Virus genome (UHGV): UHGV-0287696
Strand: one strand, 5' to 3'
DNA: 64,000 nt
DNA from: a virus
Shown: piece by piece, positions 1-64,000 of the stretch
Layout: every line of letters starts with the position of its first letter
How positions within the stretch are numbered: position 1 is the first letter of the stretch
The notes under the pieces: model-generated
Seen by the model: the letters and a program-made list of their open reading frames with translations, nothing else
What the model was told of the DNA's origin: nothing
Databases searched by the model: none
Position numbers and translations under genes: made by a program

Positions 1-1004
1 GGAGTCTATGCGCAGCGTTTGACAGTGAGTTGTACTCTGCTATTGAGTACCATGAAACCCGTCAACGGTTAGTGAAGGCGGAAAAAGAATGGCAGGATGC
101 CGTGGCGGCCGTTGGTAACGTCGATGGTGCTTTACAACAGAAAATTGCTTTCCAACAGTCACGATTAGGTAAAGCCACAGAGATGCTCTCAATGCGTCGT
201 AGAGAGCACGAACTGGCTAACACGACACTTACCTATCTGGTGAATGTTAAACGTGCTGTAGATGATTTCAGTGCGTTATTCGAACGGCTAGAGAGTGATG
301 TTAAGGTTACGTTGACAAATACGGTCGTCGAGGAACTCTTACGTGCACGAGAAGGGAAGCTGGATGCTTTTACAACCGCACGCGAACGTTATCGTCAGAT
401 GGAAAATGAATTGAATCAGCTCAACAGTTTGGAACGCGAACTTGCTGACTTACAAGCCCAGCAGTTCAATAACAAACTGATGATACAAGCCTTCTCTCCA
501 GAAAAGGGTGTACTTAGAAAGTATTTTTACAACGCTATCGTTAGAATCACAGAGTTAATGACGCGTTATATCGAACAGGTCTGGACGTACCCCATGCGCG
601 TTATGCCTTGTGACCTCACTGACGGCGATTTGGATTATACTTTTCCTGTCCAGCTAAAAACGCATCCTGAGCCTGTTCCTGATGTGCGTAAAGGGTCTAA
701 GGCGCAGCGTGCGATATTTAATCTGATGTTCAGGCTGACCGCGTACAAAGCGCTGAAGTTGCATCAGTTTCCGTTGCTTTTGGATGAGCCTTCGGAAGGC
801 ATGGATGAGGAGCACCGTAACAACCTGGTCGGCTTTATTAAAACGTTAGCAAACTCGGGAGAATTTTCACAACTGTTGGTAGTCTCTCACGAAGCCGAGG
901 TTCATTCTAAACTTAATGAAGCATCGTACTGTGTCATCGAACCGGAAGGGGTGACATTGCCTGCGGTGTATAACGAAGGAGTAAAAATTGTTTATGCAAA
1001 CTGA
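1..1004 (+). CDS. Rad50/SbcC-like recombination ATPase, C-terminal part (gene continues upstream of window)
   Basis: Reading frame is open from the window start to the stop at 1004. The C-terminal lobe shows ABC-ATPase motifs: signature-like GSKAQRAIFNLMFRL, Walker B LLLDEP, H-loop VVSHE. Confidence 0.5.
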   Translation, partial: SLCAAFDSELYSAIEYHETRQRLVKAEKEWQDAVAAVGNVDGALQQKIAFQQSRLGKATEMLSMRRREHELANTTLTYLVNVKRAVDDFSALFERLESDVKVTLTNTVVEELLRAREGKLDAFTTARERYRQMENELNQLNSLERELADLQAQQFNNKLMIQAFSPEKGVLRKYFYNAIVRITELMTRYIEQVWTYPMRVMPCDLTDGDLDYTFPVQLKTHPEPVPDVRKGSKAQRAIFNLMFRLTAYKALKLHQFPLLLDEPSEGMDEEHRNNLVGFIKTLANSGEFSQLLVVSHEAEVHSKLNEASYCVIEPEGVTLPAVYNEGVKIVYAN

Positions 1005-1173
1005 TTGGTTCCGTCGTATTGTGGATGCGGCAGGGTTTGGCTTCATGTCCATTCTAGCGGTTCTTTATGTCATGTTTTGTGTGGTGATGATTTTATGGGT
1101 AGTTTCATCTTATCTGATTAAACTATCGTGGGGTTCAATTTGGCGTCAACGCGAATGCGAATGGCGGAATTAG
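988..1173 (+). CDS. small hydrophobic membrane protein (61 aa)
   Basis: ORF with a long hydrophobic stretch (FGFMSILAVLYVMFCVVMILWVV); overlaps the end of the upstream gene. Confidence 0.3.
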   Translation: MFMQTDWFRRIVDAAGFGFMSILAVLYVMFCVVMILWVVSSYLIKLSWGSIWRQRECEWRN

Positions 1174-1183
1174 GAGAGGGAAT

Positions 1184-1282
1184 ATGGTTGTAGGGGTTCT
1201 GTTAACACTTGGCTCGTTGTGGTTAATTGGTAAAGGTTTAAACTGGCTGATTAAACGTCACCGTTGGGCATTCGAAGATTAA
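1184..1282 (+). CDS. 32-aa hydrophobic peptide
   Basis: ATG preceded by GGAGAGGG; translation MVVGVLLTLGSLWLIGKGLNWLIKRHRWAFED. Below the size cutoff of the ORF track. Confidence 0.3.
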   Translation: MVVGVLLTLGSLWLIGKGLNWLIKRHRWAFED

Positions 1283-1493
1283 CCACCCAAATAGTCCAGA
1301 AGATACCCTCCGGTGTGAGGGTATTGGCAGGAGCAGAAAATGACCACGATAAACGCTACGAATGTAGCGATATCCGCACTATACGACGCGGAACTTTCAT
1401 GGGGTGGATTAATAATCACCACAGCCATATTAGCCGCTGCGGCTTTCGTCATCGCGCGTTGGTTTTAATTTTACTTTTTTGCGTCTCTAAGGT

Positions 1494-1943
1494 TTGCAAA
1501 TGGAAATTTATTTGTTGAACGCATCTTCTAAAGTCGGTGAGCGACAAGCTGCCGATTTACTCAAACTACACTACCGTTACTTAGACCACCAGGCCACATT
1601 ACTGAAAATCAAAATGTCGGTGCCGAAGTTAAATGCGCGACAGCTGATCGAAGGTAACTGCATAGTTCTGGTGTATCAGGATGATGTCGCGGTAGGATAC
1701 TGTAGTTATCGGAATCGTAACGGTTCACTTAAGATACGTTCGGTATACGTGCTCCCAGACTATCGTCAACGGGGTGTAATGAAAGAGATTTTCAAAGCAA
1801 TTGCAGCTGATGAAGTTTTCGGCGAGATTGTTACTGGCATGTATACGAAATGTAAAGAAGCAAAAGAGTATTTCATCCGACGCGGCTATCAGGCGGTTTA
1901 CTCACGCGATCGTGAGTGGGTCGATTTTAGCAAAACATTCTAA
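1494..1943 (+). CDS. GNAT-family N-acetyltransferase
   Basis: Acetyl-CoA-binding-like motif LPDYRQRGVMKEIF after a beta-strand-rich core (VAVGYCSY...LKIRSVYV). Confidence 0.45.
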   Translation: MQMEIYLLNASSKVGERQAADLLKLHYRYLDHQATLLKIKMSVPKLNARQLIEGNCIVLVYQDDVAVGYCSYRNRNGSLKIRSVYVLPDYRQRGVMKEIFKAIAADEVFGEIVTGMYTKCKEAKEYFIRRGYQAVYSRDREWVDFSKTF

Positions 1944-2009
1944 AAACAATAAAGCTCTCTTGGCGTACCTCACTATGAGTGTGAGAAATTTACGTCAGGA
2001 GAGCTAATT

Positions 2010-2255
2010 ATGTTAAAATCGTACGGAGTGGGTGGTTTGGATACGAGTATTTGTTGGAAGGAATACGAACGTGCGAAAGCGTTCTTACAGCATCCCAATG
2101 TGGGGACAATAGGTAAGGTCTGTTTCGGCAAACCTTCACTGACGGCTTGTATCCAAGGGGCTTTAGGGACGTTGCCACCCGAATCACATTTCGAGCCTGA
2201 GGAGAATATGAATGTTCACAGAGAACCCATCAATTTACGGCATACCGTTGAATGA
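2010..2255 (+). CDS. hypothetical protein
   Basis: ORF with GGAG upstream of the ATG. Confidence 0.3.
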   Translation: MLKSYGVGGLDTSICWKEYERAKAFLQHPNVGTIGKVCFGKPSLTACIQGALGTLPPESHFEPEENMNVHREPINLRHTVE

Positions 2256-2580
2256 AATTGATATTCTGCAAATTTGTTATCAGTGCGGTGACTTCGGTAA
2301 GACGCAAGTAACGCCGTTAGTTAAGCTTTTAGGTTACTTGCCTGAAATCGAGTTGCCTTTTGTTAAACCCAGTTTAGTTCGTCGCGCATCGTGTCGTGAA
2401 GCTTATTTGCTCTGGAAACACAATATTTCAGTAGAGAAGGTCTGGGACCGTATGAACGATCATCAGTTCCGTGAGCAGGTCGTGCACACGCTTAACTTGG
2501 CGCTGACTATGCAACGCCTGGGCTTACAACACGAGGGTTTAGAAGCGGCGGTCAAGCAATGGATTACGAAAAATCGATAA
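2212..2580 (+). CDS. hypothetical protein
   Basis: ORF with GAGGAG upstream; overlaps the previous ORF in another frame. Confidence 0.35.
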   Translation: MFTENPSIYGIPLNEIDILQICYQCGDFGKTQVTPLVKLLGYLPEIELPFVKPSLVRRASCREAYLLWKHNISVEKVWDRMNDHQFREQVVHTLNLALTMQRLGLQHEGLEAAVKQWITKNR

Positions 2581-2604
2581 TGGGTAAAACATATATCGCT
2601 ATAC

Positions 2605-3165
2605 TTGTCGAGCTATCAATCGGCGGTACACGTTTTAATACTACACATCAACTCCGGGCGTTTCGTTATGTTAACGGTACGTAAAGAATCTGAAATTGGT
2701 AACGATCTTTTTAATGCACCCGAAGACTATAAAGTCGTTACCATTAATTGCGTAGGAGCGATGGGTCGCGGTATTGCGCTCGCGTGTCGTGAACGCTACC
2801 CTAACCTTTACCAGGATTATCGTAAGCGGTGTCGTGAAGGCGAAATTAAGATTGGAAACGTTTACGTTTACTCTGACGAAAAGTGTATCTTGCTCCCCAC
2901 GAAAACCCATTGGCGCTTAAAGTCCCAGGTTTCTTATGTTACTGCGGGCATTACCGCACTAGCAGACTGTGCTGAGGATCTAGATACCAGCGTTGCTATC
3001 CCTCCACTGGGGATGGCAAATGGGTGGTTAGATTCCTGGGAAAGACAAGAAATCTTTTTGTGGCTTTACAAAAAACTTGAACCGAGGAGACAACACTACA
3101 CGTTATACTTACCTGATAAGTTGTACCAAGAAGCAGAGTCATTAATTCCAAACTCTTTTAAATAG
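2605..3165 (+). CDS. macrodomain protein (TARG1/DarG-like ADP-ribose-binding or hydrolase fold)
   Basis: NDLF...VVTINCVGAMGRGIALACRERYP and later PPLGMANGWLDSWE match the TARG1-type macrodomain pattern as I recall it. The true start may be the internal ATG at 2668. Confidence 0.65.
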   Translation: MSSYQSAVHVLILHINSGRFVMLTVRKESEIGNDLFNAPEDYKVVTINCVGAMGRGIALACRERYPNLYQDYRKRCREGEIKIGNVYVYSDEKCILLPTKTHWRLKSQVSYVTAGITALADCAEDLDTSVAIPPLGMANGWLDSWERQEIFLWLYKKLEPRRQHYTLYLPDKLYQEAESLIPNSFK

Positions 3166-3265
3166 ATATTATCATTAGGGCACACAACAAAGGAGTATTA
3201 GCTGTCCGCGCCGTCATTTCGTCTTACGGAATACGGAAATGTATAAATCCAACTGGAGAAACAAA

Positions 3266-3964
3266 ATGTTTCGTATCTTCTTTCTTTTACTGGTAACACT
3301 TTTCGCGTTTAACGCACAGGCGTCAACGTCAACGCCACATTCTAAGCATCAGCGTGAGTTTGCACAAATCCAACATCGGTTCGAAAAAGTCAGCCCGTTA
3401 ATTGTGGAAATCTCACGAAAGCAGGGCGTTGATCCCAAGCTGATGATTACGCTGATTTATCGTGAATCGCGTTTTGATCCCAAGGCTTACAACAAAAGCT
3501 CACGAGCACATAGCCTGGTACAAATGCTTCCAAGTACCAAGCGTAATCTGCTAAAGCTTTATGGAAAAGAATTAGGTCTTAGTCAGAACGCCGATTTGTA
3601 TAATCCGCGTAACGCTGTTTTGCTGGCTACCGCGTATGTTAAACATCTTGAGAAGGGGTTAACCAAACGACTCAAACGCAAGCCCACCATGGCTGAAATT
3701 GCGTTAGCTTACCACTGGGGTGAAAGTGGCGCTCACACGCGAATCAAAAGCAAATCTCGAGCAGCACAACGAGAAATGGCAGGCTTTATGAAAGACGCCG
3801 CGTTCTATAGCGCGAAAATCGATGTGCCTGTTGTTGTGGGCTCGGCCCCACGTCAGCTTGCGTTTGCGAAGAAAACACCACGTCAGATTCAACTGGCGGA
3901 AGTTAGTAGAATTTGGGATACGATAAACACGAGTTTTCCAATCAATAGAGGAGTTACCCTTTGA
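3266..3964 (+). CDS. secreted lytic transglycosylase (SLT domain), possible endolysin
   Basis: N-terminal signal peptide MFRIFFLLLVTLFAFNAQAS; SLT motifs RESRFDP (catalytic Glu-Ser), SLVQMLPST, AYNK. GGAG lies upstream of the ATG at 3266; the ORF track starts at 3239. Confidence 0.6.
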   Translation: MFRIFFLLLVTLFAFNAQASTSTPHSKHQREFAQIQHRFEKVSPLIVEISRKQGVDPKLMITLIYRESRFDPKAYNKSSRAHSLVQMLPSTKRNLLKLYGKELGLSQNADLYNPRNAVLLATAYVKHLEKGLTKRLKRKPTMAEIALAYHWGESGAHTRIKSKSRAAQREMAGFMKDAAFYSAKIDVPVVVGSAPRQLAFAKKTPRQIQLAEVSRIWDTINTSFPINRGVTL

Positions 3965-4470
3965 GCATCGTAGTAACCGATTGGTATAAAGGCATTACAA
4001 AAGCCGCACAATTGACCGCGAAAGACGTTTACAGTATCGTCCGAAGCAGTATCGAAGACGAGATTAAGTCGGATGAAGAATTCGCTGAGAAACACGAATT
4101 TTACGATGCTTTACCCACAGCATTCGGCGATGATGAAGAAGAAGGTTTAGAGTTTGACTGGAACGTCAACCTTGCCTTGCTGTGGATTTGTGGTTTACGG
4201 CCAACGGTAAAAGAAACCGAAGAAGGAAAAGTCTTGCTTTGGAATTTTACCGGGCAGTATAACCGTAATTTAGTCTTTAAACAGGCGTATATGGACGCTA
4301 CTGTAGAACTTCAAAATCTACTGCTTGGCGAAAACACATACTGTCAACGCAGTTTCTTAACGATTCTGGAAAAACTTGTGTCGACACACAAAGTCTGGCG
4401 TAAAGAAGACGCCCCGGAACATATGTTCATTTTAGAGTACGCTGTCATTCCAAATCAGCCGTTCTTCTAA
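3961..4470 (+). CDS. hypothetical protein
   Basis: ORF translationally coupled to the upstream gene and followed by a hairpin terminator. Confidence 0.4.
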   Translation: MSIVVTDWYKGITKAAQLTAKDVYSIVRSSIEDEIKSDEEFAEKHEFYDALPTAFGDDEEEGLEFDWNVNLALLWICGLRPTVKETEEGKVLLWNFTGQYNRNLVFKQAYMDATVELQNLLLGENTYCQRSFLTILEKLVSTHKVWRKEDAPEHMFILEYAVIPNQPFF

Positions 4471-4476
4471 TCCCTA

Positions 4477-4514
4477 CCCCTTACCCTATACGGTGTAAGG
4501 GGTACTTTTATTTT
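4477..4514 (+). terminator. intrinsic terminator
   Basis: Hairpin CCCCTTAC...GTAAGGGG followed by TACTTTTATTTT. Confidence 0.5.
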
Positions 4515-4536
4515 CATTCCCTAAAGGAGCAGAGTT

Positions 4537-5016
4537 ATGATAAAATTCATTTGGCGTTATCCAACGCGTTTTTGGTTTGTGGTACTTGAACTGTGTATGG
4601 TTCTTGTAGCGGTTACTTTTGTCGAAGCGCCCGCCTCGCAGTTGGCCATTTTCTGCCTTTTCGTGACTGTCCCTGTATGGGTGATTGCGAAGGTTATTAA
4701 GTTCGTCATGGTGTGTTGGGCAAATTATACCTGTCCGTATAAGCCTAAACAAATCATGAAATGGCTGATGTATATTGAAGAACGTTTACCGGCGCAACAT
4801 AAATTACTGGGCTGGTCGTCAATGTTGGATATTGCGCTAGAAACCAATGCAAAGTTCCCCGGTGCGAAAAACCCGTATTTGTTGATGGCGGTAATTGTTG
4901 CACAACAAAAACTGGTAGGCGATCGTTGGTTGCCAGAAGAAGCGAAAGCGTATATCCGTAAACATCCAAAAGCTTTTTACTCGGTAGGACAATGGCGTAA
5001 CTTGCCTTTATTTTAA
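4537..5016 (+). CDS. multi-pass membrane protein (holin-like candidate)
   Basis: AGGAG upstream; two or three hydrophobic helices (FWFVVLELCMVLVAVTFV, LAIFCLFVTVPVWVIAKVIKFVMVCW). Confidence 0.45.
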   Translation: MIKFIWRYPTRFWFVVLELCMVLVAVTFVEAPASQLAIFCLFVTVPVWVIAKVIKFVMVCWANYTCPYKPKQIMKWLMYIEERLPAQHKLLGWSSMLDIALETNAKFPGAKNPYLLMAVIVAQQKLVGDRWLPEEAKAYIRKHPKAFYSVGQWRNLPLF

Positions 5017-5069
5017 CTTTTTACATAACCCTTAGTTGATTTGAACAAACCTAAAAGAGGACTATTAAA

Positions 5070-6005
5070 ATGACTTTTCCATCTGAAGTAATTTACGAAC
5101 TGGCTAACACTCTACGTCGTCACTATAGCAGCAAAATGATGCAAACCCACGTGGGTGCGACTGCTGACTTTTTGCGCGGCCATTTCCTGGGCAATAACCC
5201 ACCGTCGATTACACAGGAAACGGTTTTCTCTATCGATCGTGCCTCCTTAATTCTTCCAATCGACCACGCCATTGCGGTTCAAGAAGGGAATACGTTCAAC
5301 TTCTCTATGGGAATGCGACATTCGTCTAATGTCGTTAACTCAAGCATGGGAAATGACCCGTCTTTCGCACACAACACGCACTCTGTAGAACATGGTAACT
5401 GGTTCGTTGCTGTAGAACAAGGCGTGAATCAGTATGACGTTGTTGCAGCTCGCGATGAGTCTTTCTTTGAGCTGGGACAGATTTCTCGCCGTCGTGAAAT
5501 TGCGCTTGACCTACGTCAAGGTAATATCGGATTAAGTGGGACCAGTGTTTATTTCATCCTGAGCAGTTGGGCACATGTAAGTTACGTGCTGAAAAATGCC
5601 AGTCCGACGTTCCACGCAACGATGGTAGAATTTCGTAGCCTTGATGTAGGAAATCATGACGAAGAAGAAACGGTACCTGGCACAGAAGTCGCCGTCTGTG
5701 AAGACTACGATGATCTGAAATCTGTACTCGTTAAGCGTGATGTTTTCGAATCGTTAAACCTGGATTTCCCCGGTGACGAAAATGAAATATCTGTAGCTGA
5801 TCTGGTAGAAGCGTTGTGTCAGAAAGACCAAGCTAATGAGATCAGTGACGAAGAAGCAGAACTCTTCCAAGTTCAACAACTCGTCAGCAAGGTTATCGGT
5901 GGCCAGGGAATCGTTGACACCCTTATGGCTTTACCACCGAAGAAACGTACTCAGAAGTACATTCGTGAACTGGTTCTTGAAAACCTTGGTCAAACCAAAA
6001 AGTAA
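5070..6005 (+). CDS. hypothetical protein
   Basis: ORF with AGAGG upstream and a hairpin terminator downstream. Confidence 0.5.
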   Translation: MTFPSEVIYELANTLRRHYSSKMMQTHVGATADFLRGHFLGNNPPSITQETVFSIDRASLILPIDHAIAVQEGNTFNFSMGMRHSSNVVNSSMGNDPSFAHNTHSVEHGNWFVAVEQGVNQYDVVAARDESFFELGQISRRREIALDLRQGNIGLSGTSVYFILSSWAHVSYVLKNASPTFHATMVEFRSLDVGNHDEEETVPGTEVAVCEDYDDLKSVLVKRDVFESLNLDFPGDENEISVADLVEALCQKDQANEISDEEAELFQVQQLVSKVIGGQGIVDTLMALPPKKRTQKYIRELVLENLGQTKK

Positions 6006-6013
6006 TTTAAATC

Positions 6014-6049
6014 CCCTACTCCTCCGGGAGTAGGGTTAATTCTTTTTCC
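6014..6049 (+). terminator. intrinsic terminator (CCCTACTCC stem family)
   Basis: CCCTACTCC-TCCG-GGAGTAGGG followed by a T-rich tract. Confidence 0.6.
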
Positions 6050-6066
6050 ACCTTAGGAGTATTAAA

Positions 6067-6618
6067 ATGTTTCCATCGTCTGAATATTTAACTCATCTGG
6101 CTTACGGTATTCGCCGTGGTTCTGTTTTCCGCACACGTTTAAAGGATATAAATTTCCTGGCTAATTTCTTATTTGATCGTTTGTGGGATGGCGATAGTGT
6201 TTACAAAAAGATCACCGTAACACAACTTTATTCCCTTATAGCAGCATCTGAAATTGTGCCTACAGATATTCGTCGATTTAAACGACAGCATAACGGGGAG
6301 GTTACAATCAGCTTTCTTGATCGTTCTCCTATTACCGTTGAAATCGATGATCGTATTGACGCTAATAGTGAAATGTCTGGTTGGAAGATTCTGTTTGATT
6401 GTGGCAATCGTTATGCGGTACTTGGTTCCTCTGATGAGCGCGACTTCCCATTCGACAAACCCTACTACTACCTCAGTGAAGACGATTTCCCGGATAAAGA
6501 ATCCAACATCTTTTTAAACGGAGACACAGTTTACTTCATTTTTCGTACCTGGAACGATGTTGCTGCTATGATTGCTCAAGGCGTCATCGATTACCGTAAA
6601 CTAGAAGTCGACATTTAA
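6067..6618 (+). CDS. hypothetical protein
   Basis: ORF with AGGAG-tattaaa-ATG start context and a terminator downstream. Confidence 0.5.
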   Translation: MFPSSEYLTHLAYGIRRGSVFRTRLKDINFLANFLFDRLWDGDSVYKKITVTQLYSLIAASEIVPTDIRRFKRQHNGEVTISFLDRSPITVEIDDRIDANSEMSGWKILFDCGNRYAVLGSSDERDFPFDKPYYYLSEDDFPDKESNIFLNGDTVYFIFRTWNDVAAMIAQGVIDYRKLEVDI

Positions 6619-6629
6619 AATAAAAGCTA

Positions 6630-6661
6630 CCCTACTCCCGAAGGAGTAGGGTAATCTTTTT
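6630..6661. terminator. bidirectional terminator (CCCTACTCC stem family)
   Basis: CCCTACTCC-CGAA-GGAGTAGGG between convergent genes, T-rich on both sides. Confidence 0.6.
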
Positions 6662-7284
6662 TAGTTAACTAACCCGTTAGCTTTAAGAATCTCTAACATT
6701 TGGTTGTTTAACTCTTTTAATTTTTTGTTCTCTTCTGTCAACGCAGCAACTTTCTCACCTAATGGAATAGATTCACGAATTTTATTTTTTCGTGCCGCTT
6801 CCATCTGCAAGTGCTGTTCCTCCGTCACCTTCCCCTCATACTCGAGCGTTGTAATTTCAACTTTCGGCTCAATCCCTAGTGTATGCGTGAGAATATCTGA
6901 AACGTCTTTTGTTATAGACGACACTTTCACGTAATCCGGTACCAGTGCCAAATCTACCACTAACACATTTCGTTGATACGTGATCCCGGATAAACCTGGG
7001 TATGATTCCAGGTAGGTGTCAGGTATGTATACAACTTGACCGTCCCGAGATTTAAATGTCAGAATCGACGCACTAACATTCGCATCTGCTAAATATTCTT
7101 CACGTCCTAGCCCTACTGGCTGGTAATACGAGTTATAAACGTCAATATTCTGACGTACTAAATCTGGGAAGGTACGTGACGCTTCTACCGTATAAATGAC
7201 CGTCTCGGCTAAAGTAAATGGTGTTTTTACTTTAAACAGTCCCGTGGTGTTGACTGGTACCTGGAGTGGTAAACGCGTAGCCAT
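6661..7284 (-). CDS. hypothetical protein (possible virion protein)
   Basis: Minus-strand ORF with GAGGAG upstream, coupled to the upstream minus-strand gene. Confidence 0.45.
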   Translation of the reverse strand: MATRLPLQVPVNTTGLFKVKTPFTLAETVIYTVEASRTFPDLVRQNIDVYNSYYQPVGLGREEYLADANVSASILTFKSRDGQVVYIPDTYLESYPGLSGITYQRNVLVVDLALVPDYVKVSSITKDVSDILTHTLGIEPKVEITTLEYEGKVTEEQHLQMEAARKNKIRESIPLGEKVAALTEENKKLKELNNQMLEILKANGLVN

Positions 7285-7287
7285 TCA

Positions 7288-8661
7288 TTACTCCTCGTCT
7301 AACTCGGTGTACCATTTCGCTTTCCGAGACAGGATACGATATTCTACGTTGTCGTATTCAAACACCCAGAAGTAGTTATCAGGGTCGGCCTCATCGACCA
7401 GTTTTACAACATCTAAGCTGGTTTGATACGGGTGGTATTCTTCCGCAGCAATAAGTGCCTGGAAGAATAACGCCAACCATTCAGTCGTTGTTTTCGACAT
7501 ACGCGCAATATCAGGGTTAGTCGTCGCAATTAACGCATAATCCGGGATAGTTTCGTGTAAGGTCGCTTTCCGCGTATCGTTTTCCGGCCCACTGATTACA
7601 ACACAGTTTAATGATTTATAAACCGTTGGTAAGTCAGTTACGTCTGTTGTAGGTTTACTGATCGTTTTAGTATTTCTTTCTGCTACCGTCTGGTCTGCCC
7701 ATTCTCCAAACCGACTGATAGCTTTGACCCAGAAATCATATGGAAGGATGGGGGAATAAAGCGCCGCCACATCTTCCTCATTGGGTATCCCACGAATTTT
7801 CCATCCAGGGACAATTGTAAATTTCGTGGTAGTGAAAATTTCGGGAAATACTTTTACCCCGATAGGGACAGTAAAGCTAGAATTAGCGAGAATATGTTCT
7901 CGCAACGCTTGCTTTATTTTCGTTGGGTTTTTTCCCGCACGTCCGTAGATAATAACCGACATTGGGACAACTAGGGTAGACTCGTAGTTTTCTTGATCGT
8001 GCCAAGTATAGTAGTTGGTTTGGATGGCGGTATAAGGAAACCCTGCCATTAACTCATTGATTTTCTTATGGTGTTCGGTAAGGTTAAACCCTTCCATCGC
8101 CTTTTCAACGACTGACTTGGTCGACAAAAATGTGTCGATTGGTGAAATCGGCATCTGTACTTCGATTTCGAACCCTGTGTAATCTTGATCGAAGTCTTCA
8201 TCCGAGAACCAAACAATGATCTGATTATCTACATCAGTGTCATCTTGTACTTGATCTGCCGTTACTTCATATTTCCAGCTCACCCAACGTGGGAACCAGT
8301 TACTGTTCGTCTGTATCATCGCACCAGACTGAACACCAGAAATGGTTGATTGGAATTGGCCTAATAACAGGCGCTGGAATTCGAGTTCGTCATTTCTCAG
8401 ATTCCCCAAGATGGCTTGCTGGTAAATCCATTGAGAAACGGTTAGAATATGATCAGAAAATTCGGCTGGTACAACAACCGTCTGTTTTTCTCGTTTAGAC
8501 GTAAAAGTCACCAATTGAACTTGCAAATTGGTTTTAGTAAACGTCTGTTTACTCTTCGCGTACGAGAGTGTCAAATCCGACAGCTCGCCCACCGGAGCGG
8601 TGACGCCGTCCTGATTGTCAAACAGTGCCGGTATCTGAATAAAACCTTGTAAGTCTAACAT
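7288..8661 (-). CDS. hypothetical protein (possible virion protein)
   Basis: 457-aa minus-strand ORF with GGAG upstream. Confidence 0.5.
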   Translation of the reverse strand: MLDLQGFIQIPALFDNQDGVTAPVGELSDLTLSYAKSKQTFTKTNLQVQLVTFTSKREKQTVVVPAEFSDHILTVSQWIYQQAILGNLRNDELEFQRLLLGQFQSTISGVQSGAMIQTNSNWFPRWVSWKYEVTADQVQDDTDVDNQIIVWFSDEDFDQDYTGFEIEVQMPISPIDTFLSTKSVVEKAMEGFNLTEHHKKINELMAGFPYTAIQTNYYTWHDQENYESTLVVPMSVIIYGRAGKNPTKIKQALREHILANSSFTVPIGVKVFPEIFTTTKFTIVPGWKIRGIPNEEDVAALYSPILPYDFWVKAISRFGEWADQTVAERNTKTISKPTTDVTDLPTVYKSLNCVVISGPENDTRKATLHETIPDYALIATTNPDIARMSKTTTEWLALFFQALIAAEEYHPYQTSLDVVKLVDEADPDNYFWVFEYDNVEYRILSRKAKWYTELDEE

Positions 8662-8686
8662 AATTAAAAATACTCCGAGGTGAGCA

Positions 8687-9190
8687 ATGGGTTCATTTTT
8701 TAAAGTGCTTCCGTTCTTCCTTCAGATGTTAATGGAAGCATTTAAACCAGGAGAAGGAGAAAACGTATCAAGAGCAAGCAAGATAATGACTTTAATCATC
8801 ACGATCTTGTTGTCGTATTCTGGCTTCGTCTCCTACGCCTATGTACAACAGTTTCACGCGCTCGTTGCAGTGCAGTCTCATGACACTTATATGTCGCAGT
8901 CTTACCAAGAGATGAAACAAGATCGAGATAAACTAAAAGAAGATAATGGGAAGTTATACGACAGGCTCTTCGTTTGCCTCGGCCAGAAACCGCCATATGA
9001 AAGCACGTTTAATTCATCGAAAGCGAGCGGTACGGCGAAGGATCTGTCTTCGACAAAACCAGAAACTCCTGTTAATCCAGCTTCAACACCAGAACAACGT
9101 AAAGAGGCTTCGGCGAGACCTGTTGGCAATTTAAATGCGAACAGCTTTCGACAGGAGATCATAAAGACGCTAACGTCTTCTAAGGAGTGA
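8687..9190 (+). CDS. membrane-anchored protein with coiled-coil region
   Basis: Hydrophobic segment IMTLIITILLSYSGFV followed by a charged helical region. Confidence 0.4.
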   Translation: MGSFFKVLPFFLQMLMEAFKPGEGENVSRASKIMTLIITILLSYSGFVSYAYVQQFHALVAVQSHDTYMSQSYQEMKQDRDKLKEDNGKLYDRLFVCLGQKPPYESTFNSSKASGTAKDLSSTKPETPVNPASTPEQRKEASARPVGNLNANSFRQEIIKTLTSSKE

Positions 9191-9649
9191 TTGATGAAAA
9201 TGCTGTTATTCATCATGATGGTGTTCGTGGGGTTGGTGAGTAATAGCTACGGCGACGAAGTTAAACGTCCAGCTTATAGGCCACTGGAACTTCCTCCTAC
9301 ACCACCAATAATGGTGAATTGGAAAATTGACAATAACGCAATGCGTGAGTATGTTGCGGACGTCAACACCTATGCTTACTACGTTTATGTCTACACCCGA
9401 AATTTAAACCAACAAGCCGTTAAACGTGGCTGGAGCCCACCAATGCTGGCTCCACTTTGTGAGCGTTATGAGTTACCGAAGTTACATGTTGTACCCGAAC
9501 GCTTATCTCTTGACGAAAGCTCTTTAACGCCCCAGGAGATTAGCCGTGACCTATCGCGTAAACTCAATAATTTGTTGTGGAATTACCGTTCCGACCGTCA
9601 GACACTACTCGATTCGTACAACCAATACTTGACATCGTGTTTGTACTGA
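9191..9649 (+). CDS. secreted protein (signal peptide)
   Basis: N-terminal MMKMLLFIMMVFVGLVSNSYG; start immediately after the upstream stop; terminator downstream. Confidence 0.4.
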   Translation: MMKMLLFIMMVFVGLVSNSYGDEVKRPAYRPLELPPTPPIMVNWKIDNNAMREYVADVNTYAYYVYVYTRNLNQQAVKRGWSPPMLAPLCERYELPKLHVVPERLSLDESSLTPQEISRDLSRKLNNLLWNYRSDRQTLLDSYNQYLTSCLY

Positions 9650-9653
9650 CACC

Positions 9654-9696
9654 CCCTCCTGTACCCATTCGTGGTACAGGAGGGTCTTTCTTTTTA
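9654..9696 (+). terminator. intrinsic terminator
   Basis: 12-bp stem CCCTCCTGTACC / GGTACAGGAGGG followed by TCTTTCTTTTT. Confidence 0.6.
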
Positions 9697-9739
9697 ACGT
9701 TTGCAACTATTTTAATGTAGACTAACAGGAGAATTCAAC

Positions 9740-10474
9740 ATGACCTACCCAAAAATTGTCACCCCGTACACACCGACGCTGGTTATTGGCGCTGATGCTG
9801 AAACCAAATCATTACGTCCCGATGCTTATCTGTTAAGTGCAGGTTTAGTGGCTTTTGACGTCCCTACATTGAAAATGGTAGGTTCCTCATACATCAGGAT
9901 CGATCCTAACGATCCTAAAGCAAAAGCCATTTTCCACGAAGACCCACAAACCGTTGGTTGGTGGGAAGGTAAAGGCGAACCCGAATACGCACCGTCTCGT
10001 GAAGCCTATGCGGAAGCATGGGGTGGGACAACAGCATTGCCAGACGCGCTGTGGGCGATGCAAAAATGGCTCGGGGAGATCACCGCAAAACATGAGTTTG
10101 TGATTACCATGCGTGGTCCTGACTTCGATGCGCCGATTTTCATGAACGCATTCGCACAATGTGATATTCCGCCAGGGAAGTTCCGTAAATTCAGTGCACT
10201 GGATAGCGATCGCACCGCAGAACGTTTAGCCTTTGCATTTGGGTTCGAGCCTGACCTAACCGTAGAGCAAATTTACTGGACACGCGGTAAGCCCGCTTTT
10301 GAGCACCACGCAATGTGGGATGCAGCAAAAGAAGCCTACACCACGGCACGTATTTACCACCTCGCTTTGGTCACTCGCCAATACGGGTTTGAACGCGCCA
10401 AAGCCTGTCACGAAGAACTGAAAACGGGCGAGTATGTTGCGCCGCAGATTCGTGATCAATTAACCAGGGATTAA
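9740..10474 (+). CDS. DEDDh-type 3'-5' exonuclease (DnaQ/DexA-like)
   Basis: Exo I-like LVIGADAETKS and Exo III-like HHAMWDA motifs. Confidence 0.5.
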   Translation: MTYPKIVTPYTPTLVIGADAETKSLRPDAYLLSAGLVAFDVPTLKMVGSSYIRIDPNDPKAKAIFHEDPQTVGWWEGKGEPEYAPSREAYAEAWGGTTALPDALWAMQKWLGEITAKHEFVITMRGPDFDAPIFMNAFAQCDIPPGKFRKFSALDSDRTAERLAFAFGFEPDLTVEQIYWTRGKPAFEHHAMWDAAKEAYTTARIYHLALVTRQYGFERAKACHEELKTGEYVAPQIRDQLTRD

Positions 10475-10476
10475 GA

Positions 10477-11997
10477 ATGAAGAACGTTGATGTTGCAGTA
10501 ATTTACACGGATGGTAGCCATTTGACCTCCCCGCTCGGTACAGGAGCGGGGATTCATGGATACTTATTTAATCGTGAAGCGATTGAGGATGGTCGGGTTT
10601 ACCGCCATCCCTCTATTCCCGAGGGGATTACGACGTCAGGATACCGCCAGATAAACAAGGATGAAAAACTTCCACCTTTACCTGAAACCGTGGAGTTTAT
10701 TGACGGTGTTGTCCCTGTACCAAAAATGTCACACTCCGACGTTGCAGAACTCGTGGCTTTCCTGACCGTTTTCGAACACGCACCTTTCGTTGCCAAAAAC
10801 TATGTTATCTATATCGACGCCTCTTACGTTGTCAACACGTATAACGATTGGATTGATGGTTGGGCTGCGCGCGGCTGGCGTCGTGCAGACGGTACGCCTA
10901 TTGCGAACTTGGAATTAATCCAACGGATGTGGGAGGTTAAACAGCGGTTAAAGAAAGAAGGGAAAGGTATTCGTGTCCTTAAAATTAAAGGGCACTCAGG
11001 ACGCTATGGAAACGAGCGTGCCGACGAGTTAGCACGGAAAGGTTCAAGTATTTCGGCTCGAGGTGAGGGGCTAGACTATACACCGTATTGGTCAAAAGAC
11101 GAGATGCCTGAGGAAGAACAGCAACCAGAAGTTGTTGGTGAAGGTGTCAATTTGTCCGCTTTTCCCGATATCTGTGTTACGAAGTTCTGTTACCCGATGG
11201 TGAACGAACCGCATCCCACTGTTACAGTTAACGGTAATAAACTTTATTACATGTTCGGTGGGAACCATGCAAAACAGAAGGACGATATCGTCTTCGTTGG
11301 TAAGTACATTCCAGATGCACAATTCTGCGTAATGTTTACCAAAGAACCGTGGGATAACGTATACGAGTTGGTAAATACCCACTCTGCGAAAGCGTGGGAA
11401 GGGGTGCCCCGTTTACGTCAGTTTGATCCCATCGCCGTTGTTTTTAACTTATTCGTAAAACGTAAGAAGTTCGCAGAAGCCGCAGGTAACGGTATTCCTG
11501 TCGATCGGATGCATTTTAGCGAAGACAAAAACCTGTGGATGTTTGAAGATCTTTCGATTACGCGAATTCTTCGTCCCGCGTTATTGTCTTATCGCTGCAT
11601 TACGATTCGTGATGAGCTTGCAGGTTGGTTACGCGATGCCATGGAGGGGAAAAACTCAGTCGTAATGAACGACATTACTGACCTGCTTTACGATGAGAAA
11701 GGTAAGCCGAAGAAAGACTTTTATCGTAACGTAGATAAAGGTTTTGACGTAACCATCCATATCCCTGGTAGCAAAAACAAGGTTAAAACCATCCTTACTC
11801 GAGGTATCGACATACCGACGCGTACGGAAATCAACCGTATGAAAGAGCCAGAAGGGCGTTTCTACGTGGCGGTACGGCGTCCAGAACGGCAGTATATCGA
11901 GTACGCGTTGGTTTATATTGGGGAAAAATATCATGGGTTGTGGTGTGGCTATTATTCAAACAAACGAATATTGACGGATAAGGAGCTTGAATGCTGA
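10477..11997 (+). CDS. RNase HI-like nuclease with a large C-terminal extension
   Basis: VIYTDGS and WAARGWRRADGTPIANLELIQRMW...KIKGHSGRYGNERADELARKG closely parallel E. coli RNase HI as recalled. About 315 further residues are of unknown function. Confidence 0.65.
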   Translation: MKNVDVAVIYTDGSHLTSPLGTGAGIHGYLFNREAIEDGRVYRHPSIPEGITTSGYRQINKDEKLPPLPETVEFIDGVVPVPKMSHSDVAELVAFLTVFEHAPFVAKNYVIYIDASYVVNTYNDWIDGWAARGWRRADGTPIANLELIQRMWEVKQRLKKEGKGIRVLKIKGHSGRYGNERADELARKGSSISARGEGLDYTPYWSKDEMPEEEQQPEVVGEGVNLSAFPDICVTKFCYPMVNEPHPTVTVNGNKLYYMFGGNHAKQKDDIVFVGKYIPDAQFCVMFTKEPWDNVYELVNTHSAKAWEGVPRLRQFDPIAVVFNLFVKRKKFAEAAGNGIPVDRMHFSEDKNLWMFEDLSITRILRPALLSYRCITIRDELAGWLRDAMEGKNSVVMNDITDLLYDEKGKPKKDFYRNVDKGFDVTIHIPGSKNKVKTILTRGIDIPTRTEINRMKEPEGRFYVAVRRPERQYIEYALVYIGEKYHGLWCGYYSNKRILTDKELEC

Positions 11998-12659
11998 TCG
12001 TTTATAGTGAGGTCTTGTCAAAAGCCCCTCGGTTTTTACAAACTCACTTTATGTATAACGCACGGCAGTATTGGGGCTTTAAAGCCCCTTACTCCGAAGA
12101 TTGGGAAGTTGTGGAAAAGTTAGCATTTGTGTTTTCTCTTTCGTTGTTGTGGGAGATCATTGCACTATACAACGCGGGTTGTGATATCCCGGAGAACGGC
12201 TTTTTCCAACAACACCTATTCCAAAAATTCACAGCATCGGTAGAAAATCATGAAGTGCGCAAGGAGTGTATCGGCTACGCAGAGCATTCTGAAGAATTGA
12301 GAAAGATTTCCAAATTAGTTATCACGCGGACATGGGCTGAATTCGAAACTTACCCCGAAAAAATAATTTGGTTTAATCGTGAACAGTTTATTAAAGAGGC
12401 AGTCAGTCAACATCCCGTTCGATTAATCGTGTTAAAGCCGTCCGATCTTGCCTTACGCCACATCTATTCGTCTCCAGAGGAAATCGTTTTTTCCTCTGGA
12501 ACAACAGATTATGGTATTTTTAAACAAGGCGATTCTTGGATTCTTCCACACGATTTAGACGGGTATTTGCTCAGTAGCGATCAAATACATTCGGGTTATG
12601 ACTCACAGGTGAAGGAGTTTACAGTCGATCCTTTTTTCGCTAAAAATATTCTTAGATAG
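11991..12659 (+). CDS. hypothetical protein
   Basis: ORF with AAGGAG upstream; first gene of a tightly coupled five-gene block. Confidence 0.4.
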   Translation: MLIVYSEVLSKAPRFLQTHFMYNARQYWGFKAPYSEDWEVVEKLAFVFSLSLLWEIIALYNAGCDIPENGFFQQHLFQKFTASVENHEVRKECIGYAEHSEELRKISKLVITRTWAEFETYPEKIIWFNREQFIKEAVSQHPVRLIVLKPSDLALRHIYSSPEEIVFSSGTTDYGIFKQGDSWILPHDLDGYLLSSDQIHSGYDSQVKEFTVDPFFAKNILR

Positions 12660-12695
12660 ATATTATCCAGGTGTAACACCATTGGAGTTATTAAA

Positions 12696-13439
12696 ATGCT
12701 AAAAGTTTATGTCCCTCAATTACAACGTATCAATCCCTCGTTGTTCGAGGGAATCTTTTATAAAATTTGGCCACAATACTTCAATGAACATTTGAAGGAC
12801 CCGAAGTGGTCAACCGTACAAGGAGAATTCTTTTATACCGCACAGACGGCTTGCACAATCGTCTTTACTCGTCTCATCTCCGAAGTTATCGAGGCTGTCA
12901 ATACCAACCGAAACTTTGACCTTCGCGGCGTAGTCGAAATAGATCTCTCAGGGATCTTCGATAACTACGATTGCGATGACGCTGTATTCGAACATTTCTC
13001 TTCTGAAGATGTCTGGGAAGCCGTTTATCAATGGCTAGAATACTACATGAATTTTCTATTCTCTCCAGAGATGTTAGAAAGTTTCAATAAAGCACTCTTC
13101 CCCATTTATAACGACTTACTCAACGTTAAACAAACAAAGAACCTCGTTGGTTTCTGGTTTTCGATTTACGACGCCGAATGTACGTTGTGGGAAAAAGAAT
13201 TGATTGCTTACGGGATAGAACGTGGAGACTATGTTGAGCTTCACTGTGGTTTCTGGCCATTCAGTGACTACGAGAACGCACGGCTTGGTATCTCACGATT
13301 GTGGTCGTTTTACCTCTGTGAAGCTACGGGCGTTATTTACCTTGAAGACAGCGGAGCACAAATCCCTAATGGTGCTGTTGTAACTTACTGCCAGATTCGA
13401 GAAGATCGGGGTCGGGCAATTTATCAGGAATATGCATAA
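12696..13439 (+). CDS. hypothetical protein
   Basis: ORF with GGAG upstream. Confidence 0.4.
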   Translation: MLKVYVPQLQRINPSLFEGIFYKIWPQYFNEHLKDPKWSTVQGEFFYTAQTACTIVFTRLISEVIEAVNTNRNFDLRGVVEIDLSGIFDNYDCDDAVFEHFSSEDVWEAVYQWLEYYMNFLFSPEMLESFNKALFPIYNDLLNVKQTKNLVGFWFSIYDAECTLWEKELIAYGIERGDYVELHCGFWPFSDYENARLGISRLWSFYLCEATGVIYLEDSGAQIPNGAVVTYCQIREDRGRAIYQEYA

Positions 13440-13981
13440 TGAAAATACTTATCGATTTCTCACTCAGCGAGTCACGGGGTAAATTAAACAAACTGTTAAG
13501 TGGGATGCGTAGCCGCGTTGCGTTTGAACTGCACGACGCGATAGCAGTACATGAGAACAAGATTTCTGAAGAACACAGTGGGGTCGAAATTACTATCCTG
13601 GATTCAGAAGCGATGGTGAATAATCTCATTGAACAGTTAGAACGAAAAATCCGTTCTGCCATGACATACCCACATTTGGTGCGGGTAACTGATCCTGATA
13701 CGGATATTCACCTGATTCTTGAGAAAGCCTTTCTACATGCCGCGCATTACTTACAGAATAATGCTCCAGATACCCTCGACGAAGTGTATGTCGCCATATT
13801 GCAGCGACAATCTTCAACGACGGATATAATAGACACAACATGTTGGAGCGATATTCTTACCAACGAAACAATGTCCCGTATCCGGGATATTTTCCTTGAG
13901 ACACTCGGGTTAGTTGAGAAAATCTGCCATGCTGAGCTCATCTACCTGTCATCAAAATACGGTCAACCTAAAGGAGTATAA
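13439..13981 (+). CDS. hypothetical protein
   Basis: TAATG start-stop overlap with the upstream gene. Confidence 0.4.
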   Translation: MKILIDFSLSESRGKLNKLLSGMRSRVAFELHDAIAVHENKISEEHSGVEITILDSEAMVNNLIEQLERKIRSAMTYPHLVRVTDPDTDIHLILEKAFLHAAHYLQNNAPDTLDEVYVAILQRQSSTTDIIDTTCWSDILTNETMSRIRDIFLETLGLVEKICHAELIYLSSKYGQPKGV

Positions 13982-13983
13982 TC

Positions 13984-14508
13984 GTGGATATTTTAATTCA
14001 ACTTCGTAAGAAAACAACCATTGCCACACCGATAGCGCTAGAGGAGAAAATCTCTGGCGCGGTTGCACGCAAGCTCTGTGGTGCTCATGGCTTTAGCGAC
14101 CATCAGGAGCGGGTCGTTACTGTCGCCACATTACACAACTTACGACACACAGTACATTACTGTTTAGTTGACAACGTCACCATCACTCTTGATGATAACG
14201 TAAATGTCGACCAACTGCGACGCGAAATTGTCCACAAGATCGAGGCTTACAATAGACGTTTCGATCGGGCGTGTGCACGTTTAACTAATGACGAGGCACT
14301 ACGAAAACGTTTGAAACTTGAAATTGAGTATGCGGCGCAACGTTACGGGATTGGCGGTACCGAACCGTGCCTGACTGAACAAGAAATCACGTTAGCAATC
14401 GAGGTTTATACCACTCTCTGCTGCGCCATCCTAAAAGAGACCAACCACGAAATTACAAAAGCGTTGTTAAACACCGCAGACAAAATCACCCCAATTTTAG
14501 GACAATAA
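13984..14508 (+). CDS. hypothetical protein
   Basis: GTG start 2 nt after the upstream stop; AAGGAG upstream. Confidence 0.4.
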   Translation: MDILIQLRKKTTIATPIALEEKISGAVARKLCGAHGFSDHQERVVTVATLHNLRHTVHYCLVDNVTITLDDNVNVDQLRREIVHKIEAYNRRFDRACARLTNDEALRKRLKLEIEYAAQRYGIGGTEPCLTEQEITLAIEVYTTLCCAILKETNHEITKALLNTADKITPILGQ

Positions 14509-14509
14509 A

Positions 14510-14998
14510 ATGAACGTAAATGATATTATCAATCTTAGTAAAAGTGATATTGTGCACGAATTTCTCAATCATGGTGCGCGTGTAAGAAAAGAAATTGAAG
14601 AAAAGTTGACCCCAATGGTTGCTTCCACTCCTTGGATGGCAGGATACGCCGCTGCCTACTTCAGTTGCCAGAGCGGAAAAGCATACATAGCTAACCTGTT
14701 TGATTTCTTCAATCCATCAAACGACCACATAACAGAAACAGACGTTCGACAACGCCTTCGCGATTGCCGGTATCAGTTCTTAAGAAATGTTACTGATGCG
14801 TACAATTTAGAGCAATTTCCTACACCGATTGTTCCCTATACAGAACCGGAATGGGAAAATTTTTATAGACGAATTTGGATTGGTGGGTCTTACGTGGCAG
14901 ATATAATGGAAATCATCGAACGTAGCGAAAACCAACTTGCTCTGCAACTATGGGAGTGGTTAAAAGCCAATTATCCTGATTACGTCAAAATCGACTAA
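14510..14998 (+). CDS. hypothetical protein
   Basis: Coupled ORF; terminator follows. Confidence 0.4.
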   Translation: MNVNDIINLSKSDIVHEFLNHGARVRKEIEEKLTPMVASTPWMAGYAAAYFSCQSGKAYIANLFDFFNPSNDHITETDVRQRLRDCRYQFLRNVTDAYNLEQFPTPIVPYTEPEWENFYRRIWIGGSYVADIMEIIERSENQLALQLWEWLKANYPDYVKID

Positions 14999-15004
14999 TA
15001 CACA

Positions 15005-15036
15005 CCCTAGCTTCGGCTAGGGTTACTTTATTTTTA
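15005..15036 (+). terminator. intrinsic terminator
   Basis: CCCTAGC-TTCG-GCTAGGG followed by TTACTTTATTTTT. Confidence 0.55.
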
Positions 15037-15057
15037 ACCATTTTAGGAGAATAAACC

Positions 15058-15984
15058 ATGTATTTGTACAAAAGTAAAAAAGTAAAAGGTATTAAAGACT
15101 GCCTTAGACAAATGGGGTGTCAGCATCTAGAAAATGTCATGGAAGAAAACCGAATAAAGGAAAATCCTGTCTCGAAATGGATAAAAAAGAATCGTAACCA
15201 TTTAACCAATACCTTTATACCCTACGACGCTGAGTTAGGTCTCAAAGATCCCCGTTCCCTTCACGCACAAACATTAGCAATTGGATGGCTATACGGTGGT
15301 GCTTCCTTAATATCCAACCAAGCACTTAGAGAACTTGTTTTCGAAACTGAGATGCCCAGTAAATTCCCTGAAGAATGGTTGGACTTTATTCCTACTTGGA
15401 CTGTGGCAATCGACGTAGGTAAAGAGGATGAGACTTTCTTTCTCGGCTATCGAAAAAACGGGAAGAGAAGGTTTATTATAATTGCTACAAATACTGATTA
15501 CGGGTTAACAGAAGGCGTTACCACAATTGCCACTTGTTCGTTAGAGCTTCGTAGTGCAGGAAACGGGCTTGTGGAAATCGACTATGCCGACGGTGTGGAG
15601 AACGAACAAGAAAAGATGCTATGGTTATCTCTGGCCAAAGCCGCTACTTCGATGATATTTCTGTGCACGCTAATCCCGCCCAATTACAGGGAGTCTTTTA
15701 ATGATATTAAGTTCAAGGAAATCAAAAAGAACGGTAGTATTAGTTACGACGTTAAACCTCGTGAACGCGATGTTAAGATAGATATCACGCCAGGACAAGT
15801 GAATTATCTAAAAGGGTTTAACACTGACTTGAAAACCATGCAGGGTATCAAACATGCTAAGGCTGCCCACATCCGTCGCGCACACTGGCGCAGATATTGG
15901 GTCGGCCCTAGAAATGGTGAAAGAAAAAGAAAACTTTGTTGGATTCCACCTACATTTGTCCGTGGCTACGTACCCCACAATTAA
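15058..15984 (+). CDS. hypothetical protein, tandem paralog A (C-terminal HIRRAHWRRYW motif)
   Basis: AGGAG upstream; shares GW.YG and C-terminal AAHIRRAHW.R.W.G blocks with the next gene. Confidence 0.5.
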   Translation: MYLYKSKKVKGIKDCLRQMGCQHLENVMEENRIKENPVSKWIKKNRNHLTNTFIPYDAELGLKDPRSLHAQTLAIGWLYGGASLISNQALRELVFETEMPSKFPEEWLDFIPTWTVAIDVGKEDETFFLGYRKNGKRRFIIIATNTDYGLTEGVTTIATCSLELRSAGNGLVEIDYADGVENEQEKMLWLSLAKAATSMIFLCTLIPPNYRESFNDIKFKEIKKNGSISYDVKPRERDVKIDITPGQVNYLKGFNTDLKTMQGIKHAKAAHIRRAHWRRYWVGPRNGERKRKLCWIPPTFVRGYVPHN

Positions 15985-16008
15985 GCTAAAGTGTTTAGGA
16001 GTATTAAA

Positions 16009-16908
16009 ATGACAACGAATAATAGACTTTACGGGAAAGCGCTAAGACGCATGAGCGAACAAATAGAAAAGGCACACCAAACAATTCACGGATTAGATCA
16101 GTGCCGCTTTATTCGGTTCATTAACGAGCATAAACGTCAAATACCCGTAACGTTTATACCAGTTAAAGATCCGACCTATCGTGAGTATGGCGTTACCGAA
16201 CAGATCCCCAGACTGATTAAGCAGTCTCTGGGACTAGGATGGCAATACGCTGCTGTTGAAATCATCTCGGATGAAGAACTGATGGCGCTCTTAGCAAAAA
16301 CTGAGAGACTAAAAAATATCCCGTACTTCTGGATAGAAACCATCCCATCATTTACTTTCTCGGTTACTGTAAATCTCGACGAAAGTCCAATCACGTTATT
16401 TATCGGAAGACGTCTTTACGAAGGTGAAGAAGTTCTCTTTGTGATGTCATGCGAAGAACATGACGAGTCGGTATACATGGAGTTTGAGATTTACACGATC
16501 GATAAAAGTAATGATGATTTCGTGGAGTTAAAGCCGCTCCTTACTTCGGTTAAGGAGAATCAACGACTACTCGACGCGGTCTACATCGGGCTATATCTTT
16601 CATCACGAATTAAGCGAACCGAACGCGAGAAGAAAGAATTTCGCGGAAGGTCCATTCGTTATGTTCCTGATACAGAAATTCGCCCACGTAGTGAAGCAGT
16701 CGTTTTAGATGTAAGTCCGGTACAATGGGAAGATATAGAGCAGCAACGCAAGGAAGGACACGAGGTTTGTTTGGCGATTTATTGTGCCGCACATATCCGT
16801 CGTGCGCATTGGAAGCGTGTATGGTGTGGTAAAATGTCAGAAATGCGCTGGCGCGAATGGCGATGGATAGCGCCGAGTTACATTTCTGGATTTTATCGTG
16901 GGAAATAA
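16009..16908 (+). CDS. hypothetical protein, tandem paralog B (C-terminal HIRRAHWKRVW motif)
   Basis: AGGAG-tattaaa-ATG at 16009 (ORF track starts at an upstream GTG, 15991); paralogous to the previous gene. Confidence 0.5.
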   Translation: MTTNNRLYGKALRRMSEQIEKAHQTIHGLDQCRFIRFINEHKRQIPVTFIPVKDPTYREYGVTEQIPRLIKQSLGLGWQYAAVEIISDEELMALLAKTERLKNIPYFWIETIPSFTFSVTVNLDESPITLFIGRRLYEGEEVLFVMSCEEHDESVYMEFEIYTIDKSNDDFVELKPLLTSVKENQRLLDAVYIGLYLSSRIKRTEREKKEFRGRSIRYVPDTEIRPRSEAVVLDVSPVQWEDIEQQRKEGHEVCLAIYCAAHIRRAHWKRVWCGKMSEMRWREWRWIAPSYISGFYRGK

Positions 16909-16926
16909 ATAGTTTACCCCTAGACC

Positions 16927-16966
16927 GTGTGGTCTAGGGGTAACTTTACTTTTTTATTTTTTGTTT
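16927..16966. terminator. bidirectional terminator
   Basis: CCCCTAGACC-GTGT-GGTCTAGGGG between convergent genes. Confidence 0.55.
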
Positions 16967-17709
16967 GCCTTAAGCGCTTTTAAGCGTTCGGCAGTAACGT
17001 TCAGGCATTCGATTAACTCGTTAACCTGTTTCATGAACAGACCAAACAGCTCCACCCAATCGGATGCAAAATCTAACATCATCGTCAGTTCTTTTGCTAC
17101 ATTCGGATGAATGTTTTGTTCAGACAAGATTTCCGACGTAGTGCGAATGGACTCGATTGACTTGTCGATGTTCGTCCGTAAACGTTTCGTAATTTCAACG
17201 TTCAGAGCTTTAGCGCGATTGAACGCAACGTCAATCTCAGACGCGCTGTGGTACGTCTTCTCAATTGGTCGCTGGTCAATAACGTTATTAGTGTACGATT
17301 TCGCTAATAAGTTAACCAGGTCTTTCGGGTTAACATTACGTAACGGCAAATTAACGTTTTTGTAACGGAAACCAATCGGTAATGACAGTACCCCCACATC
17401 ATGTGTAAGGGCCGAAAGTTGTTTATCGACCGGCAGCAGAATACCTGTATAGATGTTTTGTAGTGAACTCCATACGGATTCTAAGCGGTTCAAATGATCC
17501 ATCACGTAGGTATTAAACCCAGGTGGAACGATAACCAACATTCCCGCAAAGTGTAGGAATTTTTCTTGTTGCATCCACTTGGAAACGTCCGACATCTCGT
17601 CATAAGTGGTTAATGCAATCTCTTGTTGAGGGCCGCTAAACCCTTTCGGTAAGATTGCAGACGCTTTAGCGGCGAAGCTAGATAACGCTGCAAGTGGATT
17701 TACATTCAT
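16954..17709 (-). CDS. hypothetical protein
   Basis: Minus-strand ORF with GAGG upstream; convergent with the upstream plus gene across a bidirectional hairpin. Confidence 0.45.
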   Translation of the reverse strand: MNVNPLAALSSFAAKASAILPKGFSGPQQEIALTTYDEMSDVSKWMQQEKFLHFAGMLVIVPPGFNTYVMDHLNRLESVWSSLQNIYTGILLPVDKQLSALTHDVGVLSLPIGFRYKNVNLPLRNVNPKDLVNLLAKSYTNNVIDQRPIEKTYHSASEIDVAFNRAKALNVEITKRLRTNIDKSIESIRTTSEILSEQNIHPNVAKELTMMLDFASDWVELFGLFMKQVNELIECLNVTAERLKALKANKK

Positions 17710-17807
17710 TCTAAAACCTCGGATTATAAGTCAGGGTTACATAGTAAAGTCTTTTTACAGTTCACCCAAACCTTATGACCGAGACTCTTCCATAAAGGTA
17801 AAGCTCG

Positions 17808-18107
17808 ATGAAAATCAAATTACTGACTCGAAACACCACACCGCGTTTAGAACCGGAAATTTATCTGACGCCTGTTAAAAAAGGTCAGAACGGTAAACCT
17901 ATTCAAGTTGGAAAAGTCTTGAGCGTAACGTCGTGCCCGAGCGGTAAACGTGTTATGGAACTGGAAATTGACGAGCGTAATAAACGCCGTTTCGAGTCTA
18001 TTGAAAACCCTTATCCTGAAAATGCGGAAGAAGTTACTGAGTGGGTAGAGACCTACTTTGAATTCTGGCACAACCGCCGTCTTCTTCTTCCGACCAAGAA
18101 TCGTTAA
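17808..18107 (+). CDS. hypothetical protein
   Basis: 99-aa ORF directly upstream of the recombinase gene. Confidence 0.35.
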   Translation: MKIKLLTRNTTPRLEPEIYLTPVKKGQNGKPIQVGKVLSVTSCPSGKRVMELEIDERNKRRFESIENPYPENAEEVTEWVETYFEFWHNRRLLLPTKNR

Positions 18108-18122
18108 TTATCGGAGCGCTAA

Positions 18123-19619
18123 ATGGCAGGCCCAACTAAGCAAGTTATCGGTGAAGTAATTCGTCCACGTTTTAACGTTTACACCATCATGGATCATGCC
18201 TTAGGTAACTACGAAAAAGGTGAAGATGGTTTGTACTACCTTAACGGTGGTTTTGCCCACATCATGGGTTTCGCAGGTCGCGGTAACACCTTTAAATCCA
18301 CCTTGTTAGATTTCTGTATCTTCCAAATCCTGCAACGTTATAAAGCAGAGTGGGGTTCTAAGTACGATACAGAAGTGTCCGCTGCCCTCGATCGTTTAGA
18401 AACTGGGTACATCTCTGCCATGAACGCCAACGGTATCGACGACGGAACATCCGTACTGGAGCTTATCCACGAAGGTCGTTATAACCTGGTCGGTTCTGAC
18501 GTAATGCCTGGGGAACAGTATTACAGTGATTATATTCGTGATGAAGTTGAAAAACGCTTCAAACAGTATATGTCTGGTAAAACCCGCGTAACACCGTTCC
18601 CCGATCCGGTTCGTCGCAAGTTAAAAGAAATCCTGGACCCCTGGCTTTATTCTATCGACTCCCTGTCAGAGTGGCATTCCAGTTCACTGGAAGACAAGCA
18701 CGCAAAAACGGATATTGGGGATTCTGATCAGAACATCCTGAACGCCCACGACGCACTGCAAAAATCGAATATGATGAGCCGCTGGCCGTCTGCGTTTGCA
18801 CGCGGTGGTTTTTACATGGGCTTCGTGGCACAGATGGCCGATGACTCTGGGAAAGCGATGGCGGGTGGCCGACAGGCACAAAAAGCAAATGCGAAAATTC
18901 TCGACGACGCCAACGACGATTTAAAATTCGCAGGTATTCCTCGCCGTCAGCTTAGCTTTTTAACAAACTCTTTTATCGTCGCGACGAAATCAGGGGAACT
19001 GAAGAAAGACCAGAGCTATAACGCACAGACCGGTGTTAACGAAGAACTTTATCCGACGTCACGTTCTAAAGCGATGAATGCGTCGGTAAACGACTTGAAG
19101 ATTATCACCTTTACCCAGTATCGTGCGAAGGGTGGTCACACCGGTGTGAAATTTCAGATGATCTTCTCTCAGGAAATGGGTCTGTTATATCACCTGAGCC
19201 TGTGGCACTATTTAAGTGACACGCTGAAGAAGTCAGACTTTGGTTTCACATCAAGCGGTAGTGGCGGCTCCATCAAAGAACTGGACATTCTACCTGGTGT
19301 GAAATTCCAACGCACGACAATCCGTGATATGATTTCTGATAACGCCCGCTTACGTCGCGCTTTAGAAATCACTGCGGCAATTGCGTATATGCAAAACAAC
19401 TACCATCGTCTTGAAATGAAGTATCATCTCAGCATGGGTGAGATTTACAAACTGATTGACGAAAAGTGGGACTGGAATGAAATTCTGGATAACACGGTAG
19501 AATACTGGATGTTTAAAGACCAGGAAACCAAAGGCGGTAAACGTACACTGACTGCACGTACCATTCTGGGTATGGCTGTCGATGGACTAGAACCGAAGTT
19601 CCTGACGAAAAAGAAATAA
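18123..19619 (+). CDS. RecA/UvsX-family recombinase
   Basis: TIMDHALGN...GG...IMGFAGRGNTFKSTLL parallels the UvsX region around its P-loop (recalled as ...AGPSKSFKSNFGL...); Walker-B-like LYSIDSLSEW. Confidence 0.5.
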   Translation: MAGPTKQVIGEVIRPRFNVYTIMDHALGNYEKGEDGLYYLNGGFAHIMGFAGRGNTFKSTLLDFCIFQILQRYKAEWGSKYDTEVSAALDRLETGYISAMNANGIDDGTSVLELIHEGRYNLVGSDVMPGEQYYSDYIRDEVEKRFKQYMSGKTRVTPFPDPVRRKLKEILDPWLYSIDSLSEWHSSSLEDKHAKTDIGDSDQNILNAHDALQKSNMMSRWPSAFARGGFYMGFVAQMADDSGKAMAGGRQAQKANAKILDDANDDLKFAGIPRRQLSFLTNSFIVATKSGELKKDQSYNAQTGVNEELYPTSRSKAMNASVNDLKIITFTQYRAKGGHTGVKFQMIFSQEMGLLYHLSLWHYLSDTLKKSDFGFTSSGSGGSIKELDILPGVKFQRTTIRDMISDNARLRRALEITAAIAYMQNNYHRLEMKYHLSMGEIYKLIDEKWDWNEILDNTVEYWMFKDQETKGGKRTLTARTILGMAVDGLEPKFLTKKK

Positions 19620-19626
19620 ATAGGCT

Positions 19627-19648
19627 CGGGTAGGGTAAACCCTACCCG
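19627..19648 (+). other. stem-loop without U-tract immediately upstream of an RBS
   Basis: CGGGTAGGG-TAAA-CCCTACCCG followed directly by AGGAG and the start of the next gene. Confidence 0.4.
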
Positions 19649-19663
19649 ACCTAAGGAGTCATC

Positions 19664-19963
19664 ATGCGTTATCAAACGGAGATTGTGGAACGCTTAAGTG
19701 AAGGATTGGCAAGTGTTAATTTAGAAACAGCGGCCGAATTTCGTGAAGCCTTCACTCACCCGTTTCCCGATCTGGAATCCTTTTGTTTAAAGGTCGCTGA
19801 GTATTACTCGAATCTATTAGTACGTTACGGGTATGCGCCAGTACGTTCCGAACTTCCTGAAAACACGGAAGCTATCAGCTACTGGATTGACCTGCTTGAA
19901 GCAGAAACGTTATCCAATTTACGTAAGGCGGTAGACAATGAAACTCGAACCAGCGCGGCGTAA
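19664..19963 (+). CDS. hypothetical protein
   Basis: ORF with AGGAG upstream. Confidence 0.35.
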   Translation: MRYQTEIVERLSEGLASVNLETAAEFREAFTHPFPDLESFCLKVAEYYSNLLVRYGYAPVRSELPENTEAISYWIDLLEAETLSNLRKAVDNETRTSAA

Positions 19964-20606
19964 AAAGGCGGAAGCCTACGCCTTACAAATCTTAAAGTTG
20001 GTAGACCCTTCTGGCATCAATGCTGAAGCCGCGAAGAAAGCCTTCGCACGAATGACCGACGAACAGTTTAACCGACTTCGTAACGGTTTGCCTATTTACA
20101 ACCCGGTGGGAAGTAAAGTCGAAATTGACCACCTGCGCAATATCGAGGTGTGCAAAATTCTCGGGGTAAACCTGGAGCAACGACTCTGGTTAACAGAACC
20201 AAAAACGGGTGTCTATCACCGTACTCGTTACCCTCACTTAGTCTTACGCTTGCCTGTCCGTCGTCAGACACAGATGCAAGAAAAGAAAATGGCGGTTGCG
20301 AAAAACGACAAAGTTCGCGATAAGCTCTCCGGTCAAGTTGTCGGACCTTCCAAAGCATCTGGGGTGTCCTTCCCAGAGGCATACATCATGTATTCCGATG
20401 GCCACGACTGGACACTGAAAGAGTTCCTGTGGGCGCGTGGTGGTAACGACGCACTACAACGTGCTTTCTATCAATCGCTGCGCCAAACCGGTAAAGGGCG
20501 TATTGATTTGCCTGGAGCGGAGCGAACGAGTTCTAAAGCAACGCGTACGTGGTCAGCGTACCTAAAAGCGATGCATATCGGTAACAACATAGGCCATCCG
20601 TCATGA
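19938..20606 (+). CDS. hypothetical protein
   Basis: ORF overlapping the previous gene by 26 nt. Confidence 0.4.
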   Translation: MKLEPARRKKAEAYALQILKLVDPSGINAEAAKKAFARMTDEQFNRLRNGLPIYNPVGSKVEIDHLRNIEVCKILGVNLEQRLWLTEPKTGVYHRTRYPHLVLRLPVRRQTQMQEKKMAVAKNDKVRDKLSGQVVGPSKASGVSFPEAYIMYSDGHDWTLKEFLWARGGNDALQRAFYQSLRQTGKGRIDLPGAERTSSKATRTWSAYLKAMHIGNNIGHPS

Positions 20607-21325
20607 GATTATCTCGGCGTTTCTTAATCGATATTGATACGTTATTTGATACGCGTTTAGGTTGGGTAAAAGCCGTTAAACCTGAAAGCTTAGCATTGCT
20701 AGACTACGACGTTTATCGTCGTCGCTATACAGAAGCTTGGGCTGGCGTACTCGGATTTGAAAAATGGGATGAAGAGTGGCGGAAGCGGGATAAGCGCGCG
20801 TTGATTAATGCGCAACCTACTGAATTATTGGCAACAATGAAAAACGAATTCGAGTGTATGTTGCTTGAAATCGAAATGCATTCGCCAATTGAAAAACCCA
20901 CTCTGACCATCAATACGTGGCCTTATACGGATTTAACAGGCGAAGAACTTCAAGCCTTTTTGAATCTGTTTCGGATGTACTACAATAACGTACAAGTTGA
21001 ATTGGTGTCTTGGTCGTTAGAAGATCTCACACCGGGGAGATTGTCGTTGGCGTGGGATTGCTGGATAATGTACGATTGGTTCGAGTGGATTAAGCTTAAT
21101 GCTACGCACTTGAAAAAACCGATTCCGAGCTTTACCATCACACACCCTGCCATGCTCACACCAGAACTGACCGGAGTGTTGGTTGAACAAATCAAACAAG
21201 ACGGCGTTAACCCGTTTAAGGAACATATCCGGTTTATGGCAGAGTGGGTCGGTGTCGACCCACGAGATGCCGCTTTATTTAGTCTTGCTCGCCCTGCTCA
21301 GGACGTGCAAACGCCGCCGTCATAA
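20603..21325 (+). CDS. hypothetical protein
   Basis: ATGA start-stop overlap with the upstream gene. Confidence 0.4.
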   Translation: MRLSRRFLIDIDTLFDTRLGWVKAVKPESLALLDYDVYRRRYTEAWAGVLGFEKWDEEWRKRDKRALINAQPTELLATMKNEFECMLLEIEMHSPIEKPTLTINTWPYTDLTGEELQAFLNLFRMYYNNVQVELVSWSLEDLTPGRLSLAWDCWIMYDWFEWIKLNATHLKKPIPSFTITHPAMLTPELTGVLVEQIKQDGVNPFKEHIRFMAEWVGVDPRDAALFSLARPAQDVQTPPS

Positions 21326-21743
21326 TGGACTTAACATCGATTTGTTCGCCTACTGGTGCCAGCTCCCCTTCTGTTACTTCAACATCAGGAATAACAGGAA
21401 CGGGGGGCTGGTAGCCCTGGGTTTCTTCGATTTCCTCATCGTGACGACGTATTTTGATATTACCGCGTTGCATGAGGATGCTATTAAGTGCATTCGCCAA
21501 ATCTTGGTTAGCTTCGCTGTTTTTCTGTGCAGCAGCGACGCGACGTTTGGAAATGATTTGTTTATCGACGTCGTTAAGCAAAGACCCCAGCCGGTCTACC
21601 GTTTTCAAGTCTTTGTGTGCTTGAGGATCGTCTAAGATGAGATTCACAATCCGTACACGGGCTTGTTGCGTTTGGCGGAGAAGCGATTCTTCGTCGTCCA
21701 CATCTCCATCAAACGCCTGATATTTCACTTCTTCGTCAGCCAT
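21279..21743 (-). CDS. acidic hypothetical protein (154 aa)
   Basis: Lone minus-strand ORF filling a 490-bp gap between plus-strand genes; GAGG upstream; strongly net-negative composition with acidic termini. Confidence 0.4.
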   Translation of the reverse strand: MADEEVKYQAFDGDVDDEESLLRQTQQARVRIVNLILDDPQAHKDLKTVDRLGSLLNDVDKQIISKRRVAAAQKNSEANQDLANALNSILMQRGNIKIRRHDEEIEETQGYQPPVPVIPDVEVTEGELAPVGEQIDVKSIMTAAFARPEQGEQD

Positions 21744-21814
21744 TCTTACTACCTCAATTTCAAAAAGAAGTCAGACAGATATTATCTACGTGAGACATTC
21801 TTTAGGAGTGAATT

Positions 21815-22363
21815 ATGTTAACAGGAATAATAACTCGTTTTAAACAACGGTTAGAGAATAATCGTTTAAAAGCCCTCAGAGAGTCTCTGAAGCAGGAGTT
21901 CCATAAGAACACCCACAACCCCTATGTCAGAGTCTTTACCGGCTTACAATTGCTTACGTTGCCTTTAAACATAAACGAAGAACCTTTTCGTCCCAGCCTT
22001 CGCGGTTTCCTCGAATTGCGTATTAATAACATTGATCTTGTTTATCAACGTTTGGCATTTCTCATTAATGAATACCAACGAGCAATTAACAGGAGTTCAA
22101 TCGAATGGCTGCCATTACCTGACGCTTTAAATAAACGAAACGACTTGGCGGAATACCGATGGCTAGACACTTATTTTGGGACGTCCAGTCCTGAGGTTGC
22201 CGCTTATAAGCTGGGTAAATTACTCGCGCTAATTCAACCCTATGAATCGGCGTTCCTTAAACCGGAGTCCGACGAAGACAAAGCGCTGGTAAATCAAACT
22301 GCGCATTTATTCCGGGAGTTGGAAACGTTGATTGAACACTACCTTTTAGAACGTCCTATTTAA
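21815..22363 (+). CDS. hypothetical protein
   Basis: ORF with AGGAG upstream. Confidence 0.4.
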   Translation: MLTGIITRFKQRLENNRLKALRESLKQEFHKNTHNPYVRVFTGLQLLTLPLNINEEPFRPSLRGFLELRINNIDLVYQRLAFLINEYQRAINRSSIEWLPLPDALNKRNDLAEYRWLDTYFGTSSPEVAAYKLGKLLALIQPYESAFLKPESDEDKALVNQTAHLFRELETLIEHYLLERPI

Positions 22364-22393
22364 TAAACCAGTAACCCCTTGTAACAAGGTGAT

Positions 22394-23239
22394 GTGATGG
22401 ATAGCAAAAAAGTAAGTGTGGTCGTGGACGCTGAAGACGAACGTGCAGGCGGACCACTTCAAACACTATATTGGAATTATAAAGAATTGATCGGATGGAA
22501 GCCTTCGGATTATAAACTCGCCGTCGCCAAACATATTCTGTCTCCAGAATTTAAAACACGTTCAAAAGCAACGATGGACGATCGAATACAACGTATCTCC
22601 ACGAAGCTGAGTTCAGGTAACATCCCTGCACTACCTGTCGATCTTACCTGGCGAGGTTTTACAGAAGGGTTGGTGATTACCGGAGTGGAGACACTGCGGA
22701 TTTGTGTAACCACTTACCGAGGACACTTCAAAACAAAAACCGTATCTGAAATTACCACACGCGTGCGTGAAGATCTCGCTCGGGATTTGTTCGAAGATAA
22801 CGACGAACGACCTAAAGAGTCTGCAACTGCGCAATTGAACCGTTATTTCCAGAACTGTGGTGAGACCGCAAAGATGATGGTACATCCGTTATCTCGGCTA
22901 ACTTGGACTATCTTCGCAAACATGAAAATGAATGCGGACTGGTGGTACCGTCTTTCCACAAACTTCGTTAACGATCCTGCTAACTGTGAACAGACGCCGT
23001 CGAAACGAAATGATTTGCGGCACAACATGCAGCACAATCTAAGGTTAAAAAAGAAGTTTTCCTGGAAATGGTTTATGAGGGTACTCAAGGCAATTGATGT
23101 TCGTAGTTTCGAAATCCTTCTGACCTTAAGGCGTCAGAAAGACAATAAAATCTACGAAGTTCAGGTCACGGTAAACCTTGACGAATACCAAATTGGAGAC
23201 CAGAATGAAAATCGACCAAATAACCAGTCAGATAAATAA
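22394..23239 (+). CDS. hypothetical protein
   Basis: ORF with AAGGTGA upstream. Confidence 0.4.
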   Translation: MMDSKKVSVVVDAEDERAGGPLQTLYWNYKELIGWKPSDYKLAVAKHILSPEFKTRSKATMDDRIQRISTKLSSGNIPALPVDLTWRGFTEGLVITGVETLRICVTTYRGHFKTKTVSEITTRVREDLARDLFEDNDERPKESATAQLNRYFQNCGETAKMMVHPLSRLTWTIFANMKMNADWWYRLSTNFVNDPANCEQTPSKRNDLRHNMQHNLRLKKKFSWKWFMRVLKAIDVRSFEILLTLRRQKDNKIYEVQVTVNLDEYQIGDQNENRPNNQSDK

Positions 23240-24479
23240 AGGTCAGTCAGCAATCGATAATTCCGTTAATACGGCAAAGAACGCCGCAAACCGCGTACAA
23301 TCGACGGTGGAGAATGCGGAGCGTGGTATTAAAAGCACGGTCGATAGCGTCAACCGATTATCAGAACGTGCTGGTGAAACATTCAACAAACTGATTAGCG
23401 GCGGCAACGAACTGACCAGCAAAATTGGTAACCTTTTTGGCGGTAGCGATACCGCCAGTGTTGGGGGAAGTAAGACTGCGGGGAGTTCGGCTTCCGGTGT
23501 ATCTCCGGGACAAAAAGTTCCCGGGTTTGCATCTAATACCAAAGAAACACTTCCTGTCCTCGACCCACAAAAGCGTGACGTTTCTGAACCTTTTAAGAAA
23601 AAGGATGAAGATGGTCTAAAAGCGCTAGACTACCTAAGTCCGGGTGGGATGGGGAAACTGTTAAATAAAGGGTGGGACAGCATCGGTAGCTTAACCGACT
23701 CTGTTTTATCAGGTATCGGCACCGACTTTAACTCAGTGAAAAAACGTCTCGAAGGGACGATGAACATTGCTGGGCAACTGGCTAAACTCCCCTCGGAAGT
23801 TAGTCAAGAAGTCAACGGCTTTATGTCCGAAGTCAACAGTATGCGTTATCAAATCACCTCGATCGTTGATGACGTACAGCATACTTTCGACAGCTACAAA
23901 GACTTAGACGACTTCTTAGCCATCGATAACCTGATTAACAGCTTTAAAGGCAGCAACAGTTTCTCCACGTTAGATATTAATACCTCTTCGGCGTTGATTT
24001 ATGGCCTGTCTACCAAACTGAACAGTTATGGTCTACCGGCTAAAATCGAACCGATGCTTCAAGCGATTACCGATGCGCAAGCGAAAGAGGTACTGTACGG
24101 CGAGCTGATGATTCAGGCAGCAGCGACAGGTAATCTGGATTCAACGGAATACTATCTAGATAAACTCCAACCGGGGCAAGGGACTCAGATCGCAACCACT
24201 GTTATCCAGAACCTCATGGCTAACCTTCGGGTTGAACCCGGTGTCAGTTTCAAAACGTATGGCACTCGTCTATTAACGTTATTTAAAGGATTAGATGCAA
24301 AATGGGACAAAGCGAAAAACATCACGCCAGAAATGACTGAACTTAAACTTTACACCTATGCAGGCGTAAATGCGATTCAGGCGCTACTGACCACCGAGAA
24401 ACGCAATTACGTGATTGCTGCAGGCAGTGTAAGTTACCAGTCTACCGATAAAATCGTGGAAGACTATTTTGCAATTTAA
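23205..24479 (+). CDS. hypothetical protein (Ser/Gly-rich N-terminal region)
   Basis: ATG at 23205 with GGAG upstream (ORF track starts at an upstream TTG, 23178). Confidence 0.4.
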   Translation: MKIDQITSQINKGQSAIDNSVNTAKNAANRVQSTVENAERGIKSTVDSVNRLSERAGETFNKLISGGNELTSKIGNLFGGSDTASVGGSKTAGSSASGVSPGQKVPGFASNTKETLPVLDPQKRDVSEPFKKKDEDGLKALDYLSPGGMGKLLNKGWDSIGSLTDSVLSGIGTDFNSVKKRLEGTMNIAGQLAKLPSEVSQEVNGFMSEVNSMRYQITSIVDDVQHTFDSYKDLDDFLAIDNLINSFKGSNSFSTLDINTSSALIYGLSTKLNSYGLPAKIEPMLQAITDAQAKEVLYGELMIQAAATGNLDSTEYYLDKLQPGQGTQIATTVIQNLMANLRVEPGVSFKTYGTRLLTLFKGLDAKWDKAKNITPEMTELKLYTYAGVNAIQALLTTEKRNYVIAAGSVSYQSTDKIVEDYFAI

Positions 24480-24489
24480 GAGGCCGGTT

Positions 24490-25311
24490 ATGTCCGAACC
24501 ACAATTACTGCGTTCCGTATTAAAGAAGATCAAAAGCCAGGGTGAAGACAATCACGCTTTGGCATTAACGCTGGGTTATCAACCTGGGCGAAATAATCCT
24601 AATGGATACGTTAACGCGTCAAACATCGTGCTTACTCCTGATGAGCGCTTTGTTTATGTCCTATACCTTCGTCGTTTAGGCTACGTTTGTGCGTTACCCG
24701 AAAAACTCCCTTTTACCGATGGTATCAACCATCTTAACCTTTACTCTAACGGTCGTACTACCGTAGGGAAAATGATCAGTAACTTCTACGCACAACCTAA
24801 CGGTGCGAAATTCGACACAATTCACGGTCAGTTTTTAACGCTAGAAGGCTACTATCATTATTTAAGGATCGTAGACTATCTGTTCTACAAAGGCTACGGA
24901 ATAAACGCTTTGGGTCGTTTGGAAACTGAATATCCTGACATCCGTTTATTACGCACCCTGACTGGGGCTGAATGTATACAACGCGGTCGGCGATTAAAGG
25001 CGAGTATTTACGGGGGCACGGATTATCGGCCTGGCGAGTTTAGCAATTACGCGAACGGTGCATTTCAAAACGCATTACTGCGTAAACTCCGACTCTTGAA
25101 GTTTGACGGAAGCTGCTTAGGTAATGTGTTATCGTACTGCCATTCGATGGGATTACCGTTCTTGCATTACTACGTTATGAACGGCCGGGTTATTACACCA
25201 CCCCATTCGGAATGGCTTCCTAATCTGGTGGTTTCTATTGTAGAAAACATCGACTTTAACGACACAACGTTCGACATTACGAGCGTCAGTGAAAGTATGG
25301 GATTAATCTAA
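24490..25311 (+). CDS. hypothetical protein
   Basis: ATG at 24490 with AAGAGG upstream (ORF track starts at 24469). Confidence 0.4.
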   Translation: MSEPQLLRSVLKKIKSQGEDNHALALTLGYQPGRNNPNGYVNASNIVLTPDERFVYVLYLRRLGYVCALPEKLPFTDGINHLNLYSNGRTTVGKMISNFYAQPNGAKFDTIHGQFLTLEGYYHYLRIVDYLFYKGYGINALGRLETEYPDIRLLRTLTGAECIQRGRRLKASIYGGTDYRPGEFSNYANGAFQNALLRKLRLLKFDGSCLGNVLSYCHSMGLPFLHYYVMNGRVITPPHSEWLPNLVVSIVENIDFNDTTFDITSVSESMGLI

Positions 25312-25970
25312 TGGGATTATTCGATACCCTTGCGCAATTGGAAAAAGCGCAGGAAGAAGAGGTTATTCGCGTTGCGGGCGAATCCATTAAACGCGAAGTG
25401 GAAAAGGAATATTGCGTCTGGGTTAAACCTACGCAAGCGGGATGGGATTGGCTGCACGCACAGTCCACTAAGATGTTCATGGACATCCTCATGCCGATAG
25501 AAGGTGGGCGACGCCGTATCCGTATTAAAGAAGACGGTACAGCACAGCTAACGCTTAAGCGTAAATTCCTGGACGGAAAGGTTGAAGAGAATTCGGATAT
25601 CGGTATTAGTTCTGCACTCTCTTTTTACAAGGACGGTTATTTGGCACACCTGGTGAAACGTATTCACTTAGAACCGGGTGAATTAGCCGATAAAGGTGCT
25701 AAGCATTGGGATATTGATATTTTCACGATCACCACCGGACACCCCGCAATTGAAGTTTCGAGTGACTTTAACGATCTCCTCACTGAGATGCGTAGCAGTA
25801 CCAGCGTCGGTGACTGGGTGAAAGTTGAACTGGAAGTCGAGCGTTACGAGATTGCGGATGTTCTGTCTGTGATTCCTTTTGAATTCGATGGCCACATTCC
25901 GGCTACGCCAAAAGATCCTGAAGACCAAGAATATCTTCGTGATTACTGGGATTCAGTTACCCGTATGTAA
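25311..25970 (+). CDS. hypothetical protein
   Basis: TAATG overlap with the upstream gene; terminator downstream. Confidence 0.4.
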   Translation: MGLFDTLAQLEKAQEEEVIRVAGESIKREVEKEYCVWVKPTQAGWDWLHAQSTKMFMDILMPIEGGRRRIRIKEDGTAQLTLKRKFLDGKVEENSDIGISSALSFYKDGYLAHLVKRIHLEPGELADKGAKHWDIDIFTITTGHPAIEVSSDFNDLLTEMRSSTSVGDWVKVELEVERYEIADVLSVIPFEFDGHIPATPKDPEDQEYLRDYWDSVTRM

Positions 25971-25976
25971 CACCTA

Positions 25977-26014
25977 CCCTACTCCTGACTAGGAGTAGGG
26001 TATTTTCATTTTTT
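25977..26014 (+). terminator. intrinsic terminator (CCCTACTCC stem family)
   Basis: CCCTACTCCT-GACT-AGGAGTAGGG followed by TATTTTCATTTTTT. Confidence 0.6.
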
Positions 26015-26033
26015 ACCCTAAAGGAGAATTACC

Positions 26034-26402
26034 ATGCAAGCTCAGTTTTTTAGTACACCCAAAGGTTTCGGTTTTAAATTCCCTGAATTTGTTTTACCAA
26101 AACAAGTTATTGAAGTACCCTTCCCCCGTTATGTGCAATTAGGACTGCGCACTGTACTTGCCAACTTTTCGGGAAAGACTGTGGAAATTCGTGTGTGGGA
26201 AGGTTCGGGAAGCCCTGGTGGTGTTATGTTTGTTGATTACAATTGGATTAAAAGAACAGGTTTTCCGCTTGTACGAACAGTTGAGGCTGCTCGTGGATTA
26301 CCCTTCCACGCTCTACTGGAAGATATAACGTTACCTGTAACTGGCGATTATTCTTCTCCTGCGGATGACGAATACCAAATTCATCTTGTTTTGTTGAAAT
26401 GA
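26034..26402 (+). CDS. hypothetical protein
   Basis: ORF with AGGAG upstream. Confidence 0.4.
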   Translation: MQAQFFSTPKGFGFKFPEFVLPKQVIEVPFPRYVQLGLRTVLANFSGKTVEIRVWEGSGSPGGVMFVDYNWIKRTGFPLVRTVEAARGLPFHALLEDITLPVTGDYSSPADDEYQIHLVLLK

Positions 26403-26462
26403 TTTTTACAGTTGGGAACAGACTTATGTCTCCCAAGACTGCGTTTAAGCGGAGAAACAATT

Positions 26463-27011
26463 ATGCGTGGATATATTCTCGATCTTGCAATTTCTGTAGA
26501 AGAACTTGTGGAAAAACTCGGCGGTACTGGTCGCGGACTTCATGAGAAGACCGAAAGCATAGCTCATCTTCTCGAACCAAAATACGTACGGAAACTCCAC
26601 ATGATTGCTTCCGTTCGCAACAAATCCAACCACAGGAGAATTCTTCCTGATCGCATAGACGTCTATGAACAAGCTGTGGAAGAAACCAGGCTCTATTTAG
26701 AAGATCTGATTAGGAAAATTGAAGAACGGAAACGTCAAAGGGCTGCAGAAATGAATGCCAGAACAGCGGAGATAAACGCCAAATACCTAGACCGCGAAGC
26801 GTTGTGGCAACAGGTAGAAGACGAGATCGAACGTAATGAAGTTGAGACGGAACGCATGAGGGCGCAAGCCTTCTCAGCGAATACAGACTCGTCTACTACG
26901 GAAGAGAAGAAATGGTCTGATTTGACTGTGATAGAAAAGATAGGTTGGGGTGCCGGTATTGCAATCATGGGAGCTGCGGTTGCGTACCTTAAAATAAAGT
27001 CTCGTGACTAA
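26463..27011 (+). CDS. membrane-anchored protein with HEPN-like R-x4-H motif
   Basis: ATG at 26463 with GGAGAAAC upstream; motif IASVRNKSNHR; coiled-coil region; C-terminal hydrophobic anchor IGWGAGIAIMGAAVAYL. Confidence 0.4.
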   Translation: MRGYILDLAISVEELVEKLGGTGRGLHEKTESIAHLLEPKYVRKLHMIASVRNKSNHRRILPDRIDVYEQAVEETRLYLEDLIRKIEERKRQRAAEMNARTAEINAKYLDREALWQQVEDEIERNEVETERMRAQAFSANTDSSTTEEKKWSDLTVIEKIGWGAGIAIMGAAVAYLKIKSRD

Positions 27012-27025
27012 ATCGGGTATCGGAA

Positions 27026-27571
27026 ATGAAACAAATACAGTTAACTGATCACGTTAATGCGTTTAAACACTTTCTGGATAACGCGGGTATAAAACCTGGC
27101 GAACAGACAGACGCATGGACTGCACGTGTTTATGGAAGTATTGGCAAAGTCTGTGAATCCACGACAACACACGATGGGTTGTTTGTTGCTAAAGCAGTAG
27201 GTATTGCCTTGTGGGATCTTGCTGCCTTGGTTTACGTGATGAATAACGGGGATTTACGTCCCCTTGAAAAATCGTTACACAGACTACTAGCCATTAAGAA
27301 ATGGAAAAACGAACATCCTGAGACAATCGCGGTGACGTTGATGCCGGAAGCGGTACTTGCTATCAAAGCGGTACGCAGTTGTACCGCACGCGCACAAATG
27401 GAGCGTCGACTACACCTCACGACGCTCTTTTATCAGTTGGCTAGAATTGTAAAGATGAACGGCCTAATCTTCGACCGGGTTCTACAAAACGGACGTATAA
27501 GTTGGACAGAAGAACTAAGCAGTTCTCCGTTCTATACAAAACTAAAGCTTAAAGACATTTTGAAGGATTAA
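27026..27571 (+). CDS. hypothetical protein
   Basis: ORF in a coupled gene series. Confidence 0.4.
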   Translation: MKQIQLTDHVNAFKHFLDNAGIKPGEQTDAWTARVYGSIGKVCESTTTHDGLFVAKAVGIALWDLAALVYVMNNGDLRPLEKSLHRLLAIKKWKNEHPETIAVTLMPEAVLAIKAVRSCTARAQMERRLHLTTLFYQLARIVKMNGLIFDRVLQNGRISWTEELSSSPFYTKLKLKDILKD

Positions 27572-27572
27572 C

Positions 27573-27881
27573 ATGGAAAACTATTCGGGTTGGGCAATTT
27601 CGCAGTGCATTGGTTATTCTTTACGTTCTTTAGTGCGTACACTTTATAACAAAAACTCAGGCGAAGCTATTACACCGCAGTTACTGGGCAAATTGGAAGT
27701 CGAAGTTAACCACAAATTAAAGCAGTTACTCGAGAGCCACGTAAGAACAATGCGTTGGGAGTTCTTGCTACGTGGTAAGAAGCCAACAATTACCGTTGTA
27801 GCAGAAGGCAGTGAAATCGTACTGCAATCCAACGCAGACCTATTTGAAATTTTAACTGAACTCGAAAAGGACAAAATCTGA
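27573..27881 (+). CDS. hypothetical protein
   Basis: Starts 2 nt after the upstream stop. Confidence 0.35.
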   Translation: MENYSGWAISQCIGYSLRSLVRTLYNKNSGEAITPQLLGKLEVEVNHKLKQLLESHVRTMRWEFLLRGKKPTITVVAEGSEIVLQSNADLFEILTELEKDKI

Positions 27882-28201
27882 TGGTTACGAACGACAATAT
27901 CAAGAAAAAGATTGACGAAATTATAAGCGTCAGTTTAGATAGAATCGAATTAATTCCCGAAACTAAGGAGATCAAATATTACGTTCCTGCGGACGAACTA
28001 TTTCCAGGTCTTCTTAGAATCTCACCAAAAAAGGTTGAAGAGGCTAAACGACAATTCGAAGTTCGTGGCCTTAAGGTTGACATTGTTAACAAAAAACATT
28101 TCCATGTAACGTATAGCCAGGAAAACATTATATTTAGTCCTGAACAAGCGCAACGTAATTTAGATATTTTAACGAAACGAATGGGGAATAATAACAAATG
28201 A
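27881..28201 (+). CDS. hypothetical protein
   Basis: TGATG overlap with the upstream gene. Confidence 0.35.
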
Positions 28202-29232
28202 AACAGTATTTAGCGCTAATGCAAGACATTCTGGATAACGGTGTTGTCAAGAAAGACCGCACAGGTGTAGGGACACTATCTGTATTTGGTCGTCAACTAC
28301 GTTTTGATCTGAAAGAAGGTTTCCCATTAGTTACTACGAAGAAGGTTCACCTGAAAAGTATCATTCATGAACTGTTGTGGTTCTTAAACGGTGACACTAA
28401 CGTGAAGTACCTGCAAGAGAACGGGGTAAAAATTTGGAATGCATGGAGTGATGAAGAGGGGAACTTAGGGCCAGTTTATGGTAAACAATGGCGCGAATGG
28501 CGCGACTGTAAAGTTGTGGAGTGTCATGACGTAAGACGTACACAACAACTAATGCAACGGGGTTACAAGTATATTGGGAATATGAAGGAAGATGGTACGA
28601 CGTATTTGGTTTATGAAAAAGCACATGACCAGATCAGCAAAGTTATCCGACAACTTCGTGAAGACCCTGACTCCCGCCGTATTATCGTTAGCGCCTGGAA
28701 TGTAAGTGACCTGGACGATATGGCACTTAATCCATGTCACGACTACTTCCAGTTCTACACAACGGAAATGACACTGCTTGAGCGACTGGATTGGTACGAA
28801 GCAAATGAACCGGAAAAATTTGCGAACGCGCCACTTATTAATCACGAAGATATTGATGATGAAGAACGACTTCATGAAACTTTAGATCGTGAAGGTATCC
28901 CTCGTCGTAAGCTTTCATGTTTTTACATGATGCGGAGCAACGATGTCGCATTAGGAAAACCGTTCAACATCGCGTCATACGCTCTGCTAACTCATGTGGT
29001 TGCCCAACAAGTGAATATGGTTCCCGATGAGTTAGTTTATAGTGGGGTCGATGTGCATTTATATCTGAACCACCTCGATCAAATAAAACTCCAGTTGACA
29101 CGTGAGCCGTACCCGTTACCTAAATTGGTTATTAAACGTAAACCCGAATCTATCTTCGACTACAAATACGAGGACTTTGAAGTAGTCGGTTACCAATCTC
29201 ACCCACACATCGCCATGCCTGTTGCGGTGTAA
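28198..29232 (+). CDS. thyA: thymidylate synthase (ThyA family) with two insertions
   Basis: Near-identical blocks to E. coli ThyA as recalled: [65 protein letters not shown], active-site [27 protein letters not shown]. Confidence 0.85.
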
Positions 29233-29261
29233 ACTACCACTTAACTAAAAGGAACGATAAA

Positions 29262-29708
29262 ATGTCTAAAACTCATGTTAACTATAACATCGTAGTAGAA
29301 GAATTATCAAAAGGTTTAACTGATCTGGATTCCAAAGATAATCCGTTTACCGATCGTTATGGAGCCAAAGCTTTATCTGAGTTCCGTACTATCCGCTACG
29401 GTACAGGCAGACAGACAGGACTTACAGACTTTGCTGTCGAGTTAGCTAAGAACCATAAAGGGAAGGTATTATTCGTTAATCCAAAAGGGTTCTTAGAGGA
29501 CGATGTGCTATTCCGTTTGGGTCTCGAAGACTTGCCGGAGAATATCACGCAAATCATCGGTTACCAAATGGGTACAGAAAAAGAAAAATACAGTCTTGTT
29601 ATTGTAGACAACGCTGGGGTTTTCTTTAGCATTTTCCGTTACATGAAGTTCTTTCGCTTACTGGCAAACTCAGTAACTAAAGACGTTGTAATCCATTTAA
29701 TGGGTTAA
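29262..29708 (+). CDS. hypothetical protein
   Basis: ORF with AGGA upstream. Confidence 0.4.
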   Translation: MSKTHVNYNIVVEELSKGLTDLDSKDNPFTDRYGAKALSEFRTIRYGTGRQTGLTDFAVELAKNHKGKVLFVNPKGFLEDDVLFRLGLEDLPENITQIIGYQMGTEKEKYSLVIVDNAGVFFSIFRYMKFFRLLANSVTKDVVIHLMG

Positions 29709-29729
29709 TTAATGATGAGGGAATTCTTT

Positions 29730-29879
29730 ATGACGAATGATGTCATTAAAGTTACTATAAAGTATATCAATCTGAATAAGAGAATCCGTTGCAAAGTAAA
29801 TCGTAAAACTATCGCTAGTCGCTGGCGTAAAGGACCACACAAGGGTCGTAAACGCTTTCTGGCTTTTGGGGATGTCTGA
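29730..29879 (+). CDS. small basic protein (49 aa)
   Basis: ATG to TGA with TGATG coupling to the next ORF; lysine/arginine-rich. Confidence 0.25.
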   Translation: MTNDVIKVTIKYINLNKRIRCKVNRKTIASRWRKGPHKGRKRFLAFGDV

Positions 29880-30103
29880 TGAAAAAACCACGATTTCACA
29901 GCCTGAGATTCTTTACAGGTGCTCTATATTTTATTGGCTACAACCGTGTACGTAAGGGTCCTGGTAAATCGAAGATGCGCATCGTGCGATATAAAGAGAC
30001 GCCGCCAGGTCTAGCACCGATGGCGAAACTTCTGTCGCCGTTCGCTAACCTTAATATCAAAACTGTTAACCCCTTTGTAAGAAATCTGGAAATTAAAAAA
30101 TGA
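29879..30103 (+). CDS. small basic protein (74 aa)
   Basis: ORF coupled on both sides. Confidence 0.3.
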   Translation: MKKPRFHSLRFFTGALYFIGYNRVRKGPGKSKMRIVRYKETPPGLAPMAKLLSPFANLNIKTVNPFVRNLEIKK

Positions 30104-30243
30104 CTGAAGAAGTTAAAGTAGAAACCGTTAAAGAAACTGATGAATTTGCAATCCCTGGGTTAGACCCGGAAGCGACCGTAGAGAAGGGTGCTGACCCAAC
30201 TACGGAAGACGATAACTGCTCAGGCGGGGCTTGCAAAATTTAA
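30100..30243 (+). CDS. small acidic peptide (47 aa) ending CSGGACKI
   Basis: ATGA overlap with the upstream ORF; followed by a hairpin terminator. Confidence 0.25.
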   Translation: MTEEVKVETVKETDEFAIPGLDPEATVEKGADPTTEDDNCSGGACKI

Positions 30244-30251
30244 CAGTTCCT

Positions 30252-30290
30252 GGGGTGCTTATGTAGCACCCCTAATCCTTATTCTTTTTG
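30252..30290 (+). terminator. intrinsic terminator
   Basis: GGGGTGCT-TATGT-AGCACCCC followed by a T-rich tract. Confidence 0.5.
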
Positions 30291-30312
30291 TTTAAACTAA
30301 TGGAGTTTTAAA

Positions 30313-31143
30313 ATGGGCGAACGTTTTGACATCAACACTATTTACAACATCGTAGTTAATCCTGGTCAACACCTGGAAGAAGTTAACGCACAACTGCGCG
30401 CTCTGAATGAGAATGCAGTACAGTTCGATGCTATTTACACAATTGGTGTAAACCCTGGTACCAACCGTATTCGTGTAGAAGGTAAACGCCACACCGGTAA
30501 TCAAGAACTGGACATCGAAACAATTGTAGCGCCTATTAAGCTTACCGATGCTGTTTACAACGGCACGGTAATGCATACAGAATCTGTTCCGGTCTACTCT
30601 ATTGAAAACTGTGTAGAACGTGTTAAAGGTTGGTCTAAAGAACGTGGTATTCTCGACAACGGTAAACTGGAAACTCAAATCACAAAGTTCTATGAAGAAT
30701 TTGGTGAGATTGCAACAGGTATCAGCAAAAACAAACCTGAACTGATCATGGACGGCATCGGCGATGCGTTGGTGGTTCTGGTAAACATCCTGGAACTGGA
30801 TAAGGACAGAGTGACTGGCGGAATGACAACCGCTGAAGTCATCGAACGCGGTTTACAATTGCAGGTAGATGATGTCGCTGGCGTTGAAGAACGTTTAAAC
30901 GATACCAAATATCCACACCAGTTGTATTTAGAGGCTACCGAAATCTTCGCTACTGCGTTCTTACGTACTGAACTGGGTACTGTTACGTTAGGTTGGGCTT
31001 TACATCGTCTTGCGCGACTCGCTCTCTATTATCGTCTTAACATTCGCCATTGTTTCTCTTTGGCCTGGCACGAAATCAAAGACCGTAAAGGTTATCTGAA
31101 CGCCGACGGTATTTTTGTAAAAGAAGCAGATCTGGCGAAATAA
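30313..31143 (+). CDS. protein with C-terminal MazG-like nucleotide pyrophosphohydrolase domain
   Basis: EE..E-type helix FYEEFGEIA and DGIGDALVVLVNILEL resemble the MazG metal-binding helices. Confidence 0.4.
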   Translation: MGERFDINTIYNIVVNPGQHLEEVNAQLRALNENAVQFDAIYTIGVNPGTNRIRVEGKRHTGNQELDIETIVAPIKLTDAVYNGTVMHTESVPVYSIENCVERVKGWSKERGILDNGKLETQITKFYEEFGEIATGISKNKPELIMDGIGDALVVLVNILELDKDRVTGGMTTAEVIERGLQLQVDDVAGVEERLNDTKYPHQLYLEATEIFATAFLRTELGTVTLGWALHRLARLALYYRLNIRHCFSLAWHEIKDRKGYLNADGIFVKEADLAK

Positions 31144-31151
31144 ATAAAAGT

Positions 31152-31200
31152 ACCTACCTCCTTTCGGAGGTAGGTAGACTTTCTTATTTTTTTTTCTTTT
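31152..31200. terminator. bidirectional terminator (ACCTACCTCC stem family)
   Basis: ACCTACCTCC-TTTC-GGAGGTAGGT with a long T tract; between convergent genes. Confidence 0.6.
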
Positions 31201-31764
31201 TTAAGCGCCTGGAACAATCCCAGAAGAGATATACGTCAAACCGTCAAGTTCAGTGACTTTAATCAACTTCGAAATATCCTTACCGTCAGACGGCAGCTCT
31301 GTTAAGTACACCTCCAGCCGCCCTGTCCACGCCAAAGATGTCCCATTCATGGTAATGATGGTTTTATCTTTGCTGTCTGGTGCAGCTGTTGGGTTCTCAA
31401 CTTCGTCGTCAGTAATCTGTAAATTGTACTTATTGCGGAAAAGCTGTAGTACCTCAGATACCGTAGCCGCATTAACACCCGCAACAGAAACTACAAAGTC
31501 ACCTAAGAGGTGCTCTAAATCCAAACGACGATAAATAACGTCGATTTTACCAAACGTTTTCTGTTCAATAATTCCCTGGACACTAAGTTGGGTATTTAAT
31601 CGCGTAAATTGGGTTTCTGGTGTTTCTACCGCAGGAATATGTGACGGTGTACCAAAATTCAACTTATCGATTGTAATACCTTTCTCTACCAAACCAGGAT
31701 TCTTTTTTACTAATAACTCATAAACCAGCTGTTTTCCTGATTTACCTAATAGCGTATTAGCCAT
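31201..31764 (-). CDS. hypothetical protein (virion-associated candidate)
   Basis: Minus-strand ORF with GAGGA upstream, downstream of the giant gene cluster. Confidence 0.45.
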   Translation of the reverse strand: MANTLLGKSGKQLVYELLVKKNPGLVEKGITIDKLNFGTPSHIPAVETPETQFTRLNTQLSVQGIIEQKTFGKIDVIYRRLDLEHLLGDFVVSVAGVNAATVSEVLQLFRNKYNLQITDDEVENPTAAPDSKDKTIITMNGTSLAWTGRLEVYLTELPSDGKDISKLIKVTELDGLTYISSGIVPGA

Positions 31765-31780
31765 TATTTCCTCTCAAACA

Positions 31781-33952
31781 TTAACGTGCTTGCGGCAAGA
31801 AGATGTTCGCGATCTGGCGTGCTGGAAGCACATCAAACGCAGAGTTAATAAAGCTGCCTTGTGACCACGCAGATGCCCAGTTCTGCGCCCAAATACTTCC
31901 TTGGATCTTGGCACGCTCTATACCGTTCGTACGTTCGTACAACGTCGCTGCGCCCAAACACGCCATAAACTCACTGAATTTATTATCGTCGTCCCAAACA
32001 CCTGTGTCTGTAACGATGGGCATATACATCACACGTGACAAATCACGGATGGTAACATTGATATCACAAGACAGTGGAACAGAATCACCTGGTCGCCAAC
32101 CTAAACCACCCACACCGAATTGTAAAGACAAAGACGTTACGATAGCATTACGGAACGAGAATCGACCTTGTGAGTAACACTCCAGATAAAACGGATGAGT
32201 GAATGATTGCTTACCCGTCGCAATTGGACATACTGCGGCGATCCAGAAGGACAGTGGGACTAGAATTTCCTGGAAGATATCCAGGTCACTTCCCGACCAC
32301 GCACGTAAAGGTATTGTCAAGTTAATATCATCGCCTGAAGCATCTGAACTGTCCCACACCTCTGGGAAGTCAATGACGGATGAATTGTATAACGACATAA
32401 TCCCCGTTAGATGCAACGTATCTGCTAACCCACGCATTACTGACTTAAAGCCCGTAATTAATGAATCGACCGCATTGAAGCCGGTTTGCCCGCCAGACAA
32501 GTTTACTTCAAGTTGACGAGCTTTCGCCGTCATTGAGTTAACTGTGCTAGAAATCTCCGGCTCTTTTGTAGAGTTAGAGAACGAACGAGAAACGGTATCC
32601 TTCCCATCGATTCTCCAGGTTACCCACTGAGAACCGTTGTAGATTTCGGACAGCGCTTGTGCTTTAATCCCTTCAATCTGTTCGCCAACCACTTTAACAA
32701 AGTCGCCGAAGAACGTCTCCATAGTCGATTCTTTACCTTTATCCGCCCAGGACTGTATCGTATTCTGTTGTCCCTCGGTGAGGTTACTCGCATCGGCATT
32801 TTCCAAATCCTCGTTCATTTTGTTTTGGATTTCCGCCGCCTGCGCCTCTAGGTCGCTTGCCGTTCCCCCAGTTTGTAGCCCGGAACTAAACGCATCGAGA
32901 ACCCCTTTTTCCAGTTCATCAACACTATTAATATCTTTGCCCGACGCGTCTTTCGCCGCATAGCCACCGCGCTCGGATGCAGCTAACCGCTCCATGTCTT
33001 GCAAAGAAACTTCGTAATTTCTCACATCGTCAGAATACGAAGCCGCACCATATGTGCTGTCTAAATAGAAATTTCGTATCCGCTCGGCGAGATCGTCGTC
33101 ACTTGAGGACTGCTTACGAAGTTCTTTTAAACGTTGATTCTGATAGTTCGCCAGGGTTTGATAACGGTTGATCATCTTAAAGACATCGAATTCACCGTCT
33201 TTTTTCCAAACCTCCGGCAACGCTTCAAAAGCTTCATCACGTGCTTTTTTGTTCCCTTTTCCATCGCCGTCTTGACTAACCTGGAAGGTACCTAAGATAC
33301 CCGTGGGAACCAAACGACGATAAACAAGCTGCGTATTCAAGATGTTCTGTACAGCACGCAAATACAGATGCATCGTCGGTTTAACGTAATAGTAACGCGA
33401 CGTTTGTTTATTCAACGCTGCCGCGAGAATGCGAGGAGTAATTAAAATCACCGCAAAAGCAACAGTACCTACAGTTGCCCATATCGCTGCCGCGCCGATA
33501 TAACTTGCTATCGTGCGGATCATTCCCGGATAATCACCCGTACGCGCTAAATACGCTAAGTTGGAATCGTACATATTCGCAAAGAACGCGGCCATACCCA
33601 GATATTTCGGCTTGCCGAAACGACAATGTACGTAAAACGAATTTTGGTTAATACTTTCGTAATAATACGTCCCTAAGCGATAAGAAGCGGTTGGCATACC
33701 GTTAGCCAACGCCTTTTTCTCCGCTTCACGATTACCGGGTCGTGCAAATGCCCCTGTTGATGGGGGGTCTGCAAACCACGTAAACTGCGGAGGGCTATTA
33801 ATCGCTTTGCTACCGCCCATGGTCGTATCTTCAAAAGACATCATACCGTTAGAGTAGCGTCGCAAGGCCAGAAAACGTTCATCTCGGCCTTCCAACTCTC
33901 CCTTAAATAGATTTCTGACCCAGCTTGAGTCGTTAGCTGATCTAGCGTCCAC
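31781..33952 (-). CDS. large hypothetical protein with a hydrophobic segment (virion-associated candidate)
   Basis: 723-aa ORF with GTG start and AGAGG upstream; hydrophobic stretch AAIWATVGTVAFAVILITPRILAAAL. Confidence 0.5.
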   Translation of the reverse strand: MDARSANDSSWVRNLFKGELEGRDERFLALRRYSNGMMSFEDTTMGGSKAINSPPQFTWFADPPSTGAFARPGNREAEKKALANGMPTASYRLGTYYYESINQNSFYVHCRFGKPKYLGMAAFFANMYDSNLAYLARTGDYPGMIRTIASYIGAAAIWATVGTVAFAVILITPRILAAALNKQTSRYYYVKPTMHLYLRAVQNILNTQLVYRRLVPTGILGTFQVSQDGDGKGNKKARDEAFEALPEVWKKDGEFDVFKMINRYQTLANYQNQRLKELRKQSSSDDDLAERIRNFYLDSTYGAASYSDDVRNYEVSLQDMERLAASERGGYAAKDASGKDINSVDELEKGVLDAFSSGLQTGGTASDLEAQAAEIQNKMNEDLENADASNLTEGQQNTIQSWADKGKESTMETFFGDFVKVVGEQIEGIKAQALSEIYNGSQWVTWRIDGKDTVSRSFSNSTKEPEISSTVNSMTAKARQLEVNLSGGQTGFNAVDSLITGFKSVMRGLADTLHLTGIMSLYNSSVIDFPEVWDSSDASGDDINLTIPLRAWSGSDLDIFQEILVPLSFWIAAVCPIATGKQSFTHPFYLECYSQGRFSFRNAIVTSLSLQFGVGGLGWRPGDSVPLSCDINVTIRDLSRVMYMPIVTDTGVWDDDNKFSEFMACLGAATLYERTNGIERAKIQGSIWAQNWASAWSQGSFINSAFDVLPARQIANIFLPQAR

Positions 33953-33970
33953 GTTATACCTCTAAAAAAC

Positions 33971-33990
33971 GGGGGTAGTTTCCTACCCCC
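33971..33990 (-). terminator. hairpin terminator or attenuator downstream of the giant gene
   Basis: GGGGGTAG-TTTC-CTACCCCC; on the minus strand it is followed by GTTTTTTAGA, just before the next minus-strand gene. Confidence 0.45.
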
Positions 33991-33999
33991 CTGTTGTTA

Positions 34000-36900
34000 T
34001 TACGCTGATTTACGACTAACGTCGAGTTTCGGCGCGGGTTGAGTTATTGACACGTTACGTGACGCCGAACCCGGAGCGGTTGACGCCGGGTTAGCCGGAC
34101 CGTTTTGCATAGCCTGTGGCCGCTGACGAAGAATTGTTACAATCTCTTTCAGATAGCCTGCAGACTCTTTTGCAACCGCCAGCTGTTGTACACTGATCGG
34201 ATCACCACTGTTCACTGTAGAAGCGGTCTGAGCATCGGAAGTTACCGTTGGTGCAGGACGGGCCGATTTCTCCATCTGCTGTCTAGCACCTTCTTTTACT
34301 TTGGCAACCTCTTCTTCGGCCAGGCCATCAGCACGTGCATTTTGACCCACCGTCTCTACAACAACTGACGCATCGCTCGGCGTGACATCGCCACCAGGAC
34401 TCGGCACAGCCGGACCACCACCCGTTGCAGCTTTAATATCTTCAGCACCCATCGCGCCTTTGTCTGCTAAAGCGGAGTCACGATTCGCTTCGTTCGCGGC
34501 TGGCAGGTTATCTGCCGGGCCTGTGATAGACGGATCGTTAGCAGCGCCTGCAGCGATAGCCGGGGAAGACGGCATTGGCGTTACACCTGTCGTCAAGTCT
34601 TTCAGCGATGCCTGGTTAGCCGCGATCGCGTTTGTTCCTACAGCACCAATCTTACCACCCATGATGTTGAGCACTTCATCCAAACTACGCAATTTTCCAT
34701 TCTTGTAGAAAATTGTGCTGTTTGCCGCGATTTGATCGGCCGACGCACCACGCGACGATGGGCCGTTCGGATCACGCTTCCATTCTTGCAGGAATTTCTT
34801 ACCGCCACCTTGTCCTAAGAAGTGGTAGAGGTAAACAGCTGCACCTGGAGGATCGATACCACCTAAATCCTTTCTGGCTTTCTCGATATTATCACGAATA
34901 TGACGGACGCCAAGCAGAGCATTCGCCCACGGGTCATACTGGTTGGTTTGCGGGATACCGTAACGTCTCGCGTAAGCTTTCATCTGCGCACCCCAGGTAT
35001 CGTTGATGAACTGGAACAAGCCAGCCGCAGAACTTCCTTTAGCTTTGATACCGTATCTAAGCCCAGATTCTGCTTGTGCCATTCCCAGTGCTAACGCTGG
35101 AGGAACACCCATCATCTTCGCTACGTCTGTAATCAGTGCTGCAACCGCATTCAAGTTAGGCTTCAATCCGTCACCCAACGTTGAAATTGGATACTTAGCC
35201 GCTAACGTTTTATAGTCACCGTCTTGCATATCGCCAAGTTTCACGCCGAAGTTACCGGTAGTAAATGCAGCGTAATTCTTAGCTCCCATCTGACCGTAAG
35301 CACCGGCCAAATCGTTTGGTGTGCCGTAATTCCCACCGTCGTTCGCTGCCGGTTGCAATAGGTCACGATAAGAGGAGGAGGTGTTCATCTGTGGTCGAGA
35401 CGGTTGCTCCTTCTCGTCATCGGTCAAGAACATCTGGGTCGCACGATCTTTTCGCTGCCAGTTCACACGGAAACCCGCAGAAGGCGTAGCACGCAGCGTT
35501 TTACGTACTGCCAAGTCAGCTTCCTTAGACAGTTCTTTCAGGTTCTCTAACTCTGTTGCAACTGAACCGGCGTCGGTGTTAGCGTCTCCCCCTAACGGGT
35601 TAAACGGTACCTCCCACACTGACTGACGAATACCCCCTTTCAGGTTGTATGCACCACGCATCATCAGTGCGATTTCATACAAGAACCCACCCGTAACGCG
35701 TAGGTCCATCGGATCGGCGGCAGGAACATAACGTTTTACCCCAACGATGTACGTCATGAAGACAGGTAAGAAGCGGTTATAGAACCAGTTCTTGTACCGA
35801 TCTTCTTTTGGCCCACCAATGGCGTCAGGCGCAATCACCGCAATCGCACGTTTCCAGTCGCCTTTATACGTGCAGCTTTTCACATCGGTGTCTTGCAACA
35901 CTTGACGTTCCAAGAGCGTATAGAGGTTACGGGTTGTTTGAGTAATGCTCACCGCACCATAAGCTTTCAACCTTACGGACTCCAAATCACGGAGATCGGT
36001 TTCTTTAGGTAAGCTTCTCCAGTCGACTTGAACCTGAACTTGTTCGGTGCCGTCTTCCCAACCTTCGACTTTCGCAACTTCTTTGTTGCGTTCCGCATCC
36101 GCTTGAGCCAACGCTTGGGTCGATTCCGCCACAGAAGCAACTTTGTGTCCTTCGGCCACACCGCCTGTAGCATTTACATCCTTACGTTTTTCATCACGAC
36201 GCATGTTAATCGAACGAAGCACGCGTTCTTGCGCTTCAACGACTTCTTCGCCTGACAAAAACTCGGCCGGGGTAAACGTTACGAAATCCCACGCTTTAGA
36301 GAACCAACCTTGGTTAACCTTGCGGGGATCTTCTAATGCACGGAATGCAGGCGCATCTTTCGACATCTTCATTTTGTTGAAGATATTCAACATGTCTGCC
36401 TTTGACACTTTCGCAGGATTACCGACATCTGCTAACGCGATATCATTATCCATGGATTTCAGTGCCGTAATCCAACGTAAATAGATCGGCACAAAACGTT
36501 GTAGCATAAACGCACTAAACGCCAGCATTTCGCCTTTGTCTTCTACGTTAGTACCAAACCCTTCGGCCAGTTTCTTCACGTCGTCACCGGACAAACCACG
36601 CAACTGTGCTTGGCCATTCTCTGTATAAGAGATATACGGTTTCAAGTTGTCTTCTAAATAACGTGCTTTTGCGCCATCATCGGAAGACCATTCGTCATGA
36701 TCTCTAAATCCGTACTGTGCCAATCGCATGTTATCCAGATACTGAGCATTTACACGGGTTGCAGTTTTATACGCAAACCAAGACACCGCAGCGCCCGCAG
36801 CGACCAAACCGATAATCGGCCAGCCAACCGCAGTTACCACTGCAGATGCTGCCGTCGCGACAGCACTCACCGCAGGGACAGCCAAACGGGTTACGGCAAA

Positions 36901-39900
36901 TTTACCAACGTTCCACAACGCTTTACCTGCAAACCCAACCGGCTTAAAGATTCCCCATTTTGCAACTTTACCTAAGATTGAACCCACTGTGCCCAAAATA
37001 CTCACAATCGGCCCTACCAACGGCAGTCCTTTAAGGAAATCCATTACCCCACGTTTACCGCCTTTCTTCTCAGCCTCTTTCTTAGCCTTTTCCTCTTCCT
37101 TAGAACGACGACGGCGTCGGAAGAACTGGAAGTAATCGCGTTTTTCATCACTGGCAGGTGGCTTGTTACGTTGACCGAACTTACTGAACATGGTTCTTAA
37201 CAAACCATCCGAAGCACCTGCTTTTTCCGCAGAATCACGCATGGTATTAAACCACGACATTTCCTGAAGATTAACCATTCGGTTCAGGCGTTCCAGTAAA
37301 GCCGACCCAACGCTACGGGCTTTCTGTTTCCCTTTATTAATCACACGTCCAGCGCTATCCGTTACGGTGTCTAAGTCTTCTTTTGCCGCATCGATGATAC
37401 GTGTTTTAGACACCTTGCCTCTTGCGTAGATGTGTTGACGATAAAACTCAGCAACGTCGTCATCGCGTCCTGCTAAACGACTCTCCATTCGATAACGTGT
37501 TCCAATGTCGTAACGCGGATCACGGAAGGTATCGACCATATCGCTTGCACGACCACGGAAACGGTCAAACCAATCACGTGCTGCACCACCCCAACGAGAA
37601 AGACGGCCACCTACCGCACTGCGGTAACGGGACATTCTGTCACGCATCCGACCACGCCAATCCCGGAACCCTTGAAAATGTTCACGGAACCCTTCGCGTA
37701 TGTCCTTAGCACGTTGGAATAATCCTTTAACTGAACTGGCCCCCGTATTCCGCTCCATCTGTTCTGTCCAGGTGTCATCTTCAGGTTCACCTGGCAATCT
37801 CCGGTTAAGGAGTTTGTAGATACGGATTAAGATGTGGTTAGTTTTACGGCCATTCGACCACGAGAACACACTAAACCCACCACCAGAACCCCCTTCCTTA
37901 CGGTTCTGCCACCAACGTGTCAACGGATTATCAGAAGCCAACTCTTTGAGCTTCTCAAACCCACGTTTTGCATTGTTCCACAGACGAGCTGGCATTCCCG
38001 TTACGCGGGAAATCATGCTTTGTAAACGGGTTTTCTCTGCACCCTCTGGAACCTCATTTAACCACTCGCGTGCTTTCTCGAACAACGAAGCCGCTTTAGG
38101 CGAAATGAAACCCAGAAGTTTCTTCGGTAAGGTCACAGCTTTGTTTACCGCCGTTCCTGCCTTCCCAGAAATGTACTGGAAAAGCGCTTGAACTTTACCG
38201 CCTTTGTAGAAGCGTAGTTTACCTGCGGCAGCCAAATCAGCAGCCGCTAAGATTAAATTACCCGCTTCGTCGACGATGTCACGTCCCAGTTTAATATCGT
38301 CGAGAGTTTTAAGTTGAATCAGCTTCTCAGTTTTCGGGTCAGCCTGGTAATAATCCCCAGCTTCTAAACGACTTCCTTGTAATACGACGTTACCACGTTC
38401 ATCGTAGATGTCGCGAACGCCTAAAACGCCTTTACCGAAAGCTACGGCAGAATTCCAACCAGTCGATAATGTACCAGTTACTAACCCTTTCAGTCGGCTA
38501 AATACGCCAGGACCTTCGGAGGAACCGCCTGAGAATTTCCCACGAATAAAACCACCTAATGCTTGTAGGCGATCTTTCCCACGTAGGAACAGATTCTTAC
38601 CAAACCGTCCTACACCAGAACCGGTATCCCAAAGCACCCCAGCCCAGCGACGTAGCAAACCTGTCTCGCCTAGTACAATACGTTTGCGCTTACGACGACG
38701 TTTACGGCCCGATTCACTCGAACTTTCAGGTTCGTCGCCGTCATCACGACTACCGCCTAAACTGGCTAGAAGAATACCTTCCTCATCCATGTTCTTAACG
38801 TGTTTGAGGATGTCTTGCACGATGCTAGATTCAGGCTGTTTACGTACCGCATCAATCAAACGATCGAACTGTTGTTCCAGCCCGGCGTTCGTATCTGGAC
38901 GGCTGCTTAAGAGCTCAACAAAGTTGGTAGATTTCTCTCCATAAAGTACCGCAGCGAGTTGACGGGCGCTTAAACCACGACCGCGACCACCCTTTCCACC
39001 ACCACGTACGTTGGACAGTTCTTTGTCTTCAAAGCTCGGCTCTGCACCTGCCCCCATCCGACGCAAGTAATCACCCAACGCAGAACCGTTTTGCAGCTTA
39101 CGTTGAATCTCTTGCTCACGGGTTAACGAACGGCCAGAGCGGGTCTTACCCATCGACAGGTCGTTAAATAGCGTATAGGGATCGTTAATGTCCTTATCGA
39201 CTTCGAAAATGTCGTTCTTCGCATCGTATTTAAAAATACCGGAATCGCGAAGTGCGTTCTCGCCGTAAATCACAGACGCAGCGTCAACCGTGTCTTGACG
39301 TGCACGAATCGTTGACTGGATAGCGGCGATTTTGTTTGAAATAGCATTACTCAGTTCATGGTGTCCACCAACCAGTTCCGCAGAACGGGCTTCTAAAACA
39401 CCCTGAATCGCTTCCACAGCGTTTGCGTTCATGTAACGATACATGTGCATCGGGTCTTTCAATAAAGACCCTACATCGAACGCTTTCCCTTCTGAGGCAC
39501 GAGACTCGATGTAGTCCGCTAACGCTTGACGTGTTTTCCTATCGAGCGTTTTATCTTTATCGATAAAGTCGACAGTGTCGTTGATGTACGTCTGTAAACG
39601 TTTACGCTGATCGTCATTAGCAACGGCCTTACGTACACGATTACCAATGACTTTGCGATCCACCATACCACGCGTGGTCAGGTCATAAACCTGATCGTGG
39701 TGTTCGCCATACCCACGACGAATAGATTTGTTAATCTCGGACAGTAACGTCGGAATAACTTCGGTGATACTAAGGTAAGCTTTACGATCGAATTTCGCCG
39801 CGGCAGAAAGAGATTCCGCAGAGCGATCATCTAATGCTAAGGTTTCGCGACGTAGCGGGTTAACTAGCCCCAAATCGTGCATTAGTCGAAACAGATCAGC

Positions 39901-41124
39901 TAACGGACCGCTTGTTTCTCCCGCTATTGCCGAGTTAGAAATAGACGACAAATTTCCAAAGCCATACTTCGCCAACTGTAGGCGTTTCATGACTTCTGGG
40001 TTTTTCTCTAACTCGCCACGTGTCCAGTTCTGAAGACGTTCGATCTGGGGTTGTAAGAGACGTTTTGCTAACCAACCACCTGCAAAACCTGCCGCTTTAT
40101 TACGCGAGTTTGTGTTACGACGGTCAGGAGACAACGATGAGCTGTCCGACATGTCAAAGTCATCTTCCTGAGCCATCCCTAGAACTTGTTCTAGAATCCC
40201 ACGGCCATCACTAAAGATGTTCGAGATTTTCTTCTTCGCGTTTTCGCGAATCTGACCAATGAAATTGTCTGCGTAGTGTAAGGGGTTCATCCACTCCGCA
40301 GCTTTACGTTTTACATTAGCCCAACGAATTTCAGAAAACTCTTCCTTCGCGTAGTCCGGTAGTGCTGTGTTCTTAACGATGGCTTCTAATGCCGGGGTGT
40401 TGCGTGCAAACTCGTCTTGTTTGAGTTTCGCAATATCCTGCAAAGCAAACAATGTCCGATATTGCAGCTCTAACTGCTTACGCTGAACATTTAACAACAC
40501 ACCACGACTTAAGCTAGTCGTTAAGTTGACGTCTTTCGCAATACCGATTACGGTCTGGAACAGTGCGTCGGACTTCATGTCCTTAATCGTGTCGCGCAAG
40601 CGGTCTTCAACCATCCCCTCTTGCGCCTCACGTTGCTGGTCCGCTGTTTGCGGTGCACCTGAGAACACGCTGTCCAGCTCACGATCCATCATCGCTTGTT
40701 TAGGATCGTAATTCCCATAGTCGATTTGATCGTTACGTGCCCACTTGTCGATTTTCCGTGTTACGGATTCCGGTAAATACCGTTTCAGTGTTGGGCCTAA
40801 CTGTCTCGCTTGCATCTTGACGACGCGAGACGTCTTTTCAATCTCGTCTTTCGTATGGGCCAGAATGTCTTGACCTGCAGCTTTAACGTTTTGATAGCCT
40901 TCGTAGGCTTCTGCCGCAGGTTTAGGCATCCCTTTTAAAATAACCTGATCACGTTTGTTTTCGGGCCAGATAGTCGACAACGCCGACTTACGGGCAGCAC
41001 GAAATGTGTCCATGACCGGGTTACGCGATTGGTCTTGTTGACGAGGGGGCTCATCAAAATCGTCCCAGTCGTCCATGTTATCAAGATCGATTTCATCGAA
41101 ATCATCTTTACCTTTTTTAGCCAT
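34000..41124 (-). CDS. giant virion-associated protein (2374 aa) with internal lytic transglycosylase domain
   Basis: Single uninterrupted ORF. Acidic N-terminus, hydrophobic segments mid-protein, SLT motifs (AQAESGLRYG, AAGLFQF, Y...) about 1950-2100 aa from the N-terminus, Ala/Gly/Pro-rich C-terminal tail. Confidence 0.7.
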   Translation of the reverse strand: MAKKGKDDFDEIDLDNMDDWDDFDEPPRQQDQSRNPVMDTFRAARKSALSTIWPENKRDQVILKGMPKPAAEAYEGYQNVKAAGQDILAHTKDEIEKTSRVVKMQARQLGPTLKRYLPESVTRKIDKWARNDQIDYGNYDPKQAMMDRELDSVFSGAPQTADQQREAQEGMVEDRLRDTIKDMKSDALFQTVIGIAKDVNLTTSLSRGVLLNVQRKQLELQYRTLFALQDIAKLKQDEFARNTPALEAIVKNTALPDYAKEEFSEIRWANVKRKAAEWMNPLHYADNFIGQIRENAKKKISNIFSDGRGILEQVLGMAQEDDFDMSDSSSLSPDRRNTNSRNKAAGFAGGWLAKRLLQPQIERLQNWTRGELEKNPEVMKRLQLAKYGFGNLSSISNSAIAGETSGPLADLFRLMHDLGLVNPLRRETLALDDRSAESLSAAAKFDRKAYLSITEVIPTLLSEINKSIRRGYGEHHDQVYDLTTRGMVDRKVIGNRVRKAVANDDQRKRLQTYINDTVDFIDKDKTLDRKTRQALADYIESRASEGKAFDVGSLLKDPMHMYRYMNANAVEAIQGVLEARSAELVGGHHELSNAISNKIAAIQSTIRARQDTVDAASVIYGENALRDSGIFKYDAKNDIFEVDKDINDPYTLFNDLSMGKTRSGRSLTREQEIQRKLQNGSALGDYLRRMGAGAEPSFEDKELSNVRGGGKGGRGRGLSARQLAAVLYGEKSTNFVELLSSRPDTNAGLEQQFDRLIDAVRKQPESSIVQDILKHVKNMDEEGILLASLGGSRDDGDEPESSSESGRKRRRKRKRIVLGETGLLRRWAGVLWDTGSGVGRFGKNLFLRGKDRLQALGGFIRGKFSGGSSEGPGVFSRLKGLVTGTLSTGWNSAVAFGKGVLGVRDIYDERGNVVLQGSRLEAGDYYQADPKTEKLIQLKTLDDIKLGRDIVDEAGNLILAAADLAAAGKLRFYKGGKVQALFQYISGKAGTAVNKAVTLPKKLLGFISPKAASLFEKAREWLNEVPEGAEKTRLQSMISRVTGMPARLWNNAKRGFEKLKELASDNPLTRWWQNRKEGGSGGGFSVFSWSNGRKTNHILIRIYKLLNRRLPGEPEDDTWTEQMERNTGASSVKGLFQRAKDIREGFREHFQGFRDWRGRMRDRMSRYRSAVGGRLSRWGGAARDWFDRFRGRASDMVDTFRDPRYDIGTRYRMESRLAGRDDDVAEFYRQHIYARGKVSKTRIIDAAKEDLDTVTDSAGRVINKGKQKARSVGSALLERLNRMVNLQEMSWFNTMRDSAEKAGASDGLLRTMFSKFGQRNKPPASDEKRDYFQFFRRRRRSKEEEKAKKEAEKKGGKRGVMDFLKGLPLVGPIVSILGTVGSILGKVAKWGIFKPVGFAGKALWNVGKFAVTRLAVPAVSAVATAASAVVTAVGWPIIGLVAAGAAVSWFAYKTATRVNAQYLDNMRLAQYGFRDHDEWSSDDGAKARYLEDNLKPYISYTENGQAQLRGLSGDDVKKLAEGFGTNVEDKGEMLAFSAFMLQRFVPIYLRWITALKSMDNDIALADVGNPAKVSKADMLNIFNKMKMSKDAPAFRALEDPRKVNQGWFSKAWDFVTFTPAEFLSGEEVVEAQERVLRSINMRRDEKRKDVNATGGVAEGHKVASVAESTQALAQADAERNKEVAKVEGWEDGTEQVQVQVDWRSLPKETDLRDLESVRLKAYGAVSITQTTRNLYTLLERQVLQDTDVKSCTYKGDWKRAIAVIAPDAIGGPKEDRYKNWFYNRFLPVFMTYIVGVKRYVPAADPMDLRVTGGFLYEIALMMRGAYNLKGGIRQSVWEVPFNPLGGDANTDAGSVATELENLKELSKEADLAVRKTLRATPSAGFRVNWQRKDRATQMFLTDDEKEQPSRPQMNTSSSYRDLLQPAANDGGNYGTPNDLAGAYGQMGAKNYAAFTTGNFGVKLGDMQDGDYKTLAAKYPISTLGDGLKPNLNAVAALITDVAKMMGVPPALALGMAQAESGLRYGIKAKGSSAAGLFQFINDTWGAQMKAYARRYGIPQTNQYDPWANALLGVRHIRDNIEKARKDLGGIDPPGAAVYLYHFLGQGGGKKFLQEWKRDPNGPSSRGASADQIAANSTIFYKNGKLRSLDEVLNIMGGKIGAVGTNAIAANQASLKDLTTGVTPMPSSPAIAAGAANDPSITGPADNLPAANEANRDSALADKGAMGAEDIKAATGGGPAVPSPGGDVTPSDASVVVETVGQNARADGLAEEEVAKVKEGARQQMEKSARPAPTVTSDAQTASTVNSGDPISVQQLAVAKESAGYLKEIVTILRQRPQAMQNGPANPASTAPGSASRNVSITQPAPKLDVSRKSA

Positions 41125-41153
41125 AACGTTTAATCCGTATCAGGAGATTTAGC

Positions 41154-42773
41154 GTGAATAAACTTAATTGGGTTGACTTTTATCTGCTCAATGTAAACAA
41201 GTCTCTTGTGTCGCGATTACGACCCGTCACGACCACGGATACTTTCCAGGGGTTAACAAAAAACTTTCACCCCGAAGGTCTTTACTCTACAGAGATATTT
41301 GGACTCACGGGGAGTGAAGCGCGAGACTCTACTTTCTCTTATATCGATATTAAACTCGATATCATTTCGCCGACGGTGTGTTTGGCGTTATTCCAACTCA
41401 AACAACTCTACGAAGAAATTTGTTCTGGAAAACGCTACGCAACGTGGAGCGAAAAAGAAAAAGATTTCGAACCGGCCTTGCCGGGAGACCCAGGCGCAGA
41501 TACCGGTTTTAACTTCTTCCTCAGTCACTATAACGATTTAAAACCTAAGCGTAACGAGTCCCTACAACGTGACGAAACCGTGGATTTCTTTTTGAAATTC
41601 CGTCCCGTTAGTCTTAGTCGATACGTTCTCGTGTTACCCGCGGGTTTACGCGATTTAGTAATTCGACAAGATGGTAGAGAACAGGAAGAAGAAATCGGCG
41701 GGATGTATCGTCGGTTGGTATCACTCGCCAGGGCGATCCCTGACCGAGCAACCCGTGTTGAATTAACTAACCCCGTGCGCTGGAAACTGCAACAAACCTT
41801 CAACGATATCTGGATGTATTTCTTTAACATCCAAGACGGTAAAGGGGGTTTCCAACGTCGTAAAGTGACGTCTCGTAAATTAATGAACGGGACACGTAAC
41901 GTACTGTCCTCGTTCTCGACGGGGTCTAAGTGCATGGGTCGTGAAGACGCTATTCGTCCCACCGACACCAAAATTGGTTTATACCAGGGTTTAAAAGCAT
42001 TACTCCCCGTTGCGCAGTACCAGATACGTGAACGTTACCTCGGTAACATCCGTGCTGGTGACGGCAACCTTTACGGCGTAAACACCAAAACCCTTAAACG
42101 TGAATTCTTGGAAGTAGGTGGTCGTGTATACGACACCTTTACCACCGACGATGGGATTGAATCCTTAATCAACCGAATGGAAGCTCGCGAGCTTCGCCAT
42201 CAACCGATTATGTTGGACGACACCCACTACGTTGCGTTGGTTTACCAAGACACCAAACATTTTAAGGTGTTCTACGATATTGAAGAACTTCCTAAAACGT
42301 TTGACCGAAAATTCGTTCACGGTATGACGCTCGTCGAATTGCTTTATTTGTCGGGCTACGAACTTTGGAACGATTATTTCGGTTTCGTTACACGTTATCC
42401 CGTTACAGGCCGAGGCTCGACGTATTCATCGACCATAAGATTGGAGACCACCACATCATCTTTATACTTAAAAGAACTGGAAGATGACTGGGAAACTGAA
42501 AAACCCCGAGGGGCTATCAGCTACCCTGACCGGTCGGTTCCTACCTTCGTTGAGTCGATGGCACCACACCCTTCACGCTTAGGTGGCTTAGGGGGTGACT
42601 ACGACGGCGATACCGGGTCGTTTAACGCGCCTATGTCCCAGGAAGCACTCGAGGAAAACCGGAATTGGATACACTCGAAAAACTACTGGTTCGATTCTGA
42701 TGGGAACTTTAAAATCAATCCTATCAACAACGTGATTAAACGTGCAACGCAAGCGTTATTAAAGAACCCATAA
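41154..42773 (+). CDS. large hypothetical protein with DYDGD motif (possible RNA-polymerase-like catalytic loop)
   Basis: GTG start with AGGAG upstream, divergent from the giant gene; GGLGGDYDGDTGSFNAP lies near the C-terminus. Confidence 0.5.
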   Translation: MNKLNWVDFYLLNVNKSLVSRLRPVTTTDTFQGLTKNFHPEGLYSTEIFGLTGSEARDSTFSYIDIKLDIISPTVCLALFQLKQLYEEICSGKRYATWSEKEKDFEPALPGDPGADTGFNFFLSHYNDLKPKRNESLQRDETVDFFLKFRPVSLSRYVLVLPAGLRDLVIRQDGREQEEEIGGMYRRLVSLARAIPDRATRVELTNPVRWKLQQTFNDIWMYFFNIQDGKGGFQRRKVTSRKLMNGTRNVLSSFSTGSKCMGREDAIRPTDTKIGLYQGLKALLPVAQYQIRERYLGNIRAGDGNLYGVNTKTLKREFLEVGGRVYDTFTTDDGIESLINRMEARELRHQPIMLDDTHYVALVYQDTKHFKVFYDIEELPKTFDRKFVHGMTLVELLYLSGYELWNDYFGFVTRYPVTGRGSTYSSTIRLETTTSSLYLKELEDDWETEKPRGAISYPDRSVPTFVESMAPHPSRLGGLGGDYDGDTGSFNAPMSQEALEENRNWIHSKNYWFDSDGNFKINPINNVIKRATQALLKNP

Positions 42774-42782
42774 GGCTAAGCA

Positions 42783-45700
42783 ATGCTGCTCATTAAACAG
42801 TTTAACCAACGCTTCTCGGTGCGTAAAACTGACGAGTTTGGTAATCCGAGGATTATCCCGCTCGAGAAGCTACAGATACCACGTGGTTCTGTACTCCATG
42901 TCATTGATCTCGACCAGGTGGTATTAGCGCCACCTGCAACACTCGAGATTATTCAACCGTTAGAAAAACCTGCACAGGTTCGTCACCACTTTAAATTACC
43001 GGAAGACGGTATTAGCGGTCATCCGCGCAACAAACCTGTTCAGGGGCAAGAACGTGCTATCTTTGCTTACCACCGTGCAAACCGCCCGATGCGTCGTCTT
43101 ACCTCAGACGATCTGGTTCGCAAAGACTTAAAAGTTCTCCTGGTCGAGAACTACACACCAATGCTATCGCACTACTACTATCCTGACACCCAGTTAGCCT
43201 GGTACGATAGACTGCGTAACATCCAACTGTTGATGATTAACCAGTTCAAATACGACACGCAAGAATACATGCGTCAGAACTATTTCGTTATTGAACTGGG
43301 TTCGACTCTACCTTCGTTCCAGAAGTTTCAAACAACCTATAACGACCGCGTTAAGAGCAAGATTGAGAAGTTCCAGGACTTCAACTTGCTGTGGTTATTG
43401 GAGTTGTTTGCTTGGGCTTATGGAAAACAATCCGATTCCCTATTCTCGGGAATGGATTTAACTCAGCTGTCACGAATGAACTTTATCTTCACCCACAACA
43501 CGGGCTTTACGTCCATGAACATGGGTGTTGTAGAGAAAATGCGTAAGTCGTCCGGCGGTCGTTTAAGTGATGACCAAATGGCCAGGATGTTCTACCGTAC
43601 GCTGGTGCGTGTAATGACACAAGCACCGTCTAACGCGTACGAAGCTGAATTCCTAACGCCTGAAGGCGACGAGCGTGTTTTCCTTAAAGACGTCGAAGAA
43701 GAAACCGTTGATGTTGTCGACGATGACGATGTTGTTAATGACGCTGTGGTGGAATCCGATAACACCTTCGATGAAAAAGAAGACGTTGTTATTGAAGAAC
43801 CGAAGGAAGACGTCAAACCGACGACCATCGTCGTCGAGAAAGTCATTCCGCATGACGAGATTATTAAACAGGAAGCACAACGCTTAGCTGAAGCGGGCCG
43901 CTTAAGTTCTAAAGCATATCAGTTCCTGTCAGAATCGTCTAAACGTTTCGTTCAGCTACCTAACCCGTATAACCCGAAAGAAACCTACGGGGAAGCACTG
44001 ACTGTTCACGAGAAAGATATCGTCGTTAAAGCCGAGCCGAAAAAAGTTCAGCGGCTTGTTACCGATGAAGGGTGGGCAGAGAACGTCACCGACCAGATGG
44101 TGAAACAATACAACCAGACCATGATGACCAAAGACGTACTGGCGGCGGTCGCCAGTTCACAACGTTTGGGTCTGGCGGTTCACAACCACACGGTGGAAAA
44201 AGAAGTTTCTGTTACAGGAACTATCGAGCACCACACCTTACGTGTTCAGCCAGTCGGTGGTGAGCCAACAACCGTTCGCTTCTCTATCCCAGGCTTGACC
44301 GAGGACGGTACTTGGGTCGCTAATGGTGTCGAATACACCATGCGTCGCCAACGTGTGGACTTACCGATTCGTAAGGTTGCACCGGATACTGTCGCACTGA
44401 CTACCGCTTACGGTAAAAACTTTGTCCGTCGTAGTGATAAAGTCGCAAACGATTACGGCCGTTGGTTAACCAACGCGATTATCACACGCGCCGTTGACCC
44501 GACAAACACCGAAGTCACCGATGCACGTTTAGCAAATGTGTTCGATCCTACGCAACATCTGCCTCGTCAGTATACGGAGATTGCACGCCGTATTGCCAGC
44601 TTTAATGCGAACGGCTATATGTGGAACTTCGACTACAAAGAAGCCGTTAACTTCTTTAACGACGAGCAACTCAGAGACGCCGATGCTGCCAAACTTCTGC
44701 CAGTGGCGAAACGTCCGCGTAGCGAAACAATCCTGGCAATGGATGACAAATCCATGCTTTACGGTGTGAACGGAAACAAAGTTGAACCAGTGGGAACCAT
44801 CGCAGAGGTATTGGGCTTTAATAACCAGAAAGTGCCTCGCGAAATGACCGAGCTGTCTTTGATGGGTAAATCTTTGTCGCTTGGTTTTATCTTCTCGTTC
44901 TATCTTGGACTCCAGGGAATGTTGAAACATTTCGGTATCCAGTACGAGTTGGTTCCTACAGGACAGCGTGTTGATAAGAATGCCTACGACAGTATTATTC
45001 GACTACAAGACTGTAAACTTTTAGTTACTTGCGATAACGATCAGCAGAGGATGATTCTGCATGGTTTGGATCGCTATCTCAAACACCTGGTTGCTTATAC
45101 CGAATCAGAAGCAGACCGCGAAGACATTTACCTGAACTTATTACGTGAAGCAGATGGCCTAACGCCACGGTACATCAACGAGCTGAAACAGATGCGGTCC
45201 GCGTTTGTTGACGACATGCACGCACGTATCCTCAGGAAAATGGGTGAGCCGGAAACCTTTATTGGCTTGCTGGAACGTTCTAACGAACTGTTACAAACTG
45301 ACCACTCTTTACCAGAGATTAACGGCGATGAAATGATGTTCTTAGGAAATCAGAGGATTGCCTACCACATCTATACTGCGATGGTCAGAGCGATGCGTAA
45401 CTACAATAACGCACCGGGCAGTAACCGTAAGTTCGAACTGACACAAGACATGGTTTGGGGTGCAATTAACTCCGACCCGTCGGTACTTTTGGCACCAGGC
45501 GCTAACCCTATCCAGTCAATTAAAGAAAAAGACGTTATTACGATGGGGGGTACAGGTGGTCGTAATCGTAAAACGATGGTCTACCACACGCGTGAGTTCC
45601 AACCCAGTGATATCGGGATAGTCTCGGGTAATACCGTAGATAACGGCGACGTAGGGATTACTGCTTTCGTCACCAATAACCCACGTTTTGACACCGTTGA

Positions 45701-46949
45701 CGGTACCACGTTTAAGCGTGAAGAGAAAACCCCGAAACCAAGCGATACCCTTTCGTTTATTGACGGGTTAGTACCCGATACGTTAATGGACGATGCAAAA
45801 CGTCAAAACTTCGTTGGGATTCAGTTAGGTTCTGCCACCAGTTGTAATGGGGCAACCACAACCCCGTATCGTACTGAACAGGAGAAATTCGTCGCACACC
45901 GTACTTCGGTGAAACATGCACGCGTTATTGATAAAGCAGGTAAGATTACTGGTCTGTCGAAAGACCACATTGAAATTACGTACGAAGATGGAAGTAAAGA
46001 AGCCTTTCCTCTAGGGCGCTGGTTCGGCCCCCACGAAGGTACCTTCTATCCGCACACCTTGGTAACACGCTGGAAAGCCGGTGATAAGCTCCCGGCCGGA
46101 GCAGTGATTACGTACAACGAGCAACACTTTGAACCTGATATTTACGATCCTACTCAGGTTTCCTGGAAAAACGGGGTGCTGGCCACCGTTGCTTTATTAG
46201 AAGCTGAAGAAGTTATCGAAGACTCCAACGCAATTTCTGAACGGTTCGCGAAGAAAATGGTGGGGCAGGTAACAAAGCTGAAAGAAGTGACGATTAACAG
46301 CAACCAGATGCTTTTGGAAATCGTGAATGAGGGCGACCACGTAGACGTCGATACAATCCTATGCACGTTTACTGACGACTTGACGGGCGATATGAGTGCC
46401 TTTAGTCAGGAAGCAGCCGCAACGTTGCAAAGTTTAAGTTCGTACGCACCTCGTGCAGGGGTACGTGGTATCGTGGATAAAATCGAAGTGGTGTATCACG
46501 GTGAAACCGAAGACATGACGCCAAGTCTTGCTGAGCTGGTGCGTAAATACGACAGAATTCGTCGTAAAGCCGCACTGGCAGTCGGACGCGGTGATCCGGT
46601 TTCAGGCAGTGTAAACGGCGACTACCGTGTCGAAGGTGTACCCTTGGCCTTTAACTCACTTTGTGTTCGATTCTTTATTACACACGACGTTGAGATGGCC
46701 GCTGCGGATAAGATGGTTATTGCTAACCAGCTAAAAACCACCGTACAAGAAGTCATGTACGGCGACAACAAAACAGAGGATGGTGATGACCTGGACGTGT
46801 TGTTCGGTCGCGATTCCGTCGATGCGCGTATCGTAGGTTCAATCCAACGTATCGGTACCGCGAATGCTGTAGGTGAACAAGCCGGGATTCTCATCGGGCG
46901 TATACTCGATGGGGAGGCTGTGCCTGATTTACCCGCGACACTTAAATAA
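42783..46949 (+). CDS. large hypothetical protein (1388 aa)
   Basis: Long ORF in the same frame as the upstream ORF, separated from it by TAA-GGC-TAA; internal acidic run; function unknown. Confidence 0.5.
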   Translation: MLLIKQFNQRFSVRKTDEFGNPRIIPLEKLQIPRGSVLHVIDLDQVVLAPPATLEIIQPLEKPAQVRHHFKLPEDGISGHPRNKPVQGQERAIFAYHRANRPMRRLTSDDLVRKDLKVLLVENYTPMLSHYYYPDTQLAWYDRLRNIQLLMINQFKYDTQEYMRQNYFVIELGSTLPSFQKFQTTYNDRVKSKIEKFQDFNLLWLLELFAWAYGKQSDSLFSGMDLTQLSRMNFIFTHNTGFTSMNMGVVEKMRKSSGGRLSDDQMARMFYRTLVRVMTQAPSNAYEAEFLTPEGDERVFLKDVEEETVDVVDDDDVVNDAVVESDNTFDEKEDVVIEEPKEDVKPTTIVVEKVIPHDEIIKQEAQRLAEAGRLSSKAYQFLSESSKRFVQLPNPYNPKETYGEALTVHEKDIVVKAEPKKVQRLVTDEGWAENVTDQMVKQYNQTMMTKDVLAAVASSQRLGLAVHNHTVEKEVSVTGTIEHHTLRVQPVGGEPTTVRFSIPGLTEDGTWVANGVEYTMRRQRVDLPIRKVAPDTVALTTAYGKNFVRRSDKVANDYGRWLTNAIITRAVDPTNTEVTDARLANVFDPTQHLPRQYTEIARRIASFNANGYMWNFDYKEAVNFFNDEQLRDADAAKLLPVAKRPRSETILAMDDKSMLYGVNGNKVEPVGTIAEVLGFNNQKVPREMTELSLMGKSLSLGFIFSFYLGLQGMLKHFGIQYELVPTGQRVDKNAYDSIIRLQDCKLLVTCDNDQQRMILHGLDRYLKHLVAYTESEADREDIYLNLLREADGLTPRYINELKQMRSAFVDDMHARILRKMGEPETFIGLLERSNELLQTDHSLPEINGDEMMFLGNQRIAYHIYTAMVRAMRNYNNAPGSNRKFELTQDMVWGAINSDPSVLLAPGANPIQSIKEKDVITMGGTGGRNRKTMVYHTREFQPSDIGIVSGNTVDNGDVGITAFVTNNPRFDTVDGTTFKREEKTPKPSDTLSFIDGLVPDTLMDDAKRQNFVGIQLGSATSCNGATTTPYRTEQEKFVAHRTSVKHARVIDKAGKITGLSKDHIEITYEDGSKEAFPLGRWFGPHEGTFYPHTLVTRWKAGDKLPAGAVITYNEQHFEPDIYDPTQVSWKNGVLATVALLEAEEVIEDSNAISERFAKKMVGQVTKLKEVTINSNQMLLEIVNEGDHVDVDTILCTFTDDLTGDMSAFSQEAAATLQSLSSYAPRAGVRGIVDKIEVVYHGETEDMTPSLAELVRKYDRIRRKAALAVGRGDPVSGSVNGDYRVEGVPLAFNSLCVRFFITHDVEMAAADKMVIANQLKTTVQEVMYGDNKTEDGDDLDVLFGRDSVDARIVGSIQRIGTANAVGEQAGILIGRILDGEAVPDLPATLK

Positions 46950-46956
46950 TCTCGAG

Positions 46957-46975
46957 GGGTGGGTCGCTCCCACCC
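46957..46975 (+). other. weak stem-loop after the 1388-aa gene
   Basis: GGGTGGG-TCGCT-CCCACCC with only a weak T tract. Confidence 0.3.
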
Positions 46976-46996
46976 TTGTAAACTCCGGAGAAGAGA

Positions 46997-47290
46997 ATGT
47001 CTATTCTAGATAAAATCAAACAGCGGCACGGTATTCCGACTGGGAAAAATATTACCCAGCAAAACGTGGAGGGATACAGTCCCATTCAACGTACCAACTA
47101 CGTGTCTTTAGGTAATACTGTCGAATTAGCAACGGAGATTGTGCATGGTCTGATTCGCGGTAACTCAGGAATGTCTGACCGTATCGGTGATCAGAAACTG
47201 CTGAAACGTGATATCGCAGATCTGGTGGGCGCGCGTTTGTACGCGATGCTTCAGGCGAACATCAGCACGAATAAAGAGGTTAAACAATGA
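46997..47290 (+). CDS. hypothetical protein
   Basis: ORF with GGAG upstream. Confidence 0.35.
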   Translation: MSILDKIKQRHGIPTGKNITQQNVEGYSPIQRTNYVSLGNTVELATEIVHGLIRGNSGMSDRIGDQKLLKRDIADLVGARLYAMLQANISTNKEVKQ

Positions 47291-48747
47291 TCAGTTTATA
47301 CTCGCTGAATGCGGTTACTAACGCCATGAAACTGTGCAAACAGCATAATGTTCAGCTTGGCACAGACGTTGACTCTCCAGTTGATTTGCTCAACCGTGCG
47401 GTCGACCCTACCCGCGTTTTCGATACCACAATCACCGACGAACAGTTCTTCCAGGAACTACCCGCGATTACGCAGCTTAAACGTCCGGTAGACGGTACGG
47501 CAGAAGCTTCGATTATTCGTGACGGCGCTGTTGAAGTTGAAGCACTGCGTGTTGACGATCATGAAACCACGTTATTCGAACTGAAGAACATGGCCATTCA
47601 GCGTTGCAACGGGATGCTGGATTTTGCCCGTAACGTTGTTCAACCGTTTGTGCAGCTGGTTATCCAAAATAACACGATTGAAGATGTCAAACCGTTGGTC
47701 GAAGACTGGAACCTGATTCCGGTAGGTATCGATCCGTGTGTGGATTCCCCAGTTGTCCAGGCGCTGATTCAAGAAATCGCCAACCCGATGGGCAACGGTA
47801 CGACTTACGACCCGATCAAGTTCGATGTACCGACCGACATCGAGATTCCGGAAACAGGTGTAAAAGCGTATGATGAACTGGTACGTAAATTACTGAACGA
47901 CCTGAATCTCAGCATGTACGATGCAGCAAAACTTCTGCTGGCAGGTAACTACACCGTACCTGTTGCAGATAAAGCACCGGAGATGGTAAAAGAACGTGTT
48001 CTGGTACTGCTGTTGTCTTCGTTCTTCATTGAACGTCCGTGGCCTGACTCAGGTGTTGACGCCCTGAAATGGAAAGCGGAAATGGGTCGTGCCTATTACA
48101 CGTCTATCGGTTGGGTATACGGTTTCGAAAAAGCGGTGGCTAACCGTGTCGCCACAGGTAACATCGTTTACTCTTACGATACCAACGAGAAAAACGTCTA
48201 TATCTGTCAGGAAACGATGGATGACTACCTGGAAAAAGGTGGTATCGTTGAAGCCCTGTTGGGTGCCATTTACCTGATGGACGAAGGCGACTATAACGTT
48301 TCCGCACGCGTGGCGTCTCTGCTGGAAAACCAGAAAGCCTACGTTGAAGCTTACAATCGTCGTGCAATTATCGTTCAGAAACGAAATGAACTCGACTGGG
48401 TAAGTCGTAACCGTCAGGCACTGAAAACAGCGTTCTCGATTGCAATCGACCAGCTCGACCAGGGCTACCTGACTGTTGGCGAGCTGACGCGCACTCGCGA
48501 AGAAGTCAAACAGGTTGTTATGGGGATTTGTGATGATTTCTTCGTCAACGCAGACGAAGACATTACGTTGTTTATCATCCGGACTGCATGTAACTCCGTA
48601 TTCTGCGCCTACGAAATCGATCCGCTGATGCGTGCGATTCATACCGCGATGATTGAGAACACCGATCCGGCAGAAGCCGCAACCAGTTGGATGATTGACT
48701 ATGTACTGAACTGGATTGCAGGTTCAGTATTTGTCGACAAACTTTAA
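47287..48747 (+). CDS. hypothetical protein
   Basis: ATGA overlap with the upstream gene; AGAGG upstream. Confidence 0.45.
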   Translation: MISLYSLNAVTNAMKLCKQHNVQLGTDVDSPVDLLNRAVDPTRVFDTTITDEQFFQELPAITQLKRPVDGTAEASIIRDGAVEVEALRVDDHETTLFELKNMAIQRCNGMLDFARNVVQPFVQLVIQNNTIEDVKPLVEDWNLIPVGIDPCVDSPVVQALIQEIANPMGNGTTYDPIKFDVPTDIEIPETGVKAYDELVRKLLNDLNLSMYDAAKLLLAGNYTVPVADKAPEMVKERVLVLLLSSFFIERPWPDSGVDALKWKAEMGRAYYTSIGWVYGFEKAVANRVATGNIVYSYDTNEKNVYICQETMDDYLEKGGIVEALLGAIYLMDEGDYNVSARVASLLENQKAYVEAYNRRAIIVQKRNELDWVSRNRQALKTAFSIAIDQLDQGYLTVGELTRTREEVKQVVMGICDDFFVNADEDITLFIIRTACNSVFCAYEIDPLMRAIHTAMIENTDPAEAATSWMIDYVLNWIAGSVFVDKL

Positions 48748-48759
48748 CGCGCTTAGGAG

Positions 48760-49494
48760 GTGATCGTGAGTGCGATTGAAACAGCCCGTCGTGACCCTAC
48801 TAAGGTTCATGCGGACTTGGTAAATAACGGCACGGTCACTACTACCAAAGGGGGATGTTACATTTACATCCCCGTTGGGTTTGTGGCGAAAGAGTTGGCG
48901 GTTATTTCTTCTACGGTAACAATTGTAGGGATCTTTGCGATTTCTACCGACCGTAAAACATATGGGGTGTCCAGCGTTACAACGCTTATGGAAATTACCC
49001 CAACGGCGTTTGAAGAGATCGACGTCTTTGGTGTTCCTTATTACGAATTTCGTTTTGATCCCGGTACAGTGGTTTTCCCCAACCGCAATTTACAGGTGTT
49101 GTCTCACCCTATTTACAACATTGCGTCGTATATTTACGACTTTGGTAATCGTCCTTTCTGGTTTACTGCAGCGGATGATGCTGAACTCTTGGCACCTGAT
49201 AAAGTCAAGAAATGGAACGGTTTTACTGTATTTGCCGATCAGATTACCGCTGACGTTTACGCAGCACACACACAGCGTAAAGTAGGTGATCCGAGAACGT
49301 TCTTCCGTTACACGCTGAAGAAAGATAGCGATCTTAACAACCCTGTGCAGTTTATTCCATTGCGCAGTGGTTCACTTAACAAAACGTCGAGACTGGCGAA
49401 ACTTGCAGACGTAGAACTTAAACGTGGTATTCGTTCTGCGCTACAGGTTGACCCAGTGCGTGCCGAACCGCTCGAAGATTTGTTTATGAGGTAA
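48760..49494 (+). CDS. hypothetical protein
   Basis: GTG start with AGGAGG upstream. Confidence 0.4.
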   Translation: MIVSAIETARRDPTKVHADLVNNGTVTTTKGGCYIYIPVGFVAKELAVISSTVTIVGIFAISTDRKTYGVSSVTTLMEITPTAFEEIDVFGVPYYEFRFDPGTVVFPNRNLQVLSHPIYNIASYIYDFGNRPFWFTAADDAELLAPDKVKKWNGFTVFADQITADVYAAHTQRKVGDPRTFFRYTLKKDSDLNNPVQFIPLRSGSLNKTSRLAKLADVELKRGIRSALQVDPVRAEPLEDLFMR

Positions 49495-49525
49495 CCTTAC
49501 CTTTTACTTTTACTCGGGGAAAACA

Positions 49526-50329
49526 ATGGACAATTTAACACTGCGTTACAACTGCGTAGCGTTAGCCGGTGTTAACGCTCCAGCCACACTGGAGAAAGAC
49601 GCGGATGGCTATTACCGCGTACTATTGGGTGCTTTGAATATCTTTAACTCGGAAGGGATTTTTTACGCCTATAACGAGTCTAAGCACGTATTCGAACGCT
49701 CGAATATCTTTATGCGTAAAGTGAAAGCAGGGAATCTGTTCGGGGAAGAAGATCACCCGGCACCAGAACCCGGTATGACCGAAGCGCAATGGATTGATCG
49801 CAACGAATGGATTGAGACGAAAAACGTCTGTATGCACATTCGTGAAGTTGAAGTGATTCCAACCGACCAAACCTGTAACGGGTTGCCGGTTATGGAAATC
49901 TGGGGCTGGATTAAACCGAACCGTGAACGTGGTCCGTACTTGGCAGAAGCGCTCGAAAACCCACACCAGAATGTATGTTTCTCTCTGCGTGCAATCGTAC
50001 GTGAAGGTTATGTAGGTGGTGTGAAAACACGTCGCCTGGATCGCCTGGTAACGTTTGACTGGGTTATCGAAGACGGGTTGCAGATTTGTAACAAATACTC
50101 TGCGATTCAACGCGGTAGTAAAGTGGCTCAAGAATCCACACGCGTTCTGCTGGACCGTCGCGTCTCCCTCCAGGCGCTGGAGGACATTCTGCGAAATCCT
50201 AACACTACGTCTACCATCGCGACAGAATCTCGTCGTGGTGAAGTTCGTGCGTTAGCGCAGGAGTACCTGGCCATCGCTAATAAGAAAACTAACCTGCGTG
50301 TTATGGGTTTAGGTAACGGGAAGTGGTAA
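49526..50329 (+). CDS. hypothetical protein
   Basis: ORF in a coupled series. Confidence 0.4.
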   Translation: MDNLTLRYNCVALAGVNAPATLEKDADGYYRVLLGALNIFNSEGIFYAYNESKHVFERSNIFMRKVKAGNLFGEEDHPAPEPGMTEAQWIDRNEWIETKNVCMHIREVEVIPTDQTCNGLPVMEIWGWIKPNRERGPYLAEALENPHQNVCFSLRAIVREGYVGGVKTRRLDRLVTFDWVIEDGLQICNKYSAIQRGSKVAQESTRVLLDRRVSLQALEDILRNPNTTSTIATESRRGEVRALAQEYLAIANKKTNLRVMGLGNGKW

Positions 50330-50968
50330 ATGGCTGATACTATTGAACCTTCGTTGGTGAAGTGGTTAGAGCAACAACTGCCGCGCACCGCAAAGAAAGT
50401 TTCTTTGAAAAAGTTAGATAGCGCCCCGTTGCATATCAGCGATCGAAAGATTTCGGTTTTCACACCTCGGATTCCTTATAGCGTTTACAGAGACGAAGAC
50501 AAAACGGTACCCCGTATTTGCTGCTCTGCCGATTTAGAACGTTGCCTGCGTGGTGTCCGTCGCTACTTTACACCTGCGGAAACCGCAACCGCTGTGCCAC
50601 GTTTTTATCTGTATGGGTTCGACGAACGTGATGTTGTCCAGCCCTCGATAGAACTGTCGGCTGAACCCTACCGCGCTAATGAAGTGTGGATTGTTCCTCA
50701 CCGCTTATCGAACTGGGAAATTAAACCCAGTATGGTCGGTGAACTGCGTTTAGTTCGACTGGCAAACAACGGATACACTCACACGTTAGCAGTAGCGCTT
50801 AACCAAGACGTTCGTTTGAATGCTAACCAGCTATTAAAGGGTGGTTCATTCTACGAGCTTACTGTAGCGTGTAGTGAACGGGAACCTCAGATTACGATTT
50901 CTGATGCAAAGGAAATCTCTCGGGGTATTTTTGACGCTGCGTTAAACGAATACACTGTAACTCCATAA
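50330..50968 (+). CDS. hypothetical protein
   Basis: Starts immediately after the upstream stop. Confidence 0.4.
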   Translation: MADTIEPSLVKWLEQQLPRTAKKVSLKKLDSAPLHISDRKISVFTPRIPYSVYRDEDKTVPRICCSADLERCLRGVRRYFTPAETATAVPRFYLYGFDERDVVQPSIELSAEPYRANEVWIVPHRLSNWEIKPSMVGELRLVRLANNGYTHTLAVALNQDVRLNANQLLKGGSFYELTVACSEREPQITISDAKEISRGIFDAALNEYTVTP

Positions 50969-51017
50969 TCGCCCAGTTCATGGTCTGCAACCCGAATTTG
51001 TCGATTGTGAGGGAAGC

Positions 51018-51317
51018 ATGAAAGTGGTTAACATTGCCATACCTCCGACTTTGCAAACTTTAACGCCTGAGGAATTGAAAGCACTAACAATCTACGCCGT
51101 TCAAGAGCGTGCTGGAAAGGAAGTGCTTTCTTCGATACTCGCTGAACGTTTTGACACCAAACGTAAAGTCAACAACATTGTCGCAGGTATTTCACAACAA
51201 GATATCGCGAAATTTTATTGCGATGTGCGTCAAGCCGGTACCGAAATCGACTTTACACGTACTTACCTCTTGTTAACTGAACCGTTTCGGTTCATTCTTT
51301 CGATTAAGCAGTCTTAA
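51018..51317 (+). CDS. hypothetical protein
   Basis: 99-aa ORF. Confidence 0.35.
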   Translation: MKVVNIAIPPTLQTLTPEELKALTIYAVQERAGKEVLSSILAERFDTKRKVNNIVAGISQQDIAKFYCDVRQAGTEIDFTRTYLLLTEPFRFILSIKQS

Positions 51318-51382
51318 TTTTTTATTTTACGATTTCTACCGTTATTGTGTCGGAGGAACTTCTACAAAAAGGATAATCAAAA

Positions 51383-51934
51383 ATGTTCAATTTAGATAGT
51401 GACGGCGTGTTCGCGAGTTGGCGTAAATACGTGCTGACCCACCACTTTCAAGGAATGTCCATACAAGAATTTCATGGAATGCCGGAATTGCACCGCCGTG
51501 CACTGGTCCGGGAAATGTATTTAAAGGACCCGGATCTTTTCTATAAACTAGACCCTATACCCGAGGCTGCAAAAATCCTCGAAACGGTAGAAAGTCTGGG
51601 GGAATGCTGGGCGATATTAACGTCGGGTTCGGAAGACCATTTCGATCACGACCGTGTTGTTGAGTGTAAAAAATTATTCTTCGAGAAACACTTTGGTGTG
51701 CCTGGTCACAAAGTTATCGTAACCACAAACTCTGCAGAAAAAGCGACTTACGCTGATAAGGGGAGATTGTTAGTGGATGACTATGGCCGGAATTGCCGTG
51801 AGTGGGTGTTAAAGAACGGGACCGCGATCTATACGCGGACGGATGAGCCTGACGTTGACGCCATTTGCCGACAACTCAGAACATTCGCAGAAAATCCCTT
51901 CGAATACTCAGGTCAGATTTTGTGCGTGCAGTAA
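51383..51934 (+). CDS. HAD-superfamily nucleotidase (5'(3')-deoxyribonucleotidase-like)
   Basis: HAD motif I FNLDSDGVF; S/T motif ILTSGS; DD motif LLVDDYG. Confidence 0.45.
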   Translation: MFNLDSDGVFASWRKYVLTHHFQGMSIQEFHGMPELHRRALVREMYLKDPDLFYKLDPIPEAAKILETVESLGECWAILTSGSEDHFDHDRVVECKKLFFEKHFGVPGHKVIVTTNSAEKATYADKGRLLVDDYGRNCREWVLKNGTAIYTRTDEPDVDAICRQLRTFAENPFEYSGQILCVQ

Positions 51935-51942
51935 AACCATTC

Positions 51943-51980
51943 GGCTAGTCTATTCGATGAATAGACTAGCCCACCTTTAT
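51943..51980 (+). terminator. intrinsic terminator
   Basis: Perfect 13-bp stem GGCTAGTCTATTC / GAATAGACTAGCC, loop GAT, then CACCTTTATTTT. Confidence 0.6.
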
Positions 51981-52077
51981 TTTAACCCTATTGAAAATTA
52001 TCTTAGATATATTTTACTTAGGTGAGCGTTGTAGAATTACACGCTATTCGACTGTTTAACCTAAAGGAGTATTAAGA

Positions 52078-52503
52078 ATGAAAAACGAATTATTTAAAGA
52101 CCCGTTTGTTGCGATGATGGTCGCTGTCAGAGCAGCAAGTGTTGCTGAAGATTTAAACCGTCTCCTCATCGATGAAGCATACTTGCGCGAGCAAAGCTCT
52201 ATGTATTTAGAAAAAGAAATCCTGGAATTCCCGGGCAACATGAAAGCGTTGGTTGAAACGCTTAGAGACGAAAAATGGAGAAAAGCACACCCATTGTCCG
52301 AATACATTAATTTATCAATTGAAAAACTAATACCGGAAGTAAAAGCGGATAAAAAACTTTGGGCTAAACTGGATGAATCTGACCGTGAGGTATTAGCAAT
52401 TGTCTTACGTGCAGCCATGATTAATATCGATATAGTAACAGTTGAACTTGCAGGTAACACACAAGGAGATGCAGCTCATGGTCTGGTCAGAACAATTCAT
52501 TGA
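52078..52503 (+). CDS. small hypothetical protein, tandem paralog A
   Basis: AGGAG-tattaa upstream; shares DPF... and KWRKAH blocks with the next ORF. Confidence 0.4.
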   Translation: MKNELFKDPFVAMMVAVRAASVAEDLNRLLIDEAYLREQSSMYLEKEILEFPGNMKALVETLRDEKWRKAHPLSEYINLSIEKLIPEVKADKKLWAKLDESDREVLAIVLRAAMINIDIVTVELAGNTQGDAAHGLVRTIH

Positions 52504-52867
52504 TATTTGTCGTGACCCCTTCACCTTATGGATTCTGTGTAGCTTACGTCGTGATGACAGATTCTATACTTTCGTAACAGACCCACAAGCACTTGAGCTC
52601 CACGTAAAACGCGTTGAGGCGCATTTAGAGACGTTAAAAGAGGAAAGCAATACCATCGTACCTAAAGATGCGTTTTTGTGCCGTATGGCGTCTCCTAAGT
52701 GGCGTGAAGCGCATCGGCTAAAAGCACCTACGCTCCCGGATATGGTGCAAGAGCTTGCAAAGGTAGTAAGCGCTGACCATATCCTTTATCGAAACATTAT
52801 CCAAGAACCTGACGATTGGAAAAACCATCGTATTCTGTTGGCACGCTGTCAGTTCACATTCTCTTAA
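52478..52867 (+). CDS. small hypothetical protein, tandem paralog B
   Basis: ATG at 52478 with AGGAG upstream (ORF track starts at 52442); DPFTLW and KWREAH blocks. Confidence 0.4.
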   Translation: MVWSEQFIDICRDPFTLWILCSLRRDDRFYTFVTDPQALELHVKRVEAHLETLKEESNTIVPKDAFLCRMASPKWREAHRLKAPTLPDMVQELAKVVSADHILYRNIIQEPDDWKNHRILLARCQFTFS

Positions 52868-52888
52868 TCGACTTGTAAGGTATTATCA

Positions 52889-53560
52889 ATGGAAGCTACT
52901 GAAATTAATAAATTCTGGGAACGTGTACTTAGCCACTTCCGCGATTTCTATCGCTATACCGATAGCGCACATCGACTAGACCACATTCTTTCTGTGAAGT
53001 CGAACGCTGTTCGTATCGCTTACCTGTTGAACGAAACTCAACACTTAAAGAATGTTCTGGTTGCTGTGGCAGCGCACGATATTTTCTCCACACCTGCTGA
53101 CCGTGCCTCCCACCACATCAAAGCATTCAATTACGTGCTTGATTCTGCACCTATTCTCAGACGTCGCTTTAAACTTACCTCCGACGATGTAACCGAGGTA
53201 GCGTATGCAGTATTAGAACATCGGAGTTCCCACAAAGGTGGTTATAATTCCATTGTTTCTGAAATTGTCGCTGCCGCCGATCGCGGTATCCCTACCGTCG
53301 AAGAAGTTAAAAATTACATGCACCGCTCTTACTTATACGCACGTGACCATGGAAAATCCGTGACTGATTCAAAATTCCATGCAATCAGTCACGTACAAAA
53401 TAAGTTCGGTCGTAATGGTAAATCTCGTGTTCCTGATTGGTATAACGCATTGTTTGCGAAAGAAATCTTGGAACGCCAAGAGTACGTTGAAATGCTCGAC
53501 TTAGCGTATTTCACCGACGAAATCATCACTGGCTTAGAAAGCCGTCTTCAACAACAGTAA
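52889..53560 (+). CDS. HD-domain phosphohydrolase candidate
   Basis: His/Asp pattern AHRLDH ... VAAHDIF ... SHHIK ... LEHRSSH ... AADRG consistent with an HD metal-binding set. Confidence 0.4.
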   Translation: MEATEINKFWERVLSHFRDFYRYTDSAHRLDHILSVKSNAVRIAYLLNETQHLKNVLVAVAAHDIFSTPADRASHHIKAFNYVLDSAPILRRRFKLTSDDVTEVAYAVLEHRSSHKGGYNSIVSEIVAAADRGIPTVEEVKNYMHRSYLYARDHGKSVTDSKFHAISHVQNKFGRNGKSRVPDWYNALFAKEILERQEYVEMLDLAYFTDEIITGLESRLQQQ

Positions 53561-53579
53561 ACCTTAAGGAATAAATCAA

Positions 53580-54062
53580 ATGGCACAAGTAATGTCTACT
53601 AAAGAACTGGCTGCAATGATCGATGCGCTGGAAACTCCGGCAATGACTCTGGACGAAAGCGCGGTACTTAACGCAGACCCGTTAATCAAAATCTACGAAG
53701 AATCACTTCCGGTCATCAAAGTGAATGACACCGATTATCGTCTGACGCTACAGGATGCGGATGCGGTTCGCCAACACGATGCGAACTTCCTGGAAGTCTA
53801 CGGTAAGGTTGCGTCAGAACTTATCGTTGAGAAAGCGAAAGCAGACGACGAACTGGTCGCACTGGACCTTACCACGAATATTGGTAATGCGTCGTTCTCT
53901 ACGGTGTTCTCACGTCCAACTGGGGAAACAGTAGGGGCGTCTGAATGGGCAGCTTCTATCGGCTTTGGTTACGGTGTACCTAAGTCAAAAGAGCTGGAAG
54001 GGAAAATGCGCAAAGTGTTTGCTGATGCGATGATGGCGGGCGATGACGAAGACGACGAATAA
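53580..54062 (+). CDS. acidic hypothetical protein, high-expression codon usage
   Basis: Codon choice visibly biased toward CTG/CCG/GAA/AAA-type codons; followed by two terminators. Confidence 0.45.
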   Translation: MAQVMSTKELAAMIDALETPAMTLDESAVLNADPLIKIYEESLPVIKVNDTDYRLTLQDADAVRQHDANFLEVYGKVASELIVEKAKADDELVALDLTTNIGNASFSTVFSRPTGETVGASEWAASIGFGYGVPKSKELEGKMRKVFADAMMAGDDEDDE

Positions 54063-54080
54063 GATCGCCATTATTTCAGG

Positions 54081-54108
54081 AGCCCGACTATATCGGGCTT
54101 TTGTTCCT
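54081..54108 (+). terminator. intrinsic terminator (first of a tandem pair)
   Basis: AGCCCGA-CTATAT-TCGGGCT followed by TTTGTT. Confidence 0.45.
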
Positions 54109-54223
54109 GAAGAGAAAATCAATCCTACGAAATGGCAACAACCTCTTTCTCGGAAGCCAGGGCCACCTAGACCGATTGATGGTCTGGTTTACCTGAGCCA
54201 TCGACGGAGAAAATAAAATCTAG

Positions 54224-54252
54224 GGCGGTCTTATGACCGCCTTATTTTTTTT
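54224..54252 (+). terminator. intrinsic terminator (second of a tandem pair)
   Basis: GGCGGTC-TTAT-GACCGCC followed by TTATTTTTTTTT. Confidence 0.6.
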
Positions 54253-54272
54253 TGATTTCAGGAGATAAAACA

Positions 54273-54830
54273 ATGCAAAACTTATTCGATGGTTATCCCG
54301 TGGCTCAAGAAAAGCCGAATACAGAACGGGCCGTGGCGCTTCCTAACGTCATGAACCGTACAGAAGTCATTAGCCATCTTAACCAGATCGGTGAAATCTT
54401 TACGTTGTCTATGCAAGCCACTTTAGGTGATGCGTTTCCACACATCGCGGGCTGGCCTGCTGAAACGATCCCACACACTATCAACGGCTACCAGCGTTTC
54501 TTAACCGAAATACGTAGCAGTTCAGTCGGTAATGTCGTCGCCGGTTACGTTATCCGTTTCAAACAGCTCTTACGGATTGAGTTCGGTGAAGATGTATTAG
54601 AAGCGTTGGAATCCGAATTGGTTAGCTTGCACAACAACGAAATTATACGTAACGAAAAAGGAAATGGCGACACAGAACTAACACTGTGGCGTGTTGCTTA
54701 TCCCAGCGACACCACCAACACCCCACCCACCACGTTCGATCTACTCTCTACGTTCCTGCTGTTAATGCAGATGAAAAACTTAATTATTCGTTCTTCTGCT
54801 CGTAAACAACTGGCGCAAGAAGAAAAATAA
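54273..54830 (+). CDS. hypothetical protein
   Basis: ATG at 54273 with AGGAG upstream (ORF track starts at 54252). Confidence 0.4.
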   Translation: MQNLFDGYPVAQEKPNTERAVALPNVMNRTEVISHLNQIGEIFTLSMQATLGDAFPHIAGWPAETIPHTINGYQRFLTEIRSSSVGNVVAGYVIRFKQLLRIEFGEDVLEALESELVSLHNNEIIRNEKGNGDTELTLWRVAYPSDTTNTPPTTFDLLSTFLLLMQMKNLIIRSSARKQLAQEEK

Positions 54831-54833
54831 AAG

Positions 54834-54877
54834 CTACCTACCTCCTTGACGGAGGTAGGTAAACTTATTTTTTTTGC
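54834..54877. terminator. bidirectional terminator (CTACCTACCTCC stem family)
   Basis: TACCTACCTCC-TTGAC-GGAGGTAGGTA with T tracts on both strands, between convergent genes. Confidence 0.6.
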
Positions 54878-55753
54878 TTAACGAAGCTGATTTGCCATCT
54901 GTTCGTCGGACACAGAACGATAACCGCCAGCCGTAGCATCGACGTCTGGGTTGATACCGTTGGTCTGTTGAGACGGAGTAAGCCACAGTTTGCGTTCGTA
55001 AGGACGCAGACCGTAAAGCTTCATGCGCTCCAGTTCTTTCTGAGCTGCCTGCATCGGACCCCAACCTGTCCATTGCTGGGAGGTGAAGGTGATAGACAGT
55101 TCGTTGGTCTGAGGACCGGTGTTCGGGTCACGTTCACCGATATCTTGACCGTTAGACTCAGGAGCCATGTTCGTCAGCCACCACGCGTTCTGCGGTTTAC
55201 GCTGATACGCATCCGGTTCGAAATACAGCACGGTCATGCTGTACATATCCGGCAGGTGATCTGGCACATTCGGGTTGATTGCCGCCAGACCAGGGTGGCC
55301 TGTGTGCGGGTCACAAACACCGTAAACCAACCACGCCCAGAGCATGTTCTGATACACTTTACCCAGTTTATCCGGGGTCGTGTGCGTAACCGAAGACAGT
55401 GCTTCCGTTACCAGACCAGCTTCGTACTGAACGCGGTTGTTACGTCCCTGCTGAGTCTGTACGTACTCAGCACTCAGGGATTTGTCCAGGCCGGTAATCG
55501 TGGTGTGAACTTCGATGAAGGATTTGATTGCCTGACGCCACAGTTGTGGGTTCGGCATGTAATCAACCCAACGAGGGAATTCCATCACACGTGCGATTAC
55601 GTTACGACGCAGACGGTGGGCGTTGGTAACGAACTTACCAACCTGACCGACCGGACCGTTTTGACCAGACGAGAAGGGGTTAACCATATCGTACTGGCCG
55701 CCATCGACGTGGAGGCCCTGGTCAGGTAAAATCATGCGTTCTTTAATAGACAT
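54878..55753 (-). CDS. abundant virion protein, tail-tube-like candidate
   Basis: Start 3 nt after the stop of the upstream 685-aa gene; GGAGAG upstream; high-expression codon usage. The function is inferred from gene order only. Confidence 0.4.
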   Translation of the reverse strand: MSIKERMILPDQGLHVDGGQYDMVNPFSSGQNGPVGQVGKFVTNAHRLRRNVIARVMEFPRWVDYMPNPQLWRQAIKSFIEVHTTITGLDKSLSAEYVQTQQGRNNRVQYEAGLVTEALSSVTHTTPDKLGKVYQNMLWAWLVYGVCDPHTGHPGLAAINPNVPDHLPDMYSMTVLYFEPDAYQRKPQNAWWLTNMAPESNGQDIGERDPNTGPQTNELSITFTSQQWTGWGPMQAAQKELERMKLYGLRPYERKLWLTPSQQTNGINPDVDATAGGYRSVSDEQMANQLR

Positions 55754-55756
55754 CTA

Positions 55757-57814
55757 TTAGCTCTCCGTACTGTCGCGACGATAAACTTTGATCGTCGTGT
55801 TGAACTGCGACAACAGTACACCGCCTTCAGCTTTAATGTCCAGCGTGATAGAGTAGCCATTGGCTTTATCGTCCGCTGTCATATACGCACTCGGAGTAAT
55901 GTCGGCAATATTATCCAGGCGACCTTCCAAACGCTCGGTGATTTTGTTTTCAATCATTTTCGCGCGTTCGTCGTCCGTCATACGGCTTTCACCGGACATA
56001 TCTGCCCAAACCTGATCGCTGACACGATAAACGTAAGTCAGGATGAAGTTAAACAGTGCGTTGTTCAGCACTGAACGTTCTTCGCTATAGATGGACTGGA
56101 TAGCTGGGATGAACAAACGATAGTAGTCGCGGGAACGTGCAGTAACCAGAGACACATCCCAGTCGGACGCGTAAATCTCGTTACCTTTCCACGGCATACT
56201 CAGATCGTACAGATCTTCGATGATCGTCTCTTCACCACGGCTGAAACGATACGCCGGTTTTGCACGTCCTTCACCAGAACCGAGATACTTCGAGAAGAAG
56301 TTCGCAATGCTATAACACATCGGAACCGGTTTCTTGTAGCTCGAGTTACGGATGAACGCAGACTGACCAGTAATCATCCCACGGCACGCCGGGGTACCGT
56401 AATAAGACGACTCAGGCACAGACGTAATCATTTCGATCAACGCTGTCTTCACGTTCTCTTCGGTTTGTATGTCGTTACGACCTTCGTTATAAACGTGAGT
56501 ACAGAGTGTCAAGAACGTGTTACGTGAACGGCCAATGAAATTGGTCAGCACTTTCTTGGTATCCATGCTAAAGCCGGAGTCCCAGAAGCAGCCTAACGAA
56601 TATTTCAGTTCGTTATCGTAACGGACTTTACCGCCGTCCGGGAACAGGCTCATCTCACGACGCACGAGTTTGTCGTAAGCATCGTTACCCATCGTCCCGT
56701 CACTACCGCCCTGCAGATAGTGAATATTAGAAGCAGAAAAGACAACTTTACCTACTTCATCAGATGGGCTAACTTGCAGACCATCGTACATTTGACCGGT
56801 TAAATCCAGACCGCCGAAGATATCGACCATATACGGATCGGTAATCGCTGGTTTCGCATTCTGAATTTTAGACTGTGCCAGTTTCAGAACAGTTTCCAGG
56901 TTTTCACGGTAAATGTAGAACTCTTCGAAAGGACCGTAGTCCGGCAGACCACCGATGTCTGGCATCGTCTGACGATAGGCATCTGGAACAACGACTTCGA
57001 AGTCCAGTTGAGTAGCCATCGGCTGATAGTATGCATCGGGCTTGAAGCTAACATTGATGCTGCTGAGACCTTTAAGGGTCTTCCAAATTACCGGCGATGT
57101 AACCCCTGCTAAGGTTTCAAACCATTGCAGTGCGTACATACGTCCACCTACATTAGTCTGATAAGCAGACGCGATAGATGGGCTGGATTTTTCGTTCAGC
57201 GGAACCAGTTTAAAACCGAAACCGTTGACATCAGCACCCGCATACGGGCCTTTAATGTCGAAGATCGGATAGAGCTTTGATTTCGCGCTGGTGGTTTCGT
57301 CGGTCATTGTCCCTTCAGTAACCACACCTTTTTTCAGGGTGGTTACATCTTCGACAACTTGCAGACGGAAAACCACTTTCAAGCCATCAACGTCTTCTTT
57401 CTTCTTCGGCTTACCATTACTTTCGTACTGGATAACACCGTTCACACGCTCGTATGAAGGAACTTTGGTTTCGAGGACGTCAGCCACCAGGCGGACAGCT
57501 GCGACTTTCGCATCGTCCGGCACCAGACGCTGATACATACACTCGTTACCATTGGCATTAAACATCGCCTGGAAAGGTGTGTTGAACGTCGCGTAATCGC
57601 CACGCAGGTCGAACAAATCACGACCAAGCAGAGACAATGCATTATCCCCGGATAACGGGAACGCCTCGTCGTCTACCCCGCGTGATGCAAAGGTGAAGAT
57701 CAGCGGCTTATGAATCGGATCACCCGTGGGGGTCCGGGCAAGTTCAGGGACAGAGTTATCCTGCCACCCTTGCTTGTTATTCAACGGCGCGCCGTTTCGT
57801 GGAATAAAACTCAT
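55757..57814 (-). CDS. abundant virion protein, tail-sheath-like candidate (685 aa)
   Basis: High-expression codon usage; GGAGA upstream; the size and the large-then-small two-gene operon resemble a sheath-tube pair. No motif-level confirmation. Confidence 0.4.
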   Translation of the reverse strand: MSFIPRNGAPLNNKQGWQDNSVPELARTPTGDPIHKPLIFTFASRGVDDEAFPLSGDNALSLLGRDLFDLRGDYATFNTPFQAMFNANGNECMYQRLVPDDAKVAAVRLVADVLETKVPSYERVNGVIQYESNGKPKKKEDVDGLKVVFRLQVVEDVTTLKKGVVTEGTMTDETTSAKSKLYPIFDIKGPYAGADVNGFGFKLVPLNEKSSPSIASAYQTNVGGRMYALQWFETLAGVTSPVIWKTLKGLSSINVSFKPDAYYQPMATQLDFEVVVPDAYRQTMPDIGGLPDYGPFEEFYIYRENLETVLKLAQSKIQNAKPAITDPYMVDIFGGLDLTGQMYDGLQVSPSDEVGKVVFSASNIHYLQGGSDGTMGNDAYDKLVRREMSLFPDGGKVRYDNELKYSLGCFWDSGFSMDTKKVLTNFIGRSRNTFLTLCTHVYNEGRNDIQTEENVKTALIEMITSVPESSYYGTPACRGMITGQSAFIRNSSYKKPVPMCYSIANFFSKYLGSGEGRAKPAYRFSRGEETIIEDLYDLSMPWKGNEIYASDWDVSLVTARSRDYYRLFIPAIQSIYSEERSVLNNALFNFILTYVYRVSDQVWADMSGESRMTDDERAKMIENKITERLEGRLDNIADITPSAYMTADDKANGYSITLDIKAEGGVLLSQFNTTIKVYRRDSTES

Positions 57815-57876
57815 GGAACGTCTCCATATTCAGTCTTTAAGACCTTGAAAAAGGGTCATACTAAGGTATCATACTC

Positions 57877-58785
57877 ATGGCACTCAAAAACGCTTACAAC
57901 GGTACTCCGTTTAATACCATAGACCTTACCCGCTTACATGCGGATTTGGAACTGGCGCGTAAAGTCAATCAGACTGTTGCACAGTCTGACGAAGTACATT
58001 ACGTTATCGAAACCGCCGATGTAAAACCGTTCCCGTTACCGATCGTCATCGGTGATGACGTGTACGTTGACGCACGAACTTTCACTACGCTCGATAAAAA
58101 CGGCGTACTGAAAATCCGTAACCCCATTGAGCACCAATTACGTCTCGACGAAGCACGTTGGGAATTAGTGTGGAAACGGAACAATGATAAGCTCGGTGCA
58201 TTAATGTCACGTATGTCTTATCACCATGAGATCTTCAGCAGGTGGATTAGCGATGCAATTGAACACACCTACGCACTTGCTCCATATCAAAGTGGTCAAG
58301 TCAAGGCACTCGCTGCCCTGTTCTCCGTAGGACAGTTCTACAACAACTTCGAAGATGAAGTTAAAATGTTAAGAATGCAGCAGCAGTTAGAACGTGAACT
58401 TCGACTCGGGCCACAGATTTTTGAAACCGTTACCGGAAACACAGAGTTCCTGTTCCCACGCAATATCGGTGAATTTGTCGAGATGGTAAAAGCTGCAGAC
58501 ATTACCGCACGCTTAAAAGATCTCAGCGTAGTAAGTCTGCAAGGTATGCTGGCAACGAGCTTGGGTAGCTTTATTAGCTACGATCGTCAACTTGTTACCA
58601 GCGCCATCGAATATCCACCGTCTCTCTTTGTTATTACCCGCACTTGCTTAGAGAACGTGATATTTAACCGCTCCCGTTTAGGTGGGCTAATTAAGAAATG
58701 TGACGTGGCAAAACGTAAAGACGCTTTTATCATGGCATACGACACATTACTTAACCAAAACACCAAACCGATAAACAACCAGTAA
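57877..58785 (+). CDS. hypothetical protein (virion module)
   Basis: ORF divergent from the sheath-like gene. Confidence 0.4.
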   Translation: MALKNAYNGTPFNTIDLTRLHADLELARKVNQTVAQSDEVHYVIETADVKPFPLPIVIGDDVYVDARTFTTLDKNGVLKIRNPIEHQLRLDEARWELVWKRNNDKLGALMSRMSYHHEIFSRWISDAIEHTYALAPYQSGQVKALAALFSVGQFYNNFEDEVKMLRMQQQLERELRLGPQIFETVTGNTEFLFPRNIGEFVEMVKAADITARLKDLSVVSLQGMLATSLGSFISYDRQLVTSAIEYPPSLFVITRTCLENVIFNRSRLGGLIKKCDVAKRKDAFIMAYDTLLNQNTKPINNQ

Positions 58786-58795
58786 GAGGTCCACT

Positions 58796-61312
58796 ATGGA
58801 GAACTGGCTGGTCGCCCACGCCATCCAAAAAGCGTGGCAGCGTCCATATCTTGACGGGGTGCTCAACATCGCACCCTTCCGTCTTTCACCCAAGACCGGG
58901 GCGATCGGCTTTTTCAAACACGGTCGGATTCCGGTCGCTTTACCGAAAGAGAATTCGTGGTGGCACGCCTATGCGGTGGATAAACTTCACGTAAACTGGG
59001 GGAATCTTGCTATCCCCCTAAACCGTTGGAAGAAACTGTCCACTTGCGTAAACGGCTTTAGCACCTGGATTCAGGTCTATAACGAAAACGGAACGACGAT
59101 TCCTTCCGAATACGTTTATTTCTACCGTAACAGTGCGGGAATGGTTTACATGGCTATTCCGCAATCCGATCGGTATGCCTGGTTGGACAACGATCCTTGT
59201 TACCTGCGAATTTATCCTGGTTACAACGGGGGTGAAAACGCACCGTACATCAACCCGACGACCGTCGAGTTTTATTCACCGCCGAATCGTGAACAGGTGC
59301 AAAAAGTTATTGACCGATTCAACTACCTGAAACAACAAAACAAAGGATACGTTGAGTTCTGGTTAAACGGAGAACTGGTTGATTCTCCAAAGCCTGCGGA
59401 TATTAAAACGTGGGATGATATCGACATCCGCGTCGACGGTCGTGTTCGCCGTGTTGTAGAGTTTCGCTGTGGCGACTTACAAACGTTTATGTCCAAACTG
59501 GATAGCAAACGAAAATACTTACTCCATATTCCGAAAAAAGATGGCATCTGGATTTTTAACAACGATGCGGAGATCCAGCTTTATTGGAAAGGCCGGGGAC
59601 GTTATTACCATCGTCACCGCCACCAGGCGTTACGCCAGCTGACATGGAACGATTTATCAATCCCGACTGAACGCATTGCAAAATATCGCAACGTTTTTAC
59701 CGGTTCAATCACCGACCTGGACGATCTGGTCATCAGGCTGATTATTCGCGATGACTATCTGGATATTACGCCGTTGTTTAACTCATCGCACATACACGAT
59801 TTATACCGATTATCAGATGACCTGATTATCGACGCGATGATCGGTGCGAATGCGAACGTAACAGAGTGGCAGGCTGCTAATCTGGAACAAGCTGCTTTTA
59901 ACCGACTGGCAGCGGCTAAGCTTGAGAATATTACGCGCGATTTGTGTACTGATGCTTACGGTTACAACGCTGTAAGCCGTTATGCTGCCGATACCCCTCA
60001 GCGCCTTACGTTAACGGAAGGAGGGTACCGCGCCACCTTACCTGCGTTATTGGCAACCAACTCGACTGTGTACGAGTACGATGGCGATGGTTTGCTGTTA
60101 GAAGCGCATCAAAACCGTGGTTACGACGTATACCAAGCACGCAACCCCAACACCAGAATTATCGAGGCGATCGAAGGCGACAAAGCCGAGACAGTAACTA
60201 TCGTTGATAACGCCGACGATTTCGAGATTCAGGAAGGCCAAAACGTTAACTTGTGGCTGCGTAAGGTTATCGATGACATTCCACGAGACGAATATCTGAA
60301 GGCAGTGGAAGGGACGGATTACACCCGTGAAGGTAATAGCATTACCTGGACTGTGGACCGTACTCGTCGTCACCCTACGGTGATTTACGACGATCGCCAT
60401 CTGTATTTCGAAATCGATGTGGCGGTCAGAGAAGGGGAGATTCGTATTCCTATTCTGGCTCGAAACCAAGAAGGTAATCAACGTACACTCTGGATTCCGA
60501 TGGAAACCGTCGAAGTGTGGTTAAACGGACACCCTCTGGTACACGGTATCGATTATCATGTCATTTGGCCAGAAATCGTTGTAGTCTGTAAAGCGTGGAT
60601 GAGTGATTCCGATGAAAACCACATCGCAGTGCGTTGTCGTGGGGTCACCGGCGAACTTCGTATTCCGAAACACGGTTTCGTCTCGAGTGGGCTGTTATCA
60701 AATAACAACCAATTTGATTGTCGTGACGACAAAGTTATTCGTGTCGTTGCTGGCGGTTCCTTGCTATTACGCGACGAGGTAGTGTTCCGCGAGGACAACA
60801 CGGTAGGTGTCAAAATTGTTGATGATGGTTATCCCTACTCTGTCGACGACCCTACAATACCGTTGCGTACGCTGGTAACGGGGAACACGTATGCGCTCAG
60901 AGACGTAGCGCGTGATCTGGATAGTCGTGTAGAAAATTACATGACTAACTGGTTCCCGACACCGCCTCCAGAGAACCCGGTGCCTTTACCGCACCTGTAT
61001 CACCTTTATTCACCTACGTTGAATAAAATCCTGTGGGACTACTTACAGGGTATTCTCACCCTCGTGGAAGACGATCCAGATTATCGTATCTCAACAACAC
61101 AGTTGGATGAGATTATGGAGCGGTATAAAGACCTGCTTCCGTTCGACCCCGCGTACATCGGTTACGATAAAGCGTTTGTCAAGCTCCATCCGCATGTGAA
61201 ATACCAAACCGTGGAAGTTAACGAACTCGGGTTCGCGTTTTTGGATCGCGTTAACGAGCGGTATCTGAATGGTGAAGTTCAGCTGAACCAGTATCTGAAA
61301 ATCAAGGGTTAA
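58796..61312 (+). CDS. large hypothetical structural protein (838 aa)
   Basis: ORF with AGAGG upstream. Confidence 0.45.
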   Translation: MENWLVAHAIQKAWQRPYLDGVLNIAPFRLSPKTGAIGFFKHGRIPVALPKENSWWHAYAVDKLHVNWGNLAIPLNRWKKLSTCVNGFSTWIQVYNENGTTIPSEYVYFYRNSAGMVYMAIPQSDRYAWLDNDPCYLRIYPGYNGGENAPYINPTTVEFYSPPNREQVQKVIDRFNYLKQQNKGYVEFWLNGELVDSPKPADIKTWDDIDIRVDGRVRRVVEFRCGDLQTFMSKLDSKRKYLLHIPKKDGIWIFNNDAEIQLYWKGRGRYYHRHRHQALRQLTWNDLSIPTERIAKYRNVFTGSITDLDDLVIRLIIRDDYLDITPLFNSSHIHDLYRLSDDLIIDAMIGANANVTEWQAANLEQAAFNRLAAAKLENITRDLCTDAYGYNAVSRYAADTPQRLTLTEGGYRATLPALLATNSTVYEYDGDGLLLEAHQNRGYDVYQARNPNTRIIEAIEGDKAETVTIVDNADDFEIQEGQNVNLWLRKVIDDIPRDEYLKAVEGTDYTREGNSITWTVDRTRRHPTVIYDDRHLYFEIDVAVREGEIRIPILARNQEGNQRTLWIPMETVEVWLNGHPLVHGIDYHVIWPEIVVVCKAWMSDSDENHIAVRCRGVTGELRIPKHGFVSSGLLSNNNQFDCRDDKVIRVVAGGSLLLRDEVVFREDNTVGVKIVDDGYPYSVDDPTIPLRTLVTGNTYALRDVARDLDSRVENYMTNWFPTPPPENPVPLPHLYHLYSPTLNKILWDYLQGILTLVEDDPDYRISTTQLDEIMERYKDLLPFDPAYIGYDKAFVKLHPHVKYQTVEVNELGFAFLDRVNERYLNGEVQLNQYLKIKG

Positions 61313-61314
61313 TC

Positions 61315-62955
61315 ATGGCCTTAACAACCGACATTATTAATAAGGATCGCGGGTTCCGTGTATGGCGTCCTGAAGAACTCTATGCGCCGGAACGCCCAAC
61401 CGGATACGTACCGAACCCGAAAGATCTGATCGTTAACGATATCACCTCCGGTTTCGATATCGTCATAAGCGTTAACTACGCCAAACCGTCGTGGGAAACC
61501 GAACCGTGGGGCGGTGTAGGGGTGGCTAATCAAGACGGTCGTCTGAACGGACACTACCCACTGCGTAGCGATAAATATCGCGTCTACGTGGATTCTACGA
61601 AGCTCCCGGCAACAATGGTGTTAGATAACGCACTCACCTTTGAAGGACCGGATGTGGACGGGGTGCGCATTTTCCGAGGCAGTAAAGTTGACGACAGTGC
61701 GGAAATACTCTCTGGCTACTACAAAGACGGTAAATTGAAATACACTTACTTACCGGTCCAGACGATTTCTGTCGAGGGTGCAGAGCGTGTCGTTAAACAA
61801 ACGTTACCTGGCGCTTGCTTAGCTGAGGTCGAGAACGGCGAAGAATGTATGTTCGCTGTTTACTCCGACGTCGGTAACGTGGTGCAAATCGGTCACGCAC
61901 ACATTATCAAAACGAACCTGGTAATGCCGCAAGAAACGCCAGCACGCACGGTGTTAGGTATTAAGTTAGTGTCACCGTTCTTGGTAGACAACGACGGCAC
62001 CACACTGACGCTCCCGATCAACATGCCAATCGAGTCTATACCGCTTTGGTGTGATGTTGTTTACAGCGATGGCACAAAACGTCTACCTATCGACCAGGCT
62101 CGTGTTAAATTCAACGGCTTACGTAACGCAGGTTCACACGACACGTTCTACATCGCTTCTAACTCAGGTAACACGCTACCTTGCGTACTGAGCTATAAGT
62201 TATCCAGAGGTGAAACTTACGGAGGTACCGATGTCGTAGGTGACACCATTGTGAAAAACTATACGGCGGTAACAGAGCAGGTCGACGGTGCCTACAGCAT
62301 GAAACTTTTCGTTGTGCCGAGATGGCTGGATGCCACACGCGGTTATCGTCTGGATTTCTTGCTGTATAACCTGACACGCGGTAAAGTTTACGACGCAACC
62401 GCACACGTTAACTACACCACGGGCACGACCTTCGATCCGTTACTGATGGGTGTTAAGCAACGCCTTAACGTTCAGGTCGATATCAGTAAAGTAGACAGTA
62501 AATTCCGTGCGTTTATTCAGTCTCAGTCATTCGCTATTACGCTTGTGAACCCAGGTAACGAGCTGAACTCGAACTTCATTCTGGAATACCTCCCAGACGG
62601 TATGAAGTATGGGGAAAACGTGTGGGCGGAATTTAAATACTCCAACGTCAATTATTCTGAAATCGACGTCAGTAACAAAGTGGCCTCTAAGGCGGAATGG
62701 TTGAAGCTGTTGTACGAACCGATTTATCCGTTGTACGACCGTCGTAATGAATCTGAGCCACCTGAACCAACACACTTCGAAATCCACGTCGGGGGTAAAG
62801 TTTACACCTATAGCGTAGATGAGTGGTTGGATAAAAAGGTTATCGACTACCGCGTACCACTAGACGCTCCGCTAGTGATTCGTTGGATACGTCGCACACC
62901 AACAGATACGTTAAACTTAGCCGCGTCGCCAATGTTGGCGCACCACATCGAATAA
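61315..62955 (+). CDS. hypothetical structural protein (546 aa)
   Basis: Starts 2 nt after the upstream stop. Confidence 0.45.
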   Translation: MALTTDIINKDRGFRVWRPEELYAPERPTGYVPNPKDLIVNDITSGFDIVISVNYAKPSWETEPWGGVGVANQDGRLNGHYPLRSDKYRVYVDSTKLPATMVLDNALTFEGPDVDGVRIFRGSKVDDSAEILSGYYKDGKLKYTYLPVQTISVEGAERVVKQTLPGACLAEVENGEECMFAVYSDVGNVVQIGHAHIIKTNLVMPQETPARTVLGIKLVSPFLVDNDGTTLTLPINMPIESIPLWCDVVYSDGTKRLPIDQARVKFNGLRNAGSHDTFYIASNSGNTLPCVLSYKLSRGETYGGTDVVGDTIVKNYTAVTEQVDGAYSMKLFVVPRWLDATRGYRLDFLLYNLTRGKVYDATAHVNYTTGTTFDPLLMGVKQRLNVQVDISKVDSKFRAFIQSQSFAITLVNPGNELNSNFILEYLPDGMKYGENVWAEFKYSNVNYSEIDVSNKVASKAEWLKLLYEPIYPLYDRRNESEPPEPTHFEIHVGGKVYTYSVDEWLDKKVIDYRVPLDAPLVIRWIRRTPTDTLNLAASPMLAHHIE

Positions 62956-62965
62956 ATATAACAAG

Positions 62966-62989
62966 CCTCCTACCCGAAAGGGTAGGAGG
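62966..62989 (+). other. stem-loop without U-tract immediately upstream of the terminase RBS
   Basis: CCTCCTACCC-GAAA-GGGTAGGAGG followed directly by GAGGAG and the ATG at 63002. Confidence 0.4.
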
Positions 62990-63001
62990 TGAGGAGTCTG
63001 T

Positions 63002-64000
63002 ATGATACTACGTGAATCGGACTGGCGTTATTATCCAGGCGCTATTGTTGACGATAAAACCACAAACAAATCGTTTATCAAGTTTGCAAATATCCTAAAA
63101 AAGCTGGGTGTAAAGCACTACTATATTCATCTCGCCTTACATAACCCTTTACTGCAAGGGGTCGATCCTTTTGACGAAAACCTAACGGACGAACAGAAAG
63201 CGTATATCGCCATCGAGTGTGCCGAAAACCCTTGGTACTGGTTTCGAGAGTGTGTCAGGGTACCTGCGGACGGTATGAAATACGGGTCGCCGTTCCGTAT
63301 CGACCGTGGTAACTTTTCGATGTATTGGATTTTCTTCAACAACATCGACGCCGCTGTCGAATTCCTCCGTCAGCACGGTAAAACCGTCGGGATGAGCGGA
63401 TTACTATTGTGGTTAATTCGGTTTCTGGAAAACTCTCGTACGATTCTTATCACAAAAGGCCCGGCACTGCGTGAAGAAACCATTAACAAACTTAAGCAAC
63501 TACGTAACGGTCTACCGTCGTACTTGTGGCCAGCACATCCAGACGATCCAGATAACCGCGAAACTTTTGCGTGTTTAGCCCAGGGTAACAAACTGATTAC
63601 GGGTATCGGCCAAAACGACCCAGAATCTGCTAACGGTATCGGTCGTGGACTTACCGCTGGTCGTCTGTTCTCGGACGAAGGACCCTTTACCAAAAACGTT
63701 CACCACATTCTACCGGCAGCGCTGGCATCCGGTACAGCGGCACGTCGTATTAACGAAGCGGAAGGTGTTCCTTACGGTAACGTATTCGCAACAACCCCGG
63801 GTGACTTAGCGACAGAAGAAGGCAAGTACATGTACGAGCTGATGACGTCAGGGATTATGTGGGATGAGCGCTATATCGACATTCCAACCCGTAAACAGCT
63901 CATTGACATCATTCGTTCTAACTCCACGGCAGAAGTCCCACGTATCATGTTCTACGTGAAGTACAACCACCGCCAGCTCGGTACCAGTGATGAGCAGTTA
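63002..64000 (+). CDS. terminase large subunit, N-terminal ATPase part (gene continues past window end)
   Basis: ATG at 63002 with GGAGGTGAGGAG upstream; frame open to the window end. LRQHGKT and ILITKGPALREETINKLKQLRNGLP parallel T4 gp17 (SRQLGKT ... ILAHKGSMSAEVLDRTKQAIELLP) as recalled. Confidence 0.65.
   Translation, partial: MILRESDWRYYPGAIVDDKTTNKSFIKFANILKKLGVKHYYIHLALHNPLLQGVDPFDENLTDEQKAYIAIECAENPWYWFRECVRVPADGMKYGSPFRIDRGNFSMYWIFFNNIDAAVEFLRQHGKTVGMSGLLLWLIRFLENSRTILITKGPALREETINKLKQLRNGLPSYLWPAHPDDPDNRETFACLAQGNKLITGIGQNDPESANGIGRGLTAGRLFSDEGPFTKNVHHILPAALASGTAARRINEAEGVPYGNVFATTPGDLATEEGKYMYELMTSGIMWDERYIDIPTRKQLIDIIRSNSTAEVPRIMFYVKYNHRQLGTSDEQL

Follow-up and report, generated by a model that had tools for sequence, protein, structure and literature searches.

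Three stable hairpins that lie directly behind stop codons, between co-directional genes, have the position and build of the ordinary terminator hairpins of their phage group and lack a T-rich tail. We propose, with roughly even confidence, that these hairpins (site 1, after a UvsX-like recombinase gene; site 2, before the terminase gene; and site 3, with its core starting at position 46957) belong to the terminator class without a T/U-rich tail and act as leaky attenuators and 3′-end protectors. As a variant lacking the U-tract, they are best assigned to the terminator and intercistronic hairpins of jumbo phages, not to a new class of element. The hairpins and their positions are conserved in relatives with compensatory changes in the stems, and the T-tract is interchangeable at orthologous junctions.

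The window, i.e., the whole stretch of 64,000 nt that was analysed, comes from a jumbo myovirus that megablast and tblastn assign to the SPN3US/Asesino group, with about 75% nucleotide identity to Salmonella phage SPN3US and 84–87% identity for the terminase protein; the metagenomic contig IMGVR_UViG_3300029126_000001 is essentially identical to it. The gene order at site 2 is that of phiKZ gp029 / gp028-gp027-gp026-gp025, namely, a divergent tail sheath gene, three structural genes, and the terminase gene. Since Pfam gave no match for the genes flanking the hairpin sites, the gene names used here rest on the annotations of relatives. Elsewhere in the window, only exoribonuclease and RNase H genes were matched by Pfam; the presence of the former, an Rv2179c-like 3′-5′ exoribonuclease gene at 9740..10474, means that 3′ hairpins could matter for mRNA stability. 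Rfam covariance models, run over the whole window at the gathering score, gave 0 matches, and the literature searched yielded no transcript 5′- or 3′-end map for the window phage or any SPN3US-group relative. As known for the family rather than from the window contig, genes of the Chimalliviridae are transcribed within the phage nucleus, without coupling to translation, by the phage's own multisubunit RNA polymerases of a virion and a non-virion type (PMC7598289, PMC12908238). This location of transcription disfavours a host Rho-dependent terminator (PMC12908238), one of the roles that the preliminary description had considered for sites 1 and 2.

Sites 1 and 2 are built alike (Table 1). Each has a 10-bp stem with 70% GC and a 4-nt loop, starting 6–10 nt past a TAA stop codon (at 19617-19619 for the UvsX-like gene and at 62953-62955 for the 546-aa structural gene), and the stem core CCTACCC / GGGTAGG is common to both. 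The folding energy was −24.5 kcal/mol at site 1 (z = −6.2 versus dinucleotide shuffles) and −23.5 kcal/mol at site 2 (z = −6.6), and both are among the most stable hairpins of the window (−22 to −24.5 kcal/mol). The site 1 stem can be extended to 19621-19653 with one bulge, and the site 2 stem at 62966-62989 is lengthened by the wobble pair G62965-U62990. Within 10 nt past the stem, the sense tail contains two T at site 1 (CCTAAGGAGT) and three at site 2 (TGAGGAGTCT). The SD sequence begins 2–4 nt past the stem and is left unpaired in the predicted fold, and the distance from the stem to the ATG, which includes the SD, is 14 nt at site 1 and 12 nt at site 2, within intergenic gaps of 44 and 46 nt, respectively. 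The preliminary description, which had reported a strong SD and no T run close behind both stems, was thus accurate on this point, and its view that the two hairpins are not simple intrinsic terminators agrees with the missing sense-strand T-tract and with a consensus scanner, which left the plus strand uncalled. Its coordinates were exact for site 2 and one base short at each end for site 1, the true span of which is 19626-19649. The arms of site 1 have the reverse polarity of most terminators in the window, the 5′ arm being purine-rich.

A junction-by-junction census of the window, using ORF-based gene calls, identified about 16 strong hairpins behind stop codons, each starting 4–10 nt past the stop codon and formed by a GC-rich stem of 7–13 bp with a loop of mostly 4 nt. 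In about 13 of the 16, listed in Table 1, the stem is followed by a T-rich tail (yTTTaTTTTT), and the T-less remainder consists of sites 1, 2, and 3. Site 3 follows a 1388-aa RNAP beta′-like gene (42783..46949), and the next ATG, at 46997, is 21 nt past the hairpin. The intergenic gaps of these three T-less hairpins (44–47 nt) are the shortest of the class. Sites 1 and 2 share both the position of this class and its conservation at orthologous junctions, and they lack its yTTTaTTTTT tail. Stem words recur within the class (TACCCTACTCC at 6628 and 25975; TACCTACCTCC at 31151 and 54835), and the anatomy and stem words that sites 1 and 2 have in common with the T-tract hairpins support their membership in the terminator class. 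The more specific family stem motif TACCYWVYYCC...GGRRBWRGGTA matched only the hairpins at 6628, 25975, 31151, and 54835, with no match at sites 1 and 2. Several T-tract hairpins themselves precede an SD and start codon by no more than about 30 nt, indicating that a position before a ribosome-binding site is the norm in this compact genome and is not specific to sites 1 and 2. When perfect hairpins with stems of 9 bp or more, a GC fraction of 0.5 or more, and loops of 3–8 nt were counted, the window contained 11, nine of them intergenic, whereas 100 dinucleotide shuffles gave 0.34 on average and 2 at most, an excess that supports the favoured reading.

Table 1. Hairpins and neighbouring features in the window (strand "." marks hairpins at convergent junctions)
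Feature	Position	Strand	Basis
T-tract hairpin, post-stop-codon class, tail CTTTTATTTT	4475..4504	+	census
T-tract terminator hairpin CCCTACTCC-TCCG-GGAGTAGGG + TTAATTCTTTTT; ATG 31 nt downstream	6014..6035	+	census, scanner
Bidirectional terminator hairpin TACCCTACTCC...GGAGTAGGGTA, convergent junction	6628..6653	.	census, scanner, stem motif
T-tract terminator hairpin, 12 bp, −23 kcal/mol	9654..9684	+	census, scanner
T-tract terminator hairpin, loop TTCG	15004..15023	+	census, scanner
Bidirectional terminator hairpin, convergent junction	16914..16943	.	census, scanner
Site 1 upstream gene, 498-aa UvsX-like recombinase	18123..19619	+	ORF list, annotation in relatives
Site 1 hairpin TCGGGTAGGG-TAAA-CCCTACCCGA, perfect 10-bp stem, T-less sense strand	19626..19649	+	folding, sequence
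SD AAGGAG (19653-19658) and ATG (19664) of 99-aa ORF	19653..19666	+	sequence
RNAP beta-subunit fragment gene, next after 99-aa ORF	19938..20606	+	SPN3US annotation
T-tract terminator hairpin TACCCTACTCCT...AGGAGTAGGGTA	25975..26002	+	census, stem motif
T-tract hairpin	30252 (start)		census
Terminator hairpin TACCTACCTCC...GGAGGTAGGTA, convergent junction	31151..31176	.	census, stem motif
Hairpin GGGGGTAG-GAAA-CTACCCCC + GTTTTTT, directly before next gene's RBS; SPN3US orthologue T-less	33971..33990	-	census
Site 3 hairpin, third T-less hairpin, (G)GGGTGGG-TCGCT-CCCACCC(T)	46956..46976 (core 46957-46975)	+	census
T-tract terminator hairpin, 13 bp	51943..51971	+	census, scanner
T-tract terminator hairpin, tail TTATTTTTTTTT	54224..54241	+	census, scanner
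Bidirectional terminator hairpin, convergent junction	54835..54861	.	census, scanner, stem motif
Site 2 upstream gene, 546-aa virion structural protein, phiKZ gp026 position	61315..62955	+	annotation in relatives, synteny with phiKZ gp028-gp025
Site 2 hairpin (G)CCTCCTACCC-GAAA-GGGTAGGAGG(T), T-less sense strand	62965..62990	+	folding, sequence
SD GAGGAG (62991-62996) and ATG (63002), terminase large subunit gene, runs off window end	62991..63004	+	homology

Every SPN3US-group genome examined carried the site 2 hairpin without a T-tract; these 11 genomes represent at least five genera. The stem and loop of this hairpin read CCTCCTACCC-GAAA or GCAA in the window clade, CCTCCTCTCC-TTCG in Asesino-like genomes, CCTCCACCCC-TTCG in SPN3US, CCTCCTCCCC-GGTC in Huxley, CTCCTCCTCCCC-GAAA in ChrisDB, GTACCCCCGGCC-AAAA in Kwan, and AGGTCTAGGGG-GCAA or TTGC in CR5 / Derbicus. 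Among nine loop-anchored sequences, both sides had changed in 7 of 12 pairs and 91.7% of cells paired; this paired fraction and the covariation score were reached by none of 500 shuffles and by no slid register. CR5 and Derbicus were omitted from these pair counts, as MAFFT had put both out of register; their stems are unrelated in sequence and perfectly paired. Conservation had been named as a check in the preliminary description, and the hairpins are indeed kept in relatives at both junctions, with compensatory stem changes at site 2. The sense-strand loop belongs to the GNRA or UUCG type in 8 of 11 site 2 orthologues and in all five site 1 orthologues with a GGCGGG stem (SPN3US, Machinavirus-like, and Asesino-like), which indicates selection and function at the level of the sense RNA.

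More distant relatives also carry a hairpin before the terminase gene. In Goslar, a 13-bp T-less hairpin abuts GGAGGAG at this position, and in RAY the hairpin at the site 2 junction is followed by TGGTTTCACTTATG. At the phiKZ gp026/gp025 junction, GCCCCCTAGG-TGGTT-CCTAGGGGGC is followed by TTTATAACG; a hairpin plus TTTAT is the published terminator signature (PMC10914365), and the 100-nt spacer behind this hairpin contains TATG, the late-promoter core (PMC7598289). From these comparisons, the hairpin at the structural gene/terminase junction is ancient, with the tail and spacer missing in the SPN3US group and Goslar, and the terminator-type hairpin of phiKZ supports the terminator-class reading of site 2. 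The transcript 3′ ends mapped in phiKZ and 201phi2-1 sit at conserved hairpins, and canonical intrinsic terminators account for only 52 of the 132 mapped 3′ ends of 201phi2-1 (PMC10914365; PMC11512511). Ends at conserved hairpins, mostly non-canonical ones in 201phi2-1, fit the favoured reading. The hairpins of phiKZ and 201phi2-1 resemble those of the window in their stable GC-rich stems, loops of about 4 nt, location just past stop codons, and family-like repeated stems; site 2 additionally shares the gp028-gp027-gp026-hairpin-gp025 synteny and the pyrimidine-rich 5′ arm with a purine-rich 3′ arm. Unlike the phiKZ terminators, however, sites 1 and 2 have no TTAT or U-rich sense tail, and the spacer has collapsed to 12–14 nt, where no promoter is possible.

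The T-tract was found to vary among relatives at the site 1 junction. A hairpin was present there in 13 of the 13 relatives whose sequence reaches the junction, on mutually unrelated stems (GGGTAGGG, GGCGGG, GTGGCGGG, GGGGCGG, and GGGGTGG). Only SPN3US and two Asesino-like contigs have a T-tract behind the stem (TGTTTTTT, TTTTTATTGTT, and TTTTGATTATT), with 21–25 nt between stem and ATG; the other ten orthologues, among them Machinavirus- and Wellingtonvirus-like contigs, lack the tract, and their stems lie 12–14 nt from the ATG. The tract therefore behaves as an 8–11-nt indel between a fixed stem and the SD. The reverse was observed at the junction after a 2374-aa gene, where the window has GTTTTTT and SPN3US is T-less. 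Site 3 was T-less in 10 of 10 relatives, with covarying stems (GGGTGGG, GGGCGGG, and CAGACGGG) and an invariant TCGCT loop. The preliminary description had treated sites 1 and 2 as a special kind of hairpin; their post-stop position and stem words, which are those of ordinary terminator hairpins, the interchangeable T-tract, and the hairpin with TTTAT at the phiKZ counterpart of site 2 speak against this.

We also surveyed the SPN3US genome, assembled for this pass from six stretches with crude ORF calls. Hairpins at convergent junctions were T-rich on at least one strand and usually on both, the exceptions being one junction with a T-run within the stem and one weak hairpin. In the window, all four convergent-junction hairpins were T-rich on both strands, and all nine convergent hairpins of the window and its SPN3US counterpart were T-rich on at least one. 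Co-directional junctions of SPN3US carried about 26 T-rich versus about 10 T-less hairpins. Convergent junctions, where termination must be efficient, thus have T-rich tails, and T-less hairpins occur at co-directional junctions, supporting a leaky role. The median distance to the next start in SPN3US was 25.5 nt for T-less versus 51 nt for T-rich hairpins (one-sided Mann-Whitney p = 0.02); part of this difference is simply the length of the tract. cUUCGg loops were found in 16 of 26 T-rich versus 1 of 10 T-less hairpins, the lone T-less case being the pre-terminase hairpin; the T-less set is therefore heterogeneous.

From these features, we infer partial termination, 3′-end protection, and a step-down in expression. 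While the sense-strand mRNA is being made, the hairpin would fold a few nucleotides past the upstream stop codon and, without a U-tract, would stop only a fraction of the phage RNA polymerases, acting as a leaky attenuator or pause. The 3′ ends made by termination or by 3′-to-5′ trimming would be protected by the very stable stem, and the exceptional stability of the site 1 and site 2 stems fits a partial compensation for the missing U-tract. The remaining transcription would read through into the next gene, which starts 12–21 nt past the stem, too close to have its own promoter. The net effect may be a fixed step-down in mRNA dose from the upstream cistron (the UvsX-like recombinase, virion structural proteins, or an RNAP subunit) to the downstream one (the small ORF with the RNAP fragment, or the terminase). 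The role in setting relative expression levels that the preliminary description had suggested is plausible in this light.

Several observations count against the favoured reading. No match to the phiKZ terminator consensus BCCYCCCCHWWDGGGRRGGBYTTATKYYGT was found in the window when up to three mismatches were allowed, and although site 2 fits the phiKZ arrangement of a C/Y-rich 5′ arm, a loop of about 4 nt, and a G/R-rich 3′ arm, site 1 is reversed. The heterogeneous loops of the T-less set and the T-rich antisense tails of both sites also weigh against it, as does the invariant site 3 loop, which hints at a specific recognition function. Compared with canonical intrinsic terminators, sites 1 and 2 have the GC-rich hairpin (at least 5 bp with a 3–8-nt loop), the post-stop position, and, in the group, the GNRA/UUCG tetraloops; they differ in the absence of a sense U-tract (at least five T in 8 nt, 0–2 nt past the stem) and in that the genes here are transcribed, as known for the family, by phage multisubunit RNA polymerases, not by the host enzyme (PMC7598289).

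The hairpins might instead be purely post-transcriptional stabilisers with full transcriptional read-through, which we consider possible but unlikely. The hairpin would then block 3′-to-5′ exonucleases after an endonucleolytic cleavage or, after cleavage in an AU-rich stretch just 5′ of it, shield the downstream cistron from RNase E as a 5′ stem-loop. Intercistronic stabiliser hairpins are established in bacteria, as in malEFG REP and Rhodobacter puf, and the very stable stems, the sense-strand GNRA/UUCG loops, the AU-rich single-stranded sequence AAAUAAAUA just 5′ of the hairpin, and the phage-encoded 3′-5′ exoribonuclease would suit such a role. Moreover, the T-tract is gained and lost among relatives without loss of the hairpin, pointing to a conserved function that is independent of the tract. 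The sequence alone, however, fits partial termination equally well, and the positional homology with terminator-tailed hairpins in relatives and in phiKZ argues for the latter. Like intercistronic stabilisers and leaky attenuators, sites 1 and 2 are stable hairpins between co-directional cistrons without promoter space, for which no U-tract is needed and a higher upstream dose would be expected; unlike REP-type stabilisers, they are not dispersed repeats and are homologous in position to true terminators. It is improbable that the hairpins mainly serve as antisense or bidirectional terminators that halt minus-strand transcription before it enters the upstream gene. T-rich sequence does follow both hairpins on the antisense strand, where the scanner called both sites terminator-like, on the minus strand only (tails GCCTATTTAT and CTTGTTATAT); at least five T in 8 nt were present in the antisense tail of 9 of 12 site 2 orthologues, and no T-tract terminator lies between the minus-strand gene at 21279..21743 and site 1. 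Most of this antisense T-richness, however, is what the sense-strand TAA stop codon and either an A-rich 3′ UTR or conserved Lys codons at the C-terminal end give in complement, and it is missing in CR5, Derbicus, and Huxley. In addition, the GNRA/UUCG loops are on the sense and not the antisense strand, and in SPN3US the convergent junction downstream of the terminase gene is already served by a bidirectional terminator.

Slightly less probable again is a translation-level element, in which the hairpin insulates or tunes the ribosome-binding site and, at site 2, sequesters an extra SD-like GGAGG that a terminating upstream ribosome would free, coupling both genes. The stem ends only 2–4 nt before the SD, the stem-to-ATG distance is nearly constant at 9–14 nt in most relatives, the functional SD is unpaired in the predicted fold, and the outer CCUCC/GGAGG pairs are kept at site 2 in Seoulvirus, Asesino-like, and Machinavirus genomes. 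These pairs are nevertheless missing in Kwan, CR5, and Derbicus and at site 1, the T-tract orthologues keep the hairpin 21–25 nt from the ATG, and the real SD is free with or without the hairpin. We consider it very improbable that the hairpins are DNA-level elements, such as an operator or a packaging or recombination signal by the terminase gene, or functionless, decaying relics of terminators. Perfect inverted repeats and the adjacency of site 2 to the terminase gene would agree with these possibilities, and loop flips between near-identical relatives show hairpin-mediated inversion of the DNA repeat. However, stems are wholly replaced between genera with pairing kept, leaving no conserved recognition sequence, and the loop types differ between the two strands in the way expected of RNA. 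These two findings disfavour the protein-binding operator raised in the preliminary description as well as a packaging (pac) site. A relic is hard to reconcile with covarying conservation in at least five genera, and the occurrence of the same kind of hairpin at many unrelated junctions argues against either possibility.

If the favoured reading of tail-less, leaky terminator-class hairpins is correct, the operons of SPN3US-like phages would be punctuated by graded hairpins, with full T-tract versions marking unit ends and convergent junctions and T-less versions inside operons tuning the dose of neighbouring genes, e.g., many structural proteins versus little terminase. The gain or loss of an 8–11-nt T-tract between genera would then represent a simple, evolvable dial. 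The precise junctions in the cultivable SPN3US would bear on what phiKZ-family RNA polymerases require for termination, and the hairpin types would help to annotate transcription units in uncultivated jumbo phages. A rather unlikely extension, slightly more doubtful than the stabiliser, is that, in nucleus-forming jumbo phages with their uncoupled transcription by non-canonical multisubunit RNA polymerases, hairpin-only elements define U-tract-independent 3′-end formation or attenuation, or a structured signal beside internal start codons for phage mRNA-handling proteins. In that case, both the pre-terminase hairpin, which stays T-less and adjoins the ribosome-binding site from the SPN3US group to Goslar, and the site 3 hairpin, the UCGCU loop of which is invariant, would be dedicated regulators rather than weakened terminators. 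One such mRNA-handling protein, ChmC, binds near internal start codons with no known sequence motif (PMC11077065).

Other known elements were compared with the hairpins and set aside. T7-type RNase III hairpins are likewise intergenic stem-loops just before a ribosome-binding site in a late phage operon. RNase III sites comprise about two helical turns (about 20 bp) of double-stranded RNA, often with internal loops, so the stems here, with 10–14 bp at most and 4-nt loops, are too short for RNase III processing. N4-type hairpin promoters (PMC4496689) are early promoters with stems of 5–7 bp and loops of 3 nt; the different stem and loop sizes and the lack of room for a transcript leader exclude this type. 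A phiKZ-type late promoter, T(-3)ATG(+1), was considered at the terminase gene, where TATG overlaps the start codon in the window and some relatives and is absent in Huxley, CR5, and Derbicus; this TATG was treated as coincidental because a transcription start there would remove the start codon. Finally, a further T-less hairpin at 21244-21263 was not counted in the census, its SPN3US counterpart being only a weak 6-bp stem; it lies just after the minus-strand gene at 21279..21743, inside an overlapping plus-strand gene.

Near-verbatim terminator stems recurred at separate loci of the window (6628-6653, 25975-26002, 31151-31176, and 54835-54861) with differing loops, one stem sequence, TACCCTACTCC, being present twice and another, TACCTACCTCC, also twice. 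Related terminator stems were found in the SPN3US genome (CTACCTACTCC and TACCCACTCCC). These recurring stems are a family-specific terminator sequence motif that is analogous to, yet distinct from, the terminator motif of phiKZ. When the SPN3US genome was assembled from its stretches L047-L050, L032, and L033, a cUUCGg tetraloop was detected in 16 of the 26 T-tract terminators at co-directional junctions, and the loops of the window terminators were far more varied than this cUUCGg-dominated set.

Among the hairpins with no T-run after the stem (T-less), the third one, located downstream of the RNAP beta'-like gene, had the same loop, TCGCT, in 10 relatives from several genera, with a covarying stem, and was followed by a conserved palindromic RBS region, AAAC..ACTCCGGAG. 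The invariance of the loop, together with the stem covariation and the conservation of the adjacent region, suggests that this hairpin is a specific recognition element rather than a generic hairpin. At site 1, the T-less hairpin following the UvsX-like gene, the loop was reverse-complemented between near-identical relatives while the arms were unchanged (TAAT versus ATTA and TAATC versus GATTA; loci L017/L018 and L019/L023). This pattern is what small, hairpin-mediated inversions leave behind at a perfect inverted repeat. The site-1 loop of the window (19636-19639) was TAAA, one base different from that of an IMG/VR contig that was identical elsewhere. A further T-less hairpin on the minus strand lay 16 nt past the stop codon of the minus-strand gene 21279..21743 and within the convergent, overlapping plus-strand gene 20603..21325; its counterpart in SPN3US was only a weak 6-bp stem.

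Features of the window by position
Feature	Window position	Description
45-nt structure	1957-2001	-19 kcal/mol; SPN3US counterpart, L032 3525-3596
Rv2179c-like 3'-5' exoribonuclease gene	9740-10474	Pfam PF16473, E = 2.5e-11
RNase H domain protein gene	10477-11997	PF00075, E = 9e-21
T-less hairpin, GC-rich	21244-21263	8 bp; minus strand
Third T-less hairpin and RBS region	46956-46996	3' of the 1388-aa RNAP beta'-like gene

The outer stem of the 45-nt structure paired with the SD (CAGGAG) of the following ORF, and its inner hairpin, CCTCACTATGAGTG.G.G, was conserved in SPN3US, where it lies between gp075 and gp074; the structure may act in translation or as a start-site element.

Matches to sigma-70-type promoters were depleted relative to shuffled sequences both in window 1-20000 (22 versus 34.8 +/- 5.6) and in 44001-64000 (10 versus 24.0 +/- 5.3), consistent with a phage that does not depend on the host RNA polymerase. 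The two nuclease genes are neighbors, and their SPN3US orthologues are annotated as exoribonuclease and ribonuclease; they may have a bearing on the effect of 3' hairpins on phage mRNA stability.

Follow-up and report, generated by a model that had tools for sequence, protein, structure and literature searches.

The question raised by the thymidylate synthase (TS) gene at positions 28198–29232 of UHGV virus genome UHGV-0287696 is why its product has 344 amino acids, when E. coli ThyA has 264, and what the additional residues may contribute to an enzyme that is among the best understood and a drug target. We analysed the gene in the context of a 64,000-nucleotide stretch of the viral genome (hereafter, the window) and compared it with known TS sequences and structures.

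The TS reading frame is open over its whole length, and its product is the sequence that the initial annotation had quoted. It lies in a plus-strand gene block with strong terminator-like hairpins at both ends:

25975–26002, plus strand: terminator-like hairpin (12 pairs and a T-run), marking the upstream end of the TS-containing block
27881–28201, plus strand: upstream 106-aa ORF, ending in a TGA that overlaps the ATG of TS
28198–29232, plus strand: thymidylate synthase gene, ThyA class (344 codons and a stop; PF00303, NCBIfam equivalogs, phrog_160)
31151–31176, no single strand: bidirectional terminator-like hairpin, the downstream edge of the block

The ATG of the TS gene and the TGA of the 106-aa ORF overlap in an ATGA (28198–28201), which suggests that the two genes may be translationally coupled. 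Further upstream, two plus-strand ORFs (27026–27571 and 27573–27881) jointly match phrog_10269 (299 aa, unknown function), which also has a weak match to the MazG-like protein encoded downstream of TS. The counterpart of this pair in phage SPN3US is a single 289-aa gene; in the window phage, that gene may have been split or frameshifted. Downstream, a gene for a MazG-like nucleotide pyrophosphohydrolase (30313–31143, plus strand) is the second after the TS gene, and the approximately 600 bp between it and the gene that follows TS (29709–30312) contain only short ORFs of 47–74 aa. No tRNA was found anywhere within the window.

The product matches PF00303 end to end (residues 2–344 on profile positions 1–266 of 266, E=5.9e-110, 367 bits with a cut-off of 24.3) and passes the cut-offs of the NCBIfam equivalogs NF002497 (391 vs 327), TIGR03284 (337 vs 108) and NF002499 (405.1 vs 405). 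Its matches in NCBIfam and PHROGs are to TS families only (phrog_160). The active-site Cys and the substrate-specifying Asn, which the initial annotation had listed as retained, are both in place: C180 and H181 of the P-C-H motif correspond to C146 and H147 of E. coli ThyA, with the Cys invariant across 147 homologs, and N257 in PFNIASY is the uracil-specifying Asn (E. coli N177), a position occupied by Asp in dCMP hydroxymethylases. Also kept are the phosphate-binding arginines R21, R246 (E. coli R166) and R160/R161 (R126/R127), S247 (S167), the folate-binding and hydride-transfer residues E58, W80, W83, Y94, D249 (D169), H287 (H207) and Y289 (Y209), and the closing C-terminus PVAV. Most of the catalytic residues checked are invariant in the alignment of these 147 diverse homologs. 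The sole one lost is E. coli Q165, which is replaced by Met245. This position is variable in the clade (Q 68%, M 19%; Ala in Goslar), and the SPN3US enzyme has the canonical Q together with the same inserts. Near the active site, the second shell differs from that of E. coli ThyA by A144N, A148D, C168N, F171A and L174K, and these substitutions and Met245 may conceivably alter kinetics or specificity. Judged by its sequence, the 344-aa protein is a full-length ThyA-type TS and almost certainly active; dUMP methylation, which had been put forward as plausible, gains support from a predicted active site that is intact.

The limits of the inserts were set by HMMER alignment to the 264-aa chains of E. 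coli ThyA (such as PDB 2TSC and 1TYS), which lack both inserts. The alignment resolves into three collinear blocks, separated by insert B and insert C:

28198–28503, plus strand: core block 1 (aa 1–102 = E. coli 1–102), with R21, K48, E58, W80, W83 and Y94
28504–28623, plus strand: insert B (aa 103–142), 40 aa replacing the 6-aa E. coli loop 103–108, net +34
28624–28764, plus strand: core block 2 (aa 143–189 = E. coli 109–155), with R160/R161, C180 (codon 28735–28737) and H181
28765–28905, plus strand: insert C (aa 190–236), 47 aa replacing 1, net +46, at the β-hairpin turn of E. coli 155–157
28906–29229, plus strand: core block 3 (aa 237–344 = E. coli 157–264), with R246, S247, D249, N257 (codon 28966–28968), H287, Y289 and PVAV

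The net gains at sites B and C thus explain the difference between 344 and 264 residues. A ThyA-type TS with two in-frame insertions, one after GKQWREW and one after FQFYT, had been described from the sequence alone; the ORF, the PF00303 match and the three-block alignment uphold that description, including the insert sizes and positions. The core had also been called nearly identical to the enterobacterial enzyme, which overstates the likeness: the two enzymes share the fold, both termini and the catalytic residues except Q165, and their core identity is 66–68% (71, 68 and 63% in blocks 1, 2 and 3), so that the cores are similar only. A sequencing artefact was rejected as the source of the inserts, because the best 120 homologs listed, which are 93–100% identical and come from independent assemblies, are every one exactly 344 aa long.

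An AlphaFold2 monomer model, built on the homolog alignment, has a mean pLDDT of 96.7 and a pTM of 0.94. In a Foldseek comparison with 1TYS (E=2e-42, TMt 0.97) it covers the E. coli enzyme over its whole length. The pLDDT of both inserts is above 90 nearly throughout, and in this model inserts B and C are folded surface modules. Insert B is predicted to form a β-α-β-β mini-domain (strands 101–108, 124–131 and 134–143, helix 112–120; pLDDT ~98), which would occupy the loop past the Q-W-R helix. Insert C is predicted to consist of helices 193–203, 205–210, 216–220 and 222–231, with lower confidence only at its tip (~211–220).

Insert B has a counterpart of known structure. It aligns without gaps over 71 residues (E=3.7e-8) with residues 107–177 of Burkholderia thailandensis ThyA (PDB 3V8H), an enzyme of the ~323-aa bacterial NF010393/PRK13821 type that carries the same module at equal length, and 3V8H gives the best structural coverage of our model among PDB entries (TMq 0.79). 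The likeness is limited to this module: 3V8H is ~32% identical to the window protein overall and has no large insert at site C, and, although the NF010393 alignment runs through insert B, the window protein scores 231.5 bits against that equivalog, below its cut-off of 576, and so is no member. The depositors of 3V8H mention only “large subdomain differences” (PMC3561365). The insert B module would then be an old optional part of the family that is also found in Burkholderia-type ThyA. In many metagenomic TS homologs (P0129, P0132, P0134, P0144, P0159, P0161, P0176, P0182, P0204, P0207, P0227, P0243 and others), in-frame insertions of 130–270 aa lie inside this module with the flanking strands kept (E. 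coli 99–109). Two of them have weak I-HmuI NUMOD-like matches, and by their sequences these large insertions look like nested DNA-binding or homing-endonuclease-like domains that have no intein signature.

For insert C, no sequence counterpart was found in the PDB. The long TS of the Chimalliviridae and related jumbo phages can be delimited as an informal group by an insert of ~35–65 aa at this hairpin, framed by the pattern T-x-E-[LM]-[ST]-x-x-E-R ... L-D-x-x-x-[VI]-P, which in the window protein reads TTEMTLLER ... LDREGIP, with conserved anchors at E195, R196, L229, D230, I234 and P235 and a tip of varying length. Its net charge is −10 in the window protein and is negative in 83% of 103 homologs. 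To our knowledge, no classical TS has an insertion at the hairpin of E. coli 155–157. An insert-C-only profile had no significant match in a database of 5.8 billion proteins, a null result that we attribute to the shortness of the profile.

Both inserts are under purifying selection as strong as that on the core. In a comparison with an 87%-identical relative, insert B has a dN/dS of 0.04 and insert C one of 0.03, while the core has 0.07, values that indicate selection on the inserts at the protein level. Among the best 120 relatives (93–100% identical), the fraction of variable sites in the inserts is similar to that in the core.

The window contains genes of a jumbo phage: split multisubunit RNA polymerase β genes, a tail sheath gene and virion genes. 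The adjacent genes for proteins of 539 and 1388 aa (41154–46949, plus strand) match phage RNA polymerase β-subunit families, and such a split β pair is the arrangement typical of phiKZ-like phages. The RNA polymerase genes are adjoined by a 2374-aa ORF (34000–41124, minus strand), a homolog of which, on the E. coli “plasmid” record described below, is annotated with a transglycosylase SLT domain. About half of a 24-kb segment aligns with SPN3US- and Asesino-like phages at 74–77% nucleotide identity, and the INPHARED collection holds no close relative of the window phage. Megablast of the TS gene against INPHARED gave no match, its relatives there being found at the protein level only. By relatedness of sequence, we assign the window phage to the Chimalliviridae as a ~222-kb SPN3US/Goslar-related jumbo phage of Enterobacteriaceae.

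The 87%-identical TS is already annotated as thyA in RefSeq, on a circular 221,873-bp “plasmid” record of E. coli strain 98232. The window is 83–87% identical to, and syntenic with, circular 222-kb “plasmids” of this kind, namely p98232-contig_4 from a clinical E. coli and one from Enterobacter ludwigii; the relative segment compared was NZ_CP173450.1 187250–198284. In addition, sequencing runs of Salmonella, Shigella and E. coli contain 220–225-kb contigs that encode more than 100 near-identical TS proteins. Such records suggest that a jumbo phage lineage persists with enterobacterial isolates, in a carrier state or by pseudolysogeny, and has been filed as a plasmid.

The two inserts are not peculiar to the window gene but are shared by many related giant phages. 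The TS enzymes of SPN3US (SPN3US_0229) and Goslar (Goslar_00141) have the same B+C architecture and ~64–65% overall identity, and full-length matches with both inserts were found in SPN3US-like phages, Goslar and Erwinia jumbo phages at 58–64% identity. The SPN3US proteome has a predicted TS, gp100, present in trace amounts in mutant particles (PMC5694885). The insert-bearing SPN3US ThyA is SPN3US_0229, and the two names may reflect either another numbering or a second TS-like gene. More widely, the Chimalliviridae enzymes of SPN3US, Goslar, Asesino, Ea35-70, PA7, 201phi2-1 and Psa21 are the same enzyme with a homologous insert C. The insert occurs in five genera of this family, Seoulvirus, Goslarvirus, Phikzvirus (PA7), Tepukevirus (Psa21) and Agricanvirus (Ea35-70), and was aligned in SPN3US, Goslar, pEa_SNUABM_29, Ea35-70, PA7 and Psa21; the predicted structure of the 201phi2-1 enzyme superposes on our model with a TMq of 0.92. 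A third insert of ~100 aa, at site A, is present in PA7, Psa21 and 201phi2-1 and absent from the window protein. The combinations are mosaic: B+C in the window phage, SPN3US and Goslar; A+C in Ea35-70 and pEa_SNUABM_29, which, unlike the window protein, lack B; and A+B+C in PA7 and Psa21. We know of no insert-C-bearing chimallivirus TS that has been characterised biochemically.

To count the inserts, we took the query and its best 150 representatives in a 50%-identity library of 1.8 billion proteins. At least 10 additional residues are present at site C in 118 of these 151 sequences, at site B in 108 and at site A in 55. That the inserts are common in ThyA homologs had been named beforehand as a result that would refute the initial interpretation, and by these counts it holds within the relevant clade. 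Insert C alone, used as a query, retrieved 43 phage records (SPN3US-like, Asesino-like and Ea35-70-like). The beginning of insert C was expressed as a DNA pattern, TTYCARTTYTAYACNNNNGARNNNNNNNNNNNNGARMG, and the window and IMG/VR were scanned with it. It has one match in the window (28747–28784) and matches 82 IMG/VR stretches; TS genes are carried by 80 of the 80 readable ones, and 38 of the 82 contigs have lengths of 185 kb or more. Ten insert-C representatives that were looked up all come from metagenome assemblies, on contigs of up to 128 kb, a provenance consistent with phage origin. In a sample spread over the 3,962 phage records that match TS, most TS genes have 266–316 codons, and only four rows, all of chimalliviruses, exceed 340. 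Insert C was found only in phage and in unassigned metagenomic TS.

Insertion into TS is not in itself exceptional. Small-domain insertions are tolerated in the L. casei and eukaryotic enzymes too: those of eukaryotes lie at hTS positions 117 and 148, the first of which coincides with site A, a site used by many homologs, and the second of which, eukaryote-specific like the first, corresponds to site B (PMC4274661). The L. casei and eukaryotic inserts are 8–50 aa long, are unrelated in sequence to those of the window protein, and none is at site C. The L. casei insert, too, presumably coincides with site A. Phage T4 td TS (286 aa), a phage enzyme of the ThyA class like the window protein but with 48% core identity, has its insert near site A and in its C-terminal part, and none at site C. 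The extra segments of T4 td have been proposed to make contacts in a dNTP-synthesising complex.

Where, then, did the gene and its inserts come from? Capture of a host thyA by the phage, followed by lineage-specific elaboration, had been the initial suggestion. The TS core is indeed closer to E. coli ThyA (68%) than to the phiKZ-like or T4 enzymes (46–53%), a single stretch of 56–80 nucleotides is 82–87% identical to E. coli thyA, and a neighbour-joining (NJ) distance tree of the core columns places E. coli ThyA within the SPN3US-like enzymes. The cores of enterobacterial jumbo-phage TS are 68–78% identical to E. coli ThyA and no more distant from it than from one another. The nesting in the tree, however, is unsupported and involves very short internal branches. 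Overall nucleotide identity to E. coli thyA is only 63%, identity at third positions is 32–40%, and dS is saturated to the point of not being computable; no recent capture is thus visible, and at the DNA level the two genes have no recent common ancestry. The inserts, moreover, are common to Pseudomonas and Erwinia phages: insert C is carried by phiKZ-like, Agricanvirus and Tepukevirus enzymes whose cores are only 43–54% identical to E. coli ThyA, and B is found in Burkholderia ThyA, so that the inserts predate the window phage lineage. Considering (i) the saturated dS, (ii) the presence of insert C in phages that infect different hosts, and (iii) that of insert B in Burkholderia, we regard recent capture with subsequent elaboration as ruled out as an account of the window gene, and a reading of that kind as quite improbable. 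An old γ-proteobacterial thyA origin, or old recombination between host and phage, is possible from the sequences compared. It is scarcely credible that the inserts are left over from mobile elements (mini-inteins, or read-through of an in-frame homing endonuclease or intron) and are neutral or removed from the mature protein. Intron homing classically targets TS genes (PMC11620839), and site B is a hot spot at which metagenomic homologs carry the 130–270-aa insertions described above, including the two with NUMOD-like matches. Inserts of 40 and 47 aa, however, are far below intein size (at least ~130 aa); they start with RDCK.. and TEMT.. and end with ..YEKA|H and ..IPRR|K, with neither an N-terminal Cys/Ser nor a C-terminal His-Asn followed by Cys/Ser/Thr, and the TS protein has no intein match in Pfam. 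Their dN/dS of 0.03–0.04, their modelled packed secondary structure, continuous with the core, and the presence of insert B in the mature, crystallised 3V8H protein also speak against this origin. Size, termini, selection and the 3V8H precedent rule out that the inserts are inteins.

A different doubt concerns the reaction itself. The gene could encode a synthase of modified pyrimidines, for example a dUMP hydroxymethylase or a dCMP-directed enzyme serving hypermodified DNA, in which the inserts or second-shell substitutions block hydride transfer. The replacement of Q165 by Met and the several substitutions around the Cys and the R-S-x-D strands are compatible with such a change, as is the MazG-like dNTP pyrophosphatase encoded two genes downstream, given that genes of this kind are sometimes tied to the exclusion of canonical nucleotides. 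MazG genes are also common in phages with ordinary DNA. Against this reading, residue 257 is Asn and not Asp, and Y94, E58, W80, W83, H181 and the closing C-terminus, which serve reductive methylation, are all kept. The core identity of 68% to E. coli ThyA and the TS equivalog cut-offs passed point the same way, and SPN3US keeps Q at the Q165 position with the same inserts. The T4-type hydroxymethylase is a distant structural model (Acj9 gp42, TMq 0.52, 14% identity), and a pyrimidine hydroxymethylase of the T4 gp42 type was rejected, with Asn257 present and only TS families matched. We therefore hold a modified-pyrimidine synthase to be very unlikely.

By far the most probable reading, in our judgement, is that the gene encodes a functional ThyA-class TS making dTMP for the jumbo phage, with two folded modules grafted onto its surface that take no part in the chemistry. 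The enzyme would convert dUMP and 5,10-methylene-tetrahydrofolate to dTMP and dihydrofolate, and the dTMP would be supplied to jumbo phage replication. Its catalytic core would be that of a conventional γ-proteobacterial-type ThyA, with the two modules set into surface loops. The inserts would leave the chemistry unchanged and would act as structural or protein–protein surfaces. Insert C would be an acidic helical stalk, both ends of which join the core at the turn of the hairpin whose strands run from the catalytic Cys to the R-S-x-D motif. Its conserved helix bases (E-R ... L-D ... V/I-P) and variable tip are what one would expect if a stalk displays a variable surface. TS is an obligate homodimer with shared active sites, and by its topology the hairpin of E. 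coli 155–157 would sit where the dimer-interface sheet ends on the side away from these sites. Insert C is probably located at this pole of the sheet, at a distance from catalysis. In a dimer, the two C modules could touch and extend the dimer contact, or insert C could dock a partner from the phage nucleotide-synthesis machinery. No conserved neighbour gene was found as a candidate partner, as the flanks of the TS gene differ among SPN3US, Goslar, PA7, Psa21 and Ea35-70.

The published record on jumbo-phage TS is sparse. A TS-GFP fusion of PhiPA3 is located outside the phage nucleus (PMC9067925), and knock-down of phiKZ gp235 gives only a weak phenotype (PMC12571901). Beyond annotations, this localisation and this phenotype, no description of inserts B or C in jumbo-phage TS was found in the literature, and our searches of the searchable literature found no activity, complementation or oligomer work on insert-bearing TS homologs.

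The window gene itself is of small import, as it encodes a recognisable TS whose 87%-identical copy already bears the name thyA in RefSeq. The element of wider interest is insert C alone, for which we found neither a solved structure nor a paper: a clade-wide, conserved and strongly selected helical module of giant-phage TS at a place where no studied TS has an insertion. It would be an inexpensive model of how viruses build on core metabolic enzymes, and could be used as a sequence marker for jumbo-phage contigs. More speculatively, and with the odds clearly against it, the insert might be a phage-restricted stalk through which the TS of nucleus-forming jumbo phages gains a second capability beyond catalysis, with the variable tip as its specificity determinant. 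If so, the enzyme could, for example, enter a higher-order or multi-enzyme dNTP-synthesising complex, be tethered near the phage nucleus so that dTMP or dTTP is channelled, or evade a host factor directed against canonical ThyA.

Follow-up and report, generated by a model that had tools for sequence, protein, structure and literature searches.

Results

Genomic context

The window analysed here is a 64,000-nucleotide stretch of the viral genome UHGV-0287696. At positions 34000–41124, its minus strand carries a single open reading frame that encodes 2,374 aa, as the first-pass annotation of this DNA had proposed; a random open frame of that length has a chance of ~3e-50, and every motif quoted in that annotation was located in the translation (Table 1). 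Self-BLAST of the 2,374-aa protein showed no internal repeats. The sole repeat-like feature in that comparison is a short motif, DI(Y/V)DxxGN(V/L)(V/I)L, which is present twice.

Table 1. Positions of the gene, the segments of its product and the flanking elements in the window
Feature	Residues	Nucleotides	Strand	Details
Whole gene	1-2374	34000..41124	minus	ATG at 41124, TAA at 34000; 2,374 aa; 262 kDa; pI 9.4
Acidic N-terminal motif	7-25	41050..41106	minus	DDFDEIDLDNMDDWDDFDE; translation
N-terminal arm, candidate ruler	1-1358	37051..41124	minus	Mainly long α-helices; AlphaFold2, DSSP
Strongly basic stretch	1336-1359	37048..37119	minus	RRRRRSKEEEKAKKEAEKKGGKRG; directly precedes hydrophobic cluster
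Hydrophobic Gly/Ala-rich cluster	1359-1451	36772..37050	minus	2-3 moderately hydrophobic candidate membrane-inserting segments; Kyte-Doolittle
Domain A	~1456-1665	36130..36759	minus	Confident helical globular domain; AlphaFold2
Domain B	~1705-1868	35521..36012	minus	Second confident domain; pLDDT 80-93
SLT/lysozyme-like lytic transglycosylase domain	1994-2161	34642..35145	minus
Predicted catalytic glutamate E2019, in AQAES	2019	35068..35070	minus	Translation; gap-free alignment to gp144 Glu115
C-terminal tail	2162-2374	34003..34641	minus	Ala/Pro/Ser-rich linker; conserved helix, aa ~2310-2334; terminal motif ITQPAPKLDVSRKSA
Terminator-like hairpin and T-run		33963..33990	minus	10 nt past stop codon; GGGGGTAG-GAAA-CTACCCCC then GTTTTTT
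Tail-tube initiator/baseplate spacer-ring protein gene		31781..33952	minus	723 aa; phrog_3181; homologue of SPN3US gp238, phiKZ gp182, Goslar gp203
Virion structural protein gene, third of minus-strand block		31201..31764	minus	187 aa; phrog_2935; synteny, SPN3US gp237 position
Two virion RNA polymerase beta-subunit genes		41154-42773, 42783-46949 (41154..46949)	plus, divergent	phrog_2986, phrog_3148

The gene is divergent from the two virion RNA polymerase genes and separated from the nearer one by 29 bp. Past its stop codon, a terminator-like hairpin occupies the place at which a terminator is annotated in phage Moabite. The 723-aa product of the downstream gene matches phiKZ gp182 (BLASTP E = 3e-35) and two PDB chains, 11lx_H 'Tail tube initiator complex protein gp203' (8e-58) and 9xqs_K 'PHIKZ182' (1e-51). 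gp182 and gp203 have been identified as a tube-initiator/spacer ring (PMC13250141; bioRxiv 10.64898/2026.04.21.720040); in phiKZ, a hexamer of gp182 acts as the spacer that separates tube initiator and hub (PMC13250141), and SPN3US gp238 is an essential tail protein (PMC5105663). The 187-aa product of the third gene in the block showed no detectable similarity to phiKZ gp184.

The divergent polymerase pair recurs in SPN3US (gp240/gp241), phiKZ (gp180/gp178), Asesino, Kwan, CR5, pVa-21, Moabite and Goslar, and every relative fetched has the gene running divergently from the virion RNA polymerase genes and lying upstream of the gp238/gp182/gp203 homologue. In SPN3US, Asesino and phiEaH2, the neighbours on both sides are the same as in the window, including the 29-bp gap; in phiKZ, gp181 likewise has gp180/gp178 upstream and divergent and gp182 downstream. 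The sheath and tube genes lie ~14 kb away. There is no tail-assembly chaperone gene with a frameshift (lambda G/GT type) upstream of the gene. Its absence does not exclude the tape-measure class, because this feature is common, not universal, among long-tailed phages. A sigma-70 promoter scan returned 7 sites against 12.2 in a shuffled control, fewer than the control; it is uninformative on promoters, which is no surprise in a phage that has its own RNA polymerases.

Membership of a conserved family

The protein matches phrog_3201 over its full length (2,089 bits). It is 59–60% identical, across 100% of its length, to SPN3US gp239 (AEP84072.1; 59%) and to its counterparts in the Erwinia phages Asesino (gp261) and phiEaH2. 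These proteins are of near-equal size (2,372–2,379 aa) and share with the window protein the acidic N-terminus, the hydrophobic cluster, the SLT domain and the motif at the C-terminus. phiKZ gp181 (NP_803747, 2,237 aa), a virion-associated peptidoglycan hydrolase, is more distant, with 24% identity in both the N-terminal and the SLT parts and 17–24% outside the SLT domain. On alignment and synteny, the gene product is a full-length syntenic orthologue of SPN3US gp239 and a distant homologue of phiKZ gp181. The first-pass annotation had noted a resemblance to giant SLT proteins of phiKZ-like phages, and that resemblance can now be called homology.

Close relatives (78–99% identity) are known only from unannotated assemblies and a single NCBI entry that derives from an assembly of Salmonella enterica. 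About 40% of positions differ from SPN3US gp239, a divergence at genus level or beyond. Family lengths run from 2,200 to 2,570 aa; the 114 homologues have a median length of 2,406 aa, with the 10th–90th percentile at 2,244–2,572 aa. Length is thus kept tightly despite divergence to ~20% identity, as is the spacing between N-terminus and hydrophobic cluster. The protein is genuine and an ordinary representative of an established family, in an uncultured, Salmonella-associated jumbo phage.

No solved chain of this protein turned up in the PDB, whether the query was the window protein, phiKZ gp181, Goslar gp204 or the family profile, and a BFVD search gave orthologous halves and phage SLT endolysins as the only credible matches. 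We disregarded the BFVD matches to proteins called 'tape measure', which were of low probability with E ≥ 0.02.

Organization of the N-terminal arm

The highly acidic N-terminus described in the first-pass annotation is present and family-wide; the alignment shows the motif kept from the window protein to the phiKZ, Moabite and Goslar homologues. It may serve for docking, either at the tail's head-proximal end or with an assembly partner. The arm that follows is predicted to be largely helical. In the AlphaFold2 model of residues 1–1200 (mean pLDDT 56) helices reach ~68 residues, and DSSP on the predicted model gives a helix content of 65% for residues 1–1350. Non-helical, β-containing islands interrupt the arm at residues ~478–489, 631–664 and 913–980 of the model. 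The arm ends in a strongly basic stretch, and the net charge of residues 1301–1400 is +14.

Hydrophobic cluster

The first-pass annotation had described membrane-spanning segments. Both hydrophobic strings that it quoted were found, all within the single cluster at residues 1359–1451, which may insert into a membrane. The 19-residue Kyte-Doolittle mean peaks at 1.80 (residues 1359–1388) and 2.02 (residues 1414–1451), and outside the cluster is nowhere above 1.36. The peak of 2.02 is equalled in 10% of residue shuffles, so height alone is not significant and we do not claim transmembrane helices as proven. Summed simply on the Hessa scale, the best segment scores a marginal +2.5 kcal/mol, and the AlphaFold2 monomer model shows the cluster as low-confidence coil with low pLDDT.

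The non-random signal is the clustering itself together with its positional conservation, as a cluster is found at the equivalent position in 105 of the 114 homologues. Among homologues it starts at a median of residue 1430 (10th–90th percentile 1233–1573, or 185–236 nm at 0.15 nm per residue). The phiKZ gp181 cluster is under the 19-residue Kyte-Doolittle threshold of 1.5.

Domains A and B and the lytic transglycosylase

Two confidently predicted domains lie between the cluster and the enzyme. Domain B carries W/F/R/P residues that are conserved in the family alignment. Neither domain A nor domain B gave a family or fold match in Pfam, NCBIfam or the fold search, and we leave both unnamed because Pfam at E ≤ 1 returned SLT alone and NCBIfam nothing.

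A Pfam search, proposed as a check in the first-pass annotation, recovers the SLT-type transglycosylase that had been read there and so clears the refuting condition set with it, the lack of an SLT fold. Residues 1999–2085 match PF01464 at 29.9 bits, against a gathering cut-off of 21.3 bits, and the domain has a lysozyme-like α-helical fold. The window protein matches the structure of phiKZ gp144 (PDB 3BKH) at E = 4e-19; the family profile matches gp144 at E = 9e-51 and MltC at E = 8e-8. E2019 aligns with Glu115, the catalytic residue of gp144 (PMC5406664), and the E2019–S2020 pair is near-invariant among 44 homologues. Y2051 aligns with gp144 Tyr147 and Y2098 with Tyr197, while D2078 replaces Glu178. 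The GLFQF motif begins at residue 2035 and YLYHFLG at residue 2098. Judged by these predicted residues, the SLT domain (GH23-type) is catalytically complete, and lytic (muralytic) activity of phiKZ gp181 has been reported (Briers 2008, as cited in PMC5380687).

gp144 (KZ144) is itself a different kind of protein, of 260 aa with an N-terminal peptidoglycan-binding domain, and is the neck wedge in the virion; only the catalytic domain is common to both. In gp144, phiKZ has a second SLT paralogue, which acts both as endolysin and as neck wedge; SPN3US-like genomes, in contrast, have one SLT match. Among family members the lytic domain is swapped for GH19, VanY, CHAP or glucosaminidase, which fits a modular role in cell-wall penetration.

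C-terminal tail

The C-terminal 213 residues are rich in Ala (19%), Ser (9%), Pro (9%) and Gly (8.5%), in keeping with the low-complexity Ala/Gly/Pro tail of the first-pass annotation. They are not purely low-complexity, however. AlphaFold2 predicts helices within the tail with pLDDT up to ~90, and the terminal motif ..TQPxPxLxVSRKxS is kept among closer relatives. The C-terminal residues of T5 pb2 offer an analogy (bioRxiv 10.1101/2022.09.20.507954), by which this tail may be a hub-proximal anchor.

Discussion

Probable location in the tail

The location of the protein is best approached through its SPN3US orthologue. gp239 (259 kDa) was detected in virions by mass spectrometry, is missing from the tailless particles of a gp64 mutant and is more than 10-fold depleted in a 255(am107) head sample (PMC5105663, PMC10052503). 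The SPN3US papers name it tail tape measure protein, a label that is an annotation. The neighbouring tube-initiator gene is a circumstantial sign of a position in the lumen or hub, and the protein shares with the tape-measure class a hydrophobic segment and, as in many of its members, a peptidoglycan-hydrolase module towards the C-terminus. From orthology, synteny and domain order, we consider it probable that the product is the giant protein at the centre of the tail in a jumbo phage of the phiKZ-like, contractile-tailed kind, acting as a tape-measure and penetration protein in what we infer to be the tail lumen. The first-pass annotation had suggested a virion-borne, wall-degrading ejection or tail-lumen protein. 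Homology upholds this in general; the sense of a head-packaged ejection protein is unsupported, because the SPN3US orthologue is tail-associated.

A parallel in the order of parts is T5 pb2, where structural work has shown a coiled coil followed by 46 hydrophobic residues, interpreted as two transmembrane helices, then by a muralytic domain and finally by a trimeric coil at the C-terminus that sits in the hub (bioRxiv 10.1101/2022.09.20.507954). The window protein shows the same succession, with its candidate helical ruler, hydrophobic stretch, muralytic domain and putative C-terminal hub segment. The mechanism proposed for pb2, in which expulsion is accompanied by membrane insertion and local peptidoglycan digestion, also matches the one proposed below (bioRxiv 10.1101/2022.09.20.507954). 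The two proteins nevertheless show no detected sequence homology. The T5 tail is non-contractile, the muralytic domain of pb2 is a zinc peptidase and not SLT, and pb2 is about half the size of the window protein and is cleaved during assembly. Unlike pb2, the window protein has ~540 residues, with two extra domains, between the cluster and the enzyme.

Proposed mechanism

Under the tape-measure and penetration reading, a few copies of the protein would lie in the lumen of the tail tube, with the C-terminus anchored in the hub and initiator complex, the start point of tube polymerisation. The extended helical N-terminal arm would span the ~200-nm tube, setting or matching its length. On sheath contraction, the spike would dissociate and the protein would be expelled ahead of the DNA. 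The SLT domain could then cut a local hole in the peptidoglycan, and the hydrophobic cluster, preceded by the basic stretch, could insert into the cytoplasmic membrane. Once inserted, the cluster may anchor the tube tip or line a conduit for the DNA and co-ejected proteins.

The length argument needs to be read with care. At 0.15 nm per residue, 1,350 aa extend to ~200 nm (202 nm), which compares with a 200-nm tail in phiKZ (PMC13250141, PMC13282480), where the tube has 43 rings (PMC13250141); no measured tail length of this phage or of SPN3US was found in the literature searched. The agreement is limited to the N-terminal arm, whose boundary was picked after the fact. If the count is restricted to helical residues of the model, the arm would reach 133 nm.

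These limits bear on a rival reading in which the protein is a lumenal penetration protein and not a length ruler. Tail length would then be set by the sheath and tube with a terminator, or by another protein, and the arm would reach across the envelope or fill the lumen. Stretched out as one helix, the full 2,374 aa would come to 356 nm, well over the 200-nm phiKZ tail, so that only the after-the-fact boundary fits. This reading would also accommodate the β-containing islands in the arm and the lack of an adjacent chaperone gene, and in the literature searched we found no test of ruler function for any orthologue. On the other side stand the narrow range of protein length, kept despite divergence to ~20% identity, and the conserved distance to the cluster; no other very long helical protein is encoded in the tail gene neighbourhood, and the gene adjoins that of the tube initiator. 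We regard the rival reading as unlikely.

A lower probability attaches to packaging in the head. T7 gp16 and related 'internal virion protein D' proteins are likewise large SLT virion proteins that aid genome passage across the envelope, and the SLT domain of the window protein is 34–36% identical to that of T7-like Aeromonas and Escherichia phages. By this analogy, the protein would be ejected from the head, travel through the tail and build an envelope channel while the SLT domain cuts the wall. However, T7 gp16 is head-packaged in short-tailed phages and carries its SLT domain at the N-terminus, whereas here the domain is near the C-terminus and the orthologue is tail-associated. The likeness to gp16 is restricted to the SLT fold, the downstream partner gene encodes a baseplate/tube-initiator protein, and SPN3US gp239 is absent from, or strongly depleted in, tailless DNA-filled heads (PMC5105663, PMC10052503). 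Head packaging is therefore improbable.

Although 'tail fiber protein' is the commonest GenBank label of the orthologues and the name of phrog_3201, and reviews, in the wording given in PMC5380687, call gp181 a 'needle-like cell-puncturing device', an external tail component is very improbable. In the phiKZ atlas, gp164 and gp163.1 make up the spike, gp101 is the hub and gp131-like proteins are the fibres, with gp181 in none of these roles; in Goslar, gp13 and gp48 are assigned as spike and cap. The prediction gives a mainly helical structure that contains three globular domains and lacks a β-helix or fibre-like repeats, and self-BLAST showed no internal repeats. In maps at ~3.9 Å, the figure for the Goslar baseplate, an ordered 260-kDa protein on the outside would not easily be overlooked.

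A possible link to the early-phage-infection vesicle

phiKZ-like phages inject their DNA into a membrane-bound vesicle of early phage infection (EPI), and the Goslar structure paper names the shaping of the vesicle bilayer as a key open question. In the literature searched, no phage protein has been assigned to coupling the tube tip with the inner membrane or to EPI vesicle formation, and no statement links gp181, gp239 or gp204 to the vesicle. We raise, as a long shot, the idea that the cluster and domains A and B couple the contracted tube tip to the host inner membrane and so seed or shape the EPI vesicle. This idea draws on the proposed position of the protein as the first out of the tube and on its having the only membrane-like segments.

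Significance for the family

With this gene, a large family that is already annotated, though often wrongly as 'tail fiber protein', gains a further and fairly divergent orthologue. The domain map of the family now runs from an acidic N-terminus through a ~1,360-aa helical arm, a basic patch, the hydrophobic cluster and two domains to a swappable lytic domain and a putative C-terminal anchor, an order shared by at least 100 homologues. The 2026 structures, comprising the 40-protein phiKZ atlas and the Goslar virion paper, make no mention of the giant protein and leave its 260 kDa unplaced, yet they place the product of its neighbour at the tube-initiator ring, which indicates where density of the giant protein might be sought. 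What would be the first protein out of the tube has a putative membrane-active part, which, given that these phages release their DNA inside a membrane vesicle, is a reasonable candidate for experiments on vesicle formation.

A giant gene of the gp239/gp181 family

The 2,374-residue minus-strand open reading frame described in the first-pass annotation is present, and a frame of this length has a chance probability of ~3e-50. Its product has a computed mass of 262 kDa and a pI of 9.4. G+C over the gene is somewhat above the window average; the GC skew there is negative, which a long gene on the minus strand would be expected to produce. The strings that the annotation had quoted were recovered as well: the acidic N-terminal motif DDFDEIDLDNMDDWDDFDE at aa 7-25, both hydrophobic strings within aa 1359-1451, and the SLT motifs AQAESGL at aa 2016-2022 and GLFQF at aa 2035.

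The giant protein matches phrog_3201 end to end (2,089 bits). Of 262 phage records matched by tblastn, 61 span 80% or more of the protein. The strongest matches, at 59-60% identity over 100% of the length, are to Erwinia phages Asesino and phiEaH2 and to the Salmonella Seoulvirus group, including SPN3US, where the match at 205212-212327 is locus SPN3US_0239, that is, gp239. Identity to phiKZ gp181 is 24%, with the N-terminal and SLT parts both matched. Kinship with the giant SLT proteins of phiKZ-like phages, earlier suggested by resemblance, is borne out by this homology. Among 114 homologues from a large protein collection, the median length is 2,406 aa (10th-90th percentile, 2,244-2,572); some family members have an added Peptidase_S74 chaperone domain and reach 2,700-4,000 aa. 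The protein is almost certainly an orthologue of gp239 and gp181 that forms part of the virion tail and whose SLT domain is active. It is a moderately divergent new addition to a known family, not a new kind of protein.

Its exact sequence falls in a 90%-identity cluster of 58 members, composed only of assemblies and one NCBI entry, EDC4983406.1, which is named 'transglycosylase SLT domain-containing protein [Salmonella enterica]' and comes from a contig of 223 kb. Among the phage records searched there is no close relative of the source phage, with amino-acid identity to the giant protein of at most 60%. Raw-read assemblies often contain relatives (99%, 96%, 87% and 78% identity), grouped in clusters of 58, 5, 2, 257 and 635 members. 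The source is a jumbo phage of ~225 kb, kin to Seoulvirus and Erskinevirus and belonging to neither; it looks like a member of a jumbo-phage genus that is either uncultured or not yet reported and is linked to Salmonella or other enteric samples.

Features of the giant gene, its product and its surroundings
Feature	Position	Strand	Remarks
Giant ORF, ATG to TAA, 2,374 aa	41124 to 34000	minus	single ORF, from translation
Two virion RNA polymerase beta-subunit genes	41154-42773 and 42783-46949	divergent from giant gene	upstream neighbours
723-aa gene	31781-33952	minus	downstream of giant gene, same strand
187-aa virion-protein gene		minus	downstream of giant gene; neighbour annotation
Tail tube and tail sheath genes (sheath, phrog_3242)	54878-57814	minus	~14 kb from giant gene
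Terminator-like hairpin, GGGGGTAG-GAAA-CTACCCCC + T-run	33963-33990	minus	10 nt past giant gene's stop codon
Second hairpin, bidirectional	31151-31176		closes three-gene minus-strand block
DI(Y/V)DxxGN(V/L)(V/I)L, two copies	38380-38412, 38248-38280	minus	aa 905-915, 949-959
Two conserved domains, confidently modelled	aa ~1456-1665 and ~1705-1868		between hydrophobic cluster and SLT domain

Gene neighbourhood and transcription signals

The local gene arrangement is common to JN03, SPN3US, phiKZ, Asesino, Kwan, CR5, pVa-21, Moabite and Goslar. The 723-aa neighbour is homologous to phiKZ gp182 (BLASTP E = 3e-35). Among solved structures, it matches the Goslar chain 11lx_H ('tail tube initiator complex protein gp203') at E = 8e-58 and the phiKZ chain 9xqs_K (PHIKZ182) at E = 1e-51. 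It also matches chain 36za_rp with comparable strength (E = 5e-56); the name of that chain, 'Capsid decorator gp77', is at odds with those of the first two and may reflect a labelling problem in the entry. phiKZ gp182 is a hexameric spacer ring between tube initiator and hub (PMC13250141), and in SPN3US the corresponding tail protein, gp238, is essential (PMC5105663). More distant in the window are genes for thymidylate synthase, MazG, prohead protease, and tail sheath and tube. The giant gene is separated from the tube and sheath genes by those for RNA polymerase, prohead protease and others; the tail genes are thus scattered, as they are in other phiKZ-like phages, rather than gathered in a single module.

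The first hairpin, a strong one, stands after the giant gene's stop codon and before the GTG with which the tube-initiator gene starts; in phage Moabite a terminator is annotated at the equivalent position. Because the hairpin lies between the first and second genes of the three-gene block, transcription may be attenuated there. On the other side, 29 bp (41125-41153) divide the giant gene's ATG from the GTG of the RNA polymerase beta-subunit gene. This divergent gap is identical in length in SPN3US, and it is so short that both promoters must overlap each other or sit within opposing coding sequence. A clear Shine-Dalgarno sequence is lacking before the giant gene, where only GGA occurs, ~11-13 nt upstream.

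Domain architecture

The SLT fold, on which the first-pass proposal hinged, is supported. The Pfam profile PF01464 scores 29.9 bits over aa 1999-2085 (cut-off, 21.3 bits), and phmmer against PDB sequences matches phiKZ gp144 (3BKH, 9xps_S) over aa 1994-2161 (E = 4e-19). With a profile of 44 family sequences, the gp144 match improves to E = 9e-51 and MltC is also matched. In an AlphaFold2 model of aa 1201-2374, pLDDT is 87-95 over aa ~1940-2190. In gap-free stretches of the alignment, E2019, Y2051, D2078 and Y2098 pair with gp144 Glu115, Tyr147, Glu178 and Tyr197, residues implicated in catalysis by mutagenesis (PMC5406664); the domain therefore looks catalytically competent from its sequence.

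The 19-residue Kyte-Doolittle mean exceeds 1.5 in one region only, at aa 1359-1388 (peak 1.80) and aa 1414-1451 (2.02), and is never above 1.36 elsewhere. A very basic stretch, RRRRRSKEEEKAKKEAEKKGGKRG, directly precedes it. Caution is called for: a peak of 2.02 is reached in 10% of residue shuffles, the best window has a simple Hessa-scale sum of +2.5 kcal/mol, AlphaFold2 renders the cluster as low-confidence coil, and the aligned region of phiKZ gp181 stays below threshold. The region is meaningful because the segment is kept in 105 of the 114 homologues (median start, aa 1430); in full-length relatives the SLT domain follows ~550-600 residues later. Of the membrane-spanning segments proposed earlier, the hydrophobic strings thus stand, gathered into one cluster, and that they span a membrane may reasonably be inferred.

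The preceding arm is predicted to be mostly long helices (AlphaFold2, aa 1-1200, mean pLDDT 56; DSSP, 65% helix over aa 1-1350). Midway along it lies an uninterrupted basic run, GRKRRRKRKR (aa 806-815; 38680-38709, minus strand). The surrounding aa 801-900 are Gly-rich (21%) with a net charge of +16, and the segment, disordered in the model and poorly conserved among relatives, might contact DNA or a negatively charged tube lumen. The two DI(Y/V)DxxGN(V/L)(V/I)L copies, 44 residues apart, occupy a small beta-containing island of the arm. Kwan, pVa-21 and Goslar have one copy each, whereas the consensus of longer relatives holds further similar units that are missing here; such units may be a route to variation in arm length. 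The two conserved domains beyond the cluster gave no family or fold match in searches that included Pfam, NCBIfam and BFVD. The last 213 residues are Ala/Pro/Ser-rich and include two conserved elements, a helix at aa ~2310-2334 and a terminal motif.

A probable role in tail length and cell penetration

gp239 (259.1 kDa) is named the tail tape measure protein in SPN3US studies, where mass spectrometry found it in virions, strongly depleted in 255(am107) heads and absent from tailless gp64-mutant particles (PMC5105663, PMC10052503). Muralytic activity is reported for phiKZ gp181 (Briers 2008, as cited in PMC5380687). The order of parts in the giant protein (helical arm, hydrophobic stretch, muralytic domain, putative C-terminal anchor) matches that of the phage T5 tape measure pb2. 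Cryo-EM supports expulsion of pb2 from the tube, with a 46-residue hydrophobic stretch entering the membrane and the muralytic domain released into the periplasm (bioRxiv 10.1101/2022.09.20.507954). By likeness, the giant protein would act as tail tape measure, its arm before the cluster serving as ruler, and as penetration protein through membrane insertion and muralytic action. Taking 0.15 nm for each residue, the part ahead of the cluster (1,350 residues) would span ~200 nm (family range, 185-236 nm), with a boundary chosen after the fact. The phiKZ tail measures 200 nm with 43 tube rings (PMC13250141), so for that tail the arithmetic is compatible with a ruler role. Together, the SPN3US mass spectrometry, the gp181 report, the pb2-like order and this arithmetic, with its after-the-fact boundary, make the full mechanism probable.

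There is an outside chance that the protein resides in the lumen for penetration and is not the length ruler. A head-packaged ejection protein like T7 gp16 is decidedly unlikely: the SLT domain resembles 'internal virion protein D', but the SPN3US tailless-particle data contradict this placement. The first-pass reading of a cell-wall-degrading tail-lumen or ejection protein is accordingly supported and narrowed towards the tail. Least credible is a tail fibre, the GenBank label, or a puncturing needle, an older idea, since the phiKZ atlas and Goslar structure give the parts of spike, hub and fibres to proteins other than this one and the predicted structure is helical and globular. 'Tail fiber protein', the commonest database name in the family and that of phrog_3201, thus appears to be a propagated misannotation; few records read 'lytic transglycosylase' or 'virion associated peptidoglycan hydrolase'.

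Neither gp181, gp204 (the Goslar member) nor a tape measure is mentioned in the 40-protein phiKZ atlas (PMC13250141) or the Goslar virion paper (bioRxiv 10.64898/2026.04.21.720040), and we found no PDB chain corresponding to the giant protein. phiKZ-like phages inject DNA into an inner-membrane-derived EPI vesicle, to which tomograms show the phiKZ inner tube attached, according to a review. That the hydrophobic cluster couples tube to vesicle is a long shot, and we found no paper proposing or testing it.

Exchange of the lytic module

Some members of the otherwise collinear family carry a different lytic domain (GH19 chitinase-like PF00182, VanY peptidase PF02557, CHAP PF05257 or glucosaminidase PF01832; COG3179 in Goslar), which shows that this enzymatic part can be exchanged. 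Besides being the known endolysin of phiKZ, the SLT paralogue gp144 has a structural role there as a neck 'wedge' in six copies (PDB 9xps chain S; PMC13250141). phiKZ-like genomes have two SLT matches (gp181 and gp144) and SPN3US-like genomes only one, so SPN3US-like phages, presumably including the window's phage, must wedge the neck and lyse the host by other means.

Follow-up and report, generated by a model that had tools for sequence, protein, structure and literature searches.

Two adjacent genes of a phiKZ-related jumbo phage very probably encode the beta'N and betaN subunits of a split virion RNA polymerase

Introduction

This locus raises the question of whether a five-residue motif, DYDGD, in a 539-aa phage ORF marks an RNA polymerase, and of how this ORF relates to the 1388-aa ORF that follows it. 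The window, meaning the whole stretch of DNA analysed, is 64 kb long. The sequence-only reading had proposed that DYDGD is the catalytic loop of a double-psi beta-barrel (DPBB) RNA polymerase (RNAP) and that the ORF encodes one of the divergent split subunits known from large phages. We conclude that the two ORFs very probably represent beta'N and betaN of a split, virion-packaged multisubunit RNAP of the SPN3US/phiKZ type (vRNAP). This assignment draws on homology, on the predicted fold, on conservation of the putative catalytic residues, and on the fact that gene order and split are both conserved. Such a pair of genes is already known and described in SPN3US/phiKZ-type phages.

Results

Identification of beta'N

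Three features define the first ORF:
41154..42773, + strand: beta'N gene, vRNAP beta'-N-terminal-like subunit, 539 aa, orthologue of SPN3US gp240 and phiKZ gp180
41619..41909, + strand: conserved beta' blocks, aa ~156-252, VLVLPAGLRDL...YRRL and DGKGGFQRRKVTSRKLMNGTRNVLS, upstream of the catalytic loop
42597..42611, + strand: DYDGD codons, aa 482-486, predicted Mg2+-binding catalytic loop of barrel DPBB-A

The ORF starts with GTG, with an AGGAG 7 nt upstream, and is indeed divergent from the giant virion protein ORF, which encodes 2374 aa on the minus strand (34000..41124); the spacer between them is 29 nt (41125-41153). The string GGLGGDYDGDTGSFNAP is found in the protein as had been reported, but the ORF does not end with it, since 53 residues follow DYDGD, against a family median of 54 after DxDGD. 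The pattern D-x-D-G-D occurs a single time in the six-frame translation of the whole window, where composition alone predicts ~0.19 occurrences (0.0008 for the 539-aa protein). When 29 homologues with identities as low as 38% were aligned, residues D482, D484, G485 and D486 did not vary. DxDGD is present in 243 of the 268 beta'N homologues, x being F in 146, Y in 58 and H in 35, and about 20 of the 25 homologues devoid of it are ORFs cut off at or just past the codon of the motif's first aspartate. Among the best 150 of 871 representative clusters (E <= 0.001), nearly all beta'N members are ~540 aa long.

The beta'N family corresponds to a PHROG annotated as RNA polymerase (E 7e-234). Compared with the PDB, the family profile gave AR9 beta'N as its best match (E 4e-13), followed by beta' subunits of plastids, cyanobacteria and bacteria, with DFDGD aligned; DYDGD itself pairs with NADFDGD in plastid beta' and with SGDYDGD in AR9 beta'N. 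The upstream blocks were aligned by hmmsearch to AR9, plastid and many bacterial beta' subunits, and by hhalign to E. coli beta' residues 218-356 with a probability of 85%. The AlphaFold model of beta'N matches AR9 beta'N and cellular beta'/gamma subunits, and these whole-model matches point to a beta'-type fold including the first double-psi beta-barrel; the catalytic loop is poorly modelled (pLDDT <50 at residues 480-485). Structure prediction thus led to beta' subunits and to no unrelated structural family. Family membership, profile comparison, structure prediction and orthology all bear out the proposal that DYDGD is the catalytic loop of a DPBB RNA polymerase, and on sequence and model grounds the 539-aa ORF is the predicted N-terminal beta'-like subunit of a split virion RNA polymerase.

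Identification of betaN

The features of the second ORF are the following:
42783..46949, + strand: betaN gene, vRNAP beta-N-terminal-like subunit, ATG start, 1388 aa, orthologue of SPN3US gp241
42783..44219, + strand: betaN N-terminal extension, aa 1 to ~479, with an acidic linker at ~aa 300-345
45546..45566, + strand: GGTGGRN, aa 922-928, counterpart of beta GPGGLTRE (HMMER and hhalign alignments)
45789..45812, + strand: DDAKRQNF, aa 1003-1010, counterpart of beta DDANRALMG (HMMER and hhalign alignments)
46215..46238, + strand: IEDSNAIS, aa 1145-1152, counterpart of beta NFEDSILVS (hhalign to E. coli beta)
46704..46739, + strand: ADKMVIANQLKT, aa 1308-1319, two conserved lysines of the second barrel (DPBB-B)

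The betaN family is phrog_3148, annotated as RNA polymerase (E 0), and according to the literature the phiKZ counterpart of the protein is gp178. The family profile matched Thermus beta in the PDB (E 8.5e-7) with collinear blocks. Single-sequence phmmer searches of the PDB gave an insignificant beta' match for beta'N (E 0.4) and only chance laccase matches for betaN, so that family profiles were needed for significant PDB matches of both ORFs. In the AF2 model of aa 480-1388 (pLDDT 68), all top Foldseek matches are bacterial RNAP beta subunits (E ~1e-14, probability 1.00), the active-site core (model residues 421-562) being poorly modelled.

Among the conserved blocks, DDAKRQNF falls in a segment that HMMER aligns significantly to Thermus beta 530-639 (26.5 bits). 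Invariant residues among 18 homologues include G922, G923, G925, G926 and R927 of the GGTGGRN block as well as E1146, D1147 and S1148 of the EDS block. The stretch ADKMVIANQLKT is collinear with Thermus beta GDKLANRHGNKG; it is not significant by itself and is supported by collinearity and invariance. Its lysines K1310 and K1318 are invariant in the same 18 homologues and correspond in the alignment to those of GDK and NKG in Thermus beta, in agreement with the search for a second barrel with conserved lysines that had been suggested from the sequence. The alignment by hhalign of the betaN profile with the single E. coli rpoB sequence was collinear with a probability of only 1%, and served to locate the blocks. 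On both sequence and model evidence, we identify the 1388-aa ORF as the predicted N-terminal beta-like subunit of the same vRNAP.

Matches to beta start at ~aa 506, and no PDB or Pfam match covers the N-terminal extension (aa 1-~479). In SPN3US, gp241 carries a ~400-residue N-terminal domain without beta homology, for which a head-targeting role was proposed (Thomas et al. 2016, PMC5105663).

Relatives carry group I introns that have their homing site at the DDAKRQNF block.

The junction between beta'N and betaN

The two ORFs meet at a compact site:
42771..42785, + strand: junction TAA GGC TAA GCA ATG, comprising the beta'N stop, an AAGG Shine-Dalgarno-like element and the betaN start

As first described, the 1388-aa ORF lies in the same frame behind TAA-GGC-TAA, which is followed by GCA ATG; the start-to-start distance is 1629 nt, i.e., 3 x 543. 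A stop codon, AAGG and ATG are found at the junction in all eight loci compared, with a spacer of 3 to 19 nt. Relative to beta'N, betaN is in frame 0 in seven close relatives, but Erwinia phage Caitlin has +1 and a metagenomic locus (L008) differs as well. The shared frame, for which the chance expectation is one in three, is therefore not conserved. No terminator-like site was detected on the + strand between the two ORFs. A sigma-70 promoter scan of the 40.5-47.5 kb region yielded 3 sites against 7.6 +/- 2.7 in shuffles and led to no promoter assignment, and this kind of scan does not cover the promoters of such phages. Co-transcription of the two genes with separate translation is probable, and betaN translation would rely on AAGG, which overlaps the tandem stops.

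Single-chain polymerases such as YonO of SPbeta and QDE-1 also carry a DxDGD-type loop on a double-psi beta-barrel, and the two ORFs could be pictured as a single gene that a sequencing error has interrupted, or as joined by readthrough, to encode an enzyme of this kind. The shared frame, which also holds in seven close relatives, and the mere 9 nt beyond the first stop speak for it. However, the stop and the ribosome-binding site are conserved, two relatives are out of frame and the ORFs match different subunits, which makes this possibility extremely unlikely. Both barrels lie on one chain in YonO and QDE-1, whereas here they would lie on two polypeptides, one homologous over its full length to beta' and the other to beta. 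The top structural matches included no single-chain enzyme, and the YonO/QDE-1 type was rejected on these grounds. One interrupted gene, a frameshift, a fusion or a sequencing error is likewise rejected in view of the conserved stop, AAGG and ATG together with the two out-of-frame relatives. Rare stop readthrough in the in-frame lineage could still produce a little covalent beta'N-betaN that nucleates assembly of the five-piece enzyme or its packaging. We consider this highly improbable, since the stops stand in tandem, the ribosome-binding site is conserved and some relatives are out of frame.

Other subunits and genomic context

Two further ORFs of the window resemble SPN3US polymerase subunits:
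19938..20606, + strand: predicted betaC-like subunit (SPN3US gp218-type), 222 aa, phrog_3233 'RNA polymerase beta subunit' (E 6e-93)
48760..49494, + strand: SPN3US gp244 orthologue, candidate beta'C, 244 aa, 86% identity to gp244, phrog_2926 'virion structural protein'

The predicted betaC has the same length as SPN3US gp218, which was assigned as betaC by Thomas et al. (PMC5105663), and as a single sequence it gave no direct PDB or Pfam match. The assignment of gp244 as beta'C relies on weak HMM evidence and on its loss from gp241-minus particles (Thomas et al. 2016, PMC5105663). The ORFs scanned in the window included no recognisable beta'M (gp42-type); its gene is probably located outside, since the SPN3US counterpart is far from this region. 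Pfam scans of the beta'N, betaN, betaC and gp244-like ORFs returned no RNAP family even at E <= 1, and Rfam (gathering thresholds) and a tRNA scan returned nothing over the whole window.

The genes are arranged in the order giant SLT-domain tail protein, beta'N, betaN, a 97-aa ORF, a 486-aa ORF, the gp244-like ORF and the head protease. The order around beta'N and betaN is identical in SPN3US, phiEaH2 and the contig L007, and protease, sheath and structural protein genes were identified nearby. The orthology to SPN3US gp240 and gp241 and this conserved neighbourhood substantiate the earlier suggestion of a divergent split subunit encoded beside virion genes.

Comparison with SPN3US, phiKZ and other RNA polymerases

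The window derives from a phiKZ-related jumbo phage that belongs to the SPN3US/phiEaH2 group. Over their full lengths, beta'N and betaN share 86% and 77% identity with SPN3US gp240 and gp241, respectively, and GGDYDGD is identical. SPN3US also has the same order of genes, with a gp239-like giant tail protein, beta'N, betaN, gp242-, gp243- and gp244-like ORFs and a gp245-like protease, and a likewise short beta'N-betaN spacer. The window nevertheless belongs to a different phage, its DNA being only ~73-76% identical to SPN3US-, phiEaH2- and Stratton-type isolates. The beta'N-betaN spacer is 9 nt with two in-frame TAA here, against 18 nt in Seoulvirus SPLA1a and SPAsTU. The phiKZ protein gp180 belongs to the same family as beta'N (tblastn matches PHIKZ180, E 1e-61) with only 32% identity, and its loop is DFDGD (PMC10612078), x being Y in the window's beta'N.

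Mass spectrometry showed SPN3US gp240, gp241, gp218, gp42 and gp244 to be associated with the head, and a gp241 amber mutant lacks all five (PMC5105663). The phiKZ vRNAP is a packaged, injected early polymerase (PMC10612078). A phiKZ virion contains roughly 7-30 copies of the DFDGD-containing gp180, an injected protein with which gp178, gp80 and gp149 co-precipitate (PMC10612078).

Cellular beta' subunits (cyanobacterial gamma RpoC1, plastid RpoC1, bacterial) share with beta'N the same predicted fold and the DxDGD, LPxxLRP...YRR and GKxGxxR blocks, at ~14% identity. Cellular beta shares the fold and the GPGG, DDxxR, EDS and GDK...NKG blocks with betaN. In cyanobacteria, beta' is split after the first barrel, as in the window's beta'N, and a split past DPBB-A is common to vRNAP, nvRNAP (non-virion RNA polymerase) and cyanobacteria (PMC7598289). 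Unlike the cellular enzymes, the phage proteins lack Pfam-level similarity and have no known alpha, omega or sigma partners; the phage beta is also split, beta' is in three pieces, and betaN has an extension of ~480 residues. The AR9 non-virion beta'N (PDB 7S00/7S01 chain d) comes from a paralogous enzyme of a uracil-DNA phage of Gram-positive hosts. It shares ~14-15% identity with the window's beta'N and is shorter (426-448 aa).

Discussion

The match to AR9 raises the question of whether beta'N and betaN could belong to a second, non-virion polymerase used for late or middle transcription, since the best solved-structure match of beta'N is the non-virion AR9 subunit 7S00_d. An nvRNAP as best match is expected, however, because the PDB matches include only nvRNAP structures, and we regard this option as very unlikely. 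The proteins could also derive from an RNAP but have lost catalysis, serving as structural or ejection proteins in the virion. This would be consistent with their high divergence (~14% identity to cellular beta', no Pfam match) and with the large non-polymerase N-terminal domain of betaN. Against it, the DxDGD aspartates and glycine, the barrel lysines, EDS, DDxxR and GxGG are invariant down to 29-38% identity, and phiKZ-type early transcription is independent of the host RNAP and attributed to the vRNAP (PMC5105663, PMC10612078). We give the loss of catalysis hardly any credence.

In the split vRNAP that we favour, beta'N would provide the first double-psi beta-barrel, with the three DYDGD aspartates holding the catalytic Mg2+. 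Its chain would end ~50 residues past the barrel, at the split point of cyanobacterial gamma and of other jumbo-phage beta' pieces. The lobes and the fork region would come from betaN, together with the DDxxR and EDS blocks and the second barrel, which carries the two lysines. Judging from the SPN3US/phiKZ orthologues, both would assemble with betaC, the gp244-like protein and a middle beta' piece whose gene lies elsewhere. After packaging into the head, the complex would be injected along with the DNA and would transcribe early genes, needing neither host RNA polymerase nor alpha, omega or sigma. Virion presence, injection and early transcription are known for the SPN3US/phiKZ orthologues only, and would extend to this phage by analogy. 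No vRNAP structure was found among the PDB entries and literature searched, and subunit stoichiometry and promoter recognition of vRNAPs remain inferred since no jumbo-phage vRNAP had been purified, as stated in a 2020 review (PMC7598289).

The present locus leaves the knowledge of vRNAP enzymes unchanged, and it makes the remaining questions (structure, promoters, betaN extension) no easier to address than SPN3US or phiKZ do. Together, beta'N, betaN and the ORFs at 19938-20606 and 48760-49494 mark the window as coming from a phiKZ-related jumbo phage with its own, putatively injected polymerase. The main value of the analysis is a correct annotation that can be transferred to entries in Salmonella assemblies: the nearest database proteins, 96% and 94% identical, are encoded on ~220-kb contigs in Salmonella enterica assemblies and labelled only 'hypothetical protein'.

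An RNA polymerase of the jumbo-phage virion type

The adjacent 539-aa and 1388-aa ORFs encode an ordinary member of an already known family, the virion-packaged multisubunit RNA polymerases (vRNAP) of phiKZ-type jumbo phages, and correspond to its split subunit pieces beta'N and betaN. Our analysis establishes the homology and the fold, and shows that the catalytic residues are invariant and that both the split and the synteny are conserved.

Features of the window
18123-19619: UvsX-like recombinase (phrog_97)
19938-20606: predicted betaC, 222 aa (phrog_3233, E 6e-93)
34000-41124, minus strand: giant tail protein, 2374 aa (phrog_3201 'tail fiber', SPN3US gp239-type)
41125-41153: 29-nt spacer between the divergent 2374-aa ORF and the beta'N gene
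41154-42773, plus strand: beta'N ORF, 539 aa (GTG start, AGGAG 7 nt upstream)
42783-46949, plus strand: betaN ORF, 1388 aa
48760-49494: predicted subunit, orthologue of SPN3US gp244 (86% identity)
49526-50329: head-maturation protease (phrog_3014; Peptidase_S80 in the Salmonella-assembly contig)
52889-53560: 223-aa ORF, located where SPN3US and phiEaH2 have an annotated 'HD domain protein' (no HD match in Pfam)
55757-57814: tail sheath (phrog_3242)

The proposal of the sequence-only reading that the DYDGD-bearing ORF is an RNA polymerase subunit was correct, judged by PHROG assignment, profile comparison, AlphaFold2/Foldseek and orthology to SPN3US gp240. The ORF contains GGLGGDYDGDTGSFNAP, and DYDGD occupies residues 482-486 (nt 42597-42611); it does not end with the motif string as had been stated, since 53 residues lie C-terminal of DYDGD. 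Translated in all six frames, the 64-kb window contains D-x-D-G-D a single time (about 0.19 expected), and D482, D484, G485 and D486 are invariant in 29/29 aligned homologues with identity down to 38%; it is mainly this conservation, stronger than the single-occurrence count, that argues against a chance motif. DxDGD is present in 243 of 268 beta'N homologues; the x residue is F in 146, Y in 58 and H in 35. The tyrosine, also found in AR9 beta'N, is a common family variant (58/243).

The 539-aa ORF matches phrog_2986 ('RNA polymerase beta subunit', E 7e-234), shares 86% identity with gp240, which contains GGDYDGD too, and has a homologue in 323 phage records by tblastn, including PHIKZ180 (32% identity, E 1e-61). 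A Pfam search gave no match, and a single-sequence PDB search returned a beta' match alone, which was insignificant. A profile of the 29 homologues matched the AR9 non-virion RNAP beta'N subunit in the PDB (7S00_d/7S01_d, E 4e-13), followed by plastid RpoC1, cyanobacterial gamma and bacterial beta', the alignment to these beta' counterparts comprising the DFDGD loop and, upstream, VLPAGLRDL...YRRL and GKGGFxRRKVxSRxxxNGTRNV. Hhalign aligned beta'N with E. coli beta' residues 218-356 at 85% probability. The AlphaFold2 model (pLDDT 80, with a low-confidence catalytic loop, pLDDT <50 at residues 480-485) matched 7s01_d in Foldseek (E 6e-14) and then hundreds of beta'/gamma chains. About ten beta'N homologues (P0165, P0172, P0240, P0299 and others) measure 670-850 aa and have 190-360 residues past DxDGD versus the usual ~54; they may represent fusions to the following beta' piece or to another domain.

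The 1388-aa ORF falls in phrog_3148 and shares 77% identity with SPN3US gp241 over its full length. A profile of 18 betaN homologues aligned with Thermus beta (E 8.5e-7) in four collinear stretches, in which EDGTWVANG faces EDGSFIING, ANPIQ...GGTGGRN faces TNPLS...GPGGLTRE, DDAKRQNF faces DDANRALMG (in the significant stretch) and, in the last one, ADKMVIANQLKT faces GDKLANRHGNKG and holds both second-barrel lysines. These residues, K1310 and K1318, are family-invariant, and the second barrel with conserved lysines that the sequence-only reading had proposed to look for lies in this ORF. IEDSNAIS aligns with E. coli beta NFEDSILVS. The top Foldseek matches of a model of residues 480-1388 (pLDDT 68, active-site core poor) were all bacterial beta chains (E ~1e-14). 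Structure prediction, also suggested by that reading, points to beta'/gamma chains for one ORF and bacterial beta chains for the other. Residues 1 to ~480 matched nothing; Thomas et al. described an extension of ~400 residues in gp241, for which they suggested a role in directing the polymerase into the head (PMC5105663).

Two genes rather than one

Both ORFs are in the same frame behind TAA-GGC-TAA, as claimed from sequence alone, the junction reading TAA GGC TAA GCA ATG. A single-chain YonO/QDE-1-type enzyme, entertained as a side-thought, was rejected, the ORFs matching different subunits; because their homologues are different subunits, the pair does not represent a single gene broken in two either. 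The possible sequencing error at the junction found no support, since 8/8 junction loci contain a stop codon (TAA, TGA or TAG), AAGG and ATG, the spacer measuring 3 to 19 nt; the TAA GGC TAA of the window reads AAA GGC TAA in the nearest relative. Seven close relatives have the two ORFs in frame (relation 0), whereas the relation is +1 in Erwinia phage Caitlin and differs too in the metagenomic relative L008. Lengths are unchanged across the two protein clusters (207 and 717 member sequences), and nearly all of the best 150 of 871 representative clusters of the beta'N family (E <= 0.001) are of ~540 aa. No plus-strand terminator was found between the two ORFs, which are most likely co-transcribed and translated separately.

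Orthologues and further subunits

Mass spectrometry identified SPN3US gp240 (beta'N), gp241 (betaN), gp218 (betaC), gp42 (beta'M) and gp244 (candidate beta'C) as head proteins, and a lethal gp241 amber mutant yields particles devoid of all five (PMC5105663). Each phiKZ virion contains roughly 7-30 copies of gp180, a DFDGD-bearing protein that is injected together with the DNA and with which gp178, gp80 and gp149 co-precipitate; early-gene transcription by the vRNAP does not depend on host RNAP (PMC10612078). The beta' split past the first barrel is common to vRNAP, the non-virion polymerase and cyanobacteria; the vRNAP core comprises at least five polypeptides, without alpha or omega, and as of 2020 none had been purified (PMC7598289). 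The enzyme of this phage would work like cellular two-barrel multisubunit RNA polymerases. The counterpart of the predicted betaC gene in phiEaH2 (JX316028.1, 20466-21128) is 84% identical; the record annotates its 3' part alone (20817-21134), as a 'hypothetical protein' of 105 aa, apparently because the start site was mis-annotated.

Genome setting

At the DNA level the window shares 73-76% identity with the SPN3US, phiEaH2 and Stratton group of jumbo phages (Seoulvirus, Erskinevirus); among isolates in the phage collection, none matched more closely over a long stretch. The proteins of highest identity (96% and 94%), labelled 'hypothetical protein', come from ~220-kb contigs in Salmonella enterica assemblies of several serovars, such as DBBCHT010000001.1 (GCA_044615825.1, 220,621 bp). 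Given these contigs and the clusters of 207 and 717 sequences, none annotated, a jumbo phage of this kind seems often to accompany Salmonella cultures that are sequenced; a carrier state or contamination could account for this.

The giant tail protein carries an SLT lytic-transglycosylase domain (aa ~1999-2085). Its gene is followed by the 539-aa, 1388-aa, 97-aa, 486-aa and 244-aa ORFs and the head-maturation protease, an order shared with phiEaH2, SPN3US and the Salmonella contig; the tail sheath and structural proteins lie further on. The 29-nt spacer recurs in phiEaH2, Stratton, Asesino, SPN3US and that contig (14 nt in Caitlin); it is too short for two conventional promoters, so start sites must lie within coding regions or further off. 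Sigma-70-type promoter matches in 40500-47500 number 3, fewer than in shuffled sequence (7.6 +/- 2.7), which is weakly in line with transcription without host RNA polymerase.

Group I introns in relatives

In about 20 of the 268 beta'N homologues, the called ORF ends at or just past the motif's first aspartate codon, mostly as '...LGAD'. L008 carries a group I intron (7441-7839, corresponding to window 42597-42611; full-length RF00028 match, 32.2 bits, below the gathering score of 50, E 3.8e-6) that separates 'LGAD' from an ORF with 'FDGDTGS', and hence lies inside the catalytic-loop codons; at ~390 nt, the gap is too short to accommodate a homing-endonuclease ORF. A second one (11125-11545, window ~45789-45800; RF00028, 50.5 bits, E 1e-11) interrupts L008 betaN at the DD|xKR block, the site of the PhiPA3 gp210 mobile intron, whose nuclease cuts phiKZ gp178 there (Birkholz et al., bioRxiv 10.1101/2023.09.30.560319). 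Both window genes are uninterrupted at these sites; the window betaN is the allele without the intron and has DDAKR, the conserved target motif.
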